A program made the position numbers and the translations under genes. A DNA stretch of 64,000 nt. Origin: Euglena gracilis (lineage: Eukaryota). How positions within the stretch are numbered: the first letter of the stretch is position 1; each line of letters begins with the position of its first letter. The stretch covers positions 6,335,425 through 6,399,424 of the forward strand of contig CP154954.1 of NCBI GenBank assembly GCA_039621445.1, given 5' to 3'. This document shows, piece after piece, positions 1 through 64,000 of the stretch. A model generated the notes under the pieces. The model was not told the origin of the DNA. It saw nothing but the letters and a program-made list of their open reading frames with translations, and made no database searches.

Positions 1-399
1 TCTCAAAGAATCAATCTCCAAACCCTAATAACACCGGGAGGGAAGAGGAGGGGACGGCAAATATAGAAAGTGCGGTGCGGCAATGAGCGCAGTGTGGCGA
101 ATATAATAGCAATGCGGCGGCGAATGCACTGAGGTGCCCCTTGCACTCCTGGCCCCCTTGCGGGGCCTTTTTCTACCTTTCTCCATTCTCCTTGGCAAAT
201 TCTTGCATTTGTACATTCTCTCATTTACACGCTCATGCGTGTGTGCGTGCACTCACACCCACACGGACGTGCAAATCCGGTTTTTGAATTTTAAAAACAG
301 CACTTTGCCTTCCCATTAGGCTCACCGTAGAGCCTTGGACAGGGCCTTATGGCTCACCTTAGAGCCTACGGCCCACCGTCAATTTTAAGTTCGGACATT

Positions 400-590
400 A
401 TGTCCATTTTCACTTTTTTCTCACGGCAATACTTCACAAACTCCCCACTGAACCTGTGAATAAAATTCCCAGCCGGTTCCCAGGTCTGCTCCCCGTCTTC
501 ATATCCGACCCACTTTGTTTAAAACTCCCACTTTCCATCCTTTCCTTTCCGATGCCTTAGAATTTTCTCCACCTCCCACTCATCAGGTAA
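400..590 (-). pseudogene. Chromodomain at the C-terminus of the integrase
   Basis: EWEVEKILRHRKGKDGKWEF*TKWVGYEDGEQTWEPAGNF matches the chromodomain pattern (VE.IL..R...KW.GY....TWEP); in-frame stop at 519-521. Confidence 0.9.
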
Positions 591-1800
591 TGCCTCTTCT
601 TCTTTTTCGGTACGTTTATAATAAAAAAGAGGCACCCCTTTCCCTTCAACTTGGGGTTCCCGATACTCCTTCAAAAAACTCCTATGAGCTTTTGTCTCCA
701 CCCCAGGTTTCATTTCGATTACATAACTTCGTTCCCCTTCTCTACCCTTCACGACCCCAGGTCCCACCCACCTAGAGTCAAGCTTCTCACCCGACCCTTC
801 GGGTCTCCTACACCAAACCATCATCCCCACCTTTAGGGGTTCCATTTCTTTCCTCCCCTTATTTATCCTTGCCACCTCCTCCTCAATGCTTTTTGTTGAG
901 TATCCTAGCCACCCTCCCATCAATGTCTTGCATCGTTCGGAAAAAATCTACCGAATCCTCACATTCTTTGGGTGGTTGGTAGGGTACCCCTGCTAATGGT
1001 CGTTCCCTTCCATGTAGAATTTCATATGGGCTGAACCCGCTTTCCCCCTTTACGTCGTGAATTCGGTCCACAGCTTGGGGTAAAGCTTCAACCCAATTAA
1101 TTTTTTCTTTCACGTACAAATTTCTCAACACCTCCATTACCTGTTGTCCGGCTCTCTCAATCCTCCCGTTTGCTTGGTGGTGGTATGCTTGGGAATATGC
1201 TTGCCTAATCCCCAAAAGTGCACACATGTTTTTCCACCAAGTTCTTGTGAAATGGCTCCCTTGGTCACTTGAGATGACCGAGGGAACCCCAAAAGGCCTC
1301 AACTGATGTTTCACCATTTCCTTAGCCAACTTGGCACCGGTTAATCCCTTGTCCTTGCATGCAACCCCCACAATCCATCCCGAATGCCTATCCACACAAA
1401 GGGCTAGGGTGTCATACTCCCCCCCATCGTGTAAAACCCTTGGCATTCGAAACAAATCGATGGCAACACTTATCATTAGTGCAGGGGGTATGGGTGTGGA
1501 CTCGATCGGTCCTTTCAAACTCTTCCCCCTCACACTCGCTTGGCATGTGAAACAATTTTTGCTGCACTTTTGGTTGAGTTGTTTTGCAGCCTTTTCATCA
1601 GCCCAAACAAAACGGATTGCATGTGTTTCCAACTTTTTCAGGGCCAACGTTCCCCAAAAACTCGTGAAGTTCCTGAATCACCAAGTGTTGAAAACTTTCA
1701 GGCACACACAACTTTTCTTCAAAAAGCAATTGGCCATTTAGCTCTTTGAAGCCCGTTGGCCAAATTGAATCGCCTTTGGTAGCTACCCATTTTTCTTTCC
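591..1800 (-). pseudogene. Retroviral-type DDE integrase with C-terminal region
   Basis: CFTCQ zinc motif, SVAIDLF, LCVDRHSG, PSVISSDQGSHF, YHHQANGRIER, SPYEILHGR, then KLDSRWVGP (GPY/F-like) in the next frame. Confidence 0.95.
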
Positions 1801-2159
1801 ATGTGGGGCATTGGGAATATGCTTCCCCCCCATACGGGCTTAATATCCTTAGGGGTCGTACTTGGCAGGGCGTCCCCCACTTCCATACGAGTGTCCCCCC
1901 TCGAACTTTCAGCCGTCTCCGGGACAGGGGTCGTCTCCCCCCCCCACTTTCTCATCCCAAAAATGAACTCGTTTCTTTTCTTTCCTGGGCCATTGTGAGT
2001 GGGTGTCCACAGGGGTGTCTTTTCCTCCTGGGTCTACCCCACCCTCGGTTCCCCTCCTTGTGCACTCGCCTTTTTCCTCCTCAGGTGTTACGTTTTTGCC
2101 ACTACAGGTTGTCACCCCCCGTATCCAGGCATTACGTAAATTGGGCTGGTTTTTGATTC

Positions 2160-2910
2160 TTATCTCCAAACACTTTTTTCCTCTTCTTTTTCCTCCCGGA
2201 TAAAATTTTCCATTTCATCCTTGTCTTCGGCTGACCCATGCTTACTTATATCCCTTAGGGCCTGTGAATCTGGGTATGCCCACCGACTAATAATGTCGGC
2301 TATGGTATTTTCTTTACCCGGGATATATCCCACCGTCAAATCATACTTGGAGAAAATTTGGTGCCATCTCGCCCTCCTCCCAACCGGACCACTGGGGGTG
2401 TCCAGGACTTCCCTTGTCCAAGACTCCAAACTTTGGTGGTCGGTTAAAACCAAAACGGGTTGCAATCCAATCCAACTCTCCCATTTTTGTAGTGCCAAAA
2501 TTATGGCATATGTCTCCAACTCCCTGGGGGTCCATTTTCTTTGCCCCTCGGTCAATTTTCGAGACATAAAAGCCACTGGCACAGTTTTTTTCTCAATCAC
2601 ATCTTGGGCTGTGGGCCCCCCTCCTTCATTTGCTCTAACGTTGCCCCCACGGCGTACCCACTGGCATCTACCCTTAGCACAAAGGGTTTATCTGGGTCTA
2701 CCCGTTGCAACATTAGGCCCGAACACAACCATTTTTTCAGCTCCTCAAAAGCTTTTAAATCCTCCCCATCAAATTCCACAGGTTTTCGACTTCCTTTCTT
2801 TCCCACCTCCCTAGGGACTTTCAATTTGTCTTGCAGCCGGGCAGCTACTTCCGCATACATGTGAACGTATGCATTGTAATAATTTGTGAATCCCAAAAAG
2901 GCTCTCAAAG
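2160..2910 (-). pseudogene. RT connection region and RNase H
   Basis: RAFLGFTNYY, FVLRVDASGYAVGATL, PVAFMSRKL, RELETYAI, VLTDHQSL, YIPGKENTIADIISR. Confidence 0.95.
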
Positions 2911-3680
2911 CCGTAATTGTTTTTGGAACCTCCCACTATTCGATCGCTCGTAGCTTACCCGGTGCTGGCCTCCTAGTCCCATTTCCTAAAATCTGTCCAC
3001 AAAATTAAACCCCCTCCACAAAAAGTTTGGCTTTGAATTCATCAGCCACCAAAAGTTCTGTTTTGAGCACTTCCAACACTCTCCTCAAATCTTTTTCATG
3101 TGCCCCCACTAGATCCTCCCCTTCCCCGACCGTTGTCCACACCAGTATGTCGTCTATGTCCCCTGTGGCGATATCCCTTACTGGTGTCAAACGGTCATCG
3201 ATCATTTGCTGAAATTGTTGGGGGGCATTTGTCAAACCCATTACGTTCACCCTCCACTGAAAAATCCCTTTGGGGGTGAAACAACACGTTATGGGTCGAC
3301 TTTCTGGGTGTGAAGGTTGTTGGTGAAAAGCTTGATTTGAATCAATGATCGAAAACATTTGGTTTGCACCATGTTTGACAAAAATGTCTTCAGTTTTGGG
3401 TAAGTGGTAGTTGCATCGCCTTGTTTGGCTGTTTGGGCCCCTGAGGTCCACCACCCCCCTCCAAGGAGAATCGTTGGATTTTTTTGGAACTGGAAAAGTC
3501 TGGGAGAGCCATTCAGAATTTTTGGCTGTGGCTGGCTCAATGTATTTTTTGTCAAGCCAGTCTTGGGTGATTTTTTCAAGTGCCTCTTTCCTCTCACCAT
3601 ACATGAAAAAAGGCTTCTGTCTGGTTGGCTTTGCCCCCTCCTTCAAAGGTATGTATGCATAACCATATTGTCCTCTTTCG
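2911..3680 (-). pseudogene. Reverse transcriptase (Ty3/Gypsy)
   Basis: FPVPKK..WRGVVDLRGPNSQT, QAFHQ, FQWRVNVMGLTNAPQQFQ; catalytic motif reads GDIDDIL where YIDD is expected. Confidence 0.95.
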
Positions 3681-4079
3681 GGGGGGGTCTGGAAATGGCG
3701 ATGACTGAAATACTGTCCCCCGGTAATCTTCCAAAACTTGTTCCCTCAACTTGACTACCCGTTCCTCCTCTTTTTTGTCCTCCCCCTCCCTTGCAATTAT
3801 CATTCGGTTGACAACTTGCACTGGGGGGTCACTTCCTTCCAAATTTGTGGCAACCTCCCCCAAGTCCTCGTCACTCAAAAATTGCAAGTCCTGGTCCAAC
3901 CCTTCCAATGGCAAACAAAGACCAAGTTTTTGCAACCCAAACGAAGACCCGTCCGCCACAGTCACATTGTCCACTGAAACATTTGTGTCATCCCTGAAAT
4001 TTTGCGGACCCCTCCGTCCTTCAACACCCCGCAAAAAAATCAGGTCGGGGCTGTCTTTCACCAATGCCTTGTGGTGTGG

Positions 4080-4420
4080 AAAAATTCCCAGTTTTGCCTC
4101 CGCCAACCATGGATAAGAAAGAATGGCATCAACTTTGATGTTTGCCACATAAAATTCAAACTCATATTCCACAAACTCAATTTCCCTTTCCTCATTCGAA
4201 TTTTGTTGAAGGATCATTTTCACCTTAGCACATCTGCTCCCCCCCGCCAAAGTTTGCCCATTGGCTGTTTCAAACCTTAACGGGTCCTTAGCAGGATACA
4301 TTAGGTGGTCCCCTATCAACCCTTGTCGAATGAGGTTTGCCTCAGCCTCCGTGTCAATCAAAATTCTGGCCGTTTTTTCCTCCCCATTTGCCAACCGTAT
4401 CTGTGTTTTTAACAGCAGTT
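4080..4420 (-). pseudogene. Retropepsin aspartic protease
   Basis: ILIDTEAEANLI (DTG-type active site, here DTE), ETANG flap and DAILSYPWL within ORF 3594..4769. Confidence 0.88.
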
Positions 4421-4539
4421 GTCTGTCCTCCCCAAGTTTCTTTGCTCCTCCCCGAGTGTTTGTCCCTCTCAACATTCTTTTTTTCAGCCGCACCAATTTT
4501 TTCTTTCCTGGGGCTGCCCCCCCCTGGGAGGGTTGCCTT

Positions 4540-4900
4540 CTATCAATCAACAAGGCCCACACCCCCCAACGGGTACCCCTCAAAATCCACCCATCAGCCT
4601 CAAACAACTTTGTCCCCTTGGGAAAATAAATCTTTTTGACAGCAATAGCCACCAGATTTCTCACCCACCTCCTATTCCAGTCTGGGCAAATACAAATTGC
4701 CCGACAATTGAATTTTTGCAATTTTTCAGCCACCTCAGGCCACAAAGTCCAGGGGGGGTTCATCCACAACGTTTCCTCCGCCCCCCATTCCTTTTTCGTG
4801 GCATCATCATCCCCCCCATAAAACTTTTCACACCTGGCATTTTGGCTGGTTGCAAAACAATCCCGTTACGCCTTAACCCGAAATTCATTCTCAATTTCCT
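4540..4900 (-). pseudogene. Dam-like (phage/DIRS-type) N6-adenine DNA methyltransferase domain within the Gypsy polyprotein
   Basis: In-frame translation *RDCFATSQNARCEKFYGGDDDATKKEWGAEETLWMNPPWTLWPEVAEKLQKFNCRAICICPDWNRRW: D.FA...NA.C..F motif, catalytic NPPW and P.W motif; continuous with the protease ORF. Confidence 0.85.
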
Positions 4901-4959
4901 CCATACAAACTTTCCTAACAGCATAATCCTCCCTACGATATCCGCTTTTTCGTTCCAAC

Positions 4960-5540
4960 ACGGTTAACAAATACTCCACCAGTTGTTTGGGCACCCTCCA
5001 TTTTTTCTGAGTACTAACTGTCATTCCATATCCTCCCAAATTTTCTTGGTGACTCCTCCCCCCAGGAATCAAATTCGGGCAGGTCTGGCCATCACAAAGT
5101 TTGTTTTGTAGCTTGCTCAGATTTTCGCTCCCCCAGATTCGGGTGGGCTTTTGATATCCCCGTTCTGAAAATTGACAATAATCAACATCGACAAAGGTAA
5201 GATTTTGAACACAGGGTCTTTTTCGAAGCAACCCATGACGGGGATTTTCAATCCACCACAACTTTGGGTCGAAATATTCGACAATTTCCAAAGTTTTTTT
5301 GACCAAATTTCTGACTCCCAACGTTTTGGCCAAGCTATATTCTGTACAGGGCACCCCCGCAGCGATGATCTGAAAATATCCGGGGGGTTACCTCCAATAT
5401 CTCCACTCCAAAATATTTGCACAGTGGATTGGGTTAAATCTGGGGTTTATGTCCACTGACACAACCTTAAACCCCTGCTCTCTCAGGCAATCCCCAACCG
5501 AGCCTTTACCGCAAAAAAATGTCTAAAGCTCTTTTCCTTA
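4960..5540 (-). pseudogene. C5-cytosine DNA methyltransferase domain within the Gypsy polyprotein
   Basis: RALDIF/CGKGS (motif I FxGxG, +1 frameshift in a T7 run at ~5513-5519), VVSVDI (II), IIAAGVPCTEYS (IV, catalytic PC), WWIENP (VI), DYCQF...GYQKPTRIW (VIII-like), RVPKQLV (X-like); one TAA at ~5388. Confidence 0.9.
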
Positions 5541-5799
5541 CGGAAGGCTGTGCACGACCTCTTATGAGGTCTGATTCTTTACAGATTTGGGCCGAGTCAC
5601 AGATTTGCACGTCACGCAGGCACGCACCCGACACACTGGACACACCTTGTGCAGAGATCTCCTGGGATGGCAGATTTTTCATCGTGGTTTCACTCGCACG
5701 ACATTTTTCATGCCACCTGGGATTTGTGTATGTCTTTGTGTGGGGCTGGGTATGCGAGCCCGGGGCGGCTCCCGCCCCCAACGGTCCACCCCGGCTATC

Positions 5800-8700
5800 C
5801 TAGCAACGGTTTCCTTTCCCCCTTCCTTTGCCTTTGCCTTTTCCACCATCTTGGCCCTTTCCCCTAGACCAGTCATTTCCATTGTTTCCTTTCCCCCAAG
5901 AATTGTTTCCTTTGCCCTTTCCTTTGCCTTTGCCTTTGCCACCACCAAACTGTGAATCAAAATTCTGTTGATTTGAGTGCCACCACTGATTTCCCTGAAA
6001 ATTGGCATTGGCGTTGGAATTCCTCCCAGAATCGTTTCTCCATCCACCCCCATTGCCAAATTGAGATTGCTGGGGGGGTGAATATGACTGTGATCGAACC
6101 ACTGGCACTGGATTTTGCACTTGGGGGTTCGCGTTTGCATCGGTCGCCGGAGCTGCCACCTGTGAATCTGATTTTTCAACGGACGGTTTTACCACCGTTT
6201 CGCCCCCCTTTGCTGACCGTGCTGGGGAGGGTGTCCTGGACCCCTTGGCCCGATCTGCCTTTTCAGTCCTGGCCCTCCGGTTTCCGGACCCATTTGGCTC
6301 TCCGGAACTGTGTAACATGTCTTGATTATCCCTGGATGACAATTTTCGCTCAACAAAACGGAAAATTTCTTCAGCTCCCATTTTTGACTGTTCCTACACA
6401 ATTTTGATTCTTTTATCCGTGCCTGTGATTGGTTTCACACTGACCTCTTTCAGGTTGTCGCAAATCGTAGTATAGGGCAAAAAGACTTCGAAGTCCAGCG
6501 GTGAAACTTTCGAAACCTTGCAGGGCTTTTCCACAGTGACACGTTCCACAGCACAAATAATGTTTTCCTCCGTTGCTGGCACTCCAGGGTACATTTTGAC
6601 TTTCGGTCCACACGTTGATTTCCTTTCCTCCTCATCGGCGACCCAATGCAAAATGAAATTTGGAAGTTTTCCTTTGACCAGTCTTTCTGCCTCATCGTCA
6701 GTGGCGCTTTTCACCTGTCTCCAGGCCATTTTGAAATTTATGACAAAGTCTCGCCATCCCGTACAGTAATTTTCCCTTGGTTCACAAGGTGGACATCATT
6801 CCATTTTTTTCTGGCACAGTCGGACTGAGTTCCAGCATATTTCCCGTCAATCCTGTCAAATTCCTCGTCGAAAGATGTTTTTCGGTTCAATTCCATTCGG
6901 GATTGCAATTCCTTTTTATTTGTGTCGTCCAGCGTCATTGCAAAAAGCCGAAGTTTGAGTGAATCAGACACATGTCCATTTTGCAAAATAACCAACGTCC
7001 TGACATATTGATCCCAATCTCGCACAAAGGACGACCAGTCTTTTGGCTGTCCAGAAAAATTTGGAGCTACCAGGTTTTTCATCAATTGATGCGTTGCCAC
7101 TGCATTTGATGAAACCAGCCCTGCGCCTGACATGTGTCGCATGTGACCCTGCTTCAGCGTATTCATAGTCTTCAATTTCAACCGGATTTTTCTCGATCAC
7201 AGGTAAATCATTGCAACCAAAAAGATCAAACTCCTCTATTTCTGGGTTTCCAGCTGATTTTTCTCTCGTTTCCTTTGTCAGATCCACTGTCGCAGATTTG
7301 GCAGATTCAGCTTGCTGATTTTTCATCACCAAAATCTCAGCCTGAAATAAATCCAGCTTTTGTTTCAATTTTTTGTGCTCCTGCTGTTCTTTTCGAAGTT
7401 CAACGCACTGCTGTTGCAGTAAAACTCCAACCTGCTGTTTCATCGAGTTTTCCATTTCGGCCCGAACTTTCTCAAACTGCCCCTCCCTTTCACTCAGCCT
7501 CAACCTTTCGTGCAACATTTCACTGATAATCACCTCCAAATTCTTTCTCGTTTGCAGCCCCAACTCCCTTTGCACCTCCAACCGAATTGTTTCCTCACTC
7601 TTGTTAATCAGGGCAGAGACTTTCTCAATGGGAAAATCTTTCCGACCCAGAAAATTCTCCAACCTCCCCAAACGATCATTCAGAGCTTTGCTCTCTCGCT
7701 CCAGGGACTGTGAAAATTCCTTCAATTTCTCAGCCTGTGCCTGAAAATTGGCACACTCAGTCTCCCCCAAACTTTTGCATTGCTGAAAAATGGTCCCAAA
7801 GCGTCCCTCCAGACCAGAGCTTAGCTCACCGACTGCAGATTTGACCTGATTAACAGCAATTTCCTGCTGTTTTTCCTTCTCCCCCACTTGTTGCACCGCC
7901 ACATGCATCTCCCCCACAGATTTTTCCAAAAACGACAGCTTCTGAGAAAAATCCCTCTCATTTTTTGTCAACCCCTCAACCTTGGTCTCAAAAAACGTGT
8001 TTACTCCACCCTCCACTTTCTTCACTTTTTCAGCAAACTGCCGTTCCATTTCCACACTCAACAAATGTCTTTGGCATTGGGCCAGATTTTGCACCATTTC
8101 ACCATTTTGCTGAAACTGCAAAAGCAAGTCGTTTATGGTTGCACTCAGTTCAGCCTGAATTTCACGTTTCACCATGGCAATGTGATCCGCCATTTGCTGA
8201 TCATGCATGCCCAATGCCTCATTGACCAGATTCAATGTCTGCCCCTGTGACATGGCCAATGCCTGATTTAACCTGTTTTCTGCCTCCCCCACCAGATTTT
8301 CAGCCGTTTTCTCAGGATTTTTTCCTTCCTGCACCAAAAGTCTGCAATGTAAACATTCAATTTTGCAACTGATTTCTTCACCCCAATTGTTCCAATCATC
8401 ATCGGATTGGCCATAGCCTGATTCCATTTCCACATCATGCTGATTTTCAGGGTTTTCGGACCCAGTTTCTGCAGAAAAACTGGTGTTTGGCTGTAAATTC
8501 TGTGGCTGGGTCTGTGGAAAATCTGGCTGAATTGGCTGGAAAATCTGGGCTGGGCCTGTGTTTGAAGACACTGTTAACGCTGGCTGAAAAACTTGCCCAT
8601 GCATCTGGGCTGGTCCCATGATTGCTGGAACAGACGGCTCAGCCGAAAACTGCTGGGCTGGCTGAAAAACCTGTGAAGTCATCTGGGATGGCCCCATGAT

Positions 8701-10060
8701 TGCTGGGACAGATGACTCCGCCGAAAACTGCTGGGCTGGCTGAAAAACCTGTGAAGTTATCTGGGCTGGCCCCATGATTGCTGGGACAGATGACTCAGTC
8801 GAAAACTGCTGGGCTGGCTGAAAAACCTGTGAAGTCATCTGGGCTGGCCCCATGATTGCTGGGACAGATGACTCAGTCGAAAACTGCTGGGCTGGCTGAA
8901 AAACCTGTGAAGTCATCTGGGCTGGGACAGATATCTCAGCCAAAAACGGCTGGGCTGGCTGACAAACTTGCAGCTGGGCTGCAGCTGGCTGTGCTGACTG
9001 CGATTCTGAACTCTGTGTTAACAGCAATCGTTCTGGCTGGGCTGTTAAACACAAAACGTTTTGTTCTGGCCCTGGGCTGCTGTCTCGTGACGACACAGAA
9101 ATTTGCTGAAAACCTGAAAAATTTACTGGCCACATGCCAGCAGCTTTCATTCTTCGCATAACCATTTCCTGAATTATTTCGTTTTCAGCCTGTTTTTCTT
9201 CCTCAATTTCGCTTTCGTAAGCTGGGGGGTCTGATTCGTCGTCACTGCCATGCAGTGGAACCAGCTGTAAATTTTCTGGCTCTGCCAGCGTGATGGGCCT
9301 TATGCATGTAATTAACCCCCTCTCCGAATCAGAATCAGATTCTGATTCCTGTGTCGTTTCTGAAAATCTGAAGCCGATAAAGTTTCTGCAGCCTGAGAAT
9401 TGTTTTCTGCCACAGATTCCATCATGATTTGCAATGATGCCACAGGTTCTGAAAACTGGGCTGCAGAAAATTCAGTTTCCTTTTCGTTCTGAAAATAGAT
9501 TTCTGCCACAGATCTCAAAAAATTTGGCCGGGAAACGAGCAGATGTCTGCGGATTCTTCTGAAAATTCACAGACCACAGGGTTGATGAAACTGTCCTCGT
9601 GCACCATTCTGCTGGCACAGCCACCAGAACAAATCTCTGTGACCGTGTCGACCGTCTCTGGAAATTTTTCACTGACTGGGTCAGTGAAAGAACCTTTGCT
9701 TGCGATGTCAGCCGAATCTGAAAACTTTGCACTGATTCTGCTGGCTGAGCCAGTGGAACAAACCTCTGCCACGATGTTCACCGAATCTGAAAAATCCTCA
9801 ATGATTCTGCTGGCAGAGCCAGCAGAACAAACCTCTGCGACCATGTTCGCCGGCCCCACCCCCTGTGCGCCGCCGGTCGCCCCCGCGACCGGCGAGTCCC
9901 GGTGGGCCGAGCGCCCGGGGGGTCCTCGCCGTCGTGGAAAACCACCAACAGCCGGGGGGTGGGTGTTTCCGGGGTGGGGCCTGCGCTTTCTCCGAGGGTT
10001 GGTGGGCTCAAGCCAACCCCCGTTTGTTTCACTCAGGTATTTTCCCAACCCCTGCCGGTG
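5800..10060 (-). pseudogene. Large Gag-like ORF1, fragmented: repeat-rich N-terminus, coiled coil, capsid-like region, GK-rich basic tail
   Basis: The 733-aa ORF 6964..9165 is Q/E-rich and coiled-coil-like; APNFSGQPKDWSSFVRDWDQY is Gag capsid-like; GKGKGKGKG tail at ~5810-5950; lies directly upstream of the pol domains. Confidence 0.75.
8570..8960 (-). repeat. 78-bp coding tandem repeat (26 aa, ~4.5 copies) in Gag-like ORF
   Basis: AQMTSQVFQPAQQFSTESSVPAIMGP repeated; ccatgattgctgg recurs at 78-bp spacing. Confidence 0.9.
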
Positions 10061-11779
10061 GGTAGGATCGTTTTTTTAATGTTTTCTGAAAATTTGGTGA
10101 ACACCGAAAAATCTGCCATTTGCAATGAAATAGAACTTTTCTCTCTGAAATCTCACTTTTTTCTCTTTCTCTCTCTCACACTCTCTTGCACACCTTGAAG
10201 GAAAAACCAACCCACTGAATTCTGAAATGAATTCCAACCCACTGGAGAAGCAATCACACTGTTGGAAATCTGTGAGAGTGACTGAATGTGATAAAAAAAA
10301 ACAACCTGGGGCAAGGAAGAGGGGTATAGGGAATAGAAGCGGCGGTGAGGGTGGCGGTGTTGCAGGGTCTCCTTCTTGATTTCAATACCAAATTGACTTC
10401 AATAACTCCACCAACAATGTAATGACCAACAATGTAACTGTCAATTCCAATTCAACAATGTGATTGCTCAAATCCAATTCAATATATTTCCTCTTTGCCA
10501 AATAATGGGGAAAACCCCTCAAGTTTCTGTGAAAAATGACAAATTTGAAGGCGCTTAGAAATTTGACCCGCTTCCAATTTAAGTCGCGGGTTTCTCTAAC
10601 TGATTGGCTGTTACCCGCGACTTTGTAATTTGCGCTTTCTGGCAATTTTTGGCTGCCTGCGAAAGCCGGCGGCCGACACGTTCCAACGCAAACCAATTTG
10701 ACAAAGTAAATCCCCAATTGCTGGTTGCCACCTTACTGCTCGACGCTCTGTATCGGCATCCTGTTGCAACAATAATTTGCGTTGCTTTGTGAACCTCCTT
10801 TTCCAGCTCTCATCAGTCTGGTGCATTATTTGGTCTCTCGAAAGGTTACCTTTGTTCACTGTTCTGCGTGCAAGGAGCTCCAGTGTATGGTGCAGTGCTC
10901 TGGCATTATTTCTAAACCCCCTTTTTTGACGATTTGAGAGGAGATTGGTGGACTTCCTGGTTCTCCCTCTCTTGAAAGCAACGCCTTCGGCACCATTGTG
11001 ATGGTTAACTTGATAGGGTATCCCGCGCAGTTCGAAAAAGAGTTTCAGACCCTCTTGAGGCTCCATCCTCAAAATCATCGGTTGGACTTTTCAAAGAAAA
11101 GGAACGGGAACCTGAAGAAAAACCAACTTTTTTTTTAAAAGCATGAAAACATTCCCTCCGGGGTTTGGGGACCTCAGTTTTGGCTGAAAAAGAAAGCCAA
11201 CCCGGCTTTATTTGGGCCTTCTGGGACCGCCCAGCCCATCAAGTCAACCCGACCATCCCCCGGACCTGGGCCGGGCAGGCTTGTTTAAGATGAGGGATGT
11301 CCATGTCACTCAAACAGCGCCAATTCCTGTAAAATTTTCAACGCTCTGCTCTGGGCAAATTTCGAGTTGGAACAACAATGTCTTCCCTATCCAATTTTTT
11401 TCGCGCCATGGTCAGTCGTTTCTCGATCAGTGGGCCGTCAGTTTTGTGGCCCCTTTTCGATGGGAAATGTTTTGCTTGTAAAAAAGACTGGCGCTTCGGA
11501 AAAGCTTATGAAAGGCAAAGGGGCGCTACACCCAAGGACAAAAAATGCGCTTGGTTATTTTTTGAACCTAACGCCCCGTACTCCCTCGAGGTTAACCGAC
11601 AAGGAGGAAGGGACACCGAGGGCAAAGCACAACGACCTTGTGAGGCCATGCCTTGTTCGCCGGCGGTGTTGTTTGGATCGTTCGTGGTGCGTTGGGTTAG
11701 GAGTCCCCGCTGAGTGTCGCCTCGCCCGAGTTGGATGACGATGCTGCTCCGACTTGGCGACGTGGCTTCTTGCCCCTTG

Positions 11780-12166
11780 AAAACCCCTCCCCCAAATAAT
11801 AAACCCCCCAAAAAATAACCCCCCCCCCCGAGGACCGACTTCGGCGGCCCAAAAAATACCCCCCCCCCCCTGTGTTAGGTGTGATGGCAAAGAAAAAAGA
11901 GTCAAAATTTGCAGGAAAGTTGCAAAAAAATCACGAAAATTGATCAAATTGGTGCACAGAATACGCCAAAAAAACCCCAATTTTCAAAAAAGCCCAAAAT
12001 TGCCAAAAAAGTGAGCATTGGAGCCCGTGGAGGGTTTTTTGGGTTGATTTATGACTTCGAAATTTTTGCTTAAATAATAAACCCCCCCCCAAATAATAAA
12101 CCTCCTCCTGGACCCCGACTTCGGGTGTCCAAATAATAAACCGGGGGGGTTTATTATTTGGGTTTA
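11780..12166. mobile_element. MITE-like element (~390 bp), copy 1
   Basis: Inverted ends (aaacccc..aaataataa / ttattatttgggttt), repeated aaataataaacccc motifs, collinear with 19142-19562. Confidence 0.7.
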
Positions 12167-13244
12167 GGCTGCATGGGGGAGTACATCAAACACAACTCAA
12201 CTTTCCCCACCACGTGGGCGAGGCCCCCAGGGCAAGCAACCTAGAAAAGCCTTTCCGATCAACCTCCCATGGCAATCTGCCAGAGTAGAACCTTGAACTT
12301 CAATTCTCCAAATCCCTTCCACACTTCCCAACACATGCAATCCAAGACCTTGCCAGATACAACTACTACAAAGTGATGCACTGTTTGCCGTACCAATGTG
12401 AAAAAGCCAAGTAGAATTTTCAATGGGCGAAATATCTTTTCTAGCCATGCCTAATTTCAGATTGCAATCACAGATTCTGGAATACTTTGATGTCTGCTCT
12501 CACCCTCCTTCTCAGAAAAATTGTCCACAATTTACCCAGCATTCGGAGCGACATAGGACAGACCTTTATCCCACGTTGAACATCTTGATGAGCCACTTGG
12601 AACACGACAAGAAGAAGTTGAAGACGAAGTAAAACGGATGAAAGTAACCACCTTCTGCCGCAGAACGCCAGCACATGGCAGCACCAATTGCCAAACGAAA
12701 CGGCGAGAGATTTTTCGTAAACAGTAGGTGAACTCACAACCCAGCGATTATGCAAACCTACTGTAATGTCAACAACAGCAAATGACCACCAAAACCACAA
12801 ATAACCACCATCTGGTTCTCCATTACGTGCCTCAAGGCTCATCTCGATGCTCCACCTGGAAGTTCTCGAAGGCCGTGCCTCACGGCTCAGCACCAGGACC
12901 TGTAATTACAATTTCAAAGATGTCATCAATGACAATGTACAATGATGAACGGTTTGCCTTGAGAGAGTAAGAGACACCCCGGGGTCCGCACTTTGCTCTA
13001 GTGAGGCCGGATTGTTCACTGGGGGAACAGGGCATTTCCAAGAGCACCCTGGGCCCCAAGTCGTTGATAATGGCCTGTAAAAGCATCCACCCCCCTCCAC
13101 TGGCCAATTTCACAAACCTCTTGGGCAGAAATCCCCAATTTTTTGAGTAAACCAACTCCTGCCGCTCTGGTGGAGTGAGTGTGTGCGGCAGACGGGAGAT
13201 CCTACGGGGGTAGGTCGCCGGCGCGTAGTACCAAGCCGAGTATC

Positions 13245-13317
13245 GCTCGAGTAGCTTATTCGGTAAGGCACTGGGCTCACACGCGGGAGGTCGTGGGTTC
13301 GAGACCCAGGTCCCGCC
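13245..13317 (+). promoter_or_regulatory. tRNA-Val(CAC)-derived segment with Pol III A and B boxes in the 5' LTR
   Basis: TAGCTTATTCGGTAAGGC (D arm/A box), CTCACAC loop, AGGTC variable loop, GGTTCGAGACC (B box); acceptor and anticodon stems are mismatched. Confidence 0.8.
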
Positions 13318-13931
13318 GTGTGAGTCCTGATCGATCCCGTACGGGCAGAGGGCATACCGCGGGGATCGATCGGCACGTGAGGCTGCGCACGTGGACGAAT
13401 GTTGATCGGTCGGATTACCACGGACGTGGCACCTCGCTAGCGGACGAGCCACTGCAAGTAGTATGAGCTGCCCCGTGGCCGTCCAACAGCGGGTGGCTAA
13501 ACCTACATACATGGTAGCAGGGGAACTCGTCTAATGCAACACGAACCGGGACATCAGAGCCTGACCCCACGGCGCCCGGAAGGCGGAGGCGGACGCGCCG
13601 AGTCTAGGGCGACTGAAACTCCTACACCGTTCCAAAGCCTCAAGCCGATGCTAAGGAGGACGCTCCAAGGCGGCAGAGCCCGTGGAAGTCGACAACACGT
13701 AAACTTCCGGCAACAGTAAACCCGAGCTGCAGCGGTCGGCAGCCTGGTGACGCAGTACTCGTGAGAGGCACTCAGCCGACTAGGGCCGTGTGAGGCATAA
13801 CCCGAGATGCAGGGGCCACGGCCATAGTGACGCAGTGAGCTAGTGTAGTAAGGCTCTTGCGAGGGGAGTGTGCGGCAGACGGAAGATCCTACGGGGGTAG
13901 GTCGCCGGCGCGTAGTACCAAGCCGAGTATC

Positions 13932-14005
13932 GCTCGAGTAGCTTATTCGGTAAAGGCACTGGGATCACACGCGGGAGGTCGTGGGTTCGAGATCCAGGTC
14001 CCGCC
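13932..14005 (+). promoter_or_regulatory. tRNA-derived segment in the 3' LTR
   Basis: Second copy TAGCTTATTCGGTAAAGGC...ATCACAC...GGTTCGAGATCC. Confidence 0.75.
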
Positions 14006-15429
14006 GTGTGAGTCCTGATCGATCCCGTACGAGCAGAGGGCATACCGCGGGGATCAATCGGCGCGTGAGGCTGGGCACGTGGACGAACGTTGATCGGTAG
14101 GATTACCACGGGCGTGACCCCTCGCTAGCGGACGACCCACGGCAAGTAGTATGAGCTGCCCCGTGGCCGTCCAACAGCGGTTTGCTAAACCTACATACAG
14201 TGGGCCCCCCACACCTGGGGGGTTACCCCATGTTTGGACAAAAATTATTTTGTGATAGAAGCAATGGTGTCTGCACTTTTGGCTCTGGAGGAGGGTTTCA
14301 ATGAAATCAGGAGGGGCCCCCAGATCTCACGAATAAACGTGTGGCCACCACATAACACATCATTAAAATGAAAGGGGCTTATTTGTGGGCACTGGGTATG
14401 GACACAACCTTGTGGATTTTTTGGCCTTTGTGCTTAATTTTGATGAACGGTGCCCTACTCAACACGCTTGTGGTTCGTTTGACCTGTGCCAGGTATGAAG
14501 ATCTGTAGAAACAGAGTATTTGTGAGCAAAAAATAAGTTGTGTTCGCAATGTACAAATATCATTGGGCATAGGCGCCTTTACCAGCCCCAGGAGGATTGG
14601 GAGCGGAGCCCAAAATGCCCCATACTTCTCCAGATTTTTGTTCCAAAGCATCTTGTAAGGGGTCAACAGCGTGTAGAATCTCAGCCCACCAAACCCATCA
14701 AAAGCATAGCGCTGTATGTATTACGAGCTTGTTGTGTACCAGGCAGCCGTAAGGCCATGATACTGTGTATGTAGGTATAAGCCTGCGGTCAGATATAGTT
14801 CTGAGCCCCATACACAGTACTATGCTAGGTGGTATTCCTAAAGATGGCCAACGGCCTGGATTAGGAATACCTAGCTCCATAGAGCAAAAACTTGTTCTGG
14901 TTCTCCTCTCCACAGGTGGTATTATATTCTATTTTTTTTTATTCTTGACTTCACTTGATTTCAAGTTTGATTTGTTTTCAAAAATCCGGAAAGTACAGCC
15001 AAGTCACTTGGCATTCTTTGTTGCAGCCCATAGGGATCCTTCGCCTGCTTTGTGCTCTGCCTCTTTATTAAGGAAAAGGGATTTTCATTTTTTTATAATT
15101 TTTTCTCCGTTACTCCAAATTTTACCTTTTTGTGCACCCAAGGGCTAAAACAAGGAAAGGTTGGACGTACACTTGGTAGCAGTTTAGGTTTTCGATCCTT
15201 TTGACCACAAACGGTCGTGTGGCGCACCGCCTATAGGCGACCACAGGCACCACAAGCCGTTTTTGGCCAAAGCCGTACACACGGACACGTCCTCTGACAG
15301 TTCGCAGTATACGCTGCTTCAAACCTCAGAGTTCGGGTCTCTGCTTATTTTTTATACAATCCCCTCTTCTTACACTTGTTTCTGCAATTTTCGTTTCAAT
15401 CTACACTTGGTTTTTGTGTTTTTCCTGCA

Positions 15430-18400
15430 TAATGCAGAGCACAACACCAACAGCCATTGACTACGCTGCATTGATTGGTTCACTTCGAGCACTTGAACCT
15501 GCGGCATAATTGACCAGCTCTGATGAGCATTCTCAACCCCATAGGGGTACTCAAGGGTTCAGGTAATCCTCCTTCCCTTCGTGAGTCAGCCCAATGCTCA
15601 ACAGGCACACTCCCTTTTGTTAGAAAGCCGAGCGGCTGATAGTTATTCCCCCCGGCTAGATCTTGCAATGGTGCCGATAGGCACATTTGACTCTGAGGCG
15701 GATGCGCCACGACAACTTTTTTTCGAGGGTGGGTTAGAAACACCATGTCTTTTCCAGCCCCTCCCTGCGCTTCCCACCACAAGTCCGATAGGACAATTGC
15801 CAGCACCACTCGATACGGGTTCCTTTCCTGCATTGCCATGGCATCCGGAGATGCGTTTGACGGTTCCCGCTTATGCAAGCCCCGCACAATCCATGAGCAG
15901 TGATGTGGAAGAGTCGGAAAATATTTCTTCTCATCCCATTACGGCGATTCAGCGCATAGTCGCAAATATCCCAGTTGACCACCCGCTTATGCGGCAAATC
16001 TCTCATGTCCACTGTAGCGGATTGCGCTATGACGCTTAACAAGGTTTAGGATTTTGATGAAAACAACCAAAAGGTTGTAGAAAACGAGCTGGGCTACCTC
16101 TGGAGTTATGTGTGTGACGTTGGTGAATATTGCCAAACGAATTTTCAATCCACCAATGTGGACGTAGCAACTTTGCGTCAAGGTTTGGAGACACACTTGC
16201 AGGCACATTTGTCACAACACTTTCAAAAAGTGAGTGAAGCCGTGTGTGAAACACAATCCCGCAATGACGTGCTTTTCTCCAACATGCAACATAGTTTGCA
16301 AGCTTTATCCCATCAATTCAAGCCAATTCCGGCAATTTTTTCACAGTTGCAGCAAAAGTTGCATGAACCCCGATAAAAAATCCTGATTTGCGACAATTTA
16401 TCACATTGTAGCAATTATTCGCACTTGCAACGGCGTTCCAGGAAGTGCAACAGCGCATTTTCCAGTTGAGCAGTGATTCCGTGAATTTTGCCATTTTTAT
16501 GCCCAAGGAACAAAAGGTTTGCCTCCCGCACGTATGTGCACCAATTGGAGGAGAGACTTTCTTGATTGTTGCAGAAATCTTGCCCGCAATACGGAAGTAG
16601 CTGGTAGTATTCCGGATGTTACCGGCATTCAAACCGTGATAGCCGATTTGCACGAACACATGCAAGAATTGAACACAAAACTGCTTCAGGTGCAATCACC
16701 AACCCAAGGCACATTACCACCGCCAACACCCACACCCACATCCATACCCACACACTTGGAGCAGTTATGCGCTGAAATGCTTGCGGAAAATCATCAAATC
16801 ATGCAAGGATTTTGTGATAGTCTCATGAACACCGGGAAAACGGTGAAGCAGGGTGTCACAAAACGGCAAAATGACCTTACCGCGCTATCCGCGCAAGTTT
16901 TAGTGTTGAAAGAACAGCCAATGGCTGAAAAAGTCAAAGATCCGCATTCGGACCAACCCACCAAGACATCTCCACAATTGGAGGCCATTTCCAGTGCGAT
17001 TCGCACTTTAGCGGTAAGATTACAGGAATTGGACACTGGATTTTGTGCAATTTCGTAAGATTTCCAGTCGATTTTCGACAAAATCCGCTTTTGGATGAGT
17101 TACCCTCATACCGTAGGCAGATAAAGCGTTTGCAGGAGGACGTGGGCCCGATAACCGACAATTGGCAGGTTGTTGACCATTTGGAGCAAAGTGTGCATGA
17201 GTTTGCAAAAAAAAATTCACCAAATTCAAGCACAACTGCGTTCCATCCACCACAACCCGCAATCGGCTATGATTCGCACACTTGCCGCATCTTCCAGCTC
17301 AAAAAGCGCTATTCGCGCACCAGTCCTCGAGTCCACAGGCACACCGCGTTCCCACTCATACGGTGGTTCCCACCTTAGCATTACCCAATGGACGAGCTTT
17401 CTGATGATGAGTCAGGTTTTCAAGCGAAAACCAGGCCCACCCCCCTCTTAAATCAAGAGATTCGGGAACACGAACTAATTCGCGGTATCAGCCGCACCCC
17501 CACACGAGGTATTGGTCATACCTCCCAAATTCGCTTAGTAGCACCAATGGTGCAACCTGGCATGTGACACCTCACCCCCACATGCACAACCGCATCACCA
17601 TTCGTGCATTCGCGATTCCCCAAACCTGCACGATACTGATGGTACACTGAGTGGTATGTTCCATGCGCACTCGCAATCGAACAAAACCCTTGGTGCAACC
17701 ACCGGAGTACTTGCACATGGTGCGATTTTGCACCCGCGCCCACCCCCCATGAATACCACCGAATGGCCACGGGTTTCTCAGAAAGATTTCAAAGGCACCA
17801 TTGCCATCGCGAACAAGGGGAAGCCCCAATGGGACGATAACAACCCGGAGGTAATCAAGATTGAGTTTATTGATTCCCTCCCAAGGGAAGAAAAAGAACG
17901 CGCCAGACAATTTGTCATTCGCGGACGCATTTCTTTTGAGGAATTAGTTGAGCAATATTCTTCATCATGCTCAGATTGGTTCCCAGAATCAGTATGGAAA
18001 ACAAGTGGCGGCAAGTTGCCCCCCCCGGACCGCAAATGGAAGTCGATAGACTTGTGGTACTCCAAATGGCTCGGGTTGGCAGCCGAAGTTGATGAGTTAG
18101 GGGAAAAGCAAATAAAAGAACAATTTGATGCAGTATTGCTGCACTACATCCCCAAACACATCAAGGAAATTCACGGGGAGGAACTCGGGACACATTTTGA
18201 CTCTCGATGAGAGATGGAACTATGTTTCCAAACAAATGAAGTTATCACAACTTCTGGGACAGATTGAATCAGAATACCAACACTACCCCACCGCATGGAG
18301 TGATTCCAAAACACGCTATCCGCGCTCAAACACCAAATCCCTCACACGAGATTCCAAACTGTGCTATATTCACGCTCTTCTGATCAAGTTTCGGACAAAG

Positions 18401-18750
18401 TGTGCTTTTTGTGTAACCAATCAGTACATATGTCTCGCAAATGTCCGAACCCCCAAGCGCGAAAGCGCAGTAAGAACCCACGGGGATCCTTCTCTTCCTG
18501 GAGTTCGCGTACTTCGCGGTCTGCGTATTCGCAGCGGTCGGGATGCCGATCGGGTGACGGTAGGTCACGTTTACGTTCACCTCACCGCAGTAGCGGACGT
18601 GGTTTCACACCGCGAGGTCGGTCACCCCACCCCCCTACCCGCAATCGGGATGCGAATCGCGATTCTTCGTGATCTTGATCGCGAAGTGGATCATCCTCTT
18701 CGCGATCGACCGCGGTCGAGCGGATACCCGCTCCCCGCGTCGCCGTGATG
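15430..18750 (+). pseudogene. Gag-like region with CCHC zinc knuckle and RS-rich tail
   Basis: CFLCNQSVHMSRKC (CX2CX4HX4C) at ~18400-18445 followed by R/S-rich sequence; upstream coiled-coil-like fragments. Confidence 0.75.
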
Positions 18751-19141
18751 CCAAAAGGCAATCGCAATCGCGAAACCGTTGCTCCCTTCGTGGGTCTAAA
18801 GACCACCACTCATACAAGTGCCCCCGTTCCCGTTCTCCCCGCCCTATCCGGGGTTGTCGTGATTCCAATCGCGGTTCTGCCAATAGGCAGCGGGTTTGTA
18901 TCAAAATATCCTCCATCGAGGAAAAAAAACTGGAATCGGGCAGGGAGGGGGATGAGAGCAATAGAATGGCGGAAGACAGCAATAGAATTCGCGCGATACG
19001 CGCAATTTATTCTAGGAAAAGGCCGACTCCGATATGGAGTAGGGGAGCCCGAGATCTGAGGGCACGGACCTCTGGGCTGATGAACAGATGGAGGTAGGAA
19101 CTGATCACCCCTGCCCCCCCTGCCCATCGGTCTTTCTGGTC

Positions 19142-19562
19142 GGTAAACCCCCCCCCCAAATAATAAAACCTCCCCAAAAAATAACCCCCCCAAATAATAA
19201 ACCCCTCAAATAATAACCCCCCCCCTGAGGACCGAATTCGGCCGCCCAAATAATAAACCCCCCCTCCGGCAGGTGTGAATCCAAAGAAAAACAGAGTCAA
19301 AAATTAACAGAAATGTTGCCGAAAATCACAAAAATAGAAAAAATTGGTGCATAAAATGTGCCAAAAATCACCCAATTTTCAAAAAAGCCCAAAAATGTCA
19401 AAAAAGTGACCATTGGGGCCTTGGAGGGGTTTTCGGGCCAATTTTTGCCTTCAAATTTTTTGCCCAAATAATAACCCCCCCCAAAAATAAACCCCCCTGG
19501 ACCCCGAATTCGGGTTTCTAAAAAATAGACCGGGGGGGTATATTATTTGGGGGGGGTTTACC
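19142..19562. mobile_element. MITE-like element (~420 bp), copy 2, inserted between gag and protease
   Basis: TIRs ggtaaacccc(n)aaataata / tattatttggg(n)tttacc; internal similarity to 11780-12166. Confidence 0.75.
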
Positions 19563-19695
19563 CGGAAAATTTTCGCGTCCCCCACTCCCCGCGCCTGATT
19601 TTTGCTTGGAATGATGAGCAAAGTAAGCAAAGGGTCATGAACCAGTTGGCGCGACAACAATTTTACACCAGACCCTTCGCTTTGCGTACCCCCCC

Positions 19696-20040
19696 ATGGA
19701 ACTTTTGGTCCTAGCGAAAATCAAAACCCAAAATGTTTGTGCACGGGCCAAAATTTTAGTCGAAACAGGGTGTCGAATCCCCCTTCTTTTCCGCAAAGGA
19801 CTTTTACCCACCCCCGTTTTGGCTCATGCCAAGAATCTCACCAAAATTATGGCCGCTGACAACAGCCCCATGTGCGGTGGTGACTTGGGATGCATTTTGG
19901 ACATAGTCCTACCCATTATCCTGAAGCACCACACACACTCCCCACAATTACAAAATTTTCTGGGTACTTGGGCATTCGAGGCGAATATCGCCGGGTCAAA
20001 TGTCATACTGGTTTTTCCATTCCTACGACAACCCCGATTG
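19696..20040 (+). pseudogene. Aspartic protease remnant of element 2
   Basis: AKILVETGCRIPLLF (degenerate DTG), AADNSPM flap-like segment, NVILVFPFL. Confidence 0.7.
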
Positions 20041-20406
20041 GTGGTGGGATTGTCCTTCGCACGTTTTGCGCACTTCCCTCCGCACACACACCGAACCCCC
20101 AAACTTGTTCACTGTGACGTCACCCAGGACGTCCCCCCGCATTTCCATAACGTTTCCCACAACGGAAAACACCGTTTCCTACCCTAGGGGTAAATAGAAA
20201 GCTGCCCCCCTACCCACAGCACTTTTACCGCTCGTTTCCCATGCGGTAGGGAAAGCTAGTAGCTTAACCCCGCACGTTTCGCTGGGTTCCGACGCGAAAG
20301 CCCAAATGCCTGAAGTAATTACGGTGTCGAGTAGCCGCCCAGCTGCACACTTTTTTCGTTTTAAACAAGGTGTGTCGACTGCAGACTCCCCTGTACACCC
20401 CCCAAC

Positions 20407-21185
20407 GGGGTACCAAGTCGGACCTGCACCTCCAGCCTCAGTGGCACGGTGGTACCCCGGGGGCATGCCATGGAGCCGAGGCATGCCGCCAACGCAGGCC
20501 GCACCCCTCCTAAACCCACACGCTGCTCCCCGCGGCGAGTGGGCATGGAGGAGGGTGGGGTGGGCCGACCGCCCCGAAGGGATCCTAAGCGGCTTCAGTG
20601 CCGTCCGGGCAACCCCCGGGGGGGCCTGGAGGGGCGGCCGGTCAGGCAGGTGAAGCCCATACAGCCCGGAGGGTGCCTGCAGCTGGTCAGCTCCTGCCGG
20701 AGGACCGGGGTCTCGAGGGGCGCTGGGGGCCGCTGACAGGGAGCTGCAGCCGAGGAGGGGTGCCCAAGGGGCCATGCCGCGCCCCCCTCGGTTGCCCGGG
20801 TGCCCAGGCGGCCACGAACAACCCGGCCCCAGCGAGCCCCCAGTGCCCTGCAGAGACCACCGACCCCTGGCCAGGGCTGCACAGTCCCGGACACCTCACG
20901 GCAGCGGGGTGGAGCCTACCCACCTAAAGTCACCCAAGCAAGGTGGACGAGTGTCCTGGAACATGGCCCCGGAAGGGCCTGCCAGACACCCACACGCCTT
21001 CGGGCGTGTGGTCACTTGGGCGCCCCTGCTACCCATGCAGGGAGGGCAGTAGAGCCGAGTCCGAAAGGACGCTGCCCGACGTGTCAGGCCAATTGGTCCC
21101 GGAAGGGTGACGCCGCAATGTCACTTGACCGGGGGTTGCCAGGCCACAGACGACACGGAGAGAGCGGGGCTCTCTCACCCACCGA
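20407..21185. mobile_element. 779-bp GC-rich insertion flanked by a 22-bp direct repeat
   Basis: actcccctgtacaccccccaac occurs at 20385-20406 and 21186-21207; composition shifts sharply between them. Confidence 0.75.
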
Positions 21186-21869
21186 ACTCCCCTGTACACC
21201 CCCCAACAGCTACCCCAACCGACACCAACTTGTGCACTGACACCCACACAAACGCGCACCACAAGCACCAACCTTCCTACCAATGCGCTCACTGTCGGAG
21301 AATTTCCGCTTACCATGATGTTGATTGTGGATGTCTTGTTGAATGTTCCAAACTAATCCGATTTGATCCCGCACCCGGGAAATTTCATCCCGTACCCGAA
21401 CCGTTACACTTGGTAGTGGTACAGTCGGTACGGATTTAATATATAACCAAACGGTACATAGCCAGGGTACAATGGGTGATACACCCAGCCGTACACGTGG
21501 TAGTTTATCACATTTCACAACTATACCTAGCAGTCCTTCGCAATTCGCAGATGTGAATCGAGCACTACAGTGCAAAGGCATAGCCTCTCTTTTCGGTTTT
21601 GCGCATAGCGCCCCCGTGCGCTTATGGCGCTCTCCACACTCCCTGCGCATATCGCGCTGCCCGCACATAGCGCGAATTCTGCGCATATCGCGCATTCCGC
21701 TCTATCGCGTATCACCGAGGACTGGGTATATGCCCAACCCACCCATGCCCCCCCCTTGGTCGAGTCCTATGGACACGTGTGTGGATAATTCACAATTCTG
21801 TTGTTCTGTTTTACAGTATGTTCCCCCCCTTCAGGATGTGGATCAGATCTCCAAATACACCAAGGACAC

Positions 21870-22300
21870 CTGGAATGCTTTTAGGTTTGGTCAACATCGA
21901 ATTTTGAAACGTTGGTTTTCAAAAAATGCCGATATGGCGGATTCCTTTGATTTGACCTTAGAAATTGATGCATTCTCTTCCAACGTGCGTTCGCGACTAC
22001 CGCGACATTCGTCGCAACATTCTAACGCTTTTGATAAGTTTTCGGCAGACACAATCCTATGGATGCACCCCCATGAAACGTATCCCGCTTGTTGTAGATA
22101 ATATTTTTTGGGATCAAGCACGAGGACACATTACTTGTTCCTGTGAATCACGAAGCGGAATGGTTTCAAAATTTGACTTATGACACCTTTTATTGGTGGG
22201 ACCTGCCAAACGATGTTCCTCTATTCGAGGATTTCCGTGGAGCAGTGTTACCACCTTTTCAAGAAATCATTTTTCGCGTTTGTTTCTTTAATGCTTTTAA
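21870..22300 (+). pseudogene. Dam-like N6-adenine methyltransferase remnant between PR and RT of element 2
   Basis: LEIDAFSSNVRSRLPRH...NAF...ILWMHP/PMKRIPLVVDNIFWDQARG/TLLVPVNHEAEWFQNL across two frameshifts. Confidence 0.7.
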
Positions 22301-22559
22301 TGTTTCCCAAAATACGTTCCCGAATGTTATTGTGTTGGATCATACCGAGCATGTGGGAGCCGATACGTCTTTTCTCCATACTGCCGATAGGCATCACCGT
22401 TAAGCCCCACCTATGGTTGATATGACCCATAAACAGGTTCCCGCTGTCATTGAAAGTGCAGGACATCACCCCAGTTGAGCAGAATTTTGTACGCGCATCA
22501 GTCGCGAATTTTCTGGTGTTTTGGAGAATCCTGTTTACGCTTGCGATATAGCTCCCGTG

Positions 22560-23237
22560 TTTGTAAGATTGAGCTTAAACAGGCGCAAAGTCAATGCACC
22601 GGAAATTTTTCCGTTGTTCGGAGAAAGAGAGATGCTCTCAATGAAATGATTGAAAAGCTCATAGAGCAGAAGTGGATCATCCCTTACAAAAGTGAATGGA
22701 CCTCCCAAGCTTTTGTGGTTCCTAAGCCCCCAGACCCATCAGGTCAGAAAAAGTGGAGGTTGGTACTGGATTATCGGTACTTAAACTCACAAACTAAGGA
22801 TGACCCATTCCCACTACCTCTCATAGAGGACCTCATCACAAAACAAGCGGATAACTGCTTGTCGTCAATTTTCGACCTGGAGGATGGTTTCCACCAAATG
22901 CATCTGGATCTCGATTCGCAAGCCTATACGGCTTTTGTACCATCCAGAGGTGTTTACCAATGGACGGTTTTACCAATGGGTGTTAAGAATGGACCAGCAA
23001 TGTTTCAGCGCATGATCCAATGGGTCTGACGGGCTTTACCGTTTGCGCTGGTATACATTGATGATGTTTTGGGTGGTACCCTCCCCTCCATCAGCGAATA
23101 CACACGAGAATATTCTCGATATTCATTATCGTGATGTTCGCGCGGTATTAGCCGCATTTCTCAAGCATAGACTTTTTGTTAAAGGTGTTTAAATGCACTT
23201 GTTTCGCCAAACGATAAAGTTTTGTGGTCACATTCTT
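22560..23237 (+). pseudogene. Reverse transcriptase of element 2 (truncated)
   Basis: AFVVPKP..KWRLVLDYRYLNSQT, DLEDGFHQM, YQWTVLPMGVKNGPAMFQR, VYIDDV at ~23051, IKFCGHIL. Confidence 0.95.
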
Positions 23238-26200
23238 AATATTGGTGCTTCAATCTTTCTTCTTGTCTTTCTTCTTTGTCTTTCTTCTGCTTCAGCTGCC
23301 GGGCGAGCCTCCCTTTGGCCTGAGGACCCGGGTAGGAACTCCATGAAACCCCGACCTCGGTTCAAAGTTTTTGAGGATGCTTCGGCTTCGGCTGTTTTCT
23401 GAGGCAGCCGCTGGGATTCGAAATCAAAATATTCAAATATTTCCTTTTTGCTCTTGAGCCTTTTCAATTAAACCTTGAAATACAATTTTTTTTTATCAAA
23501 ATCTGGTTCTTGCATGCACAAACAATTGATTTTTTTTGTAGTTTTGTACCAGTGCATGGTGTGGGCAAAAAACCCTGTGTGTGAGATTGTGTTTGAAATT
23601 GGTGGGTTCGAGTGGGGACTTTCTTAGGTTAATTAGGGAAAATGGAAAAAACCTACTGTGGAAAATTGGTCGGCCGGTCTTGAAAACTTCCAAGAATCGG
23701 CCCTGCAAGGTCAAAAATTGAGTTCAGGCCTTCAAGCCGAACCATAATAATCTTTTCCCTAGGTTAAATTCGACTGAAAACCAAAAAATGGAATTTCAGT
23801 GATTTTCAGCCCCACTAAGGCAAATTTTGGCCAATTTTTTGGTTAGGACCCCGTTACAGGGGGTGAATGCTCTGCTCACAGGCTCTTTGATCCTCCACTT
23901 TGTCGTTGGTGTTGTCAATTGACATTCCGTAGTGGCCCCTTCCCCCTTGCTTTGGTTTGCCCCTGCCATGGGCATTGAAGAACTTGTCATCCACTGCCCC
24001 TCTTGGGGCTTCCTCCCAGGCCTGCCACAGTATATTGAATTCCCATTTTGCGGGAACAGCCTTTTAACTTCTGGGGTTTTCCCCCTTTTGATAATTGATG
24101 GCCCCAATGGCCTTGAAATTGTTGGTCTTGACCAGGTTGATGAGAATAATGCTAGCCCCAGTGGCCTTGACAAAAATCCTGGCCCCACTGGCACTCTTGA
24201 TGTTGAGTCCACCCGCCTTTTGAAATTTTGACAAACCCCATGGACTTGTCTTTGTTCTGGGACGCCATGCCCAATGAAGATCTTGGGGGGCCTCTGGGGG
24301 CCAGTCCTTTACCCCTGAAGGGGTTTGAGGAAACTGTTGGACTTGAGCATGATGAGGGGTCCGGGGGCCTTGATGAGAATAATTCTCTTGAAACTTTGAA
24401 AGTCACCATTGACTTTTCTTTGTTCTGTGACGCCATGCCCATTGAAAATCTTGTGGGGCCTCTGGGGGCCACTCCTTTGCCCCTGAAAGGGGTTGTGATG
24501 AAGAAATGGTTGGGGGGTGTTCCGGACCTGTCCTGCCCCTGCCACTGGGCATCTGCTTGTGGAGTCGGCCTCCATGGGTTTGATATTGTTGGCCACCCTG
24601 GCCTTTGTTCCATGTGGTCATTGCTTTTGTGACCTCCGTGGCCCAGCTTGAACGATGTATTTGTGTGACTGGGATATAGGCCTCCATGGCCTTGGCTGTA
24701 GTGGCCTGACAGTTGTCTTTCTTTTTGTGTCCTTCAGGTTTTTCTGACCACTGTCTGCCACAGTCCGTGGCTGTCGCTGGGTGGGTGATCAGAAATTTTT
24801 TCTGGGAGGGGAGGGACAGCCACGATTCGCCACGATTGCACCACACTTGTCAGGTCGTCCAGCTGCAGCGGCAGCCAGTTCTTGTTGACCAGCGATGCTC
24901 TTCTTTGTCTTTGAAATTCCGGGGGCCTTTGTCATTGAAATCTTTAATTTGTCGACAAAATTTGATTTTATATTCTGCACGAGGGTCGCTTTCCGGAAAA
25001 TTTAGTTGACCTATCCTTTGATATCCAATTGTCAGGGTTCTTGTATTGAAGATCCTTTCTTCTGGGTCGAAGGGGAAATTAAGAATCAGCGAGCTCCGAC
25101 GAAAAAAGACACTAAGCGGGGACTCCTAACCCAACGCACAACGAACGATCCAAACAACACCGCCGGCGAACAAGGCATGGCCTCACAAGGGCAAAGTGCG
25201 GAGCCCGAGGTGGCCCGAGGTGGTTTTCGGCGCTACCCCTCGCTTTCCCGAAAAAAGAGTACCTGCGACTGCGTTCGCACGGAAAAATCTTCGACAAAGC
25301 CGGGCTTTTCGGGGCTGACCTTGAATTTCCTTTGGCGGGGAGCCCACCCTGGACGGACGCGATGGCGCCAAAAAGAGGACGGAGGCCAGCCGGAAAAGCC
25401 CAAGAAGGCGGGTGGTTTTTTAAAATAAAAAAGGGCCCTCAGGCTTTCCGTGACAAGGGTGGGCGGACCACCATTGCTCCACACTTTGGCTCAATGGGAC
25501 CTGTCTTTCCCTCGCCGGCTATTGTTCTTTGTTTTTCTTGCCTTGCGTCTTCTCCTTACTGCTCTTCGCGCCGGCAGTTGGCTGACGTAGCCCCTGCTAC
25601 AAAGGGAAGCTATCACAAGCTATCGCACAGCAAAGCAAGCAAGATCAACAAGTACCAACAAGATCCATAATTGGTGAAGATTGCAATCAATCCAATACAA
25701 GATGGACGTGGAGAATAATCTCGTTGCCCAGCTCACCGAGGAAGGACCGCTCCTCGAACAATCGTGGACCGAGTTCATTTTCAACTTGGTGCAACTAAGG
25801 ACCAACTAAGGACCAACTACACGACCTGGAGAAGAATGTCGTCATCGCCATCTTGCACGCTGGGTTGAAGTTTACTGGAACAGGTTGGTCGACAGGAAAA
25901 GCATCAAAGCGGCTTTTCCAGATCAGCGGAGTGGCCTTACTGCAGGCCGAATTTGCCCCCTACAGAGCCTCTTTGCTCCTGGCCATCGCACTCCTGCATT
26001 AGATCGAGCTGCCGACGTTGGAAGCGGCACCGGAGGTGGCGGAGGCCGCCTTCGCCATTGCGGCGGCCGTGGAAGCTGCCGACTGGGAGGAGTCACCTGA
26101 GGAGAAGACCCAGGCGAAGGACGAAGAGCCAGAGGAAACCAAGCTCACGTGGGACGAGGTGAAGGTCCAAGCGCCTCGAGAACTTCTGGAGCTGTGGAGC

Positions 26201-27269
26201 AGAGCGGCGGGCGGCACCCACCTCATAGACATAAAAGCCCTCCTCGGGGCCAACCCCAGGCTTGGCGAGAGCCCAAATGCGAGCACAAAAAAAGGCCCAA
26301 ACCGGAGGATGGCCGCTGAGGAAAGACAGGCTTCAAGGAGGTGAAAGGGTCTTATTTTAGGCCCCGTTGAAAATGGCAGCGCGACGCCACGTTCAGGTGT
26401 GCTGGGATGGGTCGAGCACACCTTGGGGACACCCCCGCTGCCCTGCAGCTCTCCTGAACACCCGCCCCTTCACCCTGAAAAATTCGTCCTAATTAATGTG
26501 TGTGGGGGGGTGGGGGGGTGATGGTTTTGTGGGTGTGGATGTTTTGAGGTGGATGGGGTGGGTGGGTGTGGGTGTTTGTGCGTTTGGGGGGTGGGGGCGT
26601 CCAGTTCTTGCGTGCTTCTAGTTCTTGCAGTCCAGCAGTGCTTGCGTGCGTGGGTGTGTGTGTGTGTGTGTGCGCGCGCGCGCGCGCGCGTGCGTGTGCA
26701 CGTGCATGTTTGTGTGAGGTATGTGTGGTGGTGTGGCTGTGTTCGTGTGGGTGGGTGTGGGTGGGACCCTCTCTCACCCCAGATTCCCCACCCAGACATG
26801 CAGAGGAAATGCAACATGGACCCTCGCAAAAAAAATGCAAAAAAAATAAAAACAAACTCAAATTTCATGAAAAATCCTTCAGGAGCTCCTCCGGGAGGCA
26901 CACTTTTCACTGGAGAGAACTTGAAAGAATGCAAAAATGCCAAAAATTTGAGAAAATTTTAGGTGTCAGCAAAAATCCCAAAAATTGCTGGAAAAAAAAT
27001 CACACGGAGGGCACACAAAAAACACACAAAAAAACAAAAAAAACCCAAAATGCAAATTTATCCAAAAAATGCAAATACATAATACACACACACACACAAA
27101 CTGGGTTTGCATCCCCCCCCCCGCCTAGATTAGTCCGTCAGCCTGTAGAATTTCACCCCTCCCCAAATTTGCTATTTGGCCAAAATGGGGTTTCCTGTGG
27201 ACCCCATATTCCTGTGGACCTGGGGAGCAGGGGGAAGATGGGTGGGTGTGTGAATGAGTGAATGAGTGA

Positions 27270-27285
27270 CGAGAGAGAGAGAGAG

Positions 27286-27368
<83 letters not shown>
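27270..27368. repeat. (GA)n(GT)n microsatellite
   Basis: Directly visible; other GT-rich tracts occur at ~26650, 29710-29912, 30510 and 31510-31690. Confidence 0.95.
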
Positions 27369-27369
<1 letters not shown>

Positions 27370-27515
27370 CAAAAAACAACCAATCTCAAAGGTCAAAACA
27401 ACATCACGTCGGTGTGGAGGTGAAATAGTGCAAAACAAGATAAACACACAGGTCAGGTCGGTCAAAGTCAAAAGAGGGAGACACACAATTCTTTTTGGAT
27501 ACAGGTGGCGGACTA

Positions 27516-27638
27516 TTACAGATGTTCTCCCATTGCCGAGAACATTCCATCCACAGGGCTGTTGGGCTTGGACTTGGGTGCCTTCTGGGTGAACTCGTGG
27601 TTGAGTTTCTTGAATTGCACAATCTGCTTGAAAATGTA
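27516..27638 (-). CDS. IFT52: IFT52 terminal exon: YIFKQIVQFKKLNHEFTQKAPKSKPNSPVDGMFSAMGEHL*
   Basis: ttttgcag acceptor; TAA at 27518-27516. Confidence 0.92.
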   Translation of the reverse strand, partial: YIFKQIVQFKKLNHEFTQKAPKSKPNSPVDGMFSAMGEHL

Positions 27639-29853
27639 CTGCAAAAGACGAGTGCGGTGGTGGTGCAGGATGTGCCCTTCTAGAATTTCGGGAGACAGGG
27701 ATCATTCCCTGAGTCAAATGAATCAGTTCATCAAATTGTGTTTCCCACCACCAGCTGTTTTTTTTGGCCAGTTTTTTTTTGGACTTTTGCTGAATGTCAG
27801 CAAGGCATTTCATTTGCAGGTGGATGTTTTGTAGCGTAGAATCACAACAGGCTTTTGTGACTCATGAAATTGCAAATAGTTTGTCATTTGTAAAGACAAT
27901 TTACAAATGACTTAATTCCCCCCCTTAAACCCGCACCCCCTTGCCCACCGACCAGGTGCCCAACAACCCCTGACCATGGGGGGGGGTGCACCCCTGACCA
28001 GGGAGTTGGTTGCACGACCAGGTTCCCTGACCCCCCTGACCCCCAACCGGGGAGTGCTTGGTATGGGTGGTCAGTGGGCAAAAACGGGGGGGGGGGGTAC
28101 AACCGAAAAAAACAACAACAAAATAATGTGCAAAAAAACAATAAAAACAATAAAAACCGATCAATAAATTATCAATTACCAGCATTTTTTCTCAAATGGT
28201 TGAAATTGCCCATCTTTTTTTCCCTTCTGAATAACCCCATATTTTTTCCCCTGTAATCTTTGTCTCCCGCTGTTTGTCCACACCAAGGTTTTCTTTTTGA
28301 CATCACCCACAAAAGATGAATGACATCCCCCTCCTTTCTGAAATGAGGTGAAGGAAAAAACAGGTGGAAGAACAAGGAGAAGAAAGGTAAAAAGCGGTAC
28401 CATCTGAGTCCGATCAAAATGACGGCAAAAAATCAGAATTAATAGCGAAAACATCAAATCTCTCAAATAATGAATAGCTTATTTGGAGGACTTGGAGGGC
28501 GATGAGTGAAAATTCATCACCAGCCGTTAAATCATTTGTTTGGAATAGAACATTTGAGCTGACAACACCTCCAGAATGGCTTTCGCATTGTCGGCCTGGT
28601 CCTTCTTCAACTTTTTGGTCACCCCCAGCGCCTCTCCTGCCTCACATATATAATACTCCAAATCGTCATTCTCACCTGTTGATCCACAGCCAAGCAATTC
28701 ATGATGGGATGAGTTCTGGCCATTCCTTGATGGGGGTGAAAAGCCAGCGTTTTTCTCACAACTTATCGCATAACTTGGCTTATAGAAAACTTTGTAAGTT
28801 TTGGCCTTTTTGTTCCTTGTTCAGAATTTTTTCTGGCAAATGATATCAACTTGCCCTGCTCAGGACCAGATTCATCTGACACCAAACTTTTCATCAAATT
28901 TTGGTCATTTTGAATTTGGCTGACAGGTGAATTCCCAAAACTACAGAAAAGTAAGATATCTGGCGTTATTTTATAAAAAAAATGCGCACAGGCACAAGCA
29001 CAGGCTCCACACCAATGTTGCATAATGCAAGACACAGAAATTATTTCCAGCCCAGCTTTGCCGAACCGACCCCAATTTTAAAAAGCGACCTCTCCAGGGG
29101 GGACCTCTAGTTTTTGAAATTCTCTGCCACCAACGGCGCCAGAAACTTCACAAAAAAAGACAGAAATGACAGAGTGTCTTCAATGAGTTTGACTTTTATT
29201 TGCAATTGAAAAAATGACCCTCCCCAAAGGCAAATAAATGAAATGCAAACTGTTTTCTTTGCTCATAATCCATGTTGAAGGCACCATTGATGAATCATCT
29301 GCTCCAGACAGGGAATTGGGGAATTTTCAGCATGGACACTTCTTTCGGAAAGAACTGAAAGCCAAACCCCTCGCTGCCACAAACTTGGTTCTCCTCATAC
29401 CTTTCGGGAAAACCATTCTGGCCCATTTTGACCACTTGTCCAGAGTTGACCACAAAAGCAGAAAATCCATTACCGTCCAGCCACGCTTCAAACAGAAGAA
29501 ATGTGAAGATTTGATGGGAGAGGGAGGTCCAGCTGGCCAGCTGGCTGGAAAAGAAGCTGGAAGAAAGATGCTGGCTGGACACCATCCCTTGGGGGGTGGG
29601 GTCCGGGGGTGGGGGGTCCCACCAGCTTCCAGACTGCACCCACTGGCACCCAAAATCAGGCATCAGGCAAAAATCATCAAGCAGAGGTTTGGGTGTGGGT
29701 GGCGTGTTGGTGTGTGTGTGTGTGTGTGTGTGCGTGTGTGCAGGTGCGCGGGTGCGTGCGTGCGTGCGTGGGTGCGTGGGTGGGTGCGTGGGTGGGTGCG
29801 TGGGTGGGTGCGTGGGTGGGTGCGTGCGTGGGTGGGTGCGTTTGTGGCGTGTG

Positions 29854-29884
<31 letters not shown>

Positions 29885-30509
29885 TGGGTGGGTGGGTGGG
29901 TGGGTGCGTGTGTGACCCCCCCCATGTTGGGAGGGGTCCGGACCCCCCCCCCCCGGGCTTCCCAAGCATTCTTTCCATCCCCTCCAGCTCAAGCACAGCA
30001 CAGGGGGGCTCAAACGCCATGCAGTCAAGCCTCCTCGGGAGAGGGAGGCTGCGAACCCTTAAGCAGGAGGGTGACCCAAACATGCAGGGTTAGCTTATTA
30101 ATTATTCATGGCACCAAATCCTCTGATATACCCCCCCCCCCTGTCCAAATTTGGCCAGTGGACATCCAACTGGACCCTCCCCCAGGGGGGGGGGTTCCGC
30201 TTGGGGGTGGCTGGTGCATTTTTTTTGACCCCCCCCAAAATGGCCAGGAATGCCCATTTTTGGCCATTTTTAGGAATTTTTAGGAATTTTTGGAACAAAA
30301 AGAACACAAAATAAATACCATTTCCACCTCGGCACGCAGCGCCAGAGAAAAAAAATTCCAGTTCAGGGTCCCCGGAGGGGCGGTCTAGCCGGCTAGTGGC
30401 TTATTCCAGTGGCTCATAATACGGCTACTGGACAATCGTTAAAATTTGTCGATGGAAGGTGAGCCCCCTCCCACCCACACCCAACAACACCCAACCCTCC
30501 CCACCCAAC

Positions 30510-30543
<34 letters not shown>

Positions 30544-31106
30544 CACACACACACATGGGGGGTCTCTTTCCGGCGCTTTGTGCCGAAATTTTTTTGCATT
30601 TTTTTTGATTTCCCAGAACGTTTCACTGTAGAGGTGGGGGTGTCTCCCTGTGGACCAGAGGGGGGACTGACCCCCCCCCTCCACCTGCCTTTACATCGAA
30701 GCCCGCCCCCTGGGTAGGAAGTGGGTGACTGGTTTTTTAAAAAATGACTGACTGTTTTTTGAAAATGGAAAATGACCCCCTCCCCCTGGGGGTCAGTGAG
30801 AAATGGCAGGGTCCAGGTCCCCCCGCCCCCCCCCCCCCTTTTGGGCAGGTTCTAAAAATGGCGAAAAATCTTTCCGGCACTGTGTGCTGTGCTGTGCACC
30901 GGAAAATGCAAAAAAATGCCGTTTTCCCTCATTTTGAGCATATTGTACACCTTAAGCAATGGCATGGTCTGGACACCCCCTCCCAGCATCCAAGGGGGGG
31001 TCCAGGTGATGGTGGGGACCCCCCACAATTCCCATACATCCCCATGGGTGCATGGGTGGGTGTGGGTGGGTGGGGGGGGATTGGGGAGGGGGTTGGGGAG
31101 ATATGC

Positions 31107-31140
<34 letters not shown>

Positions 31141-34100
31141 GTGTGTCAGGGCGTTTTTTAACGAACTTGGACTGGCTGGAAAAGGCTGCTGGCCGACCCC
31201 CCCCCCCGGGCCGAACCGGGAACCAAAAAAAATCGAAAATGCAAAAATACCCAAAAACGATTTTTTTTGACCCACAAATTCTTCCTGGCCGGCCAAATCT
31301 GACCCATTTTTGCCCATTTTTGTATCCCCAAAAGCAAAAATCATATATTTCCAGCCGCCCAAAGGGTGGCTGGAAACAAACAAACAAAGAATTTATTTAT
31401 TATTTAATTATTGCTGGTATTTTTCATGGGGGGAGGGGGTCCGGGGCTGGAAAAAAGCTGCTGGCTAGCTTGAACCCCCCAGGGGGTGGGGTCAAATTCT
31501 CTAAAGCTTAGTGTGTGTGTGTTGTGTGTGTGTGTGTTGTGTTGTGTTGTGTTGTGTTGTGTGTGTGCACGCGCGTTTGTGTTGTGTGTGTGGGTGGGTG
31601 GGTGGGTGGGTGGGTGTGTGAGTGGGTGGTGTGCGGGGTTGGGGTTTTGAGGTTGTGGGTGTGGATGTGTGTGGATGTGTGTGGATGTGTGTGCATGTAT
31701 AAGGGTCAGGGGAGAGGGAAATGAGTGGGTGGGTGGGTGGGTTGTCGGAAAATTCCAAATAAAAAAAAAACAGGGAGATTTGCCAAGGAATCCGAATATT
31801 TTACCTTCCCCCCCCCAAGCCCAATGAACACTAAGGTGACGATCTAGACGGTCCGAACGGGGGGTGTTCATTGGGCTTGGGGTACGGTTTCTGTGTAGAT
31901 AAGGTTTATGGTGACAATGTAGACGGTCCGAACACCCCCTGTTCATTGGGCAAGGGTGTTCATTGGGCATGGGGGGGGGGGGAGGTAGGTAAATTTTGGT
32001 ATGAAAAATGCGAATAAGCGGTAACTGGCAGAACATAATTGCTTTGCATATTGTCATATTGTCTCATAATTAATAGAATGACCTTTGAACAAACACCATT
32101 AAATCAAATATCCCGCAACCAGGGCTTTTCTTAAAGACCCCTGAGGGGTCCTGGGGGCCGGCTGGAAAAAGGTGCTGGCTGGAAAAAGGTGTTTGCCGGA
32201 CCCCCCTCTGGGGAGTAGGGGGTTCAGGGGGGGGGGGGGGTCTGGCCAGCTGGACCCGGCGGATACCCCCAAAATGCTCCAAAAAAGCCCAAATCCAGCT
32301 GGGTTGGCATTTTTTTCAGCCAAAATTTGGTGCAGACCCAAAAACCACCCAACAATGCCATTTTTGGGCCATTTTCCCAAAATTTTCAGCGCTTTGTGCC
32401 AAAATCTCTTTCCATCCAGCACGGTTTCGCAAACTTCATTTCAGCAGACCCCCGGGGGGTCCACAGTCTGCAGCCCGGCTGAGAGGTGCTGGCCGAAAAA
32501 AAAATGCTGGCTGGCTGGACCAGCCCCGGGGTAGCCCCTGCCCCCAACTCACAACAAACACACATTTATTTGTCAGGTATGCCAACCGCGCCTTCTCCGT
32601 GGCAAAATGCTCATCCAAATCAAAGAGGTCCAATGCTGGCGGTGGCGGCTCACAATGCCAAGGCTCTTCGTTAGAGTTCCCATTGGGAGCTTTTGGAATC
32701 AGATACAATTGCTTCTCTTTCGCCAATATAATCCAAACAAAAAAATATGGGAAATGAAAATTTTTGGGAACATTTTCAATGGAAATAAGATACAAAATGA
32801 TCAGTGCATCAACTGCCCAAAATTGGGAAATGCTTGATTGCTCAATTTCAGATAACACACTGTATCTGACCTGACCCAAGCTTACTTAAGGTGCTTGCAG
32901 ATAGGAGCTCTTTCTCAACCTGGCTTCTAAGGAAACACACACACCCACACACCACCAGGCTTCTTTTTACCAACCCTGGGGGGAGGGAGGGTGCCTTGTG
33001 CTATTGGGTGCCTGCCCATTGCAGGCACACCCGGGGGAGGGGTCGGACCCCGGTGCCTGCCAACCCAGGCAAATTGCAAACTTCTCTTGAAATTAGCCAT
33101 TTTCGGGCCCCTGGAGCCTTCGGCGCCGGTAGAGGGGCCGGTAGAGGGCCAAAACCCCAACCTCCCGGGGGGGGGGGTCGAACGTGCCCTACCCCCTGCC
33201 TGCCCATAATACCCCCCCAGGGGTACAATCTTTCTCAAAAAGAAGCCTACACACCACACATCCTGATTGTCATGATGAATACAAAACTTTGAACATGGGA
33301 TTGGTCATAAAAACGCAAATAATTTCGGGCCACAGAAATTTCCATTTCAGGCATTTTAAGGCATTTCAAGCGATTTAAATGATTTTTGGACCCCAAATCA
33401 TTTTAGGCTATTTTTGGGATGGGGGTTCTCAAACAAGGGAATGGGAGTAAGGGGAATTTTTTCACATTGAAAAGCCTTGCGCGGTGTGTGGGCGGAAACA
33501 CCGAAGGGTACAATGGCGGCAATGGGGTTTCAAACTGACGGAGAGGGAGACAAGAGGACCTGCAACCAACAAACCACCGCCTTAAATGTAAAACGTGTTG
33601 TTTTACACCCCCCTCCTCGAAGTCACTTGTGGTGCTGAGCCGGTTAGACATACAAAAAGAAACAGCAAACTTGGGTGGGCCAGGTTTTTTCCCCCCAACA
33701 TAAAGGCAGGGGGGTCCTTGAGCATATATAAAATAAATGTCAGCCAGGGGTTTTCTTGGGGGGGGGGCGAACATGCTGGCTGGAAAAAAATGTGCTGACT
33801 GGAAAGGGAAAAAAATACTGGCTGGATCCCCCCCCCCAGGGGGTGGGGGTTCCAAATTGGGAGAGGTCAAATTGGCTGCCAGGCTGGACCCGACTGCACC
33901 CAAATTGTGGCAGGAAATCAAATCCAGCTGGGCTGGAACTGAAATTCTCAGCTGAAACTTTGAGGATTTGAAAACCTTCAAACCCAGAAAACCTTCAAGA
34001 ACACCATTTTTCAGCCATTTTGACACCATTTTTTTTTGTAAATCTTTTTCCGGTTCTTTGTGTCAATGTCTTTTCTGCTCAGTGTGGCTGCGCTGGCCCA

Positions 34101-37100
34101 AACTTTATTTCAATGGACCCCCCCCCAGCCTGGCTTGGAGCTGCTGGCTGGACCCCTGGTCCAGCACATTCAATGAAAATCTCACAAGAAAAATGCCAAA
34201 AAATGGCCATATTTTGGCAAAAAAAAAGAGGCTGATATCAGGGGGGGGGGAATGGTTTCCGGCATCCTACTGGGGGGGGGGGGGGGAAATTGAAGCTAGA
34301 TAAAATTAGACCCGACAAAATTGGAAGCCGAAAAAATTGGTGCCAAACCTGAAAACGGCCCGGAAAAAATTGGCAGGTTTTGTGTGCAAGATGACTGGAA
34401 AAAGGGTGATTTTCAAATTTTGAGGCAGGATTTTCAAAAAAGGCCCGGAAAAATTTGGCAGGATTTCTGTACGCCAATTTTTTCCCAATCAATTTTTTCG
34501 GCATCCAATTCCCCCCCCCCCGGTAGGACAAGCAAAACCTCAAAAAATGAGTTTTCCGACCTTCTCAGGCCCTGCATAAGGGCGGGGGGGGGGGGGGGTT
34601 GGAGGCCCCCCAGTCCAGTCGTGGGGGGGGGGGAACGCCACCTGAACAGTGGCACGGTCTAGGTGACCGATTTTTGGTCCGCACGAAGCGCTGGACCGAA
34701 GTTTTGCCCTCACACTCGGCCAAAAATGCCCTTTCTTTTTGGGGACTTTCTTGGGCGAAATTTGTCAAGCATGCCCAAAATTTTTGGCACAAAGTGCCAG
34801 AGGGAAATTTTACCCTTTTTGGGGGCAGGGGGTCCGAACCTCCCCCGGGGCGGTCCGGACCACCTTGGCAGGTTGTGGTCTGGGCCCACCTCTTGTGGAG
34901 GGGGGAGGCGCCCCCCACCCCCGCACACTCCTTTTTCGAACCCCAAACCCTGCAGTGACACCCATCACTTTCAATCCTGGCCGGCCACCGAAAAACAAGT
35001 TATGGGAAATGCCAACCGGGGATGTTCATTGGACAAGAGAGTTCCAAACAGGTGAATTTCCACTTCCAATGAGATTGCGCAAAGGTGGACCAAGCAGGTG
35101 CTGTCAACTGTTGCCATCGACGTTCCTTCGAGCCAGTTATTTCATAGAGGGTCAGATCACACCTGAGGGTGGATGAGCGACAGAGCCTCGTGCTTCACTC
35201 CAAGCTTCTGTAGAGCAGAGGAGTGATAGAAAGCTTTTTTCACAGCCGATCCCCCCTGTATGGACACTGTGGCATGGTCTAAATGAGTATGGTTAAAAAA
35301 AAAGCGACGTCTTCCAAACTGCACGAGGTACTTCCGTCCAATCCATTTCGAAAAATAGTTTGCAAAAAGAGCCCAAAAATGTCCCCTCATTGGTTTCAAA
35401 AAGCTAAAACTTTCCCATTATTAAAAATACCATTTTTCAATTTTTTTTTCATATTTGAAAATTTTCCAATAAATTTCCACCTGTTTTTTCCCTCCGTATT
35501 TTTTGTCTCCCATGATTTTTGTTGACACTGTAAACCCCAGACACCCTCCTTCTGTTGGACGGCGACCGCTTCCCAACTGCCACCCAGGATGCACATGGTT
35601 TGCTTGGTCCGCCAAACTGTCTTTGACCAACTACAAGATTGTGGTTCCTGCCCGAGGGTCACGGAAAATGTCATTTGCCATAATTTGCGGCGGGCAATTT
35701 TGAGGTCGGTTTTTTGAGCAACATTTTCTCTGCCCACCAACTAATCCCCCCTTTTAAAAATACTCAACAGGACCAAGTTAGGCGGCGGCACTCACACTTG
35801 ACACATTGGTTTGTTCCTTTGTGCCTTTGCGCAAAGGTGCCTTGTTCCTGAAATCCCTAATACTGGGAACGCGACCCTAGTGGTTGGGATGTGGTCTGGT
35901 GACCGCAAGGGGGAAATATGAGGAATTAGAAAATTAGGGTACCCTGGAGCACGTCAGTGTGCGCCTACCACGTGTCTTTGGGAACCTTTCAAAAGATGCC
36001 TCATCAACTGGGGATGTTGTTAAAGAAAAAAAAACAGGGCAGATGACACCGAACCCAGCACAATGGCACTTTGACTTTAGAAAATTGGGGGTTCCTTTGC
36101 GCAATCGCACCAAGGAACCAGTGCACAACTGCACATAGAGACTGCTGGTGCAACTGCGGGAACGTTCCATTTGCACAACTGCTCAAACCGGACTGTTCCC
36201 ACAATCCTGGAAATGGTTCCTCTTTGAAAATGCGCAACAAGAAATGTTCCTTTGCGCAATTGCACAACGGAACATGTGAGCAATTGCGGAAATGGTCATT
36301 GCAGGCACGGGATTTGCTGCATTTGTGCTGCAAATAACACGGGAAATTGCTGTAATTAAAAAGCAGGTTAAGACACCTTGAGCGACCGAATTCGGACATT
36401 TTGGCACTTGACCCTTGTGACAAATCATTTCATGGCCCCTGCAACATCAAAATAACTGGCAAAACACGGTTTCATTCTTGAAAAAAATGCGTTCAAAGAT
36501 GACGCCGGTTCAACGATGACCTTTTTGTCAAAAAATTGAGGCGAAGTTCATTGCGTTCATCATTGATATGCTTGCTGACTAGAAACCTCCGCGTTCAGGG
36601 GTCATATGGGGCAACGTACATGCTTTCTTTGACCAGCTCAGACATGCTGTACAAACACCTCACCTTTGTGGACGGCTCTCTCGAGATTCCACTCCTTCCA
36701 GATCTCCTTTCGTCTCAGAAATCTCCACTTTCAAATCCTCAAAAAAAAAACCTTGCACCATTCGGTGAATTCAGCAATGTTCGTGGGAAGGGGCTCCGAC
36801 AAGACAAAGATACAGGAGGGGGGAGCACCACAATTTCACAATGTCTATTTTCAGGCCAAACAGACTGGCATAAGAGACTGCTGGTTGGTTTTGAAAGCGT
36901 TCCTTTGCGCAAATGCGCAAACAACAAAACATACTCCCTCTGCACATTTCCGCAAAAAACAAACATTGTTTTTTGTATCGTGTGGCTGTCACAGAACCTC
37001 AACGAAAGTGGGGTGGTTTCTGAACGAGGTCCCCAAAATAAAAAAATCCTAGACGGCCGGATTCGCACTTAAAGGTTTTTTTCTTTAAAATAAGCACATT

Positions 37101-40100
37101 TGTGCAAATTCACCATTTTTATGAAACACCCTGACACAAATAAAACAATTTATGAACTGCTGCAACCCGGTATTGGAGGGCTGCAACTGTAACTGGGCTG
37201 TAATGCCAGGTGGTTTGGTACACATGTTTCTCACCGAGTGACGCGAGGGGGCCGAGGATGAGATTGGTGCTCTCGGATGTCAAACAGGAGGGAAACACAC
37301 ACCCACTGTGACGACAATTGGCACTGATGCTGACGTGGTGCCTCAAACTGGCCAGGGTGCAGCCGCCCGTTAGGAACGAAAAGATATTACATAACATACT
37401 ACATGTGTTCCCCAGCCAAACACGCGCAACTGACCTGTGTTTGTGCGCGCATTTGCGCGCACAAACAAATTTTGTTTGTCGGCACGCACAACGCAAAATG
37501 TCGAAATTAAAATGACATGTCCTTGCGCGCAAATGCGCCCACAAATGAAACTTGTTTGTCCGCGCAAATGCGCGCACCAACCACATGGAGAAACTGGGAA
37601 ATAGATGGTGTGCACATGGGTATTTTTTTCCACAAAGATGATGTTTTTTTTCCCAGAAAATGGTATTTGTGTTGGTATTCACGTACCTCAAAAGGAAGGG
37701 CTTCCGATCAGGGAATTTCTGAAGTACCAGAGGGGAGGGAGGGTTCCAGGCTGAAAAAAGCTGATATCTGGATCCCCCCTCCCCATGGAGATGGGGATCC
37801 GGAGGGGTGGGTCCGGCACCCCCCCCCCAAAAGGCAAAAAGCCCAAATCCAGCTGGGTTCGATTTTTCAGCCTAATTTTTGAGGTGAAAAGGTAGGGTGA
37901 CCTCCCGCTCTCAGGACCAACTTTGACTGCCAAACAACAACCCCCTCCTCTGCACTTCAATGAGCCAAACAAACTAAGAGGATAATTCAACAGGAACATT
38001 ACATAAATCACAAAATGGATGCAATTGTGAGAGGAAAAAAGAGCATTTACTGTAGAAAGTACTGAAGGATCTCTGAAACAGAAGGCATTTGTTTTGAATG
38101 CTTTTCTGGGCCTTTCGTTTTTCAAATTTTCCCCCAAAAAAGCAAATTATGTGGGATCATGCGGGATGATGTAATCCGCATCCCCACCCCCCTGAATATG
38201 CAACAAGGCTCCTCAAAATACGCAATGCAAAAAATGCAAGTAAGTTAGTTCCTTTAGGAGCTCCCTGGCTGCTGGAGAGGACATAAAAAATTCGCCTGAC
38301 CCAAAATGCAACGCCAAAGGAAAATGTGCTGTAAACTTGCAAAATGAAATGGTTGGATCCATGCACCTCTGTAAAGACCCGGATGGTTGCTGGGCTAGGG
38401 CTAGAAATTTGGACTGGCTAGCCCACCTTCCCTCGGGGGGGGGGGGGCGAAATCGGACAATTGCCTAAAAAATGACCTGCAAATCACAGTTTTGAAAAAG
38501 AATGAGCATATGACAACCCCCCCCCCAATGCCCAAACCACCTTTCCATTTTTTTCACTTTTGCACTTTTTTCCAAGCATTTTTTCACAGTTTCTCAATCT
38601 TGCCAAAATTTGTTGCTTTTTTTGCAAGTCCGCCGCTGTTTTTCCCCCAGGCTATTCTTGATATGTATTTGAATGTTGGCAATTGGCAATGACCAAAAGT
38701 TTTCCTCAACAAAGAGCACAGCTTGGATCAAAAACTTGGTAAAATAGGGACAAGGAACTCATATGGATTTAGGCAGCAGTCTCGCATTTAAGTTTTTTTG
38801 GTGCTCTTTTGTGCATTTGCACAAAGGAACAACCCTTTTGGGGGGGGTTAAAGCAGGGGGGATAAAACACAAAAAAAAATTGTGGTTTTAACCGTTTTTC
38901 GATTTTGGCGGCGCTCTAAAAACGAGCGCTCCCCCCCGGGTAGAGGTGGGCGATCCTTTACCTAACTGTTGCGAAGGGCGGCGGGCGGGCAGGCGCAATT
39001 TTGCCCGTGGCGGGTGTTCGTAAAACGCAGCAATATATTACGTGCTATTTTGCGCCTCCCGGGCGGTAACTGCTGCGCTTTACGCACGCCCGCCGCGGGC
39101 AGAATTGCGACTATCCGCCCACCGCCGTTCGAAACAAGCAGGGAAAGGATCGCCGACCTCTAGCCGGGGCAGACCGCTCGTTTTTGGAGGGCCGCCGCAG
39201 CCGATTTTGGCCGAAAATGACCGAAAAATGACGTTATTCGGGGCGTCCGTTACTTACGTGCTATTTTGCGCCTCCCGGGCGGTAACTGCTGCGCTTTACG
39301 CACGCCCACCGCGGGCAAAATTGCGCCTATCCGCCCGCCGCCCTTCGCAACAATTAGGGAAAGGATCGCCGACCTCTGGCCAGGGCAGACCGCTCATTTT
39401 TGGAGGGCCGCCGCAGTCGATTTTGGCCGAAAATGACCGAAAAATGACGTTATTTGGGCCGTCCGTTACTTACGTGCTATTTTGCGCCTCCCGGGCGGTA
39501 ACCACTCCGCTTTACGCACGCCCGCCGCGGGCAAAATTGCGCCGATCCGCCCGCCGCCCTTCGCAACAATTAGGGAAAGGATCGCCGACCTCTAGCCGGG
39601 GCAGAGCGCTCGTTTTTGGAGGGCCGCCGCAGCCGATTTTGGCCGAAAATGACCGAAAAACTGACGTTATTTGGCGCGTCCGTTACTTACGTGCTATTTT
39701 GCGCCTCCCGAGCGGTAACTGCTGCGCTTTACGCACGCCCACCGCGGGCAAAATTGCGCCTGTCCGCCCGGCGCCCTTCGCAACAATTAGGGAAAGGATC
39801 GCCGACCTCTAGCCGGGGCAGACCGCTCGTTTTTGGAGGGCCGCCGCAGCCGATTTTGGCCGAAAATGACCGAAAAACTGACGTTATTTGGCGCGTCCGT
39901 TACTTACGTGCTATTTTGTGCCTCCCGGGCGGTAACTGCTGCGCTTTACGCACGCCCACCGCGGGCAAAATTGCGCCTATCCGCCCGCCGCCCTTCGCAA
40001 CAATTAGGGAAAGGATCGCCGACCTCTAGCCGGGGCAGACCGCTCATTTTTGGAGGGCCGCCGCAGCCGATTTTGGCCGAAAATGACCGAAAAACTGACG

Positions 40101-43100
40101 TTATTTGGCGCGTCCGTTACTTACGTGCTATTTTGCGCCTCCCGGGCGGTAACTGCTGCGCTTTACGCACGCCCACCGCGGGCAAAATTGCGCCTATCCG
40201 CCCGCCGCCCTTCGCAACAATTAGGGAAAGGATCGCCGACCTCTGGCCAGGGCAGACCGCTCATTTTTGGAGGGCCGCCGCAGTCGATTTTGGCCGAAAA
40301 TGACCGAAAAATGACGCTATTTGGGCCGTCCGTTACTTACGTGCTATTTTGCGCCTCCCGGGCGGTAACCACTCCGCTTTACGCACGCCCGCCGCGGGCA
40401 AAGTTGCGCCGATCCGCCCGCCGCCCTTCGCAACAATTAGGGAAAGGATCGCCGACCTCTAGCCGGGGCAGACCGCTCGTTTTTGGAGGGCCGCCGCAGC
40501 CGATTTTGGCCGAAAATGACCGAAAAACTGACGTTATTTGGCGCGTCCGTTACTTACGTGCTATTTTGCGCCTCCCGAGCGGTAACTGCTGCGCTTTACG
40601 CACGCCCACCGCGGGCAAAATTGCGCCTGTCCGCCCGGCGCCCTTCGCAACAATTAGGGAAAGGATCGCCGACCTCTAGCCGGGGCAGACCGCTCGTTTT
40701 TGGAGGGCCGCCGCAGCCGATTTTGGCCGAAAATGACCGAAAAACTGACGTTATTTGGCGCGTCCGTTACTTACGTGCTATTTTGTGCCTCCCGGGCGGT
40801 AACTGCTGCGCTTTACGCACGCCCACCGCGGGCAAAATTGCGCCTATCCGCCCGCCGCCCTTCGCAACAATTAGGGAAAGGATCGCCGACCTCTAGCCGG
40901 GGCAGACCGTTCATTTTTGGAGGGCCGCCGCAGCCGATTTTGGCCGAAAATGACCGAAAAACTGACGTTATTTGGCGCGTCCATTATTTACGTGCTATTT
41001 TGTGCCTCCCGGGCGATAACTGCTGCGCTTTACGCACGCCCACCGCGGGCAAAATTGCGCCGATCCGCCCGCCGCCCTTCGCAACAATTAGGGAAAGGAT
41101 CGCCGACCTCTAGCCGGGGCAGACCGCTCGTTTTTGGAGGGCCGCCGCAGCCGATTTTGGCCGAAAATGACCGAAAAATGGCGTTATTTCGGGCGTTCGT
41201 TACTTACGTGCTATTTTGCGCCTCCCGGGCGGAAAATTCTGCGCTTTACGCACGCCCGCCGCGGGCAAAGTTGCGCCTGTCCGCCTGCCGCCCTTCGCAA
41301 CAATTAGGGAAAGGATCGCGGCAGAATTTGTGTTTTTATGTTCTTTTATTTTTTTTGCATTTTTTCCTTGGCGATTTTTGGATTTTTTTTTGCTGGGAGA
41401 TTTTTTTTGACTCCTCCTTTTGAAATTCCTCGTTTTGGTCCTAATTTTCCCTGAGACCTAAAATTTTGTCAATCTTTTTTGTCGTTTTTGCACTTTTTTT
41501 TGGTCAACAATATGCTCATTTTTGCAAAATGGAAAATTTTCCTGGAGGAGCTAAAAGCTTTCCTACCCCCCCCCCTTTGCCAACCGACCACCCCTAAACA
41601 ACGACCCCCCAGTCCGGGTCAGGGGGTTGCAGGTCAGGGGGAATGTATATGCAACATGCGGGTTTTTTGTGGTTTTTTGGGGTCGCGTTTTTTGAGGATG
41701 TGCTGGACAAAGAAAAGCATCCCAAAAAAGAGGTTTTTGAGACATTGACAACAAGCCAGACCCCCTCCAGCCACACCTTGTACAGCTCCACCGCCTCCGG
41801 GATGAGGTTGGTGTCGAACTTGAACATCGTCAGGTCGAACATCGCGGTGAAGTCGCGGGGCAGCTCCTCCCGCTCCTCCACGCAGACCCGCAGTCGCTCC
41901 GCCAGCGCGTGGGTGTCGGGGAGGTAGTGGTAGTCGTTGATCTCGGGGTCCTCCGCGTCGATCTGGTTCAGCTTGACCTGCGAGAGCACGCCCGACCAGG
42001 CTGAACCTTGACCGACCCCAGAGGGTAAGGGTCTCAGAGGGCCAGCCAGGATTCGACATAAAGGCTGGTGGGGGGTCAGATCCCTCCTCCTGTCCAGAAA
42101 GAGGGGGGGGCGACCTTAGCGACCCTAGGGTTGTATTGGGCCGACCCCAGGGTAGGCCCACTACCCCCCCCCAGGCCAGATCCGGGAACCGCTATAGGGT
42201 GCCTGTCCCTAGCAGGCACACCCCCGTGGAGTCCGGGGGTACCCAGAAAATTTTCATTGAAAATGACCTTTTCCGGGATGCCCCCTAAACTCTAAACAGG
42301 AGCACGGTCCAGGTGACCAATTTTCGTCACAGCGCAAAGCGCAAGGCCAAAAATCGACCCAAAATGCACTTTTTGGGCAAAATTTGTTAAAATTTTTTAA
42401 AAAAAATTGGTGCAAAGTGAAGCACCTGAAAGAAAATTATTACCTATTACCTGGGGGTCCCGGGTACCCCCAGGAAACGGTTTGGACCCCACTTGGCCAT
42501 GGGGGTGGTCTGCCCCGCCCCCGTCCAGGAGGGATGGGGGACACCTCCCTCCTCTTCCCAGCACACCTTCCGAACATCGATCCCTGGGGCCTGGTCAGAT
42601 TCGATATAAAGACAGGTGGGGGGTGGTCCGGACCTCCCCCCCTGCGGGCCAGGAGGGGGGGGTGGGGGGGACACCCCCCCACCTAAACAGTGGCGCGGTC
42701 CGGGTGACCGATTTTTGGCCCGGCACAAAGCGCCGGGCCAAAAATTTGACATCCAGCGACATCAAAGCGCAAGCAGCACATAAACAAAGGAAGCTGGCGA
42801 GACATCAGCTGCAAAAGAACAAGCAAATAAACTAGCAGTGCAGGGAGCCGAAAGAAAACATTTGGCTGTTGCAACAAAAAATACAAAAAACTCCGGCGCG
42901 AAGCGCCGGAGGAAAAAAATTGACCTTTCGGGGGGGGGGGGTCCCGGGCAAGCACCTCTGGTCAGCCATGCCCTTGGGCCCAGCATCGCCCAGCATCGCC
43001 CAGCATCGCCCAGCATCGCCCAGCATCGCCTTTGGAGCCCTTGAAGGTGTACCTATAATGCCTGCTGCTTTTGCCGCTCTAGCCCACTTTTGGTTACTTT

Positions 43101-46034
43101 TAGCCATCTTTGGTTGCTTTTTGACCACTTTGACCACTTTTGACTGCTTTTTGCCCACATTGACCAACTTTGACTGCTTTTTGACCACTGTTACCCACAT
43201 TTGCTGCCTTTTGACCAATTTTGACTGCTTCTTGACCACTTTTGCTGCTCTTTGCCCATTTCCAACCACCTTTGCAGCTTTTTGATCACTTTTGCTGCTT
43301 TTTGACCACTTTTGGTCCCCTTTGCCTGCTTTTTGACCACTTTTGACAACTTTTGTTGCTTTTCGACCACTTTTGCCCACGTTTGCTACTTTTTGCCCAC
43401 TTTTGGCCATTATTGCTGCTTTTTGATCACTTTCACTTTTTTTTGCCCACTTTTGCTGCTTTTTGACCACTTTTGCCCACTTTTGCCCACTTTTTTACCA
43501 CTTTTGCTGCTTTCTGACCACTTTTACCCCACTTTTGCCTGCTTTTTGTCCACTTTTTGACCACTTTTGCTGCTTTATTTTGCCAAAGGATGTGGTGCAG
43601 GCCTGTGAGATGGCAACATCGAGTGCAAATTGCAAGCCCCTTGCCGGTCAGACAAACAAAATCCAAAACAGTCGTTGTGCTGGAGGGTGGAGGGTGGCAC
43701 CCCATCTTGTCCATCTGCATCTTGTCGAGTATCTGCATCTTGTGTAGCATCTGCATCTTGTCCAGCATCTGCTTCTTGTCCAGCATCTGCTTCTTGTCCA
43801 GCAACGGCATCTTGTCCACCATCTACTCTTGTCCAGCAACTGCATCTTGTCCACCATCTGCATGCTGTCCAGTGTCTGCATCCAGTTCATCTGTTCCAGC
43901 ATCGGCATCTTGTCCAGTATCTGCATCTTGTCCAGCATCTGCATCTTGTCCAGCATCTGCTTCTTGTCCAGCAACTGCATCTTGTCCACCATCTGCATGT
44001 TGTCCAGTGTCTGCACCCAGTTCATCTTGTCCAGCATCGGCACCTTGTCCAGTATCTGCATCTTGTCCAGCATCTGCATCTTGTCCAGCATCGGCATCTT
44101 GTCCAGCATCTGCATCTTGTCCATTATCTGTCTAGTATTCATTCGTTGGCTCTTGACCAAGCCAAAATAACCACAAAAGCCCAAAAAATGCCACAAAAAG
44201 CCCAAAACTGACCACAAAAAGCAACCAAAAACAACCAAAACAACCAAAAATTGCCCAAAAACGCCAACAATGTCCACAAAAGATTGTGAAAAATGACCCA
44301 AAATCACCAAAAAGGCGCAAAATGGCCAAAATGCATAAAATCTGCTCAAAAAGGCCCCAATTAGCCCAATATTTGCCAAGTCAGTGATAAATAGCCCCCA
44401 AATTAGCAAAAATTGACCCATTATGGCCAAAATGGGTGTAAAACTGGAGCTTTGTGGGAAAATTATCCCAAAAATAATTCAAATCCCCAAAATATACAAA
44501 AAAAATGCCAGCATCGCCCAGCATCGCCCTGCATCGCCCAGCATCGCCCAGCATCGGAACCCCACCTCTGGTCTCCAAAAATACAGCATCGCCCAGCATC
44601 GCCCAGCATCGCCCTGCATCGCCCAGCATCGCCCAGCATCATCAGAGGTGCTTGGTCCCGGGTATCCCCCCCGGGGTCGGTCTGGACCCCCCTGTGCGGG
44701 CCAGGAGGTGGGGGGGGGGGGTGGGGGGGACACCCCCCACCTAAACCACGCACGCCCTCCTTATATCGAACCCTGGGCCTGGCGTGCCCGAAACAGGCCC
44801 GAAACAGGCCCAAAGAAGGCCTCTTCTGGGCATTTTTCGGCGCCGGAGTGGAGTGCCTTGGCGAAATGCCCAGACTGAGAGTTTGGCCATGATTTCAACA
44901 TCAAAAAAACCTCCATGATCCGATGAAACTCTTGAAAAGGGATGTGAACATTTCGGCTCCTTTGGCAATCCAACCGTGTTCAACCGTTCTGCACCACAGA
45001 GTTGCTTATTGGCTTCCCCAAGGATTCCGGCTGGAAGACTTGGCTAGCTGGGAAAAAGATGCTGGTCGACCCCCCCCCCCATATTGTCCTCATGGTACCC
45101 TCCTCCTCGAGCTGAGGCCATGCCAGAGTTGGGGAGAGAACCGTACCCAGATGTATCCAGGCAGTGAAAAAAGTCTAACAATCAGCAATTTACAAAAACT
45201 TGTGCATCTCTTAGCATTTGAGCATTACATGACCAACTGTTGACCTTCCCCCCCCCAACACGGAAAAAATTGCAGGCGGTCGGAATCGATGTGTGGGCAC
45301 GGCTGTTCGGAGAGACCTGGGGGGGATCAGGGTTCAATAAAAAATCAGGTGGGGGTCGGGCCCCGGGAACAATGGCGCAGTGCGGGTGACCGATTTCAGG
45401 CCCAGGGCAAACACCGCGCATAAAATTTTTGTCCCTCACAATTGGCTTGTCACAAAAAATCTCAAAAATTTCCGTCCTAAAAACTGGTACTTTTCAGGAG
45501 GGGGGGTGAAAAAATCGAAGCTCAAAAAAAGTGGACAAAATTTTGGCACAATCAAATTTTAGTGACATTTTTTCTTGTTGAACTTTTTTGGACTTTTAAT
45601 GGCATTTTTTGCTTCAAAAACCTCTCAAAATCAACATTTTGAGAAAATGTCGAATTTTTGGAAGGGGTGAAAAAATGGGGTTTTGGGTGGTTTTCGGGGG
45701 GGCCCGGTATTGGTCCCAAAATGGGTCAAAAAACACCCGGCGCCAAAGGCGCCGGAAAAAAATTTTCGGGTCCAAAAATTTAAATTTTGGTTCTCCCGGA
45801 AATACGGGAAGAGGTGGTGGGGGGGGGGTGGTCGACCCCCCCCCACCCACCACCCTGGCGGTTCGGCCGATTCCCGTTCTGCCCTGCTCTGGGGGTCCAC
45901 CCTGCACACACCTTTGGGGAGCGCATCAGCCAGTCGAAGAGCACCTCCTGCAGCTTGGCGTTCTCCTCCTTGTCCAGCCACGCGTCCTCGAACATGTGGC
46001 AGCTGCCGATGACCATCACCCGCCCGGCGCCGCC
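27516..46034 (-). CDS. IFT52: Intraflagellar transport protein 52, 3' portion (7 coding exons; 5' exons not found in the window)
   Basis: Exons splice in frame into a continuous IFT52-like C-terminal half (GSCHMF.D..LDKEEN, LNQIDAEDPEI.DY, LPRDFT..FD, VKHE.L.LI.PQFETPLP, EPPPP.L.LFDLDE.F..EKARLA..TNKC, DLEYYI, QFKKLN). Confidence 0.96.
28569..28675 (-). CDS. IFT52: IFT52 exon: (C)ENDDLEYYICEAGEALGVTKKLKKDQADNAKAILE
   Basis: cag acceptor completes the TGT Cys codon; GTGTTG donor; 107 bp. Confidence 0.93.
32564..32653 (-). CDS. IFT52: IFT52 exon: (R)EPPPPALDLFDLDEHFATEKARLAYLTNK(C)
   Basis: 90 bp, phase-1 GTGTGT donor. Confidence 0.93.
32654..33482 (-). other. Euglenid-type nonconventional (non-GT-AG, stem-forming) intron
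   Basis: Intron GCGCAAGGCTTTTC...GAAGAGCCTTGGCATT; +4..+14 pairs with -6..-16 (one G-U); Y|R at both junctions; no AG acceptor is available in frame. Confidence 0.85.
33483..33534 (-). CDS. IFT52: IFT52 exon: FETPLPPLYPSVFPPTH(R)
   Basis: cag acceptor; followed by a nonconventional intron, so the 3' boundary is uncertain by up to 2 nt. Confidence 0.9.
35163..35207 (-). CDS. IFT52: IFT52 exon: KLGVKHEALSLIHPQ
   Basis: cag acceptor, GTGTGA donor, 45 bp. Confidence 0.9.
39040..41318. repeat. 216/217-bp tandem array (~10.5 copies) in an IFT52 intron
   Basis: Unit acgtgctattttgcgcctcccgggcggtaactgc...aaatgaccgaaaaa repeats at ~217-bp spacing. Confidence 0.97.
41777..41977 (-). CDS. IFT52: IFT52 exon: VKLNQIDAEDPEINDY...PEAVELYK
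   Basis: cag acceptor, GTGTGG donor, 201 bp, GC-rich third codon positions. Confidence 0.96.
42980..44640. repeat. Composite minisatellite block: (cagcatcgcc)n, degenerate ttttgaccac repeats, 18-bp tccagcatctgcatcttg repeats
   Basis: 10-mer runs at 42980-43030 and 44508-44640; 18-mer run at 43700-44125. Confidence 0.9.
45912..46034 (-). CDS. IFT52: IFT52 exon: GGAGRVMVIGSCHMFEDAWLDKEENAKLQEVLFDWLMRSPK
   Basis: cag acceptor, GTGTGT donor, 123 bp. Confidence 0.92.
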
Positions 46035-47454
46035 CTGGGGGGGGTCAAGGGGAGCAGAATGTTGCGACTCGGGGGGGGGGGGTCAGCAGGGAATTTCTTA
46101 AGGACCCGGGGGGGGGGGGGGCCAGCCTCCGGCTGGAAAAAAGGCTGCTGGCTGGAAACGAGCAGCTGGCTGGACCCCCCCCCGGGGGGATGGGGGGGAG
46201 GGGGGGGGTCTGGGGCTGGAGAGGGTTGTGCTGGGCTGGGTCGATGAAAAAACAAAATTTTCTAAAACATTTTTGCCTTCTCGACATTTTGATGGATGGA
46301 GCTAGATCAAGGCTGGACATTGAGGGCGAGGAAGCTGTGATGAGAAAAAAAATGCAGGGATACGTGAGCTGGGCAGCCCGCTCCCCTCCGGCTTAAGAAA
46401 TCCCCTGGGCACCAGCGGCCAGAAAACAACACGCCAAAAATAAATAAACAAATAAATAAATCAAAATAAAGACTTAGACGGCCAGGAATGTACCTTTCTT
46501 GTTGGGTCACAAAAATCTGGCAGTGCCCAGGACCTGGGTGTCCCACCTGGTGTTCACCGATGCGCATTTCCCCTTCCCATAGCCTGTGTCTATTCCAACA
46601 ATGCGCACCTGCGCATTTTTGGAGGTTTCCAAAAATGCACAGGTGCGCATCCTTCATCCTTCTTGACACTCAATGAAACACGAGGGCTGTGTCTCTATTT
46701 CTGTAAGGAGTTCCTTCCCATGCTCATCCCAGGGATCACACGCGCATTGATGTTGAAGGACTCACTGCGTATGGCCTGCCTGTTGTTTGACTGCGTTGAA
46801 TTAGAGCTGTGCACCGAATTGATGTGGTTTCGGGGTTGCGGAACATGGACATATGAGGGGCAGATGAACCAAAAGAATCACCCTTGGCAACGTTGCTGTA
46901 CCAGACCACCCCCTGAAACACAACACCAAATCCAGGCACGACTCCATATCCTTGTCCTTAGTGACAAAGAAACTGCTCCCGTACAGTGCAAGACACCGAA
47001 CAAATCTGAATACGGAGCTCTGAATACAATCTTCCTCGCTGCAGAACAGCAAACAGTCCAGCCGGCACGCCACCTTCCCCTCTGTCCCCACCGGTGGCCA
47101 AACTATTAATAACAAACATTGGTGTTGGCAGAATTGCCATGGCATCGTCGTCGGGAATGAGCTGCAGATTGAAGTGCATTGGCAAGCTGCGTGCAAGGGG
47201 CGTGCTCAAAAATCGGTTTGGTGCAAGTATTTTCCCACCCCCATAACCGGCGTAACTCTTGTCGCACAAACTGCAAAGCGGGGGGGGGGAAGCAGGCAGG
47301 ATAGGTGTGGAGCTCTTCCACCGGCAGCACACAACAACAAACATTCTGCCCTCCCCCCTCCCCCTGGAACCCAACACCCCACGACACCCCAAACCCTTTG
47401 CTCGTGAGTGGCGGCGATCGCCTCTGCCAAATACGCACCACGCGCCACGCCGAC

Positions 47455-50400
47455 CCTGACTTCCTGTGGTGTTTCCGAGAAGTGGAGGGTTCCATGGTGT
47501 GCACGCTGCTATCTCAGCCCCTGCAACGAACGGATGGGCACCAGACACGACGCCCAGCCATTGCTTTTGGGTCCAAACGGCGCGCCGCAACCACATCCGC
47601 CGGGACACCGCATTCCTGACTTCCTGTGGGGTTTCCGAGAAATGGAGGGTTCCGCGGTGTGCACGCTGCTATCTCGGCCCCTGCAACGAATGGATGGGCA
47701 CCAGACACGACGCCCAGCCATTGCTTTTGGGTCCAAACGGCGCGCCGCAACCACATCCGCCGGGACACCGCATTCCTGACTTCCTGTGGGGTTTCCGAGA
47801 AATGGAGGGTTCCGCGGTGTGCACGCTGCTATCTCGGCCCCTGCAACGAATGGATGGGCACCAGACACGACGCCCAGCCATTGCTTTTGGGTCCAAACGG
47901 CGCGCCGCAACCACATCCGCCGGGACACCGCATTCCTGACTTCCTGTGGGGTTTCCGAGAAATGGAGGGTTCCGCGGTGTGCACGCTGCTATCTCGGCCC
48001 CTGCAACGAATGGATGGGCACCAGACACGACGCCCAGCCATTGCTTTTGGGTCCAAACGGCGCGCCGCAACCACATCCGCCGGGACACGGCATTCCTGTG
48101 GGGTTTCCGAGAAATGGAGGGTTCCGCGGTGTGCACGCTGCTATCTCGGCCCCTGCAACGAATGGATGGGCACCAGACACGACGCCCAGCCATTGCTTTT
48201 GGGTCCAAACGGCGCGCCGCAACCACATCCGCCGGGACACCGCATTCCTGACTTCCTGTGGGGTTTCCGAGAAATGGAGGGTTCCGCGGTGTGCACGCTG
48301 CTATCTCGGCCCCTGCAACGAATGGATGGGCACCAGACACGACGCCCAGCCATTGCTTTTGGGTCCAAACGGCGCGCCGCAACCACATCCGCCGGGACAC
48401 AACATTCCTGAGTTCCGGTGGGGTTTCCGAGAAATGGAGGGTTCCGCGGTGTGCACGCTGCTATCTCGGCCCCTGCAACGAATGGATGGGCACCAGACAC
48501 GACGCCCAGCCATTGCTTTTGGGTCCAAACGGCGCGCCGCAACCACATCCGCCGGGACACCGCATTCCTGACTTCCTGTGGGGTTTCCGAGAAATGGAGG
48601 GTTCCGCGGTGTGCACGCTGCTATCTCGGCCCCTGCAACGAATGGATGGGCACCAGACACGACGCCCAGCCATTGCTTTTGGGTCCAAACGGCGCGCCGC
48701 AACCACATCCGCCGGGACACCGCATTCCTGACTTCCTGTGGGGTTTCCGAGAAATGGAGGGTTCCGCGGTGTGCACGCTGCTATCTCGGCCCCTGCAACG
48801 AATGGATGGGCACCAGACACGACGCCCAGCCATTGCTTTTGGGTCCAAACGGCGCGCCGCAACCACATCCGCCGGGACACCGCATTCCTGACTTCCTGTG
48901 GGGTTTCCGAGAAATGGAGGGTTCCGCGGTGTGCACGCTGCTATCTCGGCCCCTGCAACGAATGGATGGGCACCAGACACGACGCCCAGCCATTGCTTTT
49001 GGGTCCAAACGGCGCGCCGCAACCACATCCGCCGGGACACCACATTCCTGACTTCCTGTGGGGTTTCCGAGAAATGGAGGGTTCCGCGGTGTGCACGCTG
49101 CTATCTCGGCCCCTGCAACGAATGGATGGGCACCAGACACGACGCCCAGCCATTGCTTTTGGGTCCAAACGGCGCGCCGCAACCACATCCGCCGGGACAC
49201 CGCATTCCTGACTTCCTGTGGGGTTTCCGAGAAATGGAGGGTTCCGCGGTGTGCACGCTGCTATCTCGGCCCCTGCAACGAATGGATGGGCACCAGACAC
49301 GACGCCCAGCCATTGCTTTTGGGTCCAAACGGCGCGCCGCAACCACATCCGCCGGGACACCGCATTCCTGACTTCCTGTGGGGTTTCCGAGAAATGGAGG
49401 GTTCCGCGGTGTGCACGCTGCTATCTCGGCCCCGGCAACGAATGGATGGGCACCAGACACGACGCCCAGCCATTGCTTTTGGGTCCAAACGGCGCGCCGC
49501 AACCACATCCGCCGGGACACCGCATTCCTGACTTCCTGTGGGGTTTCCGAGAAATGGAGGGTTCCGCGGTGTGCACGCTGCTATCTCGGCCCCTGCAACG
49601 AATGGATGGGCACCAGACACGACGCCCAGCCATTGCTTTTGGGTCCAAACGGCGCGCCGCAACCACATCCGCCGGGACACCACATTCCTGACTTCCTGTG
49701 GGGTTTCCGAGAAATGGAGGGTTCCGCGGTGTGCACGCTGCTATCTCGGCCCCTGCAACGAATGGATGGGCACCAGACACGACGCCCAGATTGCTTTTGG
49801 GTCCAAACGGCACGCCGCAACCACATCCGCTGGGACACCGCATTCCTGACTTCCTGTGGGGTTTCCGAGAAATGGAGGGTTCCGCGGTGTGCACGCTGCT
49901 ATCTCGGCCCCTGCAACGAATGGATGGGCACCAGACACGACGCCCAGCCATTGCTTTTGGGTCCAAACGGCGCGCCGCAACCACATCCGCCGGGACACCG
50001 CATTCCTGACTTTTTGTGGGGTTTCCGAGAAATGGAGGGTTCCGCGGTGTGCACGCTGCTATCTCGGCCCCTGCAACGAATGGATGGGCACCAGACACGA
50101 CGCCCAGCCATTGCTTTTGGGTCCAAACGGCGCGCCGCAACCACATCCGCCGGGACACCGCATTCCTGACTTCCTGTGGGGTTTCCGAGAAATGGAGGGT
50201 TCCGCGGTGTGCACGCTGCTATCTCGGCCCCTGCAACGAATGGATGGGCACCAGACACGACGCCCAGCCATTGCTTTTGGGTCCAAACGGCGCGCCGCAA
50301 CCACATCCGCCGGGACACCGCATTCCTGACTTCCTGTGGGGTTTCCGAGAAATGGAGGGTTCCGCGGTGTGCACGCTGCTATCTCGGCCCCTGCAACGAA

Positions 50401-53400
50401 TGGATGGGCACCAGACACGACGCCCAGCCATTGCTTTTGGGTCCAAACGGCGCGCCGCAACCACATCCGCCGGGACACCGCATTCCTGACTTCCTGTGGG
50501 GTTTCCGAGAAATGGAGGGTTCCGCGGTGTGCACGCTGCTATCTCGGCCCCTGCAACGAATGGATGGGCACCAGACACGACGCCCAGCCATTGCTTTTGG
50601 GTCCAAACGGCGCGCCGCAACCACATCCGCCGGGACACCACATTCCTGACTTCCTGTGGGGTTTCCGAGAAATGGAGGGTTCCGCGGTGTGCACGCTGCT
50701 ATCTCGGCCCCTGCAACGAATGGATGGGCACCAGACACGACGCCCAGCCATTGCTTTTGGGTCCAAACGGCGCGCCGCAACCACATCCGCCGGGACACCG
50801 CATTCCTGACTTCCTGTGGGGTTTCCGAGAAATGGAGGGTTCCGCGGTGTGCACGCTGCTATCTCGGCCCCTGCAACGAATGGATGGGCACCAGACACGA
50901 CGCCCAGCCATTGCTTTTGGGTCCAAACGGCGCGCCGCAACCACATCCGCCGGGACACCGCATTCCTGACTTCCTGTGGGGTTTCCGAGAAATGGAGGGT
51001 TCCGCGGTGTGCACGCTGCTATCTCGGCCCCTGCAACGAATGGATGGGCACCAGACACGACGCCCAGCCATTGCTTTTGGGTCCAAACGGCGCGCCGCAA
51101 CCACATCCGCCGGGACACCGCATTCCTGACTTCCTGTGGGGTTTCCGAGAAATGGAGGGTTCCGCGGTGTGCACGCTGCTATCTCGGCCCCTGCAACGAA
51201 TGGATGGGCACCAGACACGACGCCCAGCCATTGCTTTTGGGTCCAAACGGCGCGCCGCAACCACATCCGCCGGGACACCGCATTCCTGACTTCCTGTGGG
51301 GTTTCCGAGAAATGGAGGGTTCCGCGGTGTGCACGCTGCTATCTCGGCCCCTGCAACGAATGGATGGGCACCAGACACGACGCCCAGCCATTGCTTTTGG
51401 GTCCAAACGGCGCGCCGCAACCACATCCGCCGGGACACCGCATTCCTGACTTCCTGTGGGGTTTCCGAGAAATGGAGGGTTCCGCGGTGTGCACGCTGCT
51501 ATCTCGGCCCCTGCAACGAATGGATGGGCACCAGACACGACGCCCAGCCATTGCTTTTGGGTCCAAACGGCGCGCCGCAACCACATCCGCCGGGACACCG
51601 CATTCCTGACTTCCTGTGGGGTTTCCGAGAAATGGAGGGTTCCGCGGTGTGCACGCTGCTATCTCGGCCCCTGCAACGAATGGATGGGCACCAGACACGA
51701 CGCCCAGCCATTGCTTTTGGGTCCAAACGGCGCGCCCGCAACCACATCCGCCGGGACACCGCATTCCTGACTTCCTGTGGGGTTTCCGAGAAATGGAGGG
51801 TTCCGCGGTGTGCACGCTGCTATCTCGGCCCCTGCAACGAATGGATGGGCACCAGACACGACGCCCAGCCATTGCTTTTGGGTCCAAACGGCGCGCCGCA
51901 ACCACATCCGCCGGGACACCGCATTCCTGACTTCCTGTGGGGTTTCCGAGAAATGGAGGGTTCCGCGGTGTGCACGCTGCTATCTCGGCCCCTGCAACGA
52001 ATGGATGGGCACCAGACACGACGCCCAGCCATTGCTTTTGGGTCCAAACGATGCCGGACAAGCACACCCGCTGACTCACCGCATTCCTGACTTCCTGTGG
52101 GGTTTCCGAGAAATGGAGGGTTCCGCGTGTGCCCGCTGCTATCTCGGCCCCTGCAACGAATGGATGGGCACCAGACACGACGCCCAGCCATTGCTTTTGG
52201 GTCCAAACGGCGCGCCGCAACCACATCCGCCGGGACACCGCATTCCTGACTTCCTGTGGGGTTTCCGAGAAATGGAGGGTTCCGCGGTGTGCACGCTGCT
52301 ATCTCGGCCCCTGCAACGAATGGATGGGCACCAGACACGACGCCCAGCCATTGCTTTTGGGTCCAAACGGCGCGCCGCAACCACATCCGCCGGGACACCG
52401 CATTCCTGACTTCCTGTGGGGTTTCCGAGAAATGGAGGGTTCCGCGGTGTGCACGCTGCTATCTCGGCCCCTGCAACGAATGGATGGGCACCAGACACGA
52501 CGCCCAGCCATTGCTTTTGGGTCCAAACGGCGCGCCGCAACCACATCCGCCGGGACACCGCATTCCTGACTTCCTGTGGGGTTTCCGAGAAATGGAGGGT
52601 TCCGCGGTGTGCACGCTGCTATCTCGGCCCCTGCAACGAATGGATGGGCACCAGACACGACGCCCAGCCATTGCTTTTGGGTCCAAACGGCGCGCCGCAA
52701 CCACATCCGCCGGGACACCACATTCCTGACTTCCTGTGGGGTTTCCGAGAAATGGAGGGTTCCGCGGTGTGCACGCTGCTATCTCGGCCCCTGCAACGAA
52801 TGGATGGGCACCAGACACGACGCCCAGCCATTGCTTTTGGGTCCAAACGGCGCGCCGCAACCACATCCGCTGGGACACCGCATTCCTGACTTCCTGTGGG
52901 GTTTCCGAGAAATGGAGGGTTCCGGTGTGCACGCTGCTATCTCGGCCCCTGCAACGAATGGATGGGCACCAGACACGACGCCCAGCCATTGCTTTTGGGT
53001 CCAAACGGCGCGCCGCAACCACATCCGCCGGGACACCGCATTCCTGACTTCCTGTGGGGTTTCCGAGAAATGGAGGGTTCCGCGGTGTGCACGCTGCTAT
53101 CTCGGCCCCTGCAACGAATGGATGGGCACCAGACACGACGCCCAGCCATTGCTTTTGGGTCCAAACGGCGCGCCGCAACCACATCCGCCGGGACACCGCA
53201 TTCCTGACTTCCTGTGGGGTTTCCGAGAAATGGAGGGTTCCGCGGTGTGCACGCTGCTATCTCGGCCCCTGCAACGAATGGATGGGCACCAGACACGACG
53301 CCCAGCCATTGCTTTTGGGTCCAAACGGCGCGCCGCAACCACATCCGCCGGGACACCGCATTCCTGACTTCCTGTGGGGTTTCCGAGAAATGGAGGGTTC

Positions 53401-56400
53401 CGCGGTGTGCACGCTGCTATCTCGGCCCCTGCAACGAATGGATGGGCACCAGACACGACGCCCAGCCATTGCTTTTGGGTCCAAACGGCGCGCCGCAACC
53501 ACATCCGCCGGGACACCGCATTCCTGACTTCCTGTGGGGTTTCCGAGAAATGGAGGGTTCCGCGGTGTGCACGCTGCTATCTCGGCCCCTGCAACGAATG
53601 GATGGGCACCAGACACGACGCCCAGCCATTGCTTTTGGGTCCAAACGGCGCGCCGCAACCACATCCGCCGGGACACCGCATTCCTGACTTCCTGTGGGGT
53701 TTCCGAGAAATGGAGGGTTCCGCGGTGTGCACGCTGCTATCTCGGCCCCTGCAACGAATGGATGGGCACCAGACACGACGCCCAGCCATTGCTTTTGGGT
53801 CCAAACGGCGCGCCGCAACCACATCCGCCGGGACACCGCATTCCTGACTTCCTGTGGGGTTTCCGAGAAATGGAGGGTTCCGCGGTGTGCACGCTGCTAT
53901 CTCGGCCCCTGCAACGAATGGATGGGCACCAGACACGACGCCCAGCCATTGCTTTTGGGTCCAAACGGCGCGCCGCAACCACATCCGCCGGGACACCGCA
54001 TTCCTGACTTCCTGTGGGGTTTCCGAGAAATGGAGGGTTCCGCGGTGTGCACGCTGCTATCTCGGCCCCTGCAACGAATGGATGGGCACCAGACACGACG
54101 CCCAGTCATTGTTTTTGTGCCCAAACCGCCGAGAGCTACCACATCCGCCGGGACACCGCATTCCTGACTTCCTGTGGGGTTTCCGAGAAATGGAGGGTTC
54201 CGCGGTGTGCACGCTGCTATCTCGGCCCCTGCAACGAATGGATGGGCACCAGACACGACGCCCAGCCATTGCTTTTGGGTCCAAACGGCGCGCCGCAACC
54301 ACATCCGCCGGGACACCGCATTCCTGACTTCCTGTGGGGTTTCCGAGAAATGGAGGGTTCCGCGGTGTGCACGCTGCTATCTCGGCCCCTGCAACGAATG
54401 GATGGGCACCAGACACGACGCCCAGCCATTGCTTTTGGGTCCAAACGGCGCGCCGCAACCACATCCGCTGGGACACCGCATTCCTGACTTCCTGTGGGGT
54501 TTCCGAGAAATGGAGGGTTCCGGTGTGCACGCTGCTATCTCGGCCCCTGCAACGAATGGATGGGCACCAGACACGACGCCCAGCCATTGCTTTTGGGTCC
54601 AAACGGCGCGCCGCAACCACATCCGCCGGGACACCGCATTCCTGACTTCCTGTGGGGTTTCCGAGAAATGGAGGGTTCCGCGGTGTGCACGCTGCTATCT
54701 CGGCCCCTGCAACGAATGGATGGGCACCAGACACGACGCCCAGCCATTGCTTTTGGGTCCAAACGGCGCGCCGCAACCACATCCGCGGGGACACCGCATT
54801 CCTGACTTCCTGTGGGGTTTCCGAGAAATGGAGGGTTCCGCGGTGTGCACGCTGCTATCTCGGCCCCTGCAACGAATGGATGGGCACCAGACACGACGCC
54901 CAGCCATTGCTTTTGGGTCCAAACGGCGCGCCGCAACCACATCCGCCGGGACACCGCATTCCTGACTTCCTGTGGGGTTTCCGAGAAATGGAGGGTTCCG
55001 CGGTGTGCACGCTGCTATCTCGGCCCCTGCAACGAATGGATGGGCACCAGACACGACGCCCAGCCATTGCTTTTGGGTCCAAACGGCGCGCCGCAACCAC
55101 ATCCGCCGGGACACCGCATTCCTGACTTCCCGTGGGGTTTCCGAGAAATGGAGGGTTCCGCGGTGTGCACGCTGCTATCTCGGCCCCTGCAACGAATGGA
55201 TGGGCACCAGACACGACGCCCAGCCATTGCTTTTGGGTCCAAACGGCGCGCCGCAACCACATCCGCCGGGACACCGCATTCCTGACTTCCTGTGGGGTTT
55301 CCGAGAAATGGAGGGTTCCGCGGTGTGCACGCTGCTATCTCGGCCCCTGCAACGAATGGATGGGCACCAGACACGACGCCCAGCCATTGCTTTTGGGTCC
55401 AAACGGCGCGCCGCAACCACATCCGCCGGGACACCGCATTCCTGACTTCCCGTGGGGTTTCCGAGAAATGGAGGGTTCCGCGGTGTGCACGCTGCTATCT
55501 CGGCCCCTGCAACGAATGGATGGGCACCAGACACGACGCCCAGCCATTGCTTTTGGGTCCAAACGGCGCGCCGCAACCACATCCGCCGGGACACCACATT
55601 CCTGACTTCCTGTGGGGTTTCCGAGAAATGGAGGGTTCCGCGGTGTGCACGCTGCTATCTCGGCCCCTGCAACGAATGGATGGGCACCAGACACGACGCC
55701 CAGATTGCTTTTGGGTCCAAACGGCACGCCGCAACCACATCCGCTGGGACACCGCATTCCTGACTTCCTGTGGGGTTTCCGAGAAATGGAGGGTTCCGCG
55801 GTGTGCACGCTGCTATCTCGGCCCCTGCAACGAATGGATGGGCACCAGACACGACGCCCAGCCATTGCTTTTGGGTCCAAACGGCGCGCCGCAACCACAT
55901 CCGCCGGGACACCGCATTCCTGACTTCCTGTGGGGTTTCCGAGAAATGGAGGGTTCCGCGGTGTGCACGCTGCTATCTCGGCCCCTGCAACGAATGGATG
56001 GGCACCAGACACGACGCCCAGCCATTGCTTTTGGGTCCAAACGGCGCGCCGCAACCACATCCGCCGGGACACCACATTCCTGACTTCCTGTGGGGTTTCC
56101 GAGAAATGGAGGGTTCCGCGGTGTGCACGCTGCTATCTCGGCCCCTGCAACGAATGGATGGGCACCAGACACGACGCCCAGCCATTGCTTTTGGGTCCAA
56201 ACGGCGCGCCGCAACCACATCCGCTGGGACACCGCATTCCTGACTTCCTGTGGGGTTTTCCGAGAAAAATGGAGGGTTCCGCGGTGTGCACGCTGCTATC
56301 TCGGCCCCTGCAACGAATGGATGGGCACCAGACACGACGCCCAGCCATTGCTTTTGGGTCCAAACGGCGCGCCGCAACCACATCCGCCGGGACACCGCAT

Positions 56401-59400
56401 TCCTGACTTCCTGTGGGGTTTCCGAGAAATGGAGGGTTCCGCGGTGTGCACGCTGCTATCTCGGCCCCTGCAACGAATGGATGGGCACCAGACACGACGC
56501 CCAGCCATTGCTTTTGGGTCCAAACGGCGCGCCGCAACCACATCCGCCGGGACACCGCATTCCTGACTTCCTGTGGGGTTTCCGAGAAATGGAGGGTTCC
56601 GCGGTGTGCACGCTGCTATCTCGGCCCCTGCAACGAATGGATGGGCACCAGACACGACGCCCAGCCATTGCTTTTGGGTCCAAACGGCGCGCCGCAACCA
56701 CATCCGCCGGGACACCGCATTCCTGACTTCCTGTGGGGTTTCCGAGAAATGGAGGGTTCCGCGGTGTGCACGCTGCTATCTCGGCCCCTGCAACGAATGG
56801 ATGGGCACCAGACACGACGCCCAGCCATTGCTTTTGGGTCCAAACGGCGCGCCGCAACCACATCCGATGGGACATCGCATTCCTGACTTCCTGTGGGGTT
56901 TCCGAGAAATGGAGGGTTCCGCGGTGTGCACGCTGCTATCTCGGCCCCTGCAACGAATGGATGGGCACCAGACACGACGCCCAGCCATTGCTTTTGGGTC
57001 CAAACGGCGCGCCGCAACCACATCCGCCGGGACACCGCATTCCTGACTTCCTGTGGGGTTTCCGAGAAATGGAGGGTTCCGCGGTGTGCACGCTGCTATC
57101 TCGGCCCCTGCAACGAATGGATGGGCACCAGACACGACGCCCAGCCATTGCTTTTGGGTCCAAACGGCGCGCCGCAACCACATCCGCTGGGACACCGCAT
57201 TCCTGACTTCCTGTGGGGTTTCCGAGAAATGGAGGGTTCCGCGGTGTGCACGCTGCTATCTCGGCCCCTGCAACGAATGGATGGGCACCAGACACGACGC
57301 CCAGCCATTGCTTTTGGGTCCAAACGGCGCGCCGCAACCACATCCGATGGGACATCGCATTCCTGACTTCCTGTGGGGTTTCCGAGAAATGGAGGGTTCC
57401 GCGGTGTGCACGCTGCTATCTCGGCCCCTGCAACGAATGGATGGGCACCAGACACGACGCCCAGCCATTGCTTTTGGGTCCAAACGGCGCGCCGCAACCA
57501 CATCCGCCGGGACACCGCATTCCTGACTTCCTGTGGGGTTTCCGAGAAATGGAGGGTTCCGCGGTGTGCACGCTGCTATCTCGGCCCCTGCAACGAATGG
57601 ATGGGCACCAGACACGACGCCCAGCCATTGCTTTTGGGTCCAAACGGCGCGCAGCAACCACATCCTCTGGGACACCGCATTCCTGACTTCCCGTGGGGTT
57701 TCCGAGAAATGGAGGGTTCCGCGGTGTGCACGCTGCTACCTCGGCCCCTGCAACGAATGGATGGGCACCAGACACAACGCCCAGCCACTGCTTTTGGGTC
57801 CAAACGGCGCGCCGCAACCACATCCGCCGGGACACTGACCCGCTAAGGGGTTTCCCTGCCGGATCCTGAATCTGCCGTCGACGCCCACGCAAACGAAGGG
57901 ATGGCCCGCGGTCGTCCCGCCCTTCCCCACATCCGCCACGACACCGATGCTGCTTTTTGGGTCCAAGATAGGGTGCAATTGCCATTTCCTGACTTCCTCA
58001 CCGCTGACTGGCAGATTGAAATTCCCGAGAAATGGAGGGTGCTCCGTTTGGTGCATCGCTAACCGGCGTATCTTGGCCCCCTGCAACGAATGGTGGGCAC
58101 CAGACACGACGCCCAGCCATTGCTTTTGGGTCCAAGCGCGGCGCAACCAACAAACACGCATTCCTGACTTCCTGTGGGGTTTCCGAGAAATGGAGGGTTT
58201 CCGCTGTGTGCACGCTGCTATCTCGGCCCCTGCAACGAATGGATGGGCACCAGACACGACGCCCAGCCATTGCTTTTGGGTCCAAACGGCGCGCCGCAAC
58301 CACATCCGCCGGGACACCGCATTCCTGACTTCCTGTGGGGTTTCCGAGAAGTGGAGGGTTCCGCGGTGTGCACGCTGCTATCTCGGCCCCTGCAACGAAT
58401 GGATGGGCACCAGAAACGACCCCCAGCCATTGGTTTTGGGTCCAAACGGCTCGCCGCAACCACATCCGCTGGGACATCGCATTCCTGAATTCCTGTGGGG
58501 TTTCCGAGAAATGGAGGGTTCCGCGGTGTGCACGCTGCTATCTCGGCCCCTGCAACGAATGGATGGGCACCAGACACGACGCCCAGCCACTGCTTTTGGG
58601 TCCAAACGGCGCGCCGCAACCACATCCGCCGGGACACCGCATTCCTGACGTTTTGTGTGGTGGGTTTTCCGAGAATGTTCCCCCCCCTCCCTGCGGGGTG
58701 CACGCTGCCTATGGGCACCCCGAATGGTGCTGGATGCACCAGACGTCGCGCCGCGGCGCGCCGCACACATCCCTGGGACACCGCATTTCCATCCTCCCGG
58801 GGGTCCCGCATTCCTGAGGGTTCCCGGGTGTGCACGCTGCGCTATCGCTCGTCTCCGCCCCTGCAAACGAATGGATGGGCACCAGACACGACGCCCAGCC
58901 ATTGCTTTTGGGTCCAAACGGCGCGCCGCAACCACATCCGCCGGACAACTCCTGACTTCCTGTGGGGTTTCCGAGAAATGGAGGGTTCCGCGGTGTGCAC
59001 GCTTCTATCTCGGCCCCTGCAACACATGGATGTGCACCAGACACGACGCCCAGCCATTGCTTTTGGGTCCAAACGGCGCGCCGCAACCACATCCGCCGGG
59101 ACACAGCATTCCTGACTTCCTGTGGGGTTTCCGAGAAGTGGAGGGGTCCGGGGTGTGCACGCTGCTATCTCGGCCCCTGCAACGAATGGATGGGCACCAG
59201 ACAGGACGCCCAGCCACTGCTTTTGGGTCCAAACGGTGCGCCCCAACCACATCCGCCGGGGAGAGGTTCCCGGTGTGCACGCTGCTTCTAGGCCCTGAAA
59301 CGAATGGATGGGCACCAGACACGAACGCCAGCCATGCACGCATATCGTGGGGTTTTCCGAGCATTGGAGGTTTCGAGGGGACACCTGCCTGCTATCTCGT

Positions 59401-60210
59401 GCCCCTACAAAAAACGCTGTGACACGCACCAGACACGACGCCCAGCCAACTGCTTGGGCACAGACACGACTCCGCTGCATCCACAATCCCCCCCGCGGTT
59501 GCTGCAAAACCGCATAATCTCGTCGGGACACAGTTCTGTGAAGTGCATTCCGAGCAAGTGGTGCAGGGGCGTTCCGCGGTGTGCACGCTCTACCCCATAT
59601 CTCCGCTAACGGCGGACGCCCTGCAACAAAGGGATAGGTGGATACCGGGCAGCATCCCAGACACGAGACGCCCAGCCACATGCTTTTGGGTCAAACACTG
59701 CGTCGCCGCAAACCTTAACCCACATCCAAGGCGTCGCTGCCAATACGCACATCAGCCGGTCACACACCGCATTCTGTGGGGTTTCCGAGAAGTGGAGGGT
59801 TTCCGCGGGTGTGCACGCTGCTAAGCCATGCCCATCGGTCCCCTGCAAAGACTGGATATGGCACCCAGGACACGAACGCCCAGCCCACTGCTTTTTGCTT
59901 TTGGGGGGTCCAAACGGCTCGCCGCAACCACATCCGCCGGGACACCGCATTCTGACTTCCTGTGGGGTTTCCGAGAAGTGGAGGGTTCCGCGGTGTGCAC
60001 GCTGCTATCTCGGCCCCTGCAACGAATGGATGGGCACCAGACACGACGCCCAGCCATTGCTTTTGGGTCCAAACGGCGCGCCGCAACCACGCCGGGACAC
60101 CGCATTCCTGACTTCCTGTGGGGTTTCCGAGAAGTGGAGGGTTCCGCGGTCTGCACGCTGCTATCTCGGCCCCTGCAACGACTGGATGGGCACCAGACAC
60201 CACGCCCAGC
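47455..60210. repeat. 160-bp satellite array 1 (~65 near-identical copies to ~57835, then degenerate)
   Basis: Unit cctgacttcctgtggggtttccgagaaatggagggttcc...gggacaccgcatt at 160-bp period. Confidence 0.99.
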
Positions 60211-60561
60211 CACACTTGAGGGTTCATATAAACCGCAAAATATGGTAGTTATGGTAGGTAGGGGGTAACAATAGTTAGGTTATGTATAAAATAGGGTATG
60301 ATGGGGCGGGGCCCTCAAAAAATTTTGTCTAATCACCTCAACACCAGTCAACCCACCCTAATGGCTCCAGAACCCCCCAATCGGGGGTGAATATGCAAAA
60401 ACACGAGGGGAAAATGTCCATTTTGGGCCACTTTTGGCAAAAAAAGTCGACCTAGGGCAAAAGAATTTGCTGATGGCGTTTTCCTGTGTCCAAAAAGAGT
60501 TATTTCAAGGAGTAGGGTTAGGGTTACGATTCTTATCCAAACAGCAGAACATTTCCCGCTC

Positions 60562-60745
60562 AACGTGTTAGATTGGTCTCTACAAGGTACCTTCGAACCA
60601 AAGAGCGCCCAACTAGGGTTAAAAACATGGGGGGACCCGAGCGAGGCGCCAAAGGCGCCGAGCGAGGGTCCCCCCATGTGTATTAACCCTAGTTGGGCGG
60701 CTCTTTGGGGTAGCTGGTACCTTGTAGGGGCCAATTTATCACGTT
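60562..60745. repeat. ~185-bp foldback palindrome (MITE-like)
   Basis: Nested complementary arms ctacaaggtacc/ggtaccttgtag, cgcccaactagggttaa/ttaaccctagttgggcg and catggggggacc/ggtccccccatg around a central ggcgccaaaggcgcc. Confidence 0.85.
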
Positions 60746-60964
60746 TCCGAACAGCCGGCTGTAGTCCTCAAAAGCCGGGACTTAAAAGGTCACAAAGGGG
60801 GGGATTGCGAGAAAATGATGGTTGGCCCGACCGTGGTAGGGGGTAGGGGGGGTAGTGGGGGGTAGGGGAGGGCAAAGGGGGGGGTAGGGGGGGGGCAAGG
60901 GGGGGTTAGGGGGGGGTAGGGGGGGGTAGGGGGGGCAGGGGTCCCGGGTTTGTGCCATGCCTCA

Positions 60965-63900
60965 CGCCCAGCCATTGCTTTTGGGTCCAAACGGCGCGCC
61001 GCAACCTGGGACACCGCACTCCTGACTTCCTGTGGGGTTTCCGAGAAGTGGAGGGTTCCGCGGTGTGCACGCTGCTATCTCGGCCCCTGCAACGAATGGA
61101 TGGGCACCAGACACGACGCCCAGCCACTGCTTTTGGGTCCAAACGGCGCGCCGCAACCACATCCGCCGGGACACCGCATTCTGGAGAATATGCTGCCCCA
61201 GAGAATGCTAACCCCAACCCCCTCCAACTGCGCCCCAAAGTAGAATTGAACTGCTGCTTGTCCTCGCGGCCACTCCCGCTGACCACCCTTGCTGCTGATC
61301 CTGAATCTGGGCTTCTGCGACCCAAAATAACCCCCAGCGGGCCCGCCACCTTCCCCTCTGTCCCCACCGGTGGCCAAACTATTAATAACAAACACTGGTG
61401 TTGGCAGAATTGCCATGGCATCGTATCGAATGAGAATGAGCTGCAGATTGAAGTGCATTGGCAAGCTGCGTGCAAGGGGCGTGCTCAAAAATCGGTTTGG
61501 TGCAAATATTTTCCCACCCCATAACCGGCGTAACGCTTGTCGCACAAACTGCAAAGCGGGGGGGGGGAGCAGGCAGGATAGGTGTGGAGGTCTTCCACCG
61601 GCAGCACACAACAACAAACATTCTGCCCCCCCCCCCCCCCCCCCCTTGGACCCCACACCCCCCCGCACCCCCAAACCCTTTCCCCCCGGTGGGGGCGATC
61701 GCCTCCGCCCCATACGCACCACGCGCCAGCCGACCCTGACTTCCTGTGGGGTTTCTGTGAAGTGGAGGGTTCCGCGGTGTGCACGCTGCTATCTCGGCCC
61801 CTGCAACGAATGGATGGGCACCAGACACGACGCCCAGCCATTGCTTTTGGGTCCAAACGGCGCGCCGCAACCACATCCGCTGGGACACCGCATTCCTGAC
61901 TTCCTGTGGGGTTTCCGAGAAGTGGAGGGTTCCGCGGTGTGCACGCTGCTATCTCGGCCCCTGCAACGAATGGATGGGCACCAGACACGACGCCCAGCCA
62001 TTGCTTTTGGGTCCAAACGGCGCGCCGCAACCACATCCGCCGGGACACCGCATTCCTGACTTCCTGTGGGGTTTCCGAGAAGTGGAGGGTTCCGCGGTGT
62101 GCACGCTGCTATCTCGGCCCCTGCAACGAATGGATGGGCACCAGACACGACGCCCAGCCATTGCTTTTGGGTCCAAACGGCGCGCCGCAACCACATCCGC
62201 TGGGACACCGCATTCCTGACTTCCTGTGGGGTTTCCGAGAAGTGGAGGGTTCCGCGGTGTGCACGCTGCTATCTCGGCCCCTGCAACGAATGGATGGGCA
62301 CCAGACACGACGCCCAGCCATTGCTTTTGGGTCCAAACGGCGCGCCGCAACCACATCCGCCGGGACACCGCATTCCTGACTTCCTGTGGGGTTTCCGAGA
62401 AGTGGAGGGTTCCGCGGTGTGCACGCTGCTATCTCGGCCCCTGCAACGAATGGATGGGCACCAGACACGACGCCCAGCCATTGCTTTTGGGTCCAAACGG
62501 CGCGCCGCAACCACATCCGCTGGGACACCGCATTCCTGACTTCATGTGGGGTTTCCGAGAAGTGGAGGGTTCCGCGGTGTGCACGCTGCTATCTCGGCCC
62601 CTGCAACGAATGGATGGGCACCAGACACGACGCCCAGCCATTGCTTTTGGGTCCAAACGGCGCGCCGCAACCACATCCGCTGGGACACCGCATTCCTGAC
62701 TTCCTGTGGGGTTTCCGAGAAGTGGAGGGTTCCGCGGTGTGCACGCTGCTATCTCGGCCCCTGCAACGAATGGATGGGCACCAGACACGACGCCCAGCCA
62801 TTGCTTTTGGGTCCAAACGGCGCGCCGCAACCACATCCGCTGGGACACCGCATTCCTGACTTCCTGTGGGGTTTCCGAGAAGTGGAGGGTTCCGCGGTGT
62901 GCACGCTGCTATCTCGGCCCCTGCAACGAATGGATGGGCACCAGACACGACGCCCAGCCATTGCTTTTGGGTCCAAACGGCGCGCCGCAACCACATCCGC
63001 TGGGACACCGCATTCCTGACTTCCTGTGGGGTTTCCGAGAAGTGGAGGGTTCCGCGGTGTGCACGCTGCTATCTCGGCCCCTGCAACGAATGGATGGGCA
63101 CCAGACACGACGCCCAGCCACTGCTTTTGGGTCCAAACGGCGCGCCGCAACCACATCCGCCGGGACACCGCATTCTGGAGAATATGCTGCCCCAGAGAAT
63201 GCTAACCCCAACCCCCTCCAACTGCGCCCCAAAGTAGAATTGAATTGCTGCTTGTCCTCGCGGCCACTCCCGCTGACCACCCTTGCTGCTGATCCTGAAT
63301 CTGGGCTTCTGCGACCCAAAATAACCCCCAGCGGGCCCGCCACCTTCCCCTCTGTCCCCACCGGTGGCCAAACTATTAATAACAAACACTGGTGTTGGCA
63401 GAATTGCCATGGCATCGTCGTCGGGAATGAGCTGCAGATTGAAGTGCATTGGCAAGCTGCGTGCAAGGGGCGTGCTCAAAAATCGGTTTGGTGCAAGTAT
63501 TTTCCCACCCCCATAACCGGCGTAACTCTTGTCGCACAAACTGCAAAGCGGGGGGGGGGGAAGCAGGCAGGATAGGTGTGGAGCTCTTCCACCGGCAGCA
63601 CACAACAACAAACATTCTGCCCCCCCCCTCCCCCCTGTCCCCCCTGGAACCCAACACCCCACTGCACCCCAAACCCTTTGCCCGCGGGTGGCGGCGATCG
63701 CCTCCGCCAAATACGCACCACGCGCCACGCCGACCCTGACTTCCTGTGGGGTTTCTGTGAAGTGGAGGGTTCCGCGGTGTGCACGCTGCTATCTCGGCCC
63801 CTGCAACGAATGGATGGGCACCAGACACGACGCCCAGCCATTGCTTTTGGGTCCAAACGGTGCGCCGCAACCACATCCGCTGGGACACCGCATTCCTGAC

Positions 63901-64000
63901 TTCCTGTGGGGTTTCCGAGAAATGGAGGGTTCCGCGGTGTGCACGCTGCTATCTCGGCCCCTGCAACGAATGGATGGGCACCAGACACGACGCCCAGCCA
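60965..64000. repeat. 160-bp satellite blocks alternating with ~560-bp spacer copies (61181-61734, 63175-63733)
   Basis: Spacer copies are nearly identical to each other and to 47068-47454; nine monomers lie between them. Confidence 0.95.

What the first reader, a model, noticed from the sequence alone, without database searches (positions are those of the whole stretch)
4540..5540. Ty3/Gypsy chromodomain retrotransposon with tandem 5mC and 6mA DNA methyltransferases in its polyprotein
Seen: between the GK-rich Gag tail and the protease lies a C5-MTase (FCGKG, VPC, ENP, DYCQF..GYQKPTR). It is followed in the same frame by a Dam-like amino-MTase (DCFA...NARC, WMNPPW, CPDW) that runs without a break into the protease. 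The element ends in a chromodomain. Established: C5-MTase-carrying retrotransposons are known from dinoflagellates (Symbiodinium) and charophyte algae, and Dam-like MT domains are a regular feature of DIRS elements. I am not aware of an LTR/Gypsy family carrying both, or of such elements in euglenids. Inference: the enzymes would be packaged in the particle and could mark new cDNA with two modifications (self-marking, protection or mimicry of host chromatin), paired with a chromatin-reading integrase.
Basis: partly seen in the sequence, partly recalled or inferred. Interest (0 to 1): 0.93.

Follow-up and report, generated by a model that had tools for sequence, protein, structure and literature searches.

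The report
Dead copy of Euglena dual-methylase retrotransposon
This is a decayed copy of a very abundant Euglena-type Ty3/Gypsy retrotransposon whose polyprotein carries a cytosine and an adenine DNA methyltransferase plus a chromodomain; the design is real and striking, but a 2026 preprint already described it as "EpiLTR".

Summary
On the minus strand (about 366-7196), a GK-rich Gag tail ends at a TAG. It is followed by a compact C5-DNA-methyltransferase (4920-5519), a DIRS/phage-type Dam-like methyltransferase (4536-4919), protease, RT, RNase H, integrase and a chromodomain.

This copy is dead. It has in-frame stops, frameshifts, an 18-nt deletion in the DNMT, and DTE in place of DTG in the protease. 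Other copies in the same organism lack at least four of these lesions.

The architecture is not a one-off. Of 12 long relatives, 8 carry both methyltransferases, and several are intact ORFs of 1763-1911 aa at 44-49% identity. Catalytic residues are kept across 150 cluster representatives.

The novelty claim fails. bioRxiv 10.64898/2026.05.21.726589 (May 2026) describes DAM+DNMT+chromodomain LTR elements ("EpiLTRs") in Euglena gracilis.

New here:
- The DNMT belongs to a compact phage-type C5-methylase subfamily.
- It marks a large environmental radiation of at least 1482 clusters.
- Module order is shuffled among relatives, and DNMT-only chromoviruses exist.

Methylation of the element's own cDNA remains inference.

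The parts
6964..9471 (-). Intact 835-aa ORF, coiled-coil and Q-rich, with 78-nt coding repeats at 8579-8925. It lies directly upstream of the gag pieces on the same strand. Whether it belongs to the element is open.
   Evidence: ORF list. No Pfam hit. 94% identity over 69% of its length to EukProt EG_transcript_4936, the only hit. Repeats.
5800..7196 (-). Gag-like region in three frame-shifted pieces (6738-7196, 6394-6795, 5800-6393). It has a Gly/Lys-rich tail and ends at TAG 5800-5802.
   Evidence: ORF list and sequence. No Pfam family. No zinc knuckle seen on reading. No significant match to the pol ORFs of relatives.
5521..5799 (-). 93-codon linker in the same frame as the Gag tail, leading into the DNMT. 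Its frame is broken by one extra T in the T-run near 5513.
   Evidence: Other copies lack one base at 5513: 15 contigs in X1, 7 in X13, and the single covering contig in each of X18 and X20 (table 4).
4920..5519 (-). Compact C5 DNA methyltransferase domain of about 200 aa. Motif I FCGKGS starts at 5513; the motif IV Cys is at 5346-5348; the motif VI Glu of ENP is at 5247-5249; motif VIII DYCQF..QKPTR is at 5139-5183; motif X is RVPKQLVEYLL. Lesions: TAA at 5388-5390, an 18-nt deletion near 5303, and TAA at 4866-4868 just after the domain.
   Evidence: Window piece scores PF00145 11.9-14.5 bits (below cut-off) and phrog_757 E 8.3e-5. Relatives pass PF00145. A model of the P0004 homologue matches DNMT3A/3B, M.HhaI and DNMT1 at Foldseek E of about 1e-7, prob 1.0. 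Lesions compared with other copies.
4536..4919 (-). Dam-like (PF05869, DIRS/phage type) N6-adenine methyltransferase domain: EDYAVR helix, RDCFA, and the catalytic-loop motif NPPW at 4749-4760, followed by ICICPDW.
   Evidence: Pfam Dam 30.6-34.4 bits against cut-off 28.1. NCBIfam TIGR01712 phage_N6A_met E 3.9e-9, below its own cut-off. phrog_111 E 2.2e-7. The model of this piece has low confidence (pLDDT 58.7); its best structural matches reach Z<=6.2 and most listed matches are SAM-dependent methyltransferases.
4060..4420 (-). Aspartic protease. This copy has DTE in place of the active-site DTG; the Glu codon is at 4347-4349.
   Evidence: Alignment. In every covering contig of 4 of 4 runs the other copies read C at 4348 on the + strand, which gives Gly (table 3). 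The homologue P0001 gives a weak gag-asp_proteas hit.
3005..3745 (-). Reverse transcriptase, with DIDD where relatives have YIDD.
   Evidence: Pfam RVT_1 E 1.8e-11. Translation compared with P0001.
2160..2935 (-). RNase H-like domain, split by a frameshift.
   Evidence: Pfam RT_RNaseH E 1.4e-17 and RT_RNaseH_2 E 2.1e-9. tblastn segments.
883..1951 (-). Integrase (zinc-binding region and catalytic core), with frameshifts.
   Evidence: Pfam rve E 4.2e-10. tblastn of P0001 and P0006. Integrase_H2C2 is found in the relatives.
366..947 (-). Integrase C-terminal SH3-like region and chromodomain (about 456-578), with an in-frame stop at 519-521. The pol stop is at 366-368.
   Evidence: Pfam Chromo 40.3 bits, E 3e-10, read with X at the stop. 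Frames.

Best explanation
Window 366 to at least 7196, minus strand, is a mutationally dead copy of a high-copy Ty3/Gypsy chromovirus of the kind recently named EpiLTR in Euglena gracilis. In intact family members, pol starts after the Gag stop. It encodes, in one frame, a compact C5-cytosine DNA methyltransferase, a Dam-like N6-adenine methyltransferase, protease, RT, RNase H, integrase and a chromodomain.

Shown: the domain identities; their co-linearity in one ORF in independent, divergent relatives; retention of the catalytic residues; and conservation of both methylase domains at about the level of the protease.

Inferred mechanism (about 40% for the specific form): the two enzymes are made as part of Gag-Pol, travel with the replication and integration complex, and methylate the element's own new DNA or the DNA around the insertion. 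In a host reported to have default CG 5mC and promoter-linked 6mA, a new copy would then acquire host-like 5mC and transcription-permissive 6mA. The chromodomain steers integration by reading histone marks.
For: Anatomy.

Family-wide architecture:
- The search returned 12 long relatives. Precomputed Pfam shows both PF00145 and PF05869 in 5, and motif reading adds P0002, P0009 and P0010, giving 8 of 12.
- The other 4 (P0001, P0007, P0008, P0012) are ORFs that begin inside or after the methylase region.
- Of the 12, 5 were re-scanned with Pfam: P0004, P0006 and P0011 pass both models, P0002 passes Dam but scores 19.1 bits (below 22) for PF00145, and P0001 has Dam only.

Constraint:
- Among type-A relatives (P0002-P0006) the DNMT is 58-77% identical and the DAM 54-76%. 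The protease is 51-75% and RT 79-89%.
- The N-terminal linker is 8-50% and the DAM-PR linker 24-55%.

Catalytic residues among the 150 best cluster representatives: motif IV Cys 111 of 115 covering sequences, motif VI Glu 146 of 147, motif I Gly 74 of 75.

Fold: the DNMT+DAM model (pLDDT 70.8) matches DNMT3A/3B, M.HhaI and DNMT1 at E of about 1e-7.

Abundance and private lesions:
- Contigs laid: 6797 (X1) and 2598 (X13) from DNA runs of organism A, 128 from a run guessed to be RNA (X18) and 64 from a leaf-litter metatranscriptome (X20).
- The TAA at 4866-4868 reads as a Glu codon in 44 (X1), 22 (X13), 1 (X18) and 1 (X20) contigs.
- The protease DTE reads DTG in all covering contigs.
- Contigs in the RNA-type libraries bridge DNMT to DAM (4492-5030 and 4693-5107) and PR to DAM (3732-4688).

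Literature: the preprint reports Euglena EpiLTRs, conserved NPP pockets, and more 6mA-methylated DAM-LTR insertions than other LTRs in E. gracilis. PMC5890265 (abstract) reports that retrotransposon DNMTs of another clade methylate CG de novo.
Against: - This copy cannot make any of the proteins. It has stops at 5388-5390, 4866-4868 and 519-521, frameshifts, an 18-nt deletion in the DNMT, DTE in the protease and DIDD in RT.
- PF00145 is below threshold in this copy (11.9-14.5 bits against 22).
- No LTR pair, or any repeat of 1-518, was found in the window. Element ends and type of terminal repeats are therefore unknown.
- The preprint found no 6mA gain from retrotransposon DAMs in dam-deficient E. 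coli, says eukaryotic DAMs lack the N-terminal catalytic and recognition parts of bacterial Dam, and reports low or undetectable LTR expression in E. gracilis.
- The DAM-only model is of low confidence (pLDDT 58.7, best Z 6.2).
- No dN/dS could be computed, because no DNA of relatives was available.
- No activity data exist for this DNMT clade.
- The host name rests on the EukProt label prefix 'EG_transcript' and on my recollection of what it stands for. The sequencing runs are coded.
Confidence: 0.85

Rival explanations
1. The two methylase domains are conserved but do not methylate double-stranded DNA. They may be non-catalytic (structural, or SAM- or nucleic-acid-binding parts of the replication complex), or they may act on the RNA genome or on RNA:DNA hybrids.
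For: The preprint reports no 6mA gain in dam-deficient E. coli for DIRS and LTR DAMs. It says these DAMs align only with the TR-2 to CD-2 part of bacterial Dam, and it raises a hybrid substrate itself. The DNMT has almost no target-recognition domain: in its place is a short segment with a conserved Cys/Cys/Cys/His set (C125 147 of 149, C152 139 of 143, C157 135 of 140, H170 128 of 134).
Against: Residues needed only for catalysis are kept across the radiation: motif IV Pro-Cys, motif VI Glu and NPPW. Equally compact phage enzymes annotated as C5-cytosine DNA methylases share the same layout. The preprint reports more 6mA-methylated DAM-LTR insertions in E. gracilis.
Confidence: 0.25
2. The enzymes are active, but the payoff is different. 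One option is self-limitation, with 5mC silencing the element's own copies to keep host damage low. Another is camouflage within a genome where CG methylation is the default. Promotion of expression is not the point.
For: [quoted passage not shown] PMC5890265 suggests self-methylation of retrotranscribed DNA (abstract).
Against: Nothing here separates this from the main reading. The DAM association with 6mA-permissive chromatin points the other way for that domain.
Confidence: 0.15
3. The architecture is a chimera: a DIRS-like or other methylase-bearing element nested in a Gypsy element, or an assembly artefact. The preprint raises this caveat for some Euglena DAM-LTRs.
For: The preprint mentions possible nested insertions or assembly artefacts for Euglena DAM-LTR/DIRS mixtures. 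No LTRs could be defined in this window.
Against: DNMT-DAM-PR-RT lies in one uninterrupted frame in independent metagenome ORFs at 44-49% identity (P0002-P0006), with a conserved DNMT-DAM junction (76-100% identical in the 17-residue linker). Contigs from four runs bridge the junctions. No tyrosine recombinase was found in the element.
Confidence: 0.03

Closest known systems
Euglena gracilis EpiLTR (DAM-LTR subset; bioRxiv 10.64898/2026.05.21.726589)
   Same: [quoted passage not shown] The window element fits this description, and its best matches are EukProt records labelled EG_transcript.
   Different: No difference in kind; this is one decayed copy. The text I could read does not give the domain order. 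Figures and supplements could not be seen, so whether DNMT-DAM-PR order, the compact DNMT layout or the environmental relatives are already shown there is unknown.
Cymbomonas tetramitiformis EpiLTR (same preprint)
   Same: A chromovirus with DAM, DNMT and a chromodomain. The preprint places its DNMT in one clade with the Euglena one.
   Different: There the DNMT is appended to the 3' end of pol. Here both methylases sit at the 5' end of pol, before the protease.
KnitGypsy-Dnmt3 of Klebsormidium nitens (PMC5890265)
   Same: An LTR Gypsy element with a C5-DNMT inside the Pol polyprotein, under purifying selection.
   Different: That one is a Dnmt3-type DNMT with no adenine methylase. The DNMT here carries ENP, PC(T)EYS and YCQF..KPTR motifs and aligns end to end with compact phage methylases.
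SymbioDIRS-Dnmt3 and SymbioLINE-Dnmt of Symbiodinium (PMC5890265)
   Same: Retrotransposons that carry a C5-DNMT.
   Different: They have DIRS (tyrosine recombinase) or LINE backbones, other DNMT clades, and no DAM+DNMT pair.
DIRS retrotransposons with a Dam-like methyltransferase
   Same: The same type of DAM domain (PF05869-like, with DCFA and NPPW/F motifs). The preprint derives LTR-borne DAMs from DIRS.
   Different: DIRS elements use a tyrosine recombinase and lack an rve integrase and a chromodomain. This element has the DDE integrase and a chromodomain.
Compact C5-cytosine methylases of phages of about 210-220 aa (e.g. Bacillus phage Bcp1 gp133; phrog_757, phrog_363)
   Same: Same size and layout from motif I to motif X. 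Shared CT.YS (motif IV), ENP (motif VI), YCQ[FY]..KPT (motif VIII), a C-x4-C pair and R[IV]P (motif X). Identity is 27-28% over 78-83% of P0013, with best E 6e-12. A profile of 53 retroelement DNMT domains scores them at 79-101 bits.
   Different: These are free-standing phage genes, not part of a polyprotein. The direction and age of any transfer are unknown.

Membership tests
Ty3/Gypsy chromovirus | pol domain order PR-RT-RNase H-IN with a DDE (rve) integrase | tested here: met
   RVT_1, RT_RNaseH and rve hits in that order on the minus strand. Co-linear with P0001 and P0006.
Ty3/Gypsy chromovirus | Chromodomain at the integrase C-terminus | tested here: met
   Pfam Chromo 40.3 bits against cut-off 25.1, with an in-frame stop read as X.
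Ty3/Gypsy chromovirus | Flanking long terminal repeats | tested here: inconclusive
   No repeat pair involving 1-518 or the region upstream of gag. Only 365 bases lie between the pol stop and the window start, so the 3' repeat may be cut off.
C5 DNA methyltransferase (PF00145) | Profile match above the curated threshold | tested here: inconclusive
   The window copy scores 11.9-14.5 bits against 22 and is not met on its own. Relatives at 48-60% identity score 24.4-35.2 bits and pass. Among the 150 representatives, 74 match at E<=1e-3.
C5 DNA methyltransferase (PF00145) | Catalytic motifs: I (FxGxG), IV (Pro-Cys), VI (Glu-Asn-x), VIII (basic residues), X | tested here: met
   The window copy has FCGKGS, VPC, ENP, QKPTR and RVPKQL. 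Family conservation: Cys 111 of 115, Glu 146 of 147.
C5 DNA methyltransferase (PF00145) | C5-MTase fold | tested here: met
   The model is of the P0004 homologue, not the window copy. pLDDT 70.8. Foldseek top hits are DNMT3A/3B, M.HhaI and DNMT1 at E 2.6e-7 to 3.9e-6, prob 1.0.
C5 DNA methyltransferase (PF00145) | Methyl transfer to cytosine C5 in DNA | not testable with these tools
   No assay of this clade was found in the papers read.
Dam-like N6-adenine MTase (PF05869; DIRS/phage type) | Profile match above threshold and an (N/D)PP(W/Y/F) catalytic loop | tested here: met
   30.6-34.4 bits against 28.1 in the window copy. NPPW at 4749-4760. Relatives reach up to 45.3 bits.
Dam-like N6-adenine MTase (PF05869; DIRS/phage type) | Class I SAM-methyltransferase fold | tested here: inconclusive
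   The DAM-only model has pLDDT 58.7. VIA-align best Z is 6.2, with most of the 50 listed rows SAM-dependent methyltransferases, among them Mtq2, HEMK2, ErmC' and KsgA.
Dam-like N6-adenine MTase (PF05869; DIRS/phage type) | 6mA deposition | not testable with these tools
   The preprint reports a negative result in dam-deficient E. coli.
EpiLTR (preprint definition) | LTR retrotransposon with DAM, DNMT and a chromodomain in one element | tested here: met
   for the window. for intact relatives.
EpiLTR (preprint definition) | DNMT sister to the DNMT4 clade (the preprint's phylogeny) | not tested
   No DNMT4 sequences were available. By sequence, compact phage methylases score 79-101 bits against the retroelement DNMT profile. 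The best solved eukaryotic DNMT (DNMT1) scores 15.8 bits, E 0.06, against the A1 profile.
Dnmt3-type retrotransposon DNMT (KnitGypsy/SymbioDIRS) | DNMT groups with Dnmt3 | tested here: inconclusive
   Foldseek ranks DNMT3A/3B first, but M.HhaI and DNMT1 lie within about one order of magnitude. No DNMT3 chain appears in the profile search of solved structures at E<=1. The preprint states the acquisition is distinct from the DNMT3 cases.

The most novel reading that the evidence does not exclude
Both methylase modules of these elements are phage-type. The DNMT is not a derivative of a canonical eukaryotic DNMT. It is a member of the compact phage C5-methylase subfamily of about 210 aa, which has ENP, CT.YS, YCQF..KPT and a Cys/His cluster in place of a target-recognition domain. 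This DNMT marks a large, mostly unsampled radiation of chromoviruses in environmental eukaryotes. Within that radiation the DNMT and DAM modules have been shuffled to at least three positions around the protease, and DNMT-only forms exist. A DAM-based screen would miss those forms.
Probability: 0.55. Interest if true: 0.55.

Novelty: already known. Interest (0 to 1): 0.35.

Why it matters
A mobile element that brings its own writers for two DNA marks plus a histone-mark reader could set its own epigenetic state instead of only evading the host's. That bears on how transposons persist in genomes such as Euglena's, where CG methylation is reported as the default and 6mA marks a subset of promoters.

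The May 2026 preprint already makes that point for Euglena and Cymbomonas, so this window adds one dead copy and not the discovery.

The DNMT module looks phage-derived, as the DAM does. The family is large in environmental data, with at least 1482 clusters at 50% identity. Module order is plastic. These points would change the account of origin, and they widen the set of natural variants available for biochemical tests.

Tried and rejected
- **Whole-genome search.** No genome is held for this window. Copy number, intact copies and LTRs could therefore not be studied directly.
- **LTR search in the window.** The repeat finder and self-blastn found no partner for 1-518.
- **Earlier scan notes.** By place and by sequence, nothing was on record.
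- **Rfam.** No match at gathering score in the whole window.
- **Profile search of solved structures.** The DNMT+DAM alignment gave only DNMT1 at E 0.06-0.58, too weak to classify.
- **DAM-only structure of the window piece.** Low confidence (pLDDT 58.7). The VIA-align wide search gave Z<=6.2, within the range the tool says is common for unrelated folds. I use it only as consistent with a methyltransferase fold.
- **Host range of relatives.** Of 10 looked-up clusters, 6 carry no name and 3 are called only 'hypothetical protein' (JGI). P0046 is the one with an organism label, a partial hypothetical protein of Genlisea aurea, and I do not take that plant to be the true host. The 106 DNMT relatives of 139-443 aa all come from ENA, JGI, Logan or NCBI records without organism names.
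- **Gag and the 835-aa ORF.** No significant similarity to the pol ORFs of relatives; E 0.006-0.009 only.
- **TAA at 5388-5390.** No row among the 40 differences shown (83 not shown). I cannot say whether that stop is private to this copy.
- **dN/dS.** Not possible, because relatives were available only as proteins.
- **One-off capture in this copy.** Rejected.
Full report
**What is in the window**

The feature lies on the minus strand. Reading downstream from high to low coordinates, the pieces are:
- an intact 835-aa ORF (6964-9471);
- three frame-shifted gag-like pieces (6738-7196, 6394-6795, 5800-6393), the last with a Gly/Lys-rich tail ending at TAG 5800-5802;
- a 93-codon linker in the same frame;
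- the methylase region.

Read with X at TAA, 3594-5519 gives FFCGKGS...VVSVDI...GVPCTEYS...WWIENP...DYCQFSERGYQKPTRIW...RVPKQLVEYLL. It continues with ...EDYAVRKV...RVKA-X-RDCFATSQNARC...LWMNPPW...ICICPDW...WGVWALLI and runs straight into the protease (ILIDTEAEA).

Downstream follow RT (RVT_1 E 1.8e-11), RNase H (E 1.4e-17) and integrase (rve E 4.2e-10). Last comes a chromodomain (Pfam Chromo 40.3 bits, cut-off 25.1) with an internal stop at 519-521; the pol stop is at 366-368.

**Are the two domains what they seem?**

The Dam-like domain passes Pfam's curated threshold in this copy (PF05869, 30.6-34.4 bits against 28.1). It also matches the NCBIfam phage N6-adenine methylase model (E 3.9e-9, below that model's own cut-off) and phrog_111.

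The C5-methylase does not pass in this broken copy (PF00145, 11.9-14.5 bits against 22). Its identity rests on relatives. A phmmer search of 1.84 billion cluster representatives with the 173-aa piece gave 1482 hits at E<=1e-3, 574 at <=1e-10 and 79 at <=1e-30. Of the best 150, 74 match PF00145 at E<=1e-3; many of the rest are fragments lacking the N-terminal half.

An AlphaFold model of the homologous DNMT+DAM stretch of P0004 was built from 8 aligned sequences (mean pLDDT 70.8). It matches DNMT3A/3B, M.HhaI and DNMT1 at Foldseek E 2.6e-7 to 3.9e-6, probability 1.0.

A model of the window's DAM piece alone was poor (pLDDT 58.7). Its best structural matches reach only Z 6.2, although most of the 50 listed rows are SAM-dependent methyltransferases. 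I count that as consistent, not as proof.

**Not a one-off**

A search for long relatives of the DAM+protease ORF returned 12 proteins.
- The best, 90% identical, is a EukProt record labelled EG_transcript_113. I recall this prefix as the Euglena gracilis transcriptome, but no call confirms that.
- Five others carry both PF00145 and PF05869 in the precomputed annotation (P0003-P0006, P0011).
- Reading the sequences adds P0002, P0009 and P0010, so 8 of 12 have both methylases.
- The remaining four are ORFs that begin inside or after the methylase region.
- P0004 (1763 aa) and P0006 (1911 aa) are uninterrupted DNMT-DAM-PR-RT-RNase H-IN-chromodomain ORFs at 44-49% identity to the query ORF.

Across the five type-A relatives P0002-P0006, the DNMT is 58-77% identical and the DAM 54-76%. 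That is about the level of the protease (51-75%). RT is 79-89%, the N-terminal linker 8-50% and the DAM-PR linker 24-55%.

Among the 150 representatives, the motif IV cysteine is kept in 111 of 115 covering sequences, the motif VI glutamate in 146 of 147 and the motif I glycine in 74 of 75. This is the pattern expected of enzymes under selection. No dN/dS could be computed.

**State of this copy**

Contigs of four public runs were laid on 3594-5800: two DNA runs of coded 'organism A', one run guessed to be RNA, and one leaf-litter metatranscriptome. The counts were 6797, 2598, 128 and 64 contigs, so the family is highly repeated. Compared with this copy, the other copies differ as follows:
- They read a Glu codon where this copy has TAA at 4866-4868 (44, 22, 1 and 1 contigs; essentially all the depth).
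- They read Gly where this copy has the protease DTE (place 4348; all covering contigs in 4 of 4 runs).
- They lack one T at 5513 in 15, 7, 1 and 1 contigs. That is a minority of the depth in the two DNA runs and all of it in the two RNA-type runs.
- They carry 18 more bases near 5303. One X18 contig shows this directly, and loose ends with the same letters appear in X1, X13 and X20.

The TAA at 5388-5390 could not be judged, because no row for it is among those shown. RT has DIDD where P0001 has YIDD, and tblastn shows further frameshifts. So this copy is a pseudogene.

Contigs in the RNA-type libraries bridge the DNMT-DAM and DAM-PR junctions. That argues against a chimera. It does not prove transcription.

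**Prior description**

PMC5890265 (outline, sections 6 and 9 read) describes DNMTs in Symbiodinium LINE and DIRS elements and in a Klebsormidium Gypsy element. It notes Dam-like methylases in DIRS.

A full-text search for Euglena, retrotransposon, methyltransferase and Gypsy found bioRxiv 10.64898/2026.05.21.726589 of 22 May 2026. Its section 'EpiLTRs: dual methylation retrotransposons' reports the following:
- LTR elements of Euglena gracilis and Cymbomonas tetramitiformis encode DAM, DNMT and a chromodomain.
- Their DNMTs are placed sister to DNMT4.
- NPP pockets are conserved.
- Retrotransposon DAMs gave no 6mA gain in dam-deficient E. coli.
- More DAM-LTR insertions than other LTRs are 6mA-methylated in E. 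gracilis.
- LTR expression in that species is low.

A search for 'EpiLTR' finds only this paper. Its figures and supplements were not available to me, so I cannot say how much of the detail below is already shown there.

(a) Domain order. Here and in P0002-P0006 and P0010 the order is DNMT-DAM-PR-RT. P0011, and by motifs P0009, have PR-DAM-DNMT-RT. P0046 has DAM-PR-DNMT. P0133 (2513 aa, with chromodomain) and P0095 have a DNMT before the protease with no Dam hit; P0035 has a DNMT before its RT, with no Dam or protease hit.

(b) The DNMT is compact, about 210 aa. It has ENP where the canonical C5-methylase motif (recalled) is ENV, and PC(T)EYS where it is PCQxFS. In place of a target-recognition domain it has a conserved Cys/Cys/Cys/His set. 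That this set binds zinc is my inference.

(c) Its nearest named relatives are compact phage C5-methylases.
- ESM Atlas neighbours at 0.95-0.97 are cytosine-methylase clusters of 209-219 aa, mostly phage, one archaeal.
- tblastn of P0013 against 50,697 phage records hits 85 records, with best E 6e-12 and 27-28% identity over 78-83% of the query.
- The alignment shows shared CT.YS, ENP, YCQ[FY]..KPT, C-x4-C and R[IV]P.
- phrog_757 matches at E 1.6e-15, against 1.2e-8 for Pfam and 3.4e-5 for TIGR00675.
- A profile of 53 retroelement DNMT domains scores the two compact phage proteins at 101 and 79 bits. It gives no reported hit to the two canonical-size C5-methylases (340 and 327 aa) of the same phage.
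- By contrast, the best solved eukaryotic DNMT scores 15.8 bits.
- DNMT4 itself could not be tested.

**Mechanism**

Shown: two methylase domains with intact catalytic motifs are conserved in frame at the start of pol in a large family with a chromodomain integrase.

Inferred: they are made with Gag-Pol and act on the element's own new DNA or on its insertion neighbourhood. This would give host-like 5mC and permissive 6mA, while the chromodomain guides integration.

The negative E. coli assay, the truncated DAM and the near absence of a recognition domain in the DNMT keep open two alternatives: that the substrates are RNA:DNA hybrids, or that one or both domains are not DNA methylases in vivo.

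**Verdict**

The architecture is real and family-wide. This copy is dead. The kind is already described in a preprint. The residual interest lies in the phage-type affinity of the DNMT and in the breadth and modular shuffling of the environmental radiation.

Noticed in passing
window 6964-9471 (-): Intact 835-aa coiled-coil, Q-rich ORF with 78-nt repeats, directly upstream of the decayed gag. It is 94% identical to EukProt EG_transcript_4936 and has no Pfam family. It could be an extra element ORF or a host or other repeat gene.
   Followed up: partly
window 47455-58649 and 61735-63175 (also 59906-60212): A 160-bp satellite of about 62% GC: 70 copies at 95% match and 9 copies at 99%. It accounts for the GC-rich last quarter of the window.
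   Followed up: partly
window 39038-41319: Tandem array with a 217-bp unit, 10.5 copies, 95% match.
   Followed up: no
window 13181-14199: Two copies of a unit of about 688 bp (94-99% identical).
   Followed up: no
window 22583-23246 (+): A second, different Gypsy-like RT fragment, 34-41% identical to the RTs of P0001, P0006, P0011 and P0133.
   Followed up: no
P0001 (EukProt EG_transcript_113), residues about 1450-1500: The transcript-derived protein has a tandem duplication of about 23 residues at the start of the chromodomain (EWEVEKILRHRKGKDGKWEFLTKW occurs twice). The window copy has a single unit.
   Followed up: no
P0046: A DAM-PR-DNMT relative is deposited as a partial hypothetical protein of the carnivorous plant Genlisea aurea. 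It may come from a protist in the sample rather than the plant; that is inference only.
   Followed up: no
run X20 on window 3732-5107: A leaf-litter metatranscriptome holds contigs of 959 and 418 nt that are about 96-97% identical to this element. A close relative of the host, or the host itself, therefore occurs there, and the element is present in an RNA library.
   Followed up: partly

Follow-up and report, generated by a model that had tools for sequence, protein, structure and literature searches.

A probable Helenus-type miniature LTR retrotransposon with a tRNA-derived module in its LTRs

Background

The stretch of DNA analysed here (the window, 64 kb in length) contains a short unit, bounded by long terminal repeats (LTRs), in which each LTR carries a segment resembling a decayed tRNA. 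The locus raises the question of what kind of mobile element this is and whether the tRNA-like segment has, or once had, a role in its transcription by RNA polymerase III (Pol III). Elements with tRNA-bearing LTRs were described by Kojima in 2024 under the name Helenus, and the term "TRIMp3" unites them with Cassandra and Ajax (PMC10886601). The Helenus group is held to be polyphyletic, and the use of Pol III is unvalidated for the published Helenus as well (PMC10886601). The Introduction of the same paper describes miniature LTR retrotransposons (TRIMs) as "shorter than 1000 bp", yet Helenus reaches 1,263 bp (PMC10886601). As a class, TRIMp3 has been in the literature for only two years, and Cassandra is its one member with demonstrated use of Pol III.

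The best explanation for the locus, to which we assign a probability of roughly 0.8, is a non-autonomous Helenus-type LTR retrotransposon of the TRIMp3 class with a tRNA-derived module in its LTRs; that the element is a Helenus-type TRIM we regard as highly probable.

Structure of the element and its insertion site

Window positions 13180-14199 are occupied by a complete, non-coding miniature LTR retrotransposon of about 1 kb (1,020 bp), with a GC content of 62% and LTR ends of the TG..CA type (TGTG...ACA), which entered another repeat in one piece and duplicated 5 bp of the target. The features of the element and of its surroundings are as follows.

13044..13179, strand not assigned: left part of the host repeat, high-copy, summed contig depth 54,464-84,510 in DNA run X1
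13175..13179, + strand: left target-site duplication (TSD) GTGAG (originally GTGGG), from the sequence and empty-site contigs
13180..13511, + strand: 5' LTR, 332 bp, TGTGTGCGG...CCTACATACA, 94.88% identity to the 3' LTR
13512..13868, + strand: internal region, non-coding, 357 bp including the primer-binding site and the polypurine tract
13512..13523, + strand: primer-binding site (PBS) TGGTAGCAGGGG, directly following the LTR-terminal ...CATACA and of the initiator-Met type (3' end)
13719..13836, + strand: internal duplication of ~80 nt (13719-13756 versus 13799-13836, 74-79% identical)
13861..13868, + strand: polypurine tract (PPT) GAGGGGAG, adjoining the 3' LTR; in other copies TGTGTGCGG follows an identical tract
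13869..14199, + strand: 3' LTR, 331 bp, with one TG lost at its start and one A gained at 13952
14200..14204, + strand: right TSD GTGGG, from the sequence and contigs
14205..14740, strand not assigned: right-hand part of the host repeat, with approximate limits, X1 contig depth 1,740-75,410, loose ends at 14733 and 14740

The alignment of 13181-13511 with 13868-14199 extends over 332 nt at an identity of 94.88%, the differences being 17 substitutions and a single indel; because its two LTRs differ by 5%, this copy is not young. In other copies of the family the 3' LTR opens with TGTGTGCGG immediately after GAGGGGAG (contig joint 13865->13177), which places the start of the LTR at 13180; by comparison with those copies, one TG is missing from the window's own 3' LTR. 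The differences between the LTRs number 4 in the 5' half and 13 in the other half (p=0.049), a marginal figure that is uninterpretable from a single insertion.

No Pfam family was found in six ORFs overlapping the element (five searched at E<=0.1, plus one more), and Tandem Repeats Finder returned no rows for the element, so that the duplication at 13719-13836 is unscored. A similarity comparison disclosed no further copy of the element within the 64-kb window, nor any similarity of the internal region (13512-13868) to other parts of it. The motif formed by the PPT and the start of the LTR recurs with one mismatch at 19929-19943 on the reverse strand, a site that was set aside as it has no LTR-like continuation.

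Evidence for the insertion comes from other copies of the flanking repeat, which in contigs of the public DNA run X1 carry the uninterrupted target site (...CTCTGGTGGAGTGGGCCCCCC... and ...GGAGTGGGCC...), and which thereby prove the insertion and fix its boundaries. The empty-site joint, 13173->14199, is seen in 9 contigs of X1 and in 4 reads of run X24, 4 bases at the junction being ambiguous, and loose contig ends lie at 13177 and 14199. The two copies of the TSD, GTGAG and GTGGG, match at 4 of 5 positions; since the empty site reads GTGGG, this was the original duplication and the left copy was later mutated at 13178. In the bin that precedes the left part of the host repeat (13044) the X1 depth is 97. 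An initial annotation of this DNA had proposed a complete miniature LTR element here, and the LTR pair, the PBS, the PPT, the 5-bp TSD (with its 4 of 5 matching positions), the non-coding interior and the empty site all bear that proposal out.

Abundance and forms of the family

The family to which the element belongs is highly repeated and exists in at least two LTR length forms. A total of 3,473 contig pieces of X1 map to a 2.2-kb stretch around the element, across which the summed X1 depth ranges from 5,066 to 89,183 for the element itself, and the top bins (50,092 and 89,183) contain the tRNA module. The short-LTR form, known from 3 joints and 15 loose-end contigs, has ~16 nt in place of 13373-13506 and keeps the module. 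Among the contig joints listed, one (13237->13370) removes the module whole and one further joint (13302->13352) removes its 3' end. The LTR motifs had no matches in the metagenome and viral collections that were searched. The initial annotation had named two ways in which the module might prove foreign to the family, namely that most copies lack it, or that it is an incidental SINE insertion with its own TSD and tail. What is found instead is a module that lies in the deepest bins and is removed whole by a single joint among those listed, and neither an A-rich or simple-repeat tail nor a duplication of its own is seen at the module in the sequence.

The tRNA-derived segment of the LTRs

Each LTR contains a decayed copy of a tRNA with a box A and a box B spaced as in a tRNA, the promoter-like motifs and the segments themselves being located as follows.

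13245..13317, + strand: tRNA-derived segment of the 5' LTR, Rfam RF00005, 18.5 bits, model positions 1-71 (full length)
13252..13263, + strand: box A-like motif TAGCTTATTCGG, which fits the Helenus pattern TRGCY...YGG (PMC10886601, section 3.5)
13296..13306, + strand: box B-like motif GGTTCGAGACC, which carries GGTTC, conserved in Helenus (PMC10886601)
13938..14005, + strand: tRNA-derived segment of the 3' LTR, Rfam RF00005, 13.8 bits

In the 5' LTR both boxes are intact and stand at a tRNA-like spacing, and the anticodon loop reads CUCACAC, in which the anticodon CAC points to Val as the source isotype; mismatches occur in both the acceptor and the anticodon stem, and the fold of minimum energy does not form a cloverleaf. 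In the 3' LTR, box B reads GGTTCGAGATC and its conserved C is changed (C->T at 13993). Of the earlier description, a tRNA-shaped segment in each LTR with decayed stems and intact boxes, the segment and its decayed stems stand, with Rfam matches in both LTRs and the CUCACAC loop, but box B of the 3' LTR departs from it.

Proposed mode of transcription and the evidence from RNA

On the Helenus-type reading, TFIIIC would bind boxes A and B of the 5' LTR and Pol III would initiate near 13245, whereby U3 would amount to ~65 nt and the remainder of the LTR, from ~13245, would serve as the repeated R/U5. Because the sense strand is T-poor and without TTTT, Pol III would be expected to run on through the PBS, the interior, the PPT and the 3' LTR, and to terminate, in the manner of a SINE, at a T-run in the flanking DNA, the first of which lies here at 14248. 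A helper reverse transcriptase would then start from initiator-Met tRNA, whose 3' end would pair with TGGTAGCAG, strand transfer would take place through the LTR repeat, plus-strand synthesis would be primed at GAGGGGAG, and the cDNA would be integrated, at a 5-bp stagger, by a helper integrase; one candidate for the helper is a Ty3/Gypsy-like family similar to the "element 2" considered below. The missing TTTT was rejected as evidence for Pol III in its own right, being absent in 1,821 of 2,000 shuffles too, as a matter of base composition. We would give the module about an even chance of being a working Pol III promoter.

The family appears to be transcribed, since run X15, which is RNA-like (a status guessed by a tool), covers it. 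A 614-nt contig of X15 (depth 34.2) extends over U5, the PBS, the interior and the PPT and reaches into the 3' LTR beyond the tRNA module, and X15 behaves like RNA because the flanks, which are equally repeated, have depth 0 in it. The RNA reads come from a sample of 5-6% of each raw run, and these sampled reads display neither a pile-up of read starts near 13245 nor any other place where molecules begin or end. Run X24 covers the interior at 0.7-2.0x in a single mate orientation; LTR coverage reaches at most 4x, on both strands, in X24 and at most 3x in X21, a poly(A)-type cDNA run whose depth over the interior is 0. The Pol III promoter that the initial annotation had placed in the LTR is thus matched by the box A and box B sequences, from which a function may be supposed, but not by read starts near 13245.

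The alternative that survives best holds that this is an ordinary TRIM driven by Pol II, whose ancestral LTR captured a tRNA pseudogene or the head of a SINE that persists as a passenger fossil without a role in transcription. This we consider possible but rather unlikely. It would account for the decayed stems and the fold unlike that of a tRNA, for read starts that do not accumulate near 13245 and reads that fall on both strands of the LTR, for the changed box B in the 3' LTR of the window copy, and for the divergence of the LTRs inside the module (3/73 positions), which is as great as it is overall (18/333); insertion of a SINE into an LTR has, moreover, been proposed as the origin of Helenus (PMC10886601). 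A mere passenger is harder to reconcile with a 5' LTR that keeps both boxes at tRNA-like spacing, with a module that both length forms of the LTR retain and that falls in the bins of greatest contig depth, with LTRs in which there is no TATAA or AATAAA (neither of these, nor TTTT, occurs anywhere in the element), and with the depth of 0 over the interior in the poly(A)-type run X21, where X15 and X24 have some.

It is far less probable, and in our view very improbable, that the resemblance to a tRNA arose by chance in a GC-rich LTR and that the element is a plain TRIM. Both matches (18.5 and 13.8 bits) do lie under the Rfam gathering score for tRNA, 29 bits, and a search of window positions 1-48000 at gathering scores returned no family; ARAGORN at default settings reported no tRNA, and its relaxed setting (80%) was set aside as non-discriminating, with 30 "tRNAs" in 47 kb, many of them spurious, across the window. 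Against chance stands a match in the 5' LTR that spans the whole model (1-71), with the D arm, the T arm and boxes A and B in register. When 12800-14600 was scanned with Rfam at E<=10, tRNA came out on top, and the two weaker matches, both at chance level, fell in the flanks; the scan of the 3' LTR (13900-14040) at that cut-off gave tRNA and nothing else. The E value of 1.3, obtained across 4,227 families, corresponds to ~3e-4 for a single family named beforehand, and two 12-kb control stretches (24 kb) gave no tRNA match at E<=10, under filters that are stricter for such longer inputs.

That this is a unique copy produced by internal deletion from an autonomous LTR retrotransposon, and part of no dedicated miniature family, might be suspected from LTRs that are only 95% identical and from the want of a second copy in the window, but can hardly be credited when the short interior is itself highly repeated, with a summed X1 depth of 12,261-22,895 over 13562-13857 and contigs of both X1 and X15 that cover it with 5-10% differences.

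Relationship to known elements

The element is a new family of the already published Helenus design, as far as a comparison with the published set by motifs only can tell, none of five element motifs (10-12 nt) being found in DataS1.fa of PMC10886601. Like Helenus, it has two LTRs, a PBS, a PPT and a TSD and no coding capacity; its LTRs contain tRNA-derived sequence with a box A of the form TRGCY..YGG, a box B with GGTTC and no functional tRNA fold; its 1,020 bp fall within the published range of 311-1,263 bp; and its TSD of 5 bp is that of fungal and plant Helenus, whereas the animal Helenus listed make TSDs of 4 bp (PMC10886601). Its PBS starts TGGTAGCA, as do those of Helenus-5_PSt-I and Helenus-3_PTrit-I, and that of Helenus-5_PGr-I starts TGGTAGCG (PMC10886601, DataS1); we infer that these three are the families to which that paper assigns tRNA-iMet's 3' end. 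The differences are that the LTR, at 332 bp, exceeds the longest listed (323 bp), that the 62% GC of the element contrasts with the AT-rich rust families compared, and that the rust LTRs compared have a T-run soon after the tRNA part where the element has none (PMC10886601 and its DataS1).

The host DNA in the window includes an IFT52 gene with multi-kb introns, an exon of which matches solved IFT52 chains; a protein-atlas search bearing on the host lineage brought up no match. The fungi that harbor Helenus with 5-bp TSDs are without flagella, and the IFT52-bearing host is therefore not among them. We offer only tentatively, and with considerable doubt, the further proposal that this is a very abundant and independently born Helenus in a flagellated host outside the listed fungal, animal and lycophyte lineages, or else an animal Helenus, the first one to have a TSD of 5 bp, and that it would combine a Ty3/Gypsy-like helper with initiator-Met priming and termination at flanking T-runs.

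The initial annotation had seen in the element a convergent, tRNA-based counterpart of Cassandra; the analogy in structure holds, but the design had already been published as Helenus (PMC10886601). Cassandra is likewise a TRIM whose LTRs each have an internal Pol III promoter that originates from the gene of a small RNA (PMC10886601), but its module stems from 5S rRNA, has its own terminator and yields experimentally shown Pol III transcripts, whereas the module of the element is, by its sequence, tRNA-derived and without a terminator. Rfam at E<=10 yielded nothing for 5S rRNA in 12800-14600, and membership in Cassandra was rejected on this account. Ajax, a nemertean TRIM, shares the TRIMp3 design and the 5-bp TSD, but carries a fragment of the 5S promoter, measures 421-434 bp and has a tRNA-Leu PBS (PMC10886601).

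What the element has in common with SINE2 is a tRNA head, decayed but still furnished with A and B boxes, together with a probable reliance on flanking T-runs for termination. SINEs are without LTRs, PBS and PPT and are copied, via their tail, by non-LTR (target-primed) machinery. The element differs in its LTR-type ends, its 5-bp TSD and a module that no A-rich or simple-repeat tail follows, and it was not placed among SINE2. Retrozymes, non-autonomous LTR elements of plants that carry hammerhead ribozymes, are non-coding, ~1 kb in length and provided with a Met-type PBS, and the element resembles them in these respects and in having LTRs unlike those of autonomous elements; no hammerhead ribozyme turned up when 12800-14600 was scanned with Rfam at E<=10, and membership was rejected for this reason.

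The element extends the range of Helenus, with its LTRs of 332 bp, the absence of a terminator of its own, its 5-bp duplication, its initiator-Met-type PBS and a host with an IFT gene, and it leaves unchanged the picture of how Helenus-type elements work. The family is a substrate for asking whether a tRNA-derived module drives a Pol III genomic RNA of ~1 kb for LTR-type retrotransposition. If the proposed reading is true, transcripts of the family are already present in public RNA runs of the host, and this could become the first Helenus with a direct test of Pol III use. Copies of the tRNA-like LTR are also numerous enough in the host genome to inflate counts of tRNA pseudogenes.

A candidate relative of the helper

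Two features downstream of the element bear on the source of the helper functions.

14765..15182, + strand: putative 5' LTR of "element 2", TGTGTATGTAGG...GGACGTACA, followed by CT and then by the PBS-like 9-mer TGGTAGCAG
22454..23026, + strand: Ty3/Gypsy-type reverse-transcriptase fragment, possibly of element 2, Pfam RVT_1, E=1.6e-17

The proposal in the initial annotation that the family of element 2 is a candidate helper has the shared 9-mer, and short similarities of the LTR termini besides, in its favor, but it has to be read beside an expectation of 0.21 chance occurrences of the 9-mer per window and a putative element 2 LTR that has no second copy within the window. The 9-mer of the TRIM PBS recurs at 15174-15182 and occurs twice in the window in all, and 14755-14779, in inverted orientation, agrees at 20/25 positions with the end of the TRIM LTR plus its PBS. 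These similarities weakly suggest that element 2 may be a relative of the helper family. Among solved structures, the best relative of the reverse-transcriptase fragment is the Ty3 reverse transcriptase (4ol8, E=4.6e-24), and the fragment, which lies 7.3 kb downstream of the PBS of element 2, is possibly part of that element.

A tRNA-containing TRIM with the Helenus design

The miniature LTR element (TRIM) at 13180-14199 had been likened in the initial annotation to Cassandra, as a convergent design with tRNA-derived sequence in its LTRs; the structure was correctly described, and the design has already been published as Helenus (PMC10886601), to which the present element adds what we take, from motif search, LTR length and a missing T-run, to be a new family. 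Kojima 2024 (PMC10886601) places Helenus in Pucciniales, a few Agaricomycetes, six animal phyla and Selaginella, unites it with Cassandra and Ajax as TRIMp3, and gives lengths of 311-1,263 bp, a conserved box A (TRGCY..YGG) and box B (GGTTC), and the lack of a functional tRNA in most members. Fungal and plant Helenus have 5-bp target-site duplications and Copia-like PBS partners, animal Helenus 4-bp duplications and Gypsy-like partners, and their use of Pol III is described there as still to be validated. Among the matches listed, later literature naming Helenus or TRIMp3 only cites that paper in the passages concerned. The TRIM agrees with Helenus in all structural criteria, yet none of five 10-12-nt TRIM motifs is present in the sequence file of PMC10886601, its LTR of 332 bp exceeds the longest Helenus LTR listed (323 bp), and it has no T-run such as follows the tRNA part in the rust LTRs described there.

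The fungi with published 5-bp-duplication Helenus families are Dikarya, and the host of the TRIM lies outside those fungi, as its IFT52 gene indicates:

32439-42115 (about 32.4-42.1 kb), minus strand: IFT52 exons, by profile matches

The IFT52_central match at 41597-42115(-) has E=4.7e-13, with weaker matches at 33406-34062(-) and 32439-32885(-) and a 69-residue exon match to solved chain 8bd7_B; these exons, with their long introns, identify the host as a flagellated eukaryote.

Element structure and insertion site

13180-13511: 5' LTR, begins TGTGTGCGG, ends CCTACATACA
13252-13263: box A TAGCTTATTCGG, intact in the 5' LTR
13296-13306: box B GGTTCGAGACC, intact in the 5' LTR
13512-13523: PBS TGGTAGCAGGGG, adjoining the 5' LTR without spacer
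Between the LTRs: interior, 357 bp
13861-13868: polypurine tract GAGGGGAG, directly 5' of the 3' LTR
13869-14199: 3' LTR, ends CCTACATACA, as the 5' LTR does

By blastn, the direct repeats (13181-13511 and 13868-14199) are 94.88% identical over 332 nt, base-by-base alignment of the LTRs gives 17 substitutions and 1 indel, and no other sequence resembling the TRIM occurs within the 64-kb window. The interior holds an imperfect ~80-nt duplication (13719-13756 and 13799-13836), and none of 6 ORFs overlapping the TRIM matches a Pfam family. CpG observed/expected is 1.11 in the TRIM versus 0.68 in the whole window.

Reads from two raw RNA runs, together with contigs from a further two, older runs, were compared with 12600-14800 at 88% likeness, and 3,473 contig pieces of the DNA run X1 were matched to this stretch. 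The flanks of the TRIM (13044-13179 and 14200-14800) are highly repeated, with a summed X1 depth of 1,740-114,908 versus 97 just left of this host repeat (12970-13043). In 9 X1 contigs and 4 reads of run X24, 13173 is joined straight to 14199 (4 bases ambiguous at the joint), and from loose ends at 13177 and 14199 the sequence passes into the flank on the other side. The host repeat thus also occurs in uninterrupted copies. Their empty site reads ...CTCTGGTGGAGTGGGCCCCCC..., as against the filled ...GGA GTGAG [TG...CA] GTGGG CCC..., and the target-site duplication is thus 5 bp, GTGGG, of which the left copy later mutated from G to A at 13178. In a 614-nt contig of run X15 and 2 X1 contigs, 13865 runs back to 13177, so that in other copies the 3' LTR starts TGTGTGCGG right after GAGGGGAG. 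This places the start of the LTR at 13180 and shows that one TG has been lost from the 3' LTR in the window. Together, the joints and these contigs show the coordinates first assigned, 13180-14199, to be exact.

Family copies

The TRIM family is highly repeated, with a summed X1 contig depth (which is not a copy number) of 5,066-89,183 across the element. The tRNA-like segment falls in the two deepest bins (50,092 and 89,183), and depth is lower in the interior (12,261-22,895), a profile compatible with solo LTRs or with further families sharing the segment. X1 contigs also reveal a shorter LTR form, in which about 12-16 nt stand in place of 13373-13506 and the tRNA-like part is kept: 3 joints link 13372/3/6 to 13506/7 through 12-16 nt of other sequence, and 15 contigs depart from the window sequence after 13374. 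Among the joints listed, beyond which lie 34 joints and 99 difference rows, the whole segment is deleted in 1 contig (13237 to 13370) and its 3' end in 1 further contig (13302 to 13352).

The tRNA-like segment

That each LTR holds a tRNA-shaped segment is borne out by Infernal, at scores below the 29-bit gathering score of RF00005 (tRNA): 18.5 bits for a full-length match (model 1-71) at 13245-13317, and 13.8 bits at 13938-14005, the sole match in a scan of 13900-14040. The E-value of the former, 1.3, covers all 4,227 Rfam families and corresponds to ~3e-4 for tRNA alone, named in advance. Two 12-kb control stretches, longer inputs to which stricter filters apply, gave no tRNA at E<=10, their 11 matches being to other families, and ARAGORN reports no tRNA in the whole window. 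In the alignment the D arm is intact, the T stem is 4/5 paired, the anticodon loop is CUCACAC, and the acceptor and anticodon stems are mismatched; the minimum-energy folds of the two segments form no cloverleaf (z = -1.83 and -0.36). The description of intact boxes on decayed stems thus holds for the 5' LTR, but box B of the 3' LTR has one C-to-T change; that segment also carries an additional A at 13952, past the box A stretch (position 21 of the segment alignment). A recent SINE insertion into the present copy is ruled out, the segment having neither an A-rich tail nor a flanking duplication of its own.

Transcription

It is proposed that boxes A and B would recruit Pol III, with initiation near 13245, and that the transcript would read across the PBS, interior, polypurine tract and 3' LTR as far as position 14248 in the flank, the site of the first TTTT; the part of the LTR 3' of the start could then act as the terminal repeat in strand transfer. 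Such a transcript could cross the whole TRIM because T makes up 16% of the sense strand, which lacks TTTT (AAAA, TATAA and AATAAA are absent as well), although the absence of TTTT is not itself evidence, since TTTT is likewise missing from 1,821 of 2,000 dinucleotide shuffles.

In X21 (a cDNA library, about 5% sampled) LTR depth is at most 2.8x and interior depth 0; in X24 (size-fractionated, about 6% sampled) the LTRs have 0.2-4x on both strands and the interior 0.7-2.0x in a single mate orientation. These thin RNA data contain no pile-up of read starts or ends over 12600-14800. X15, labelled RNA only by a tool's guess, behaves like RNA, as its contigs cover LTR and interior at depth 15-34 and the equally repeated flanks not at all. 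Its contigs suggest that family transcripts taking in the interior and 3' LTR exist.

A candidate helper

The PBS core shared with element 2, a candidate LTR element downstream, was found as annotated: the window has two occurrences of TGGTAGCAG, at 13512 and 15174 (0.21 expected; two reached in 4 of 100 shuffles).

About 14765-15171: putative element 2 LTR, upstream of 15174, begins TGTGTATGTAGG, ends GGACGTACA
22454-23026: Ty3/Gypsy-type RT fragment, 7.3 kb away

At its start, this putative LTR matches the end of the TRIM's LTR and the adjoining PBS at 20/25 positions in inverted orientation, and its end is similar to ...ACATACA; the stretch has no second copy within the window. The sole coding signals downstream are a weak zinc-knuckle match and the RT fragment, and blastn finds no similarity of the TRIM interior to element 2. 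Element 2 as the helper is thus a tentative lead. Ty3 is primed by initiator-Met tRNA and makes 5-bp duplications, and a Ty3/Gypsy-like helper would therefore be compatible.

Other repeats in the window

The window also holds Gypsy-type pol remnants, several tandem arrays and a 160-bp satellite. The satellite fills the final 16.7 kb (47300-64000) with at least 85 copies of about 160 bp; its GC content is about 62%, most copies are 96-100% identical, and units of 152, 158 or 161 bp occur occasionally. Another array, at 39008-41420 (10-11 copies of about 217 bp, 77-100% identical), is flanked by IFT52 exon matches and probably sits in an intron of that gene.

A Ty3/Gypsy-order pol remnant at 886-4865(-) comprises RT (3008-3745), RNase H (2163-2935) and integrase (886-1677); just upstream, at about 4746-4862, is a fragment of a Dam-like N6-adenine methyltransferase, a domain known from DIRS-type elements, and the two are probably nested elements. 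An open frame of 835 codons at 6967-9471(-), with no Pfam match, has internal repeats at 8579-8970 (81-85% identical, offsets about 78/156/234 bp). A repeat present in two copies (11789-12162 and 19187-19551; 82% identical, 376 nt), rich in C-runs and palindromic at its termini (AATAATAAACCCCCC...GGGGGGTTTATTATT), resembles a MITE-like foldback element; hairpin-type microRNA families match its second copy weakly on both strands (19473-19558).

X21 and X24 RNA reads lie hundreds deep over 12600-12969, which has no Pfam match. They disagree with the window sequence at fixed positions and stop short at 12798, 12856, 12918 and 12948; their source is an expressed paralogue at another location, and the copy in the window appears to be a fragment or pseudogene. 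An inverted copy at 25108-25216 joins the sequences of 11610-11718 and 12975-13008, which at those positions are separated by 1,256 bp; the interval from 11718 to 12975 may therefore hold another nested insertion.
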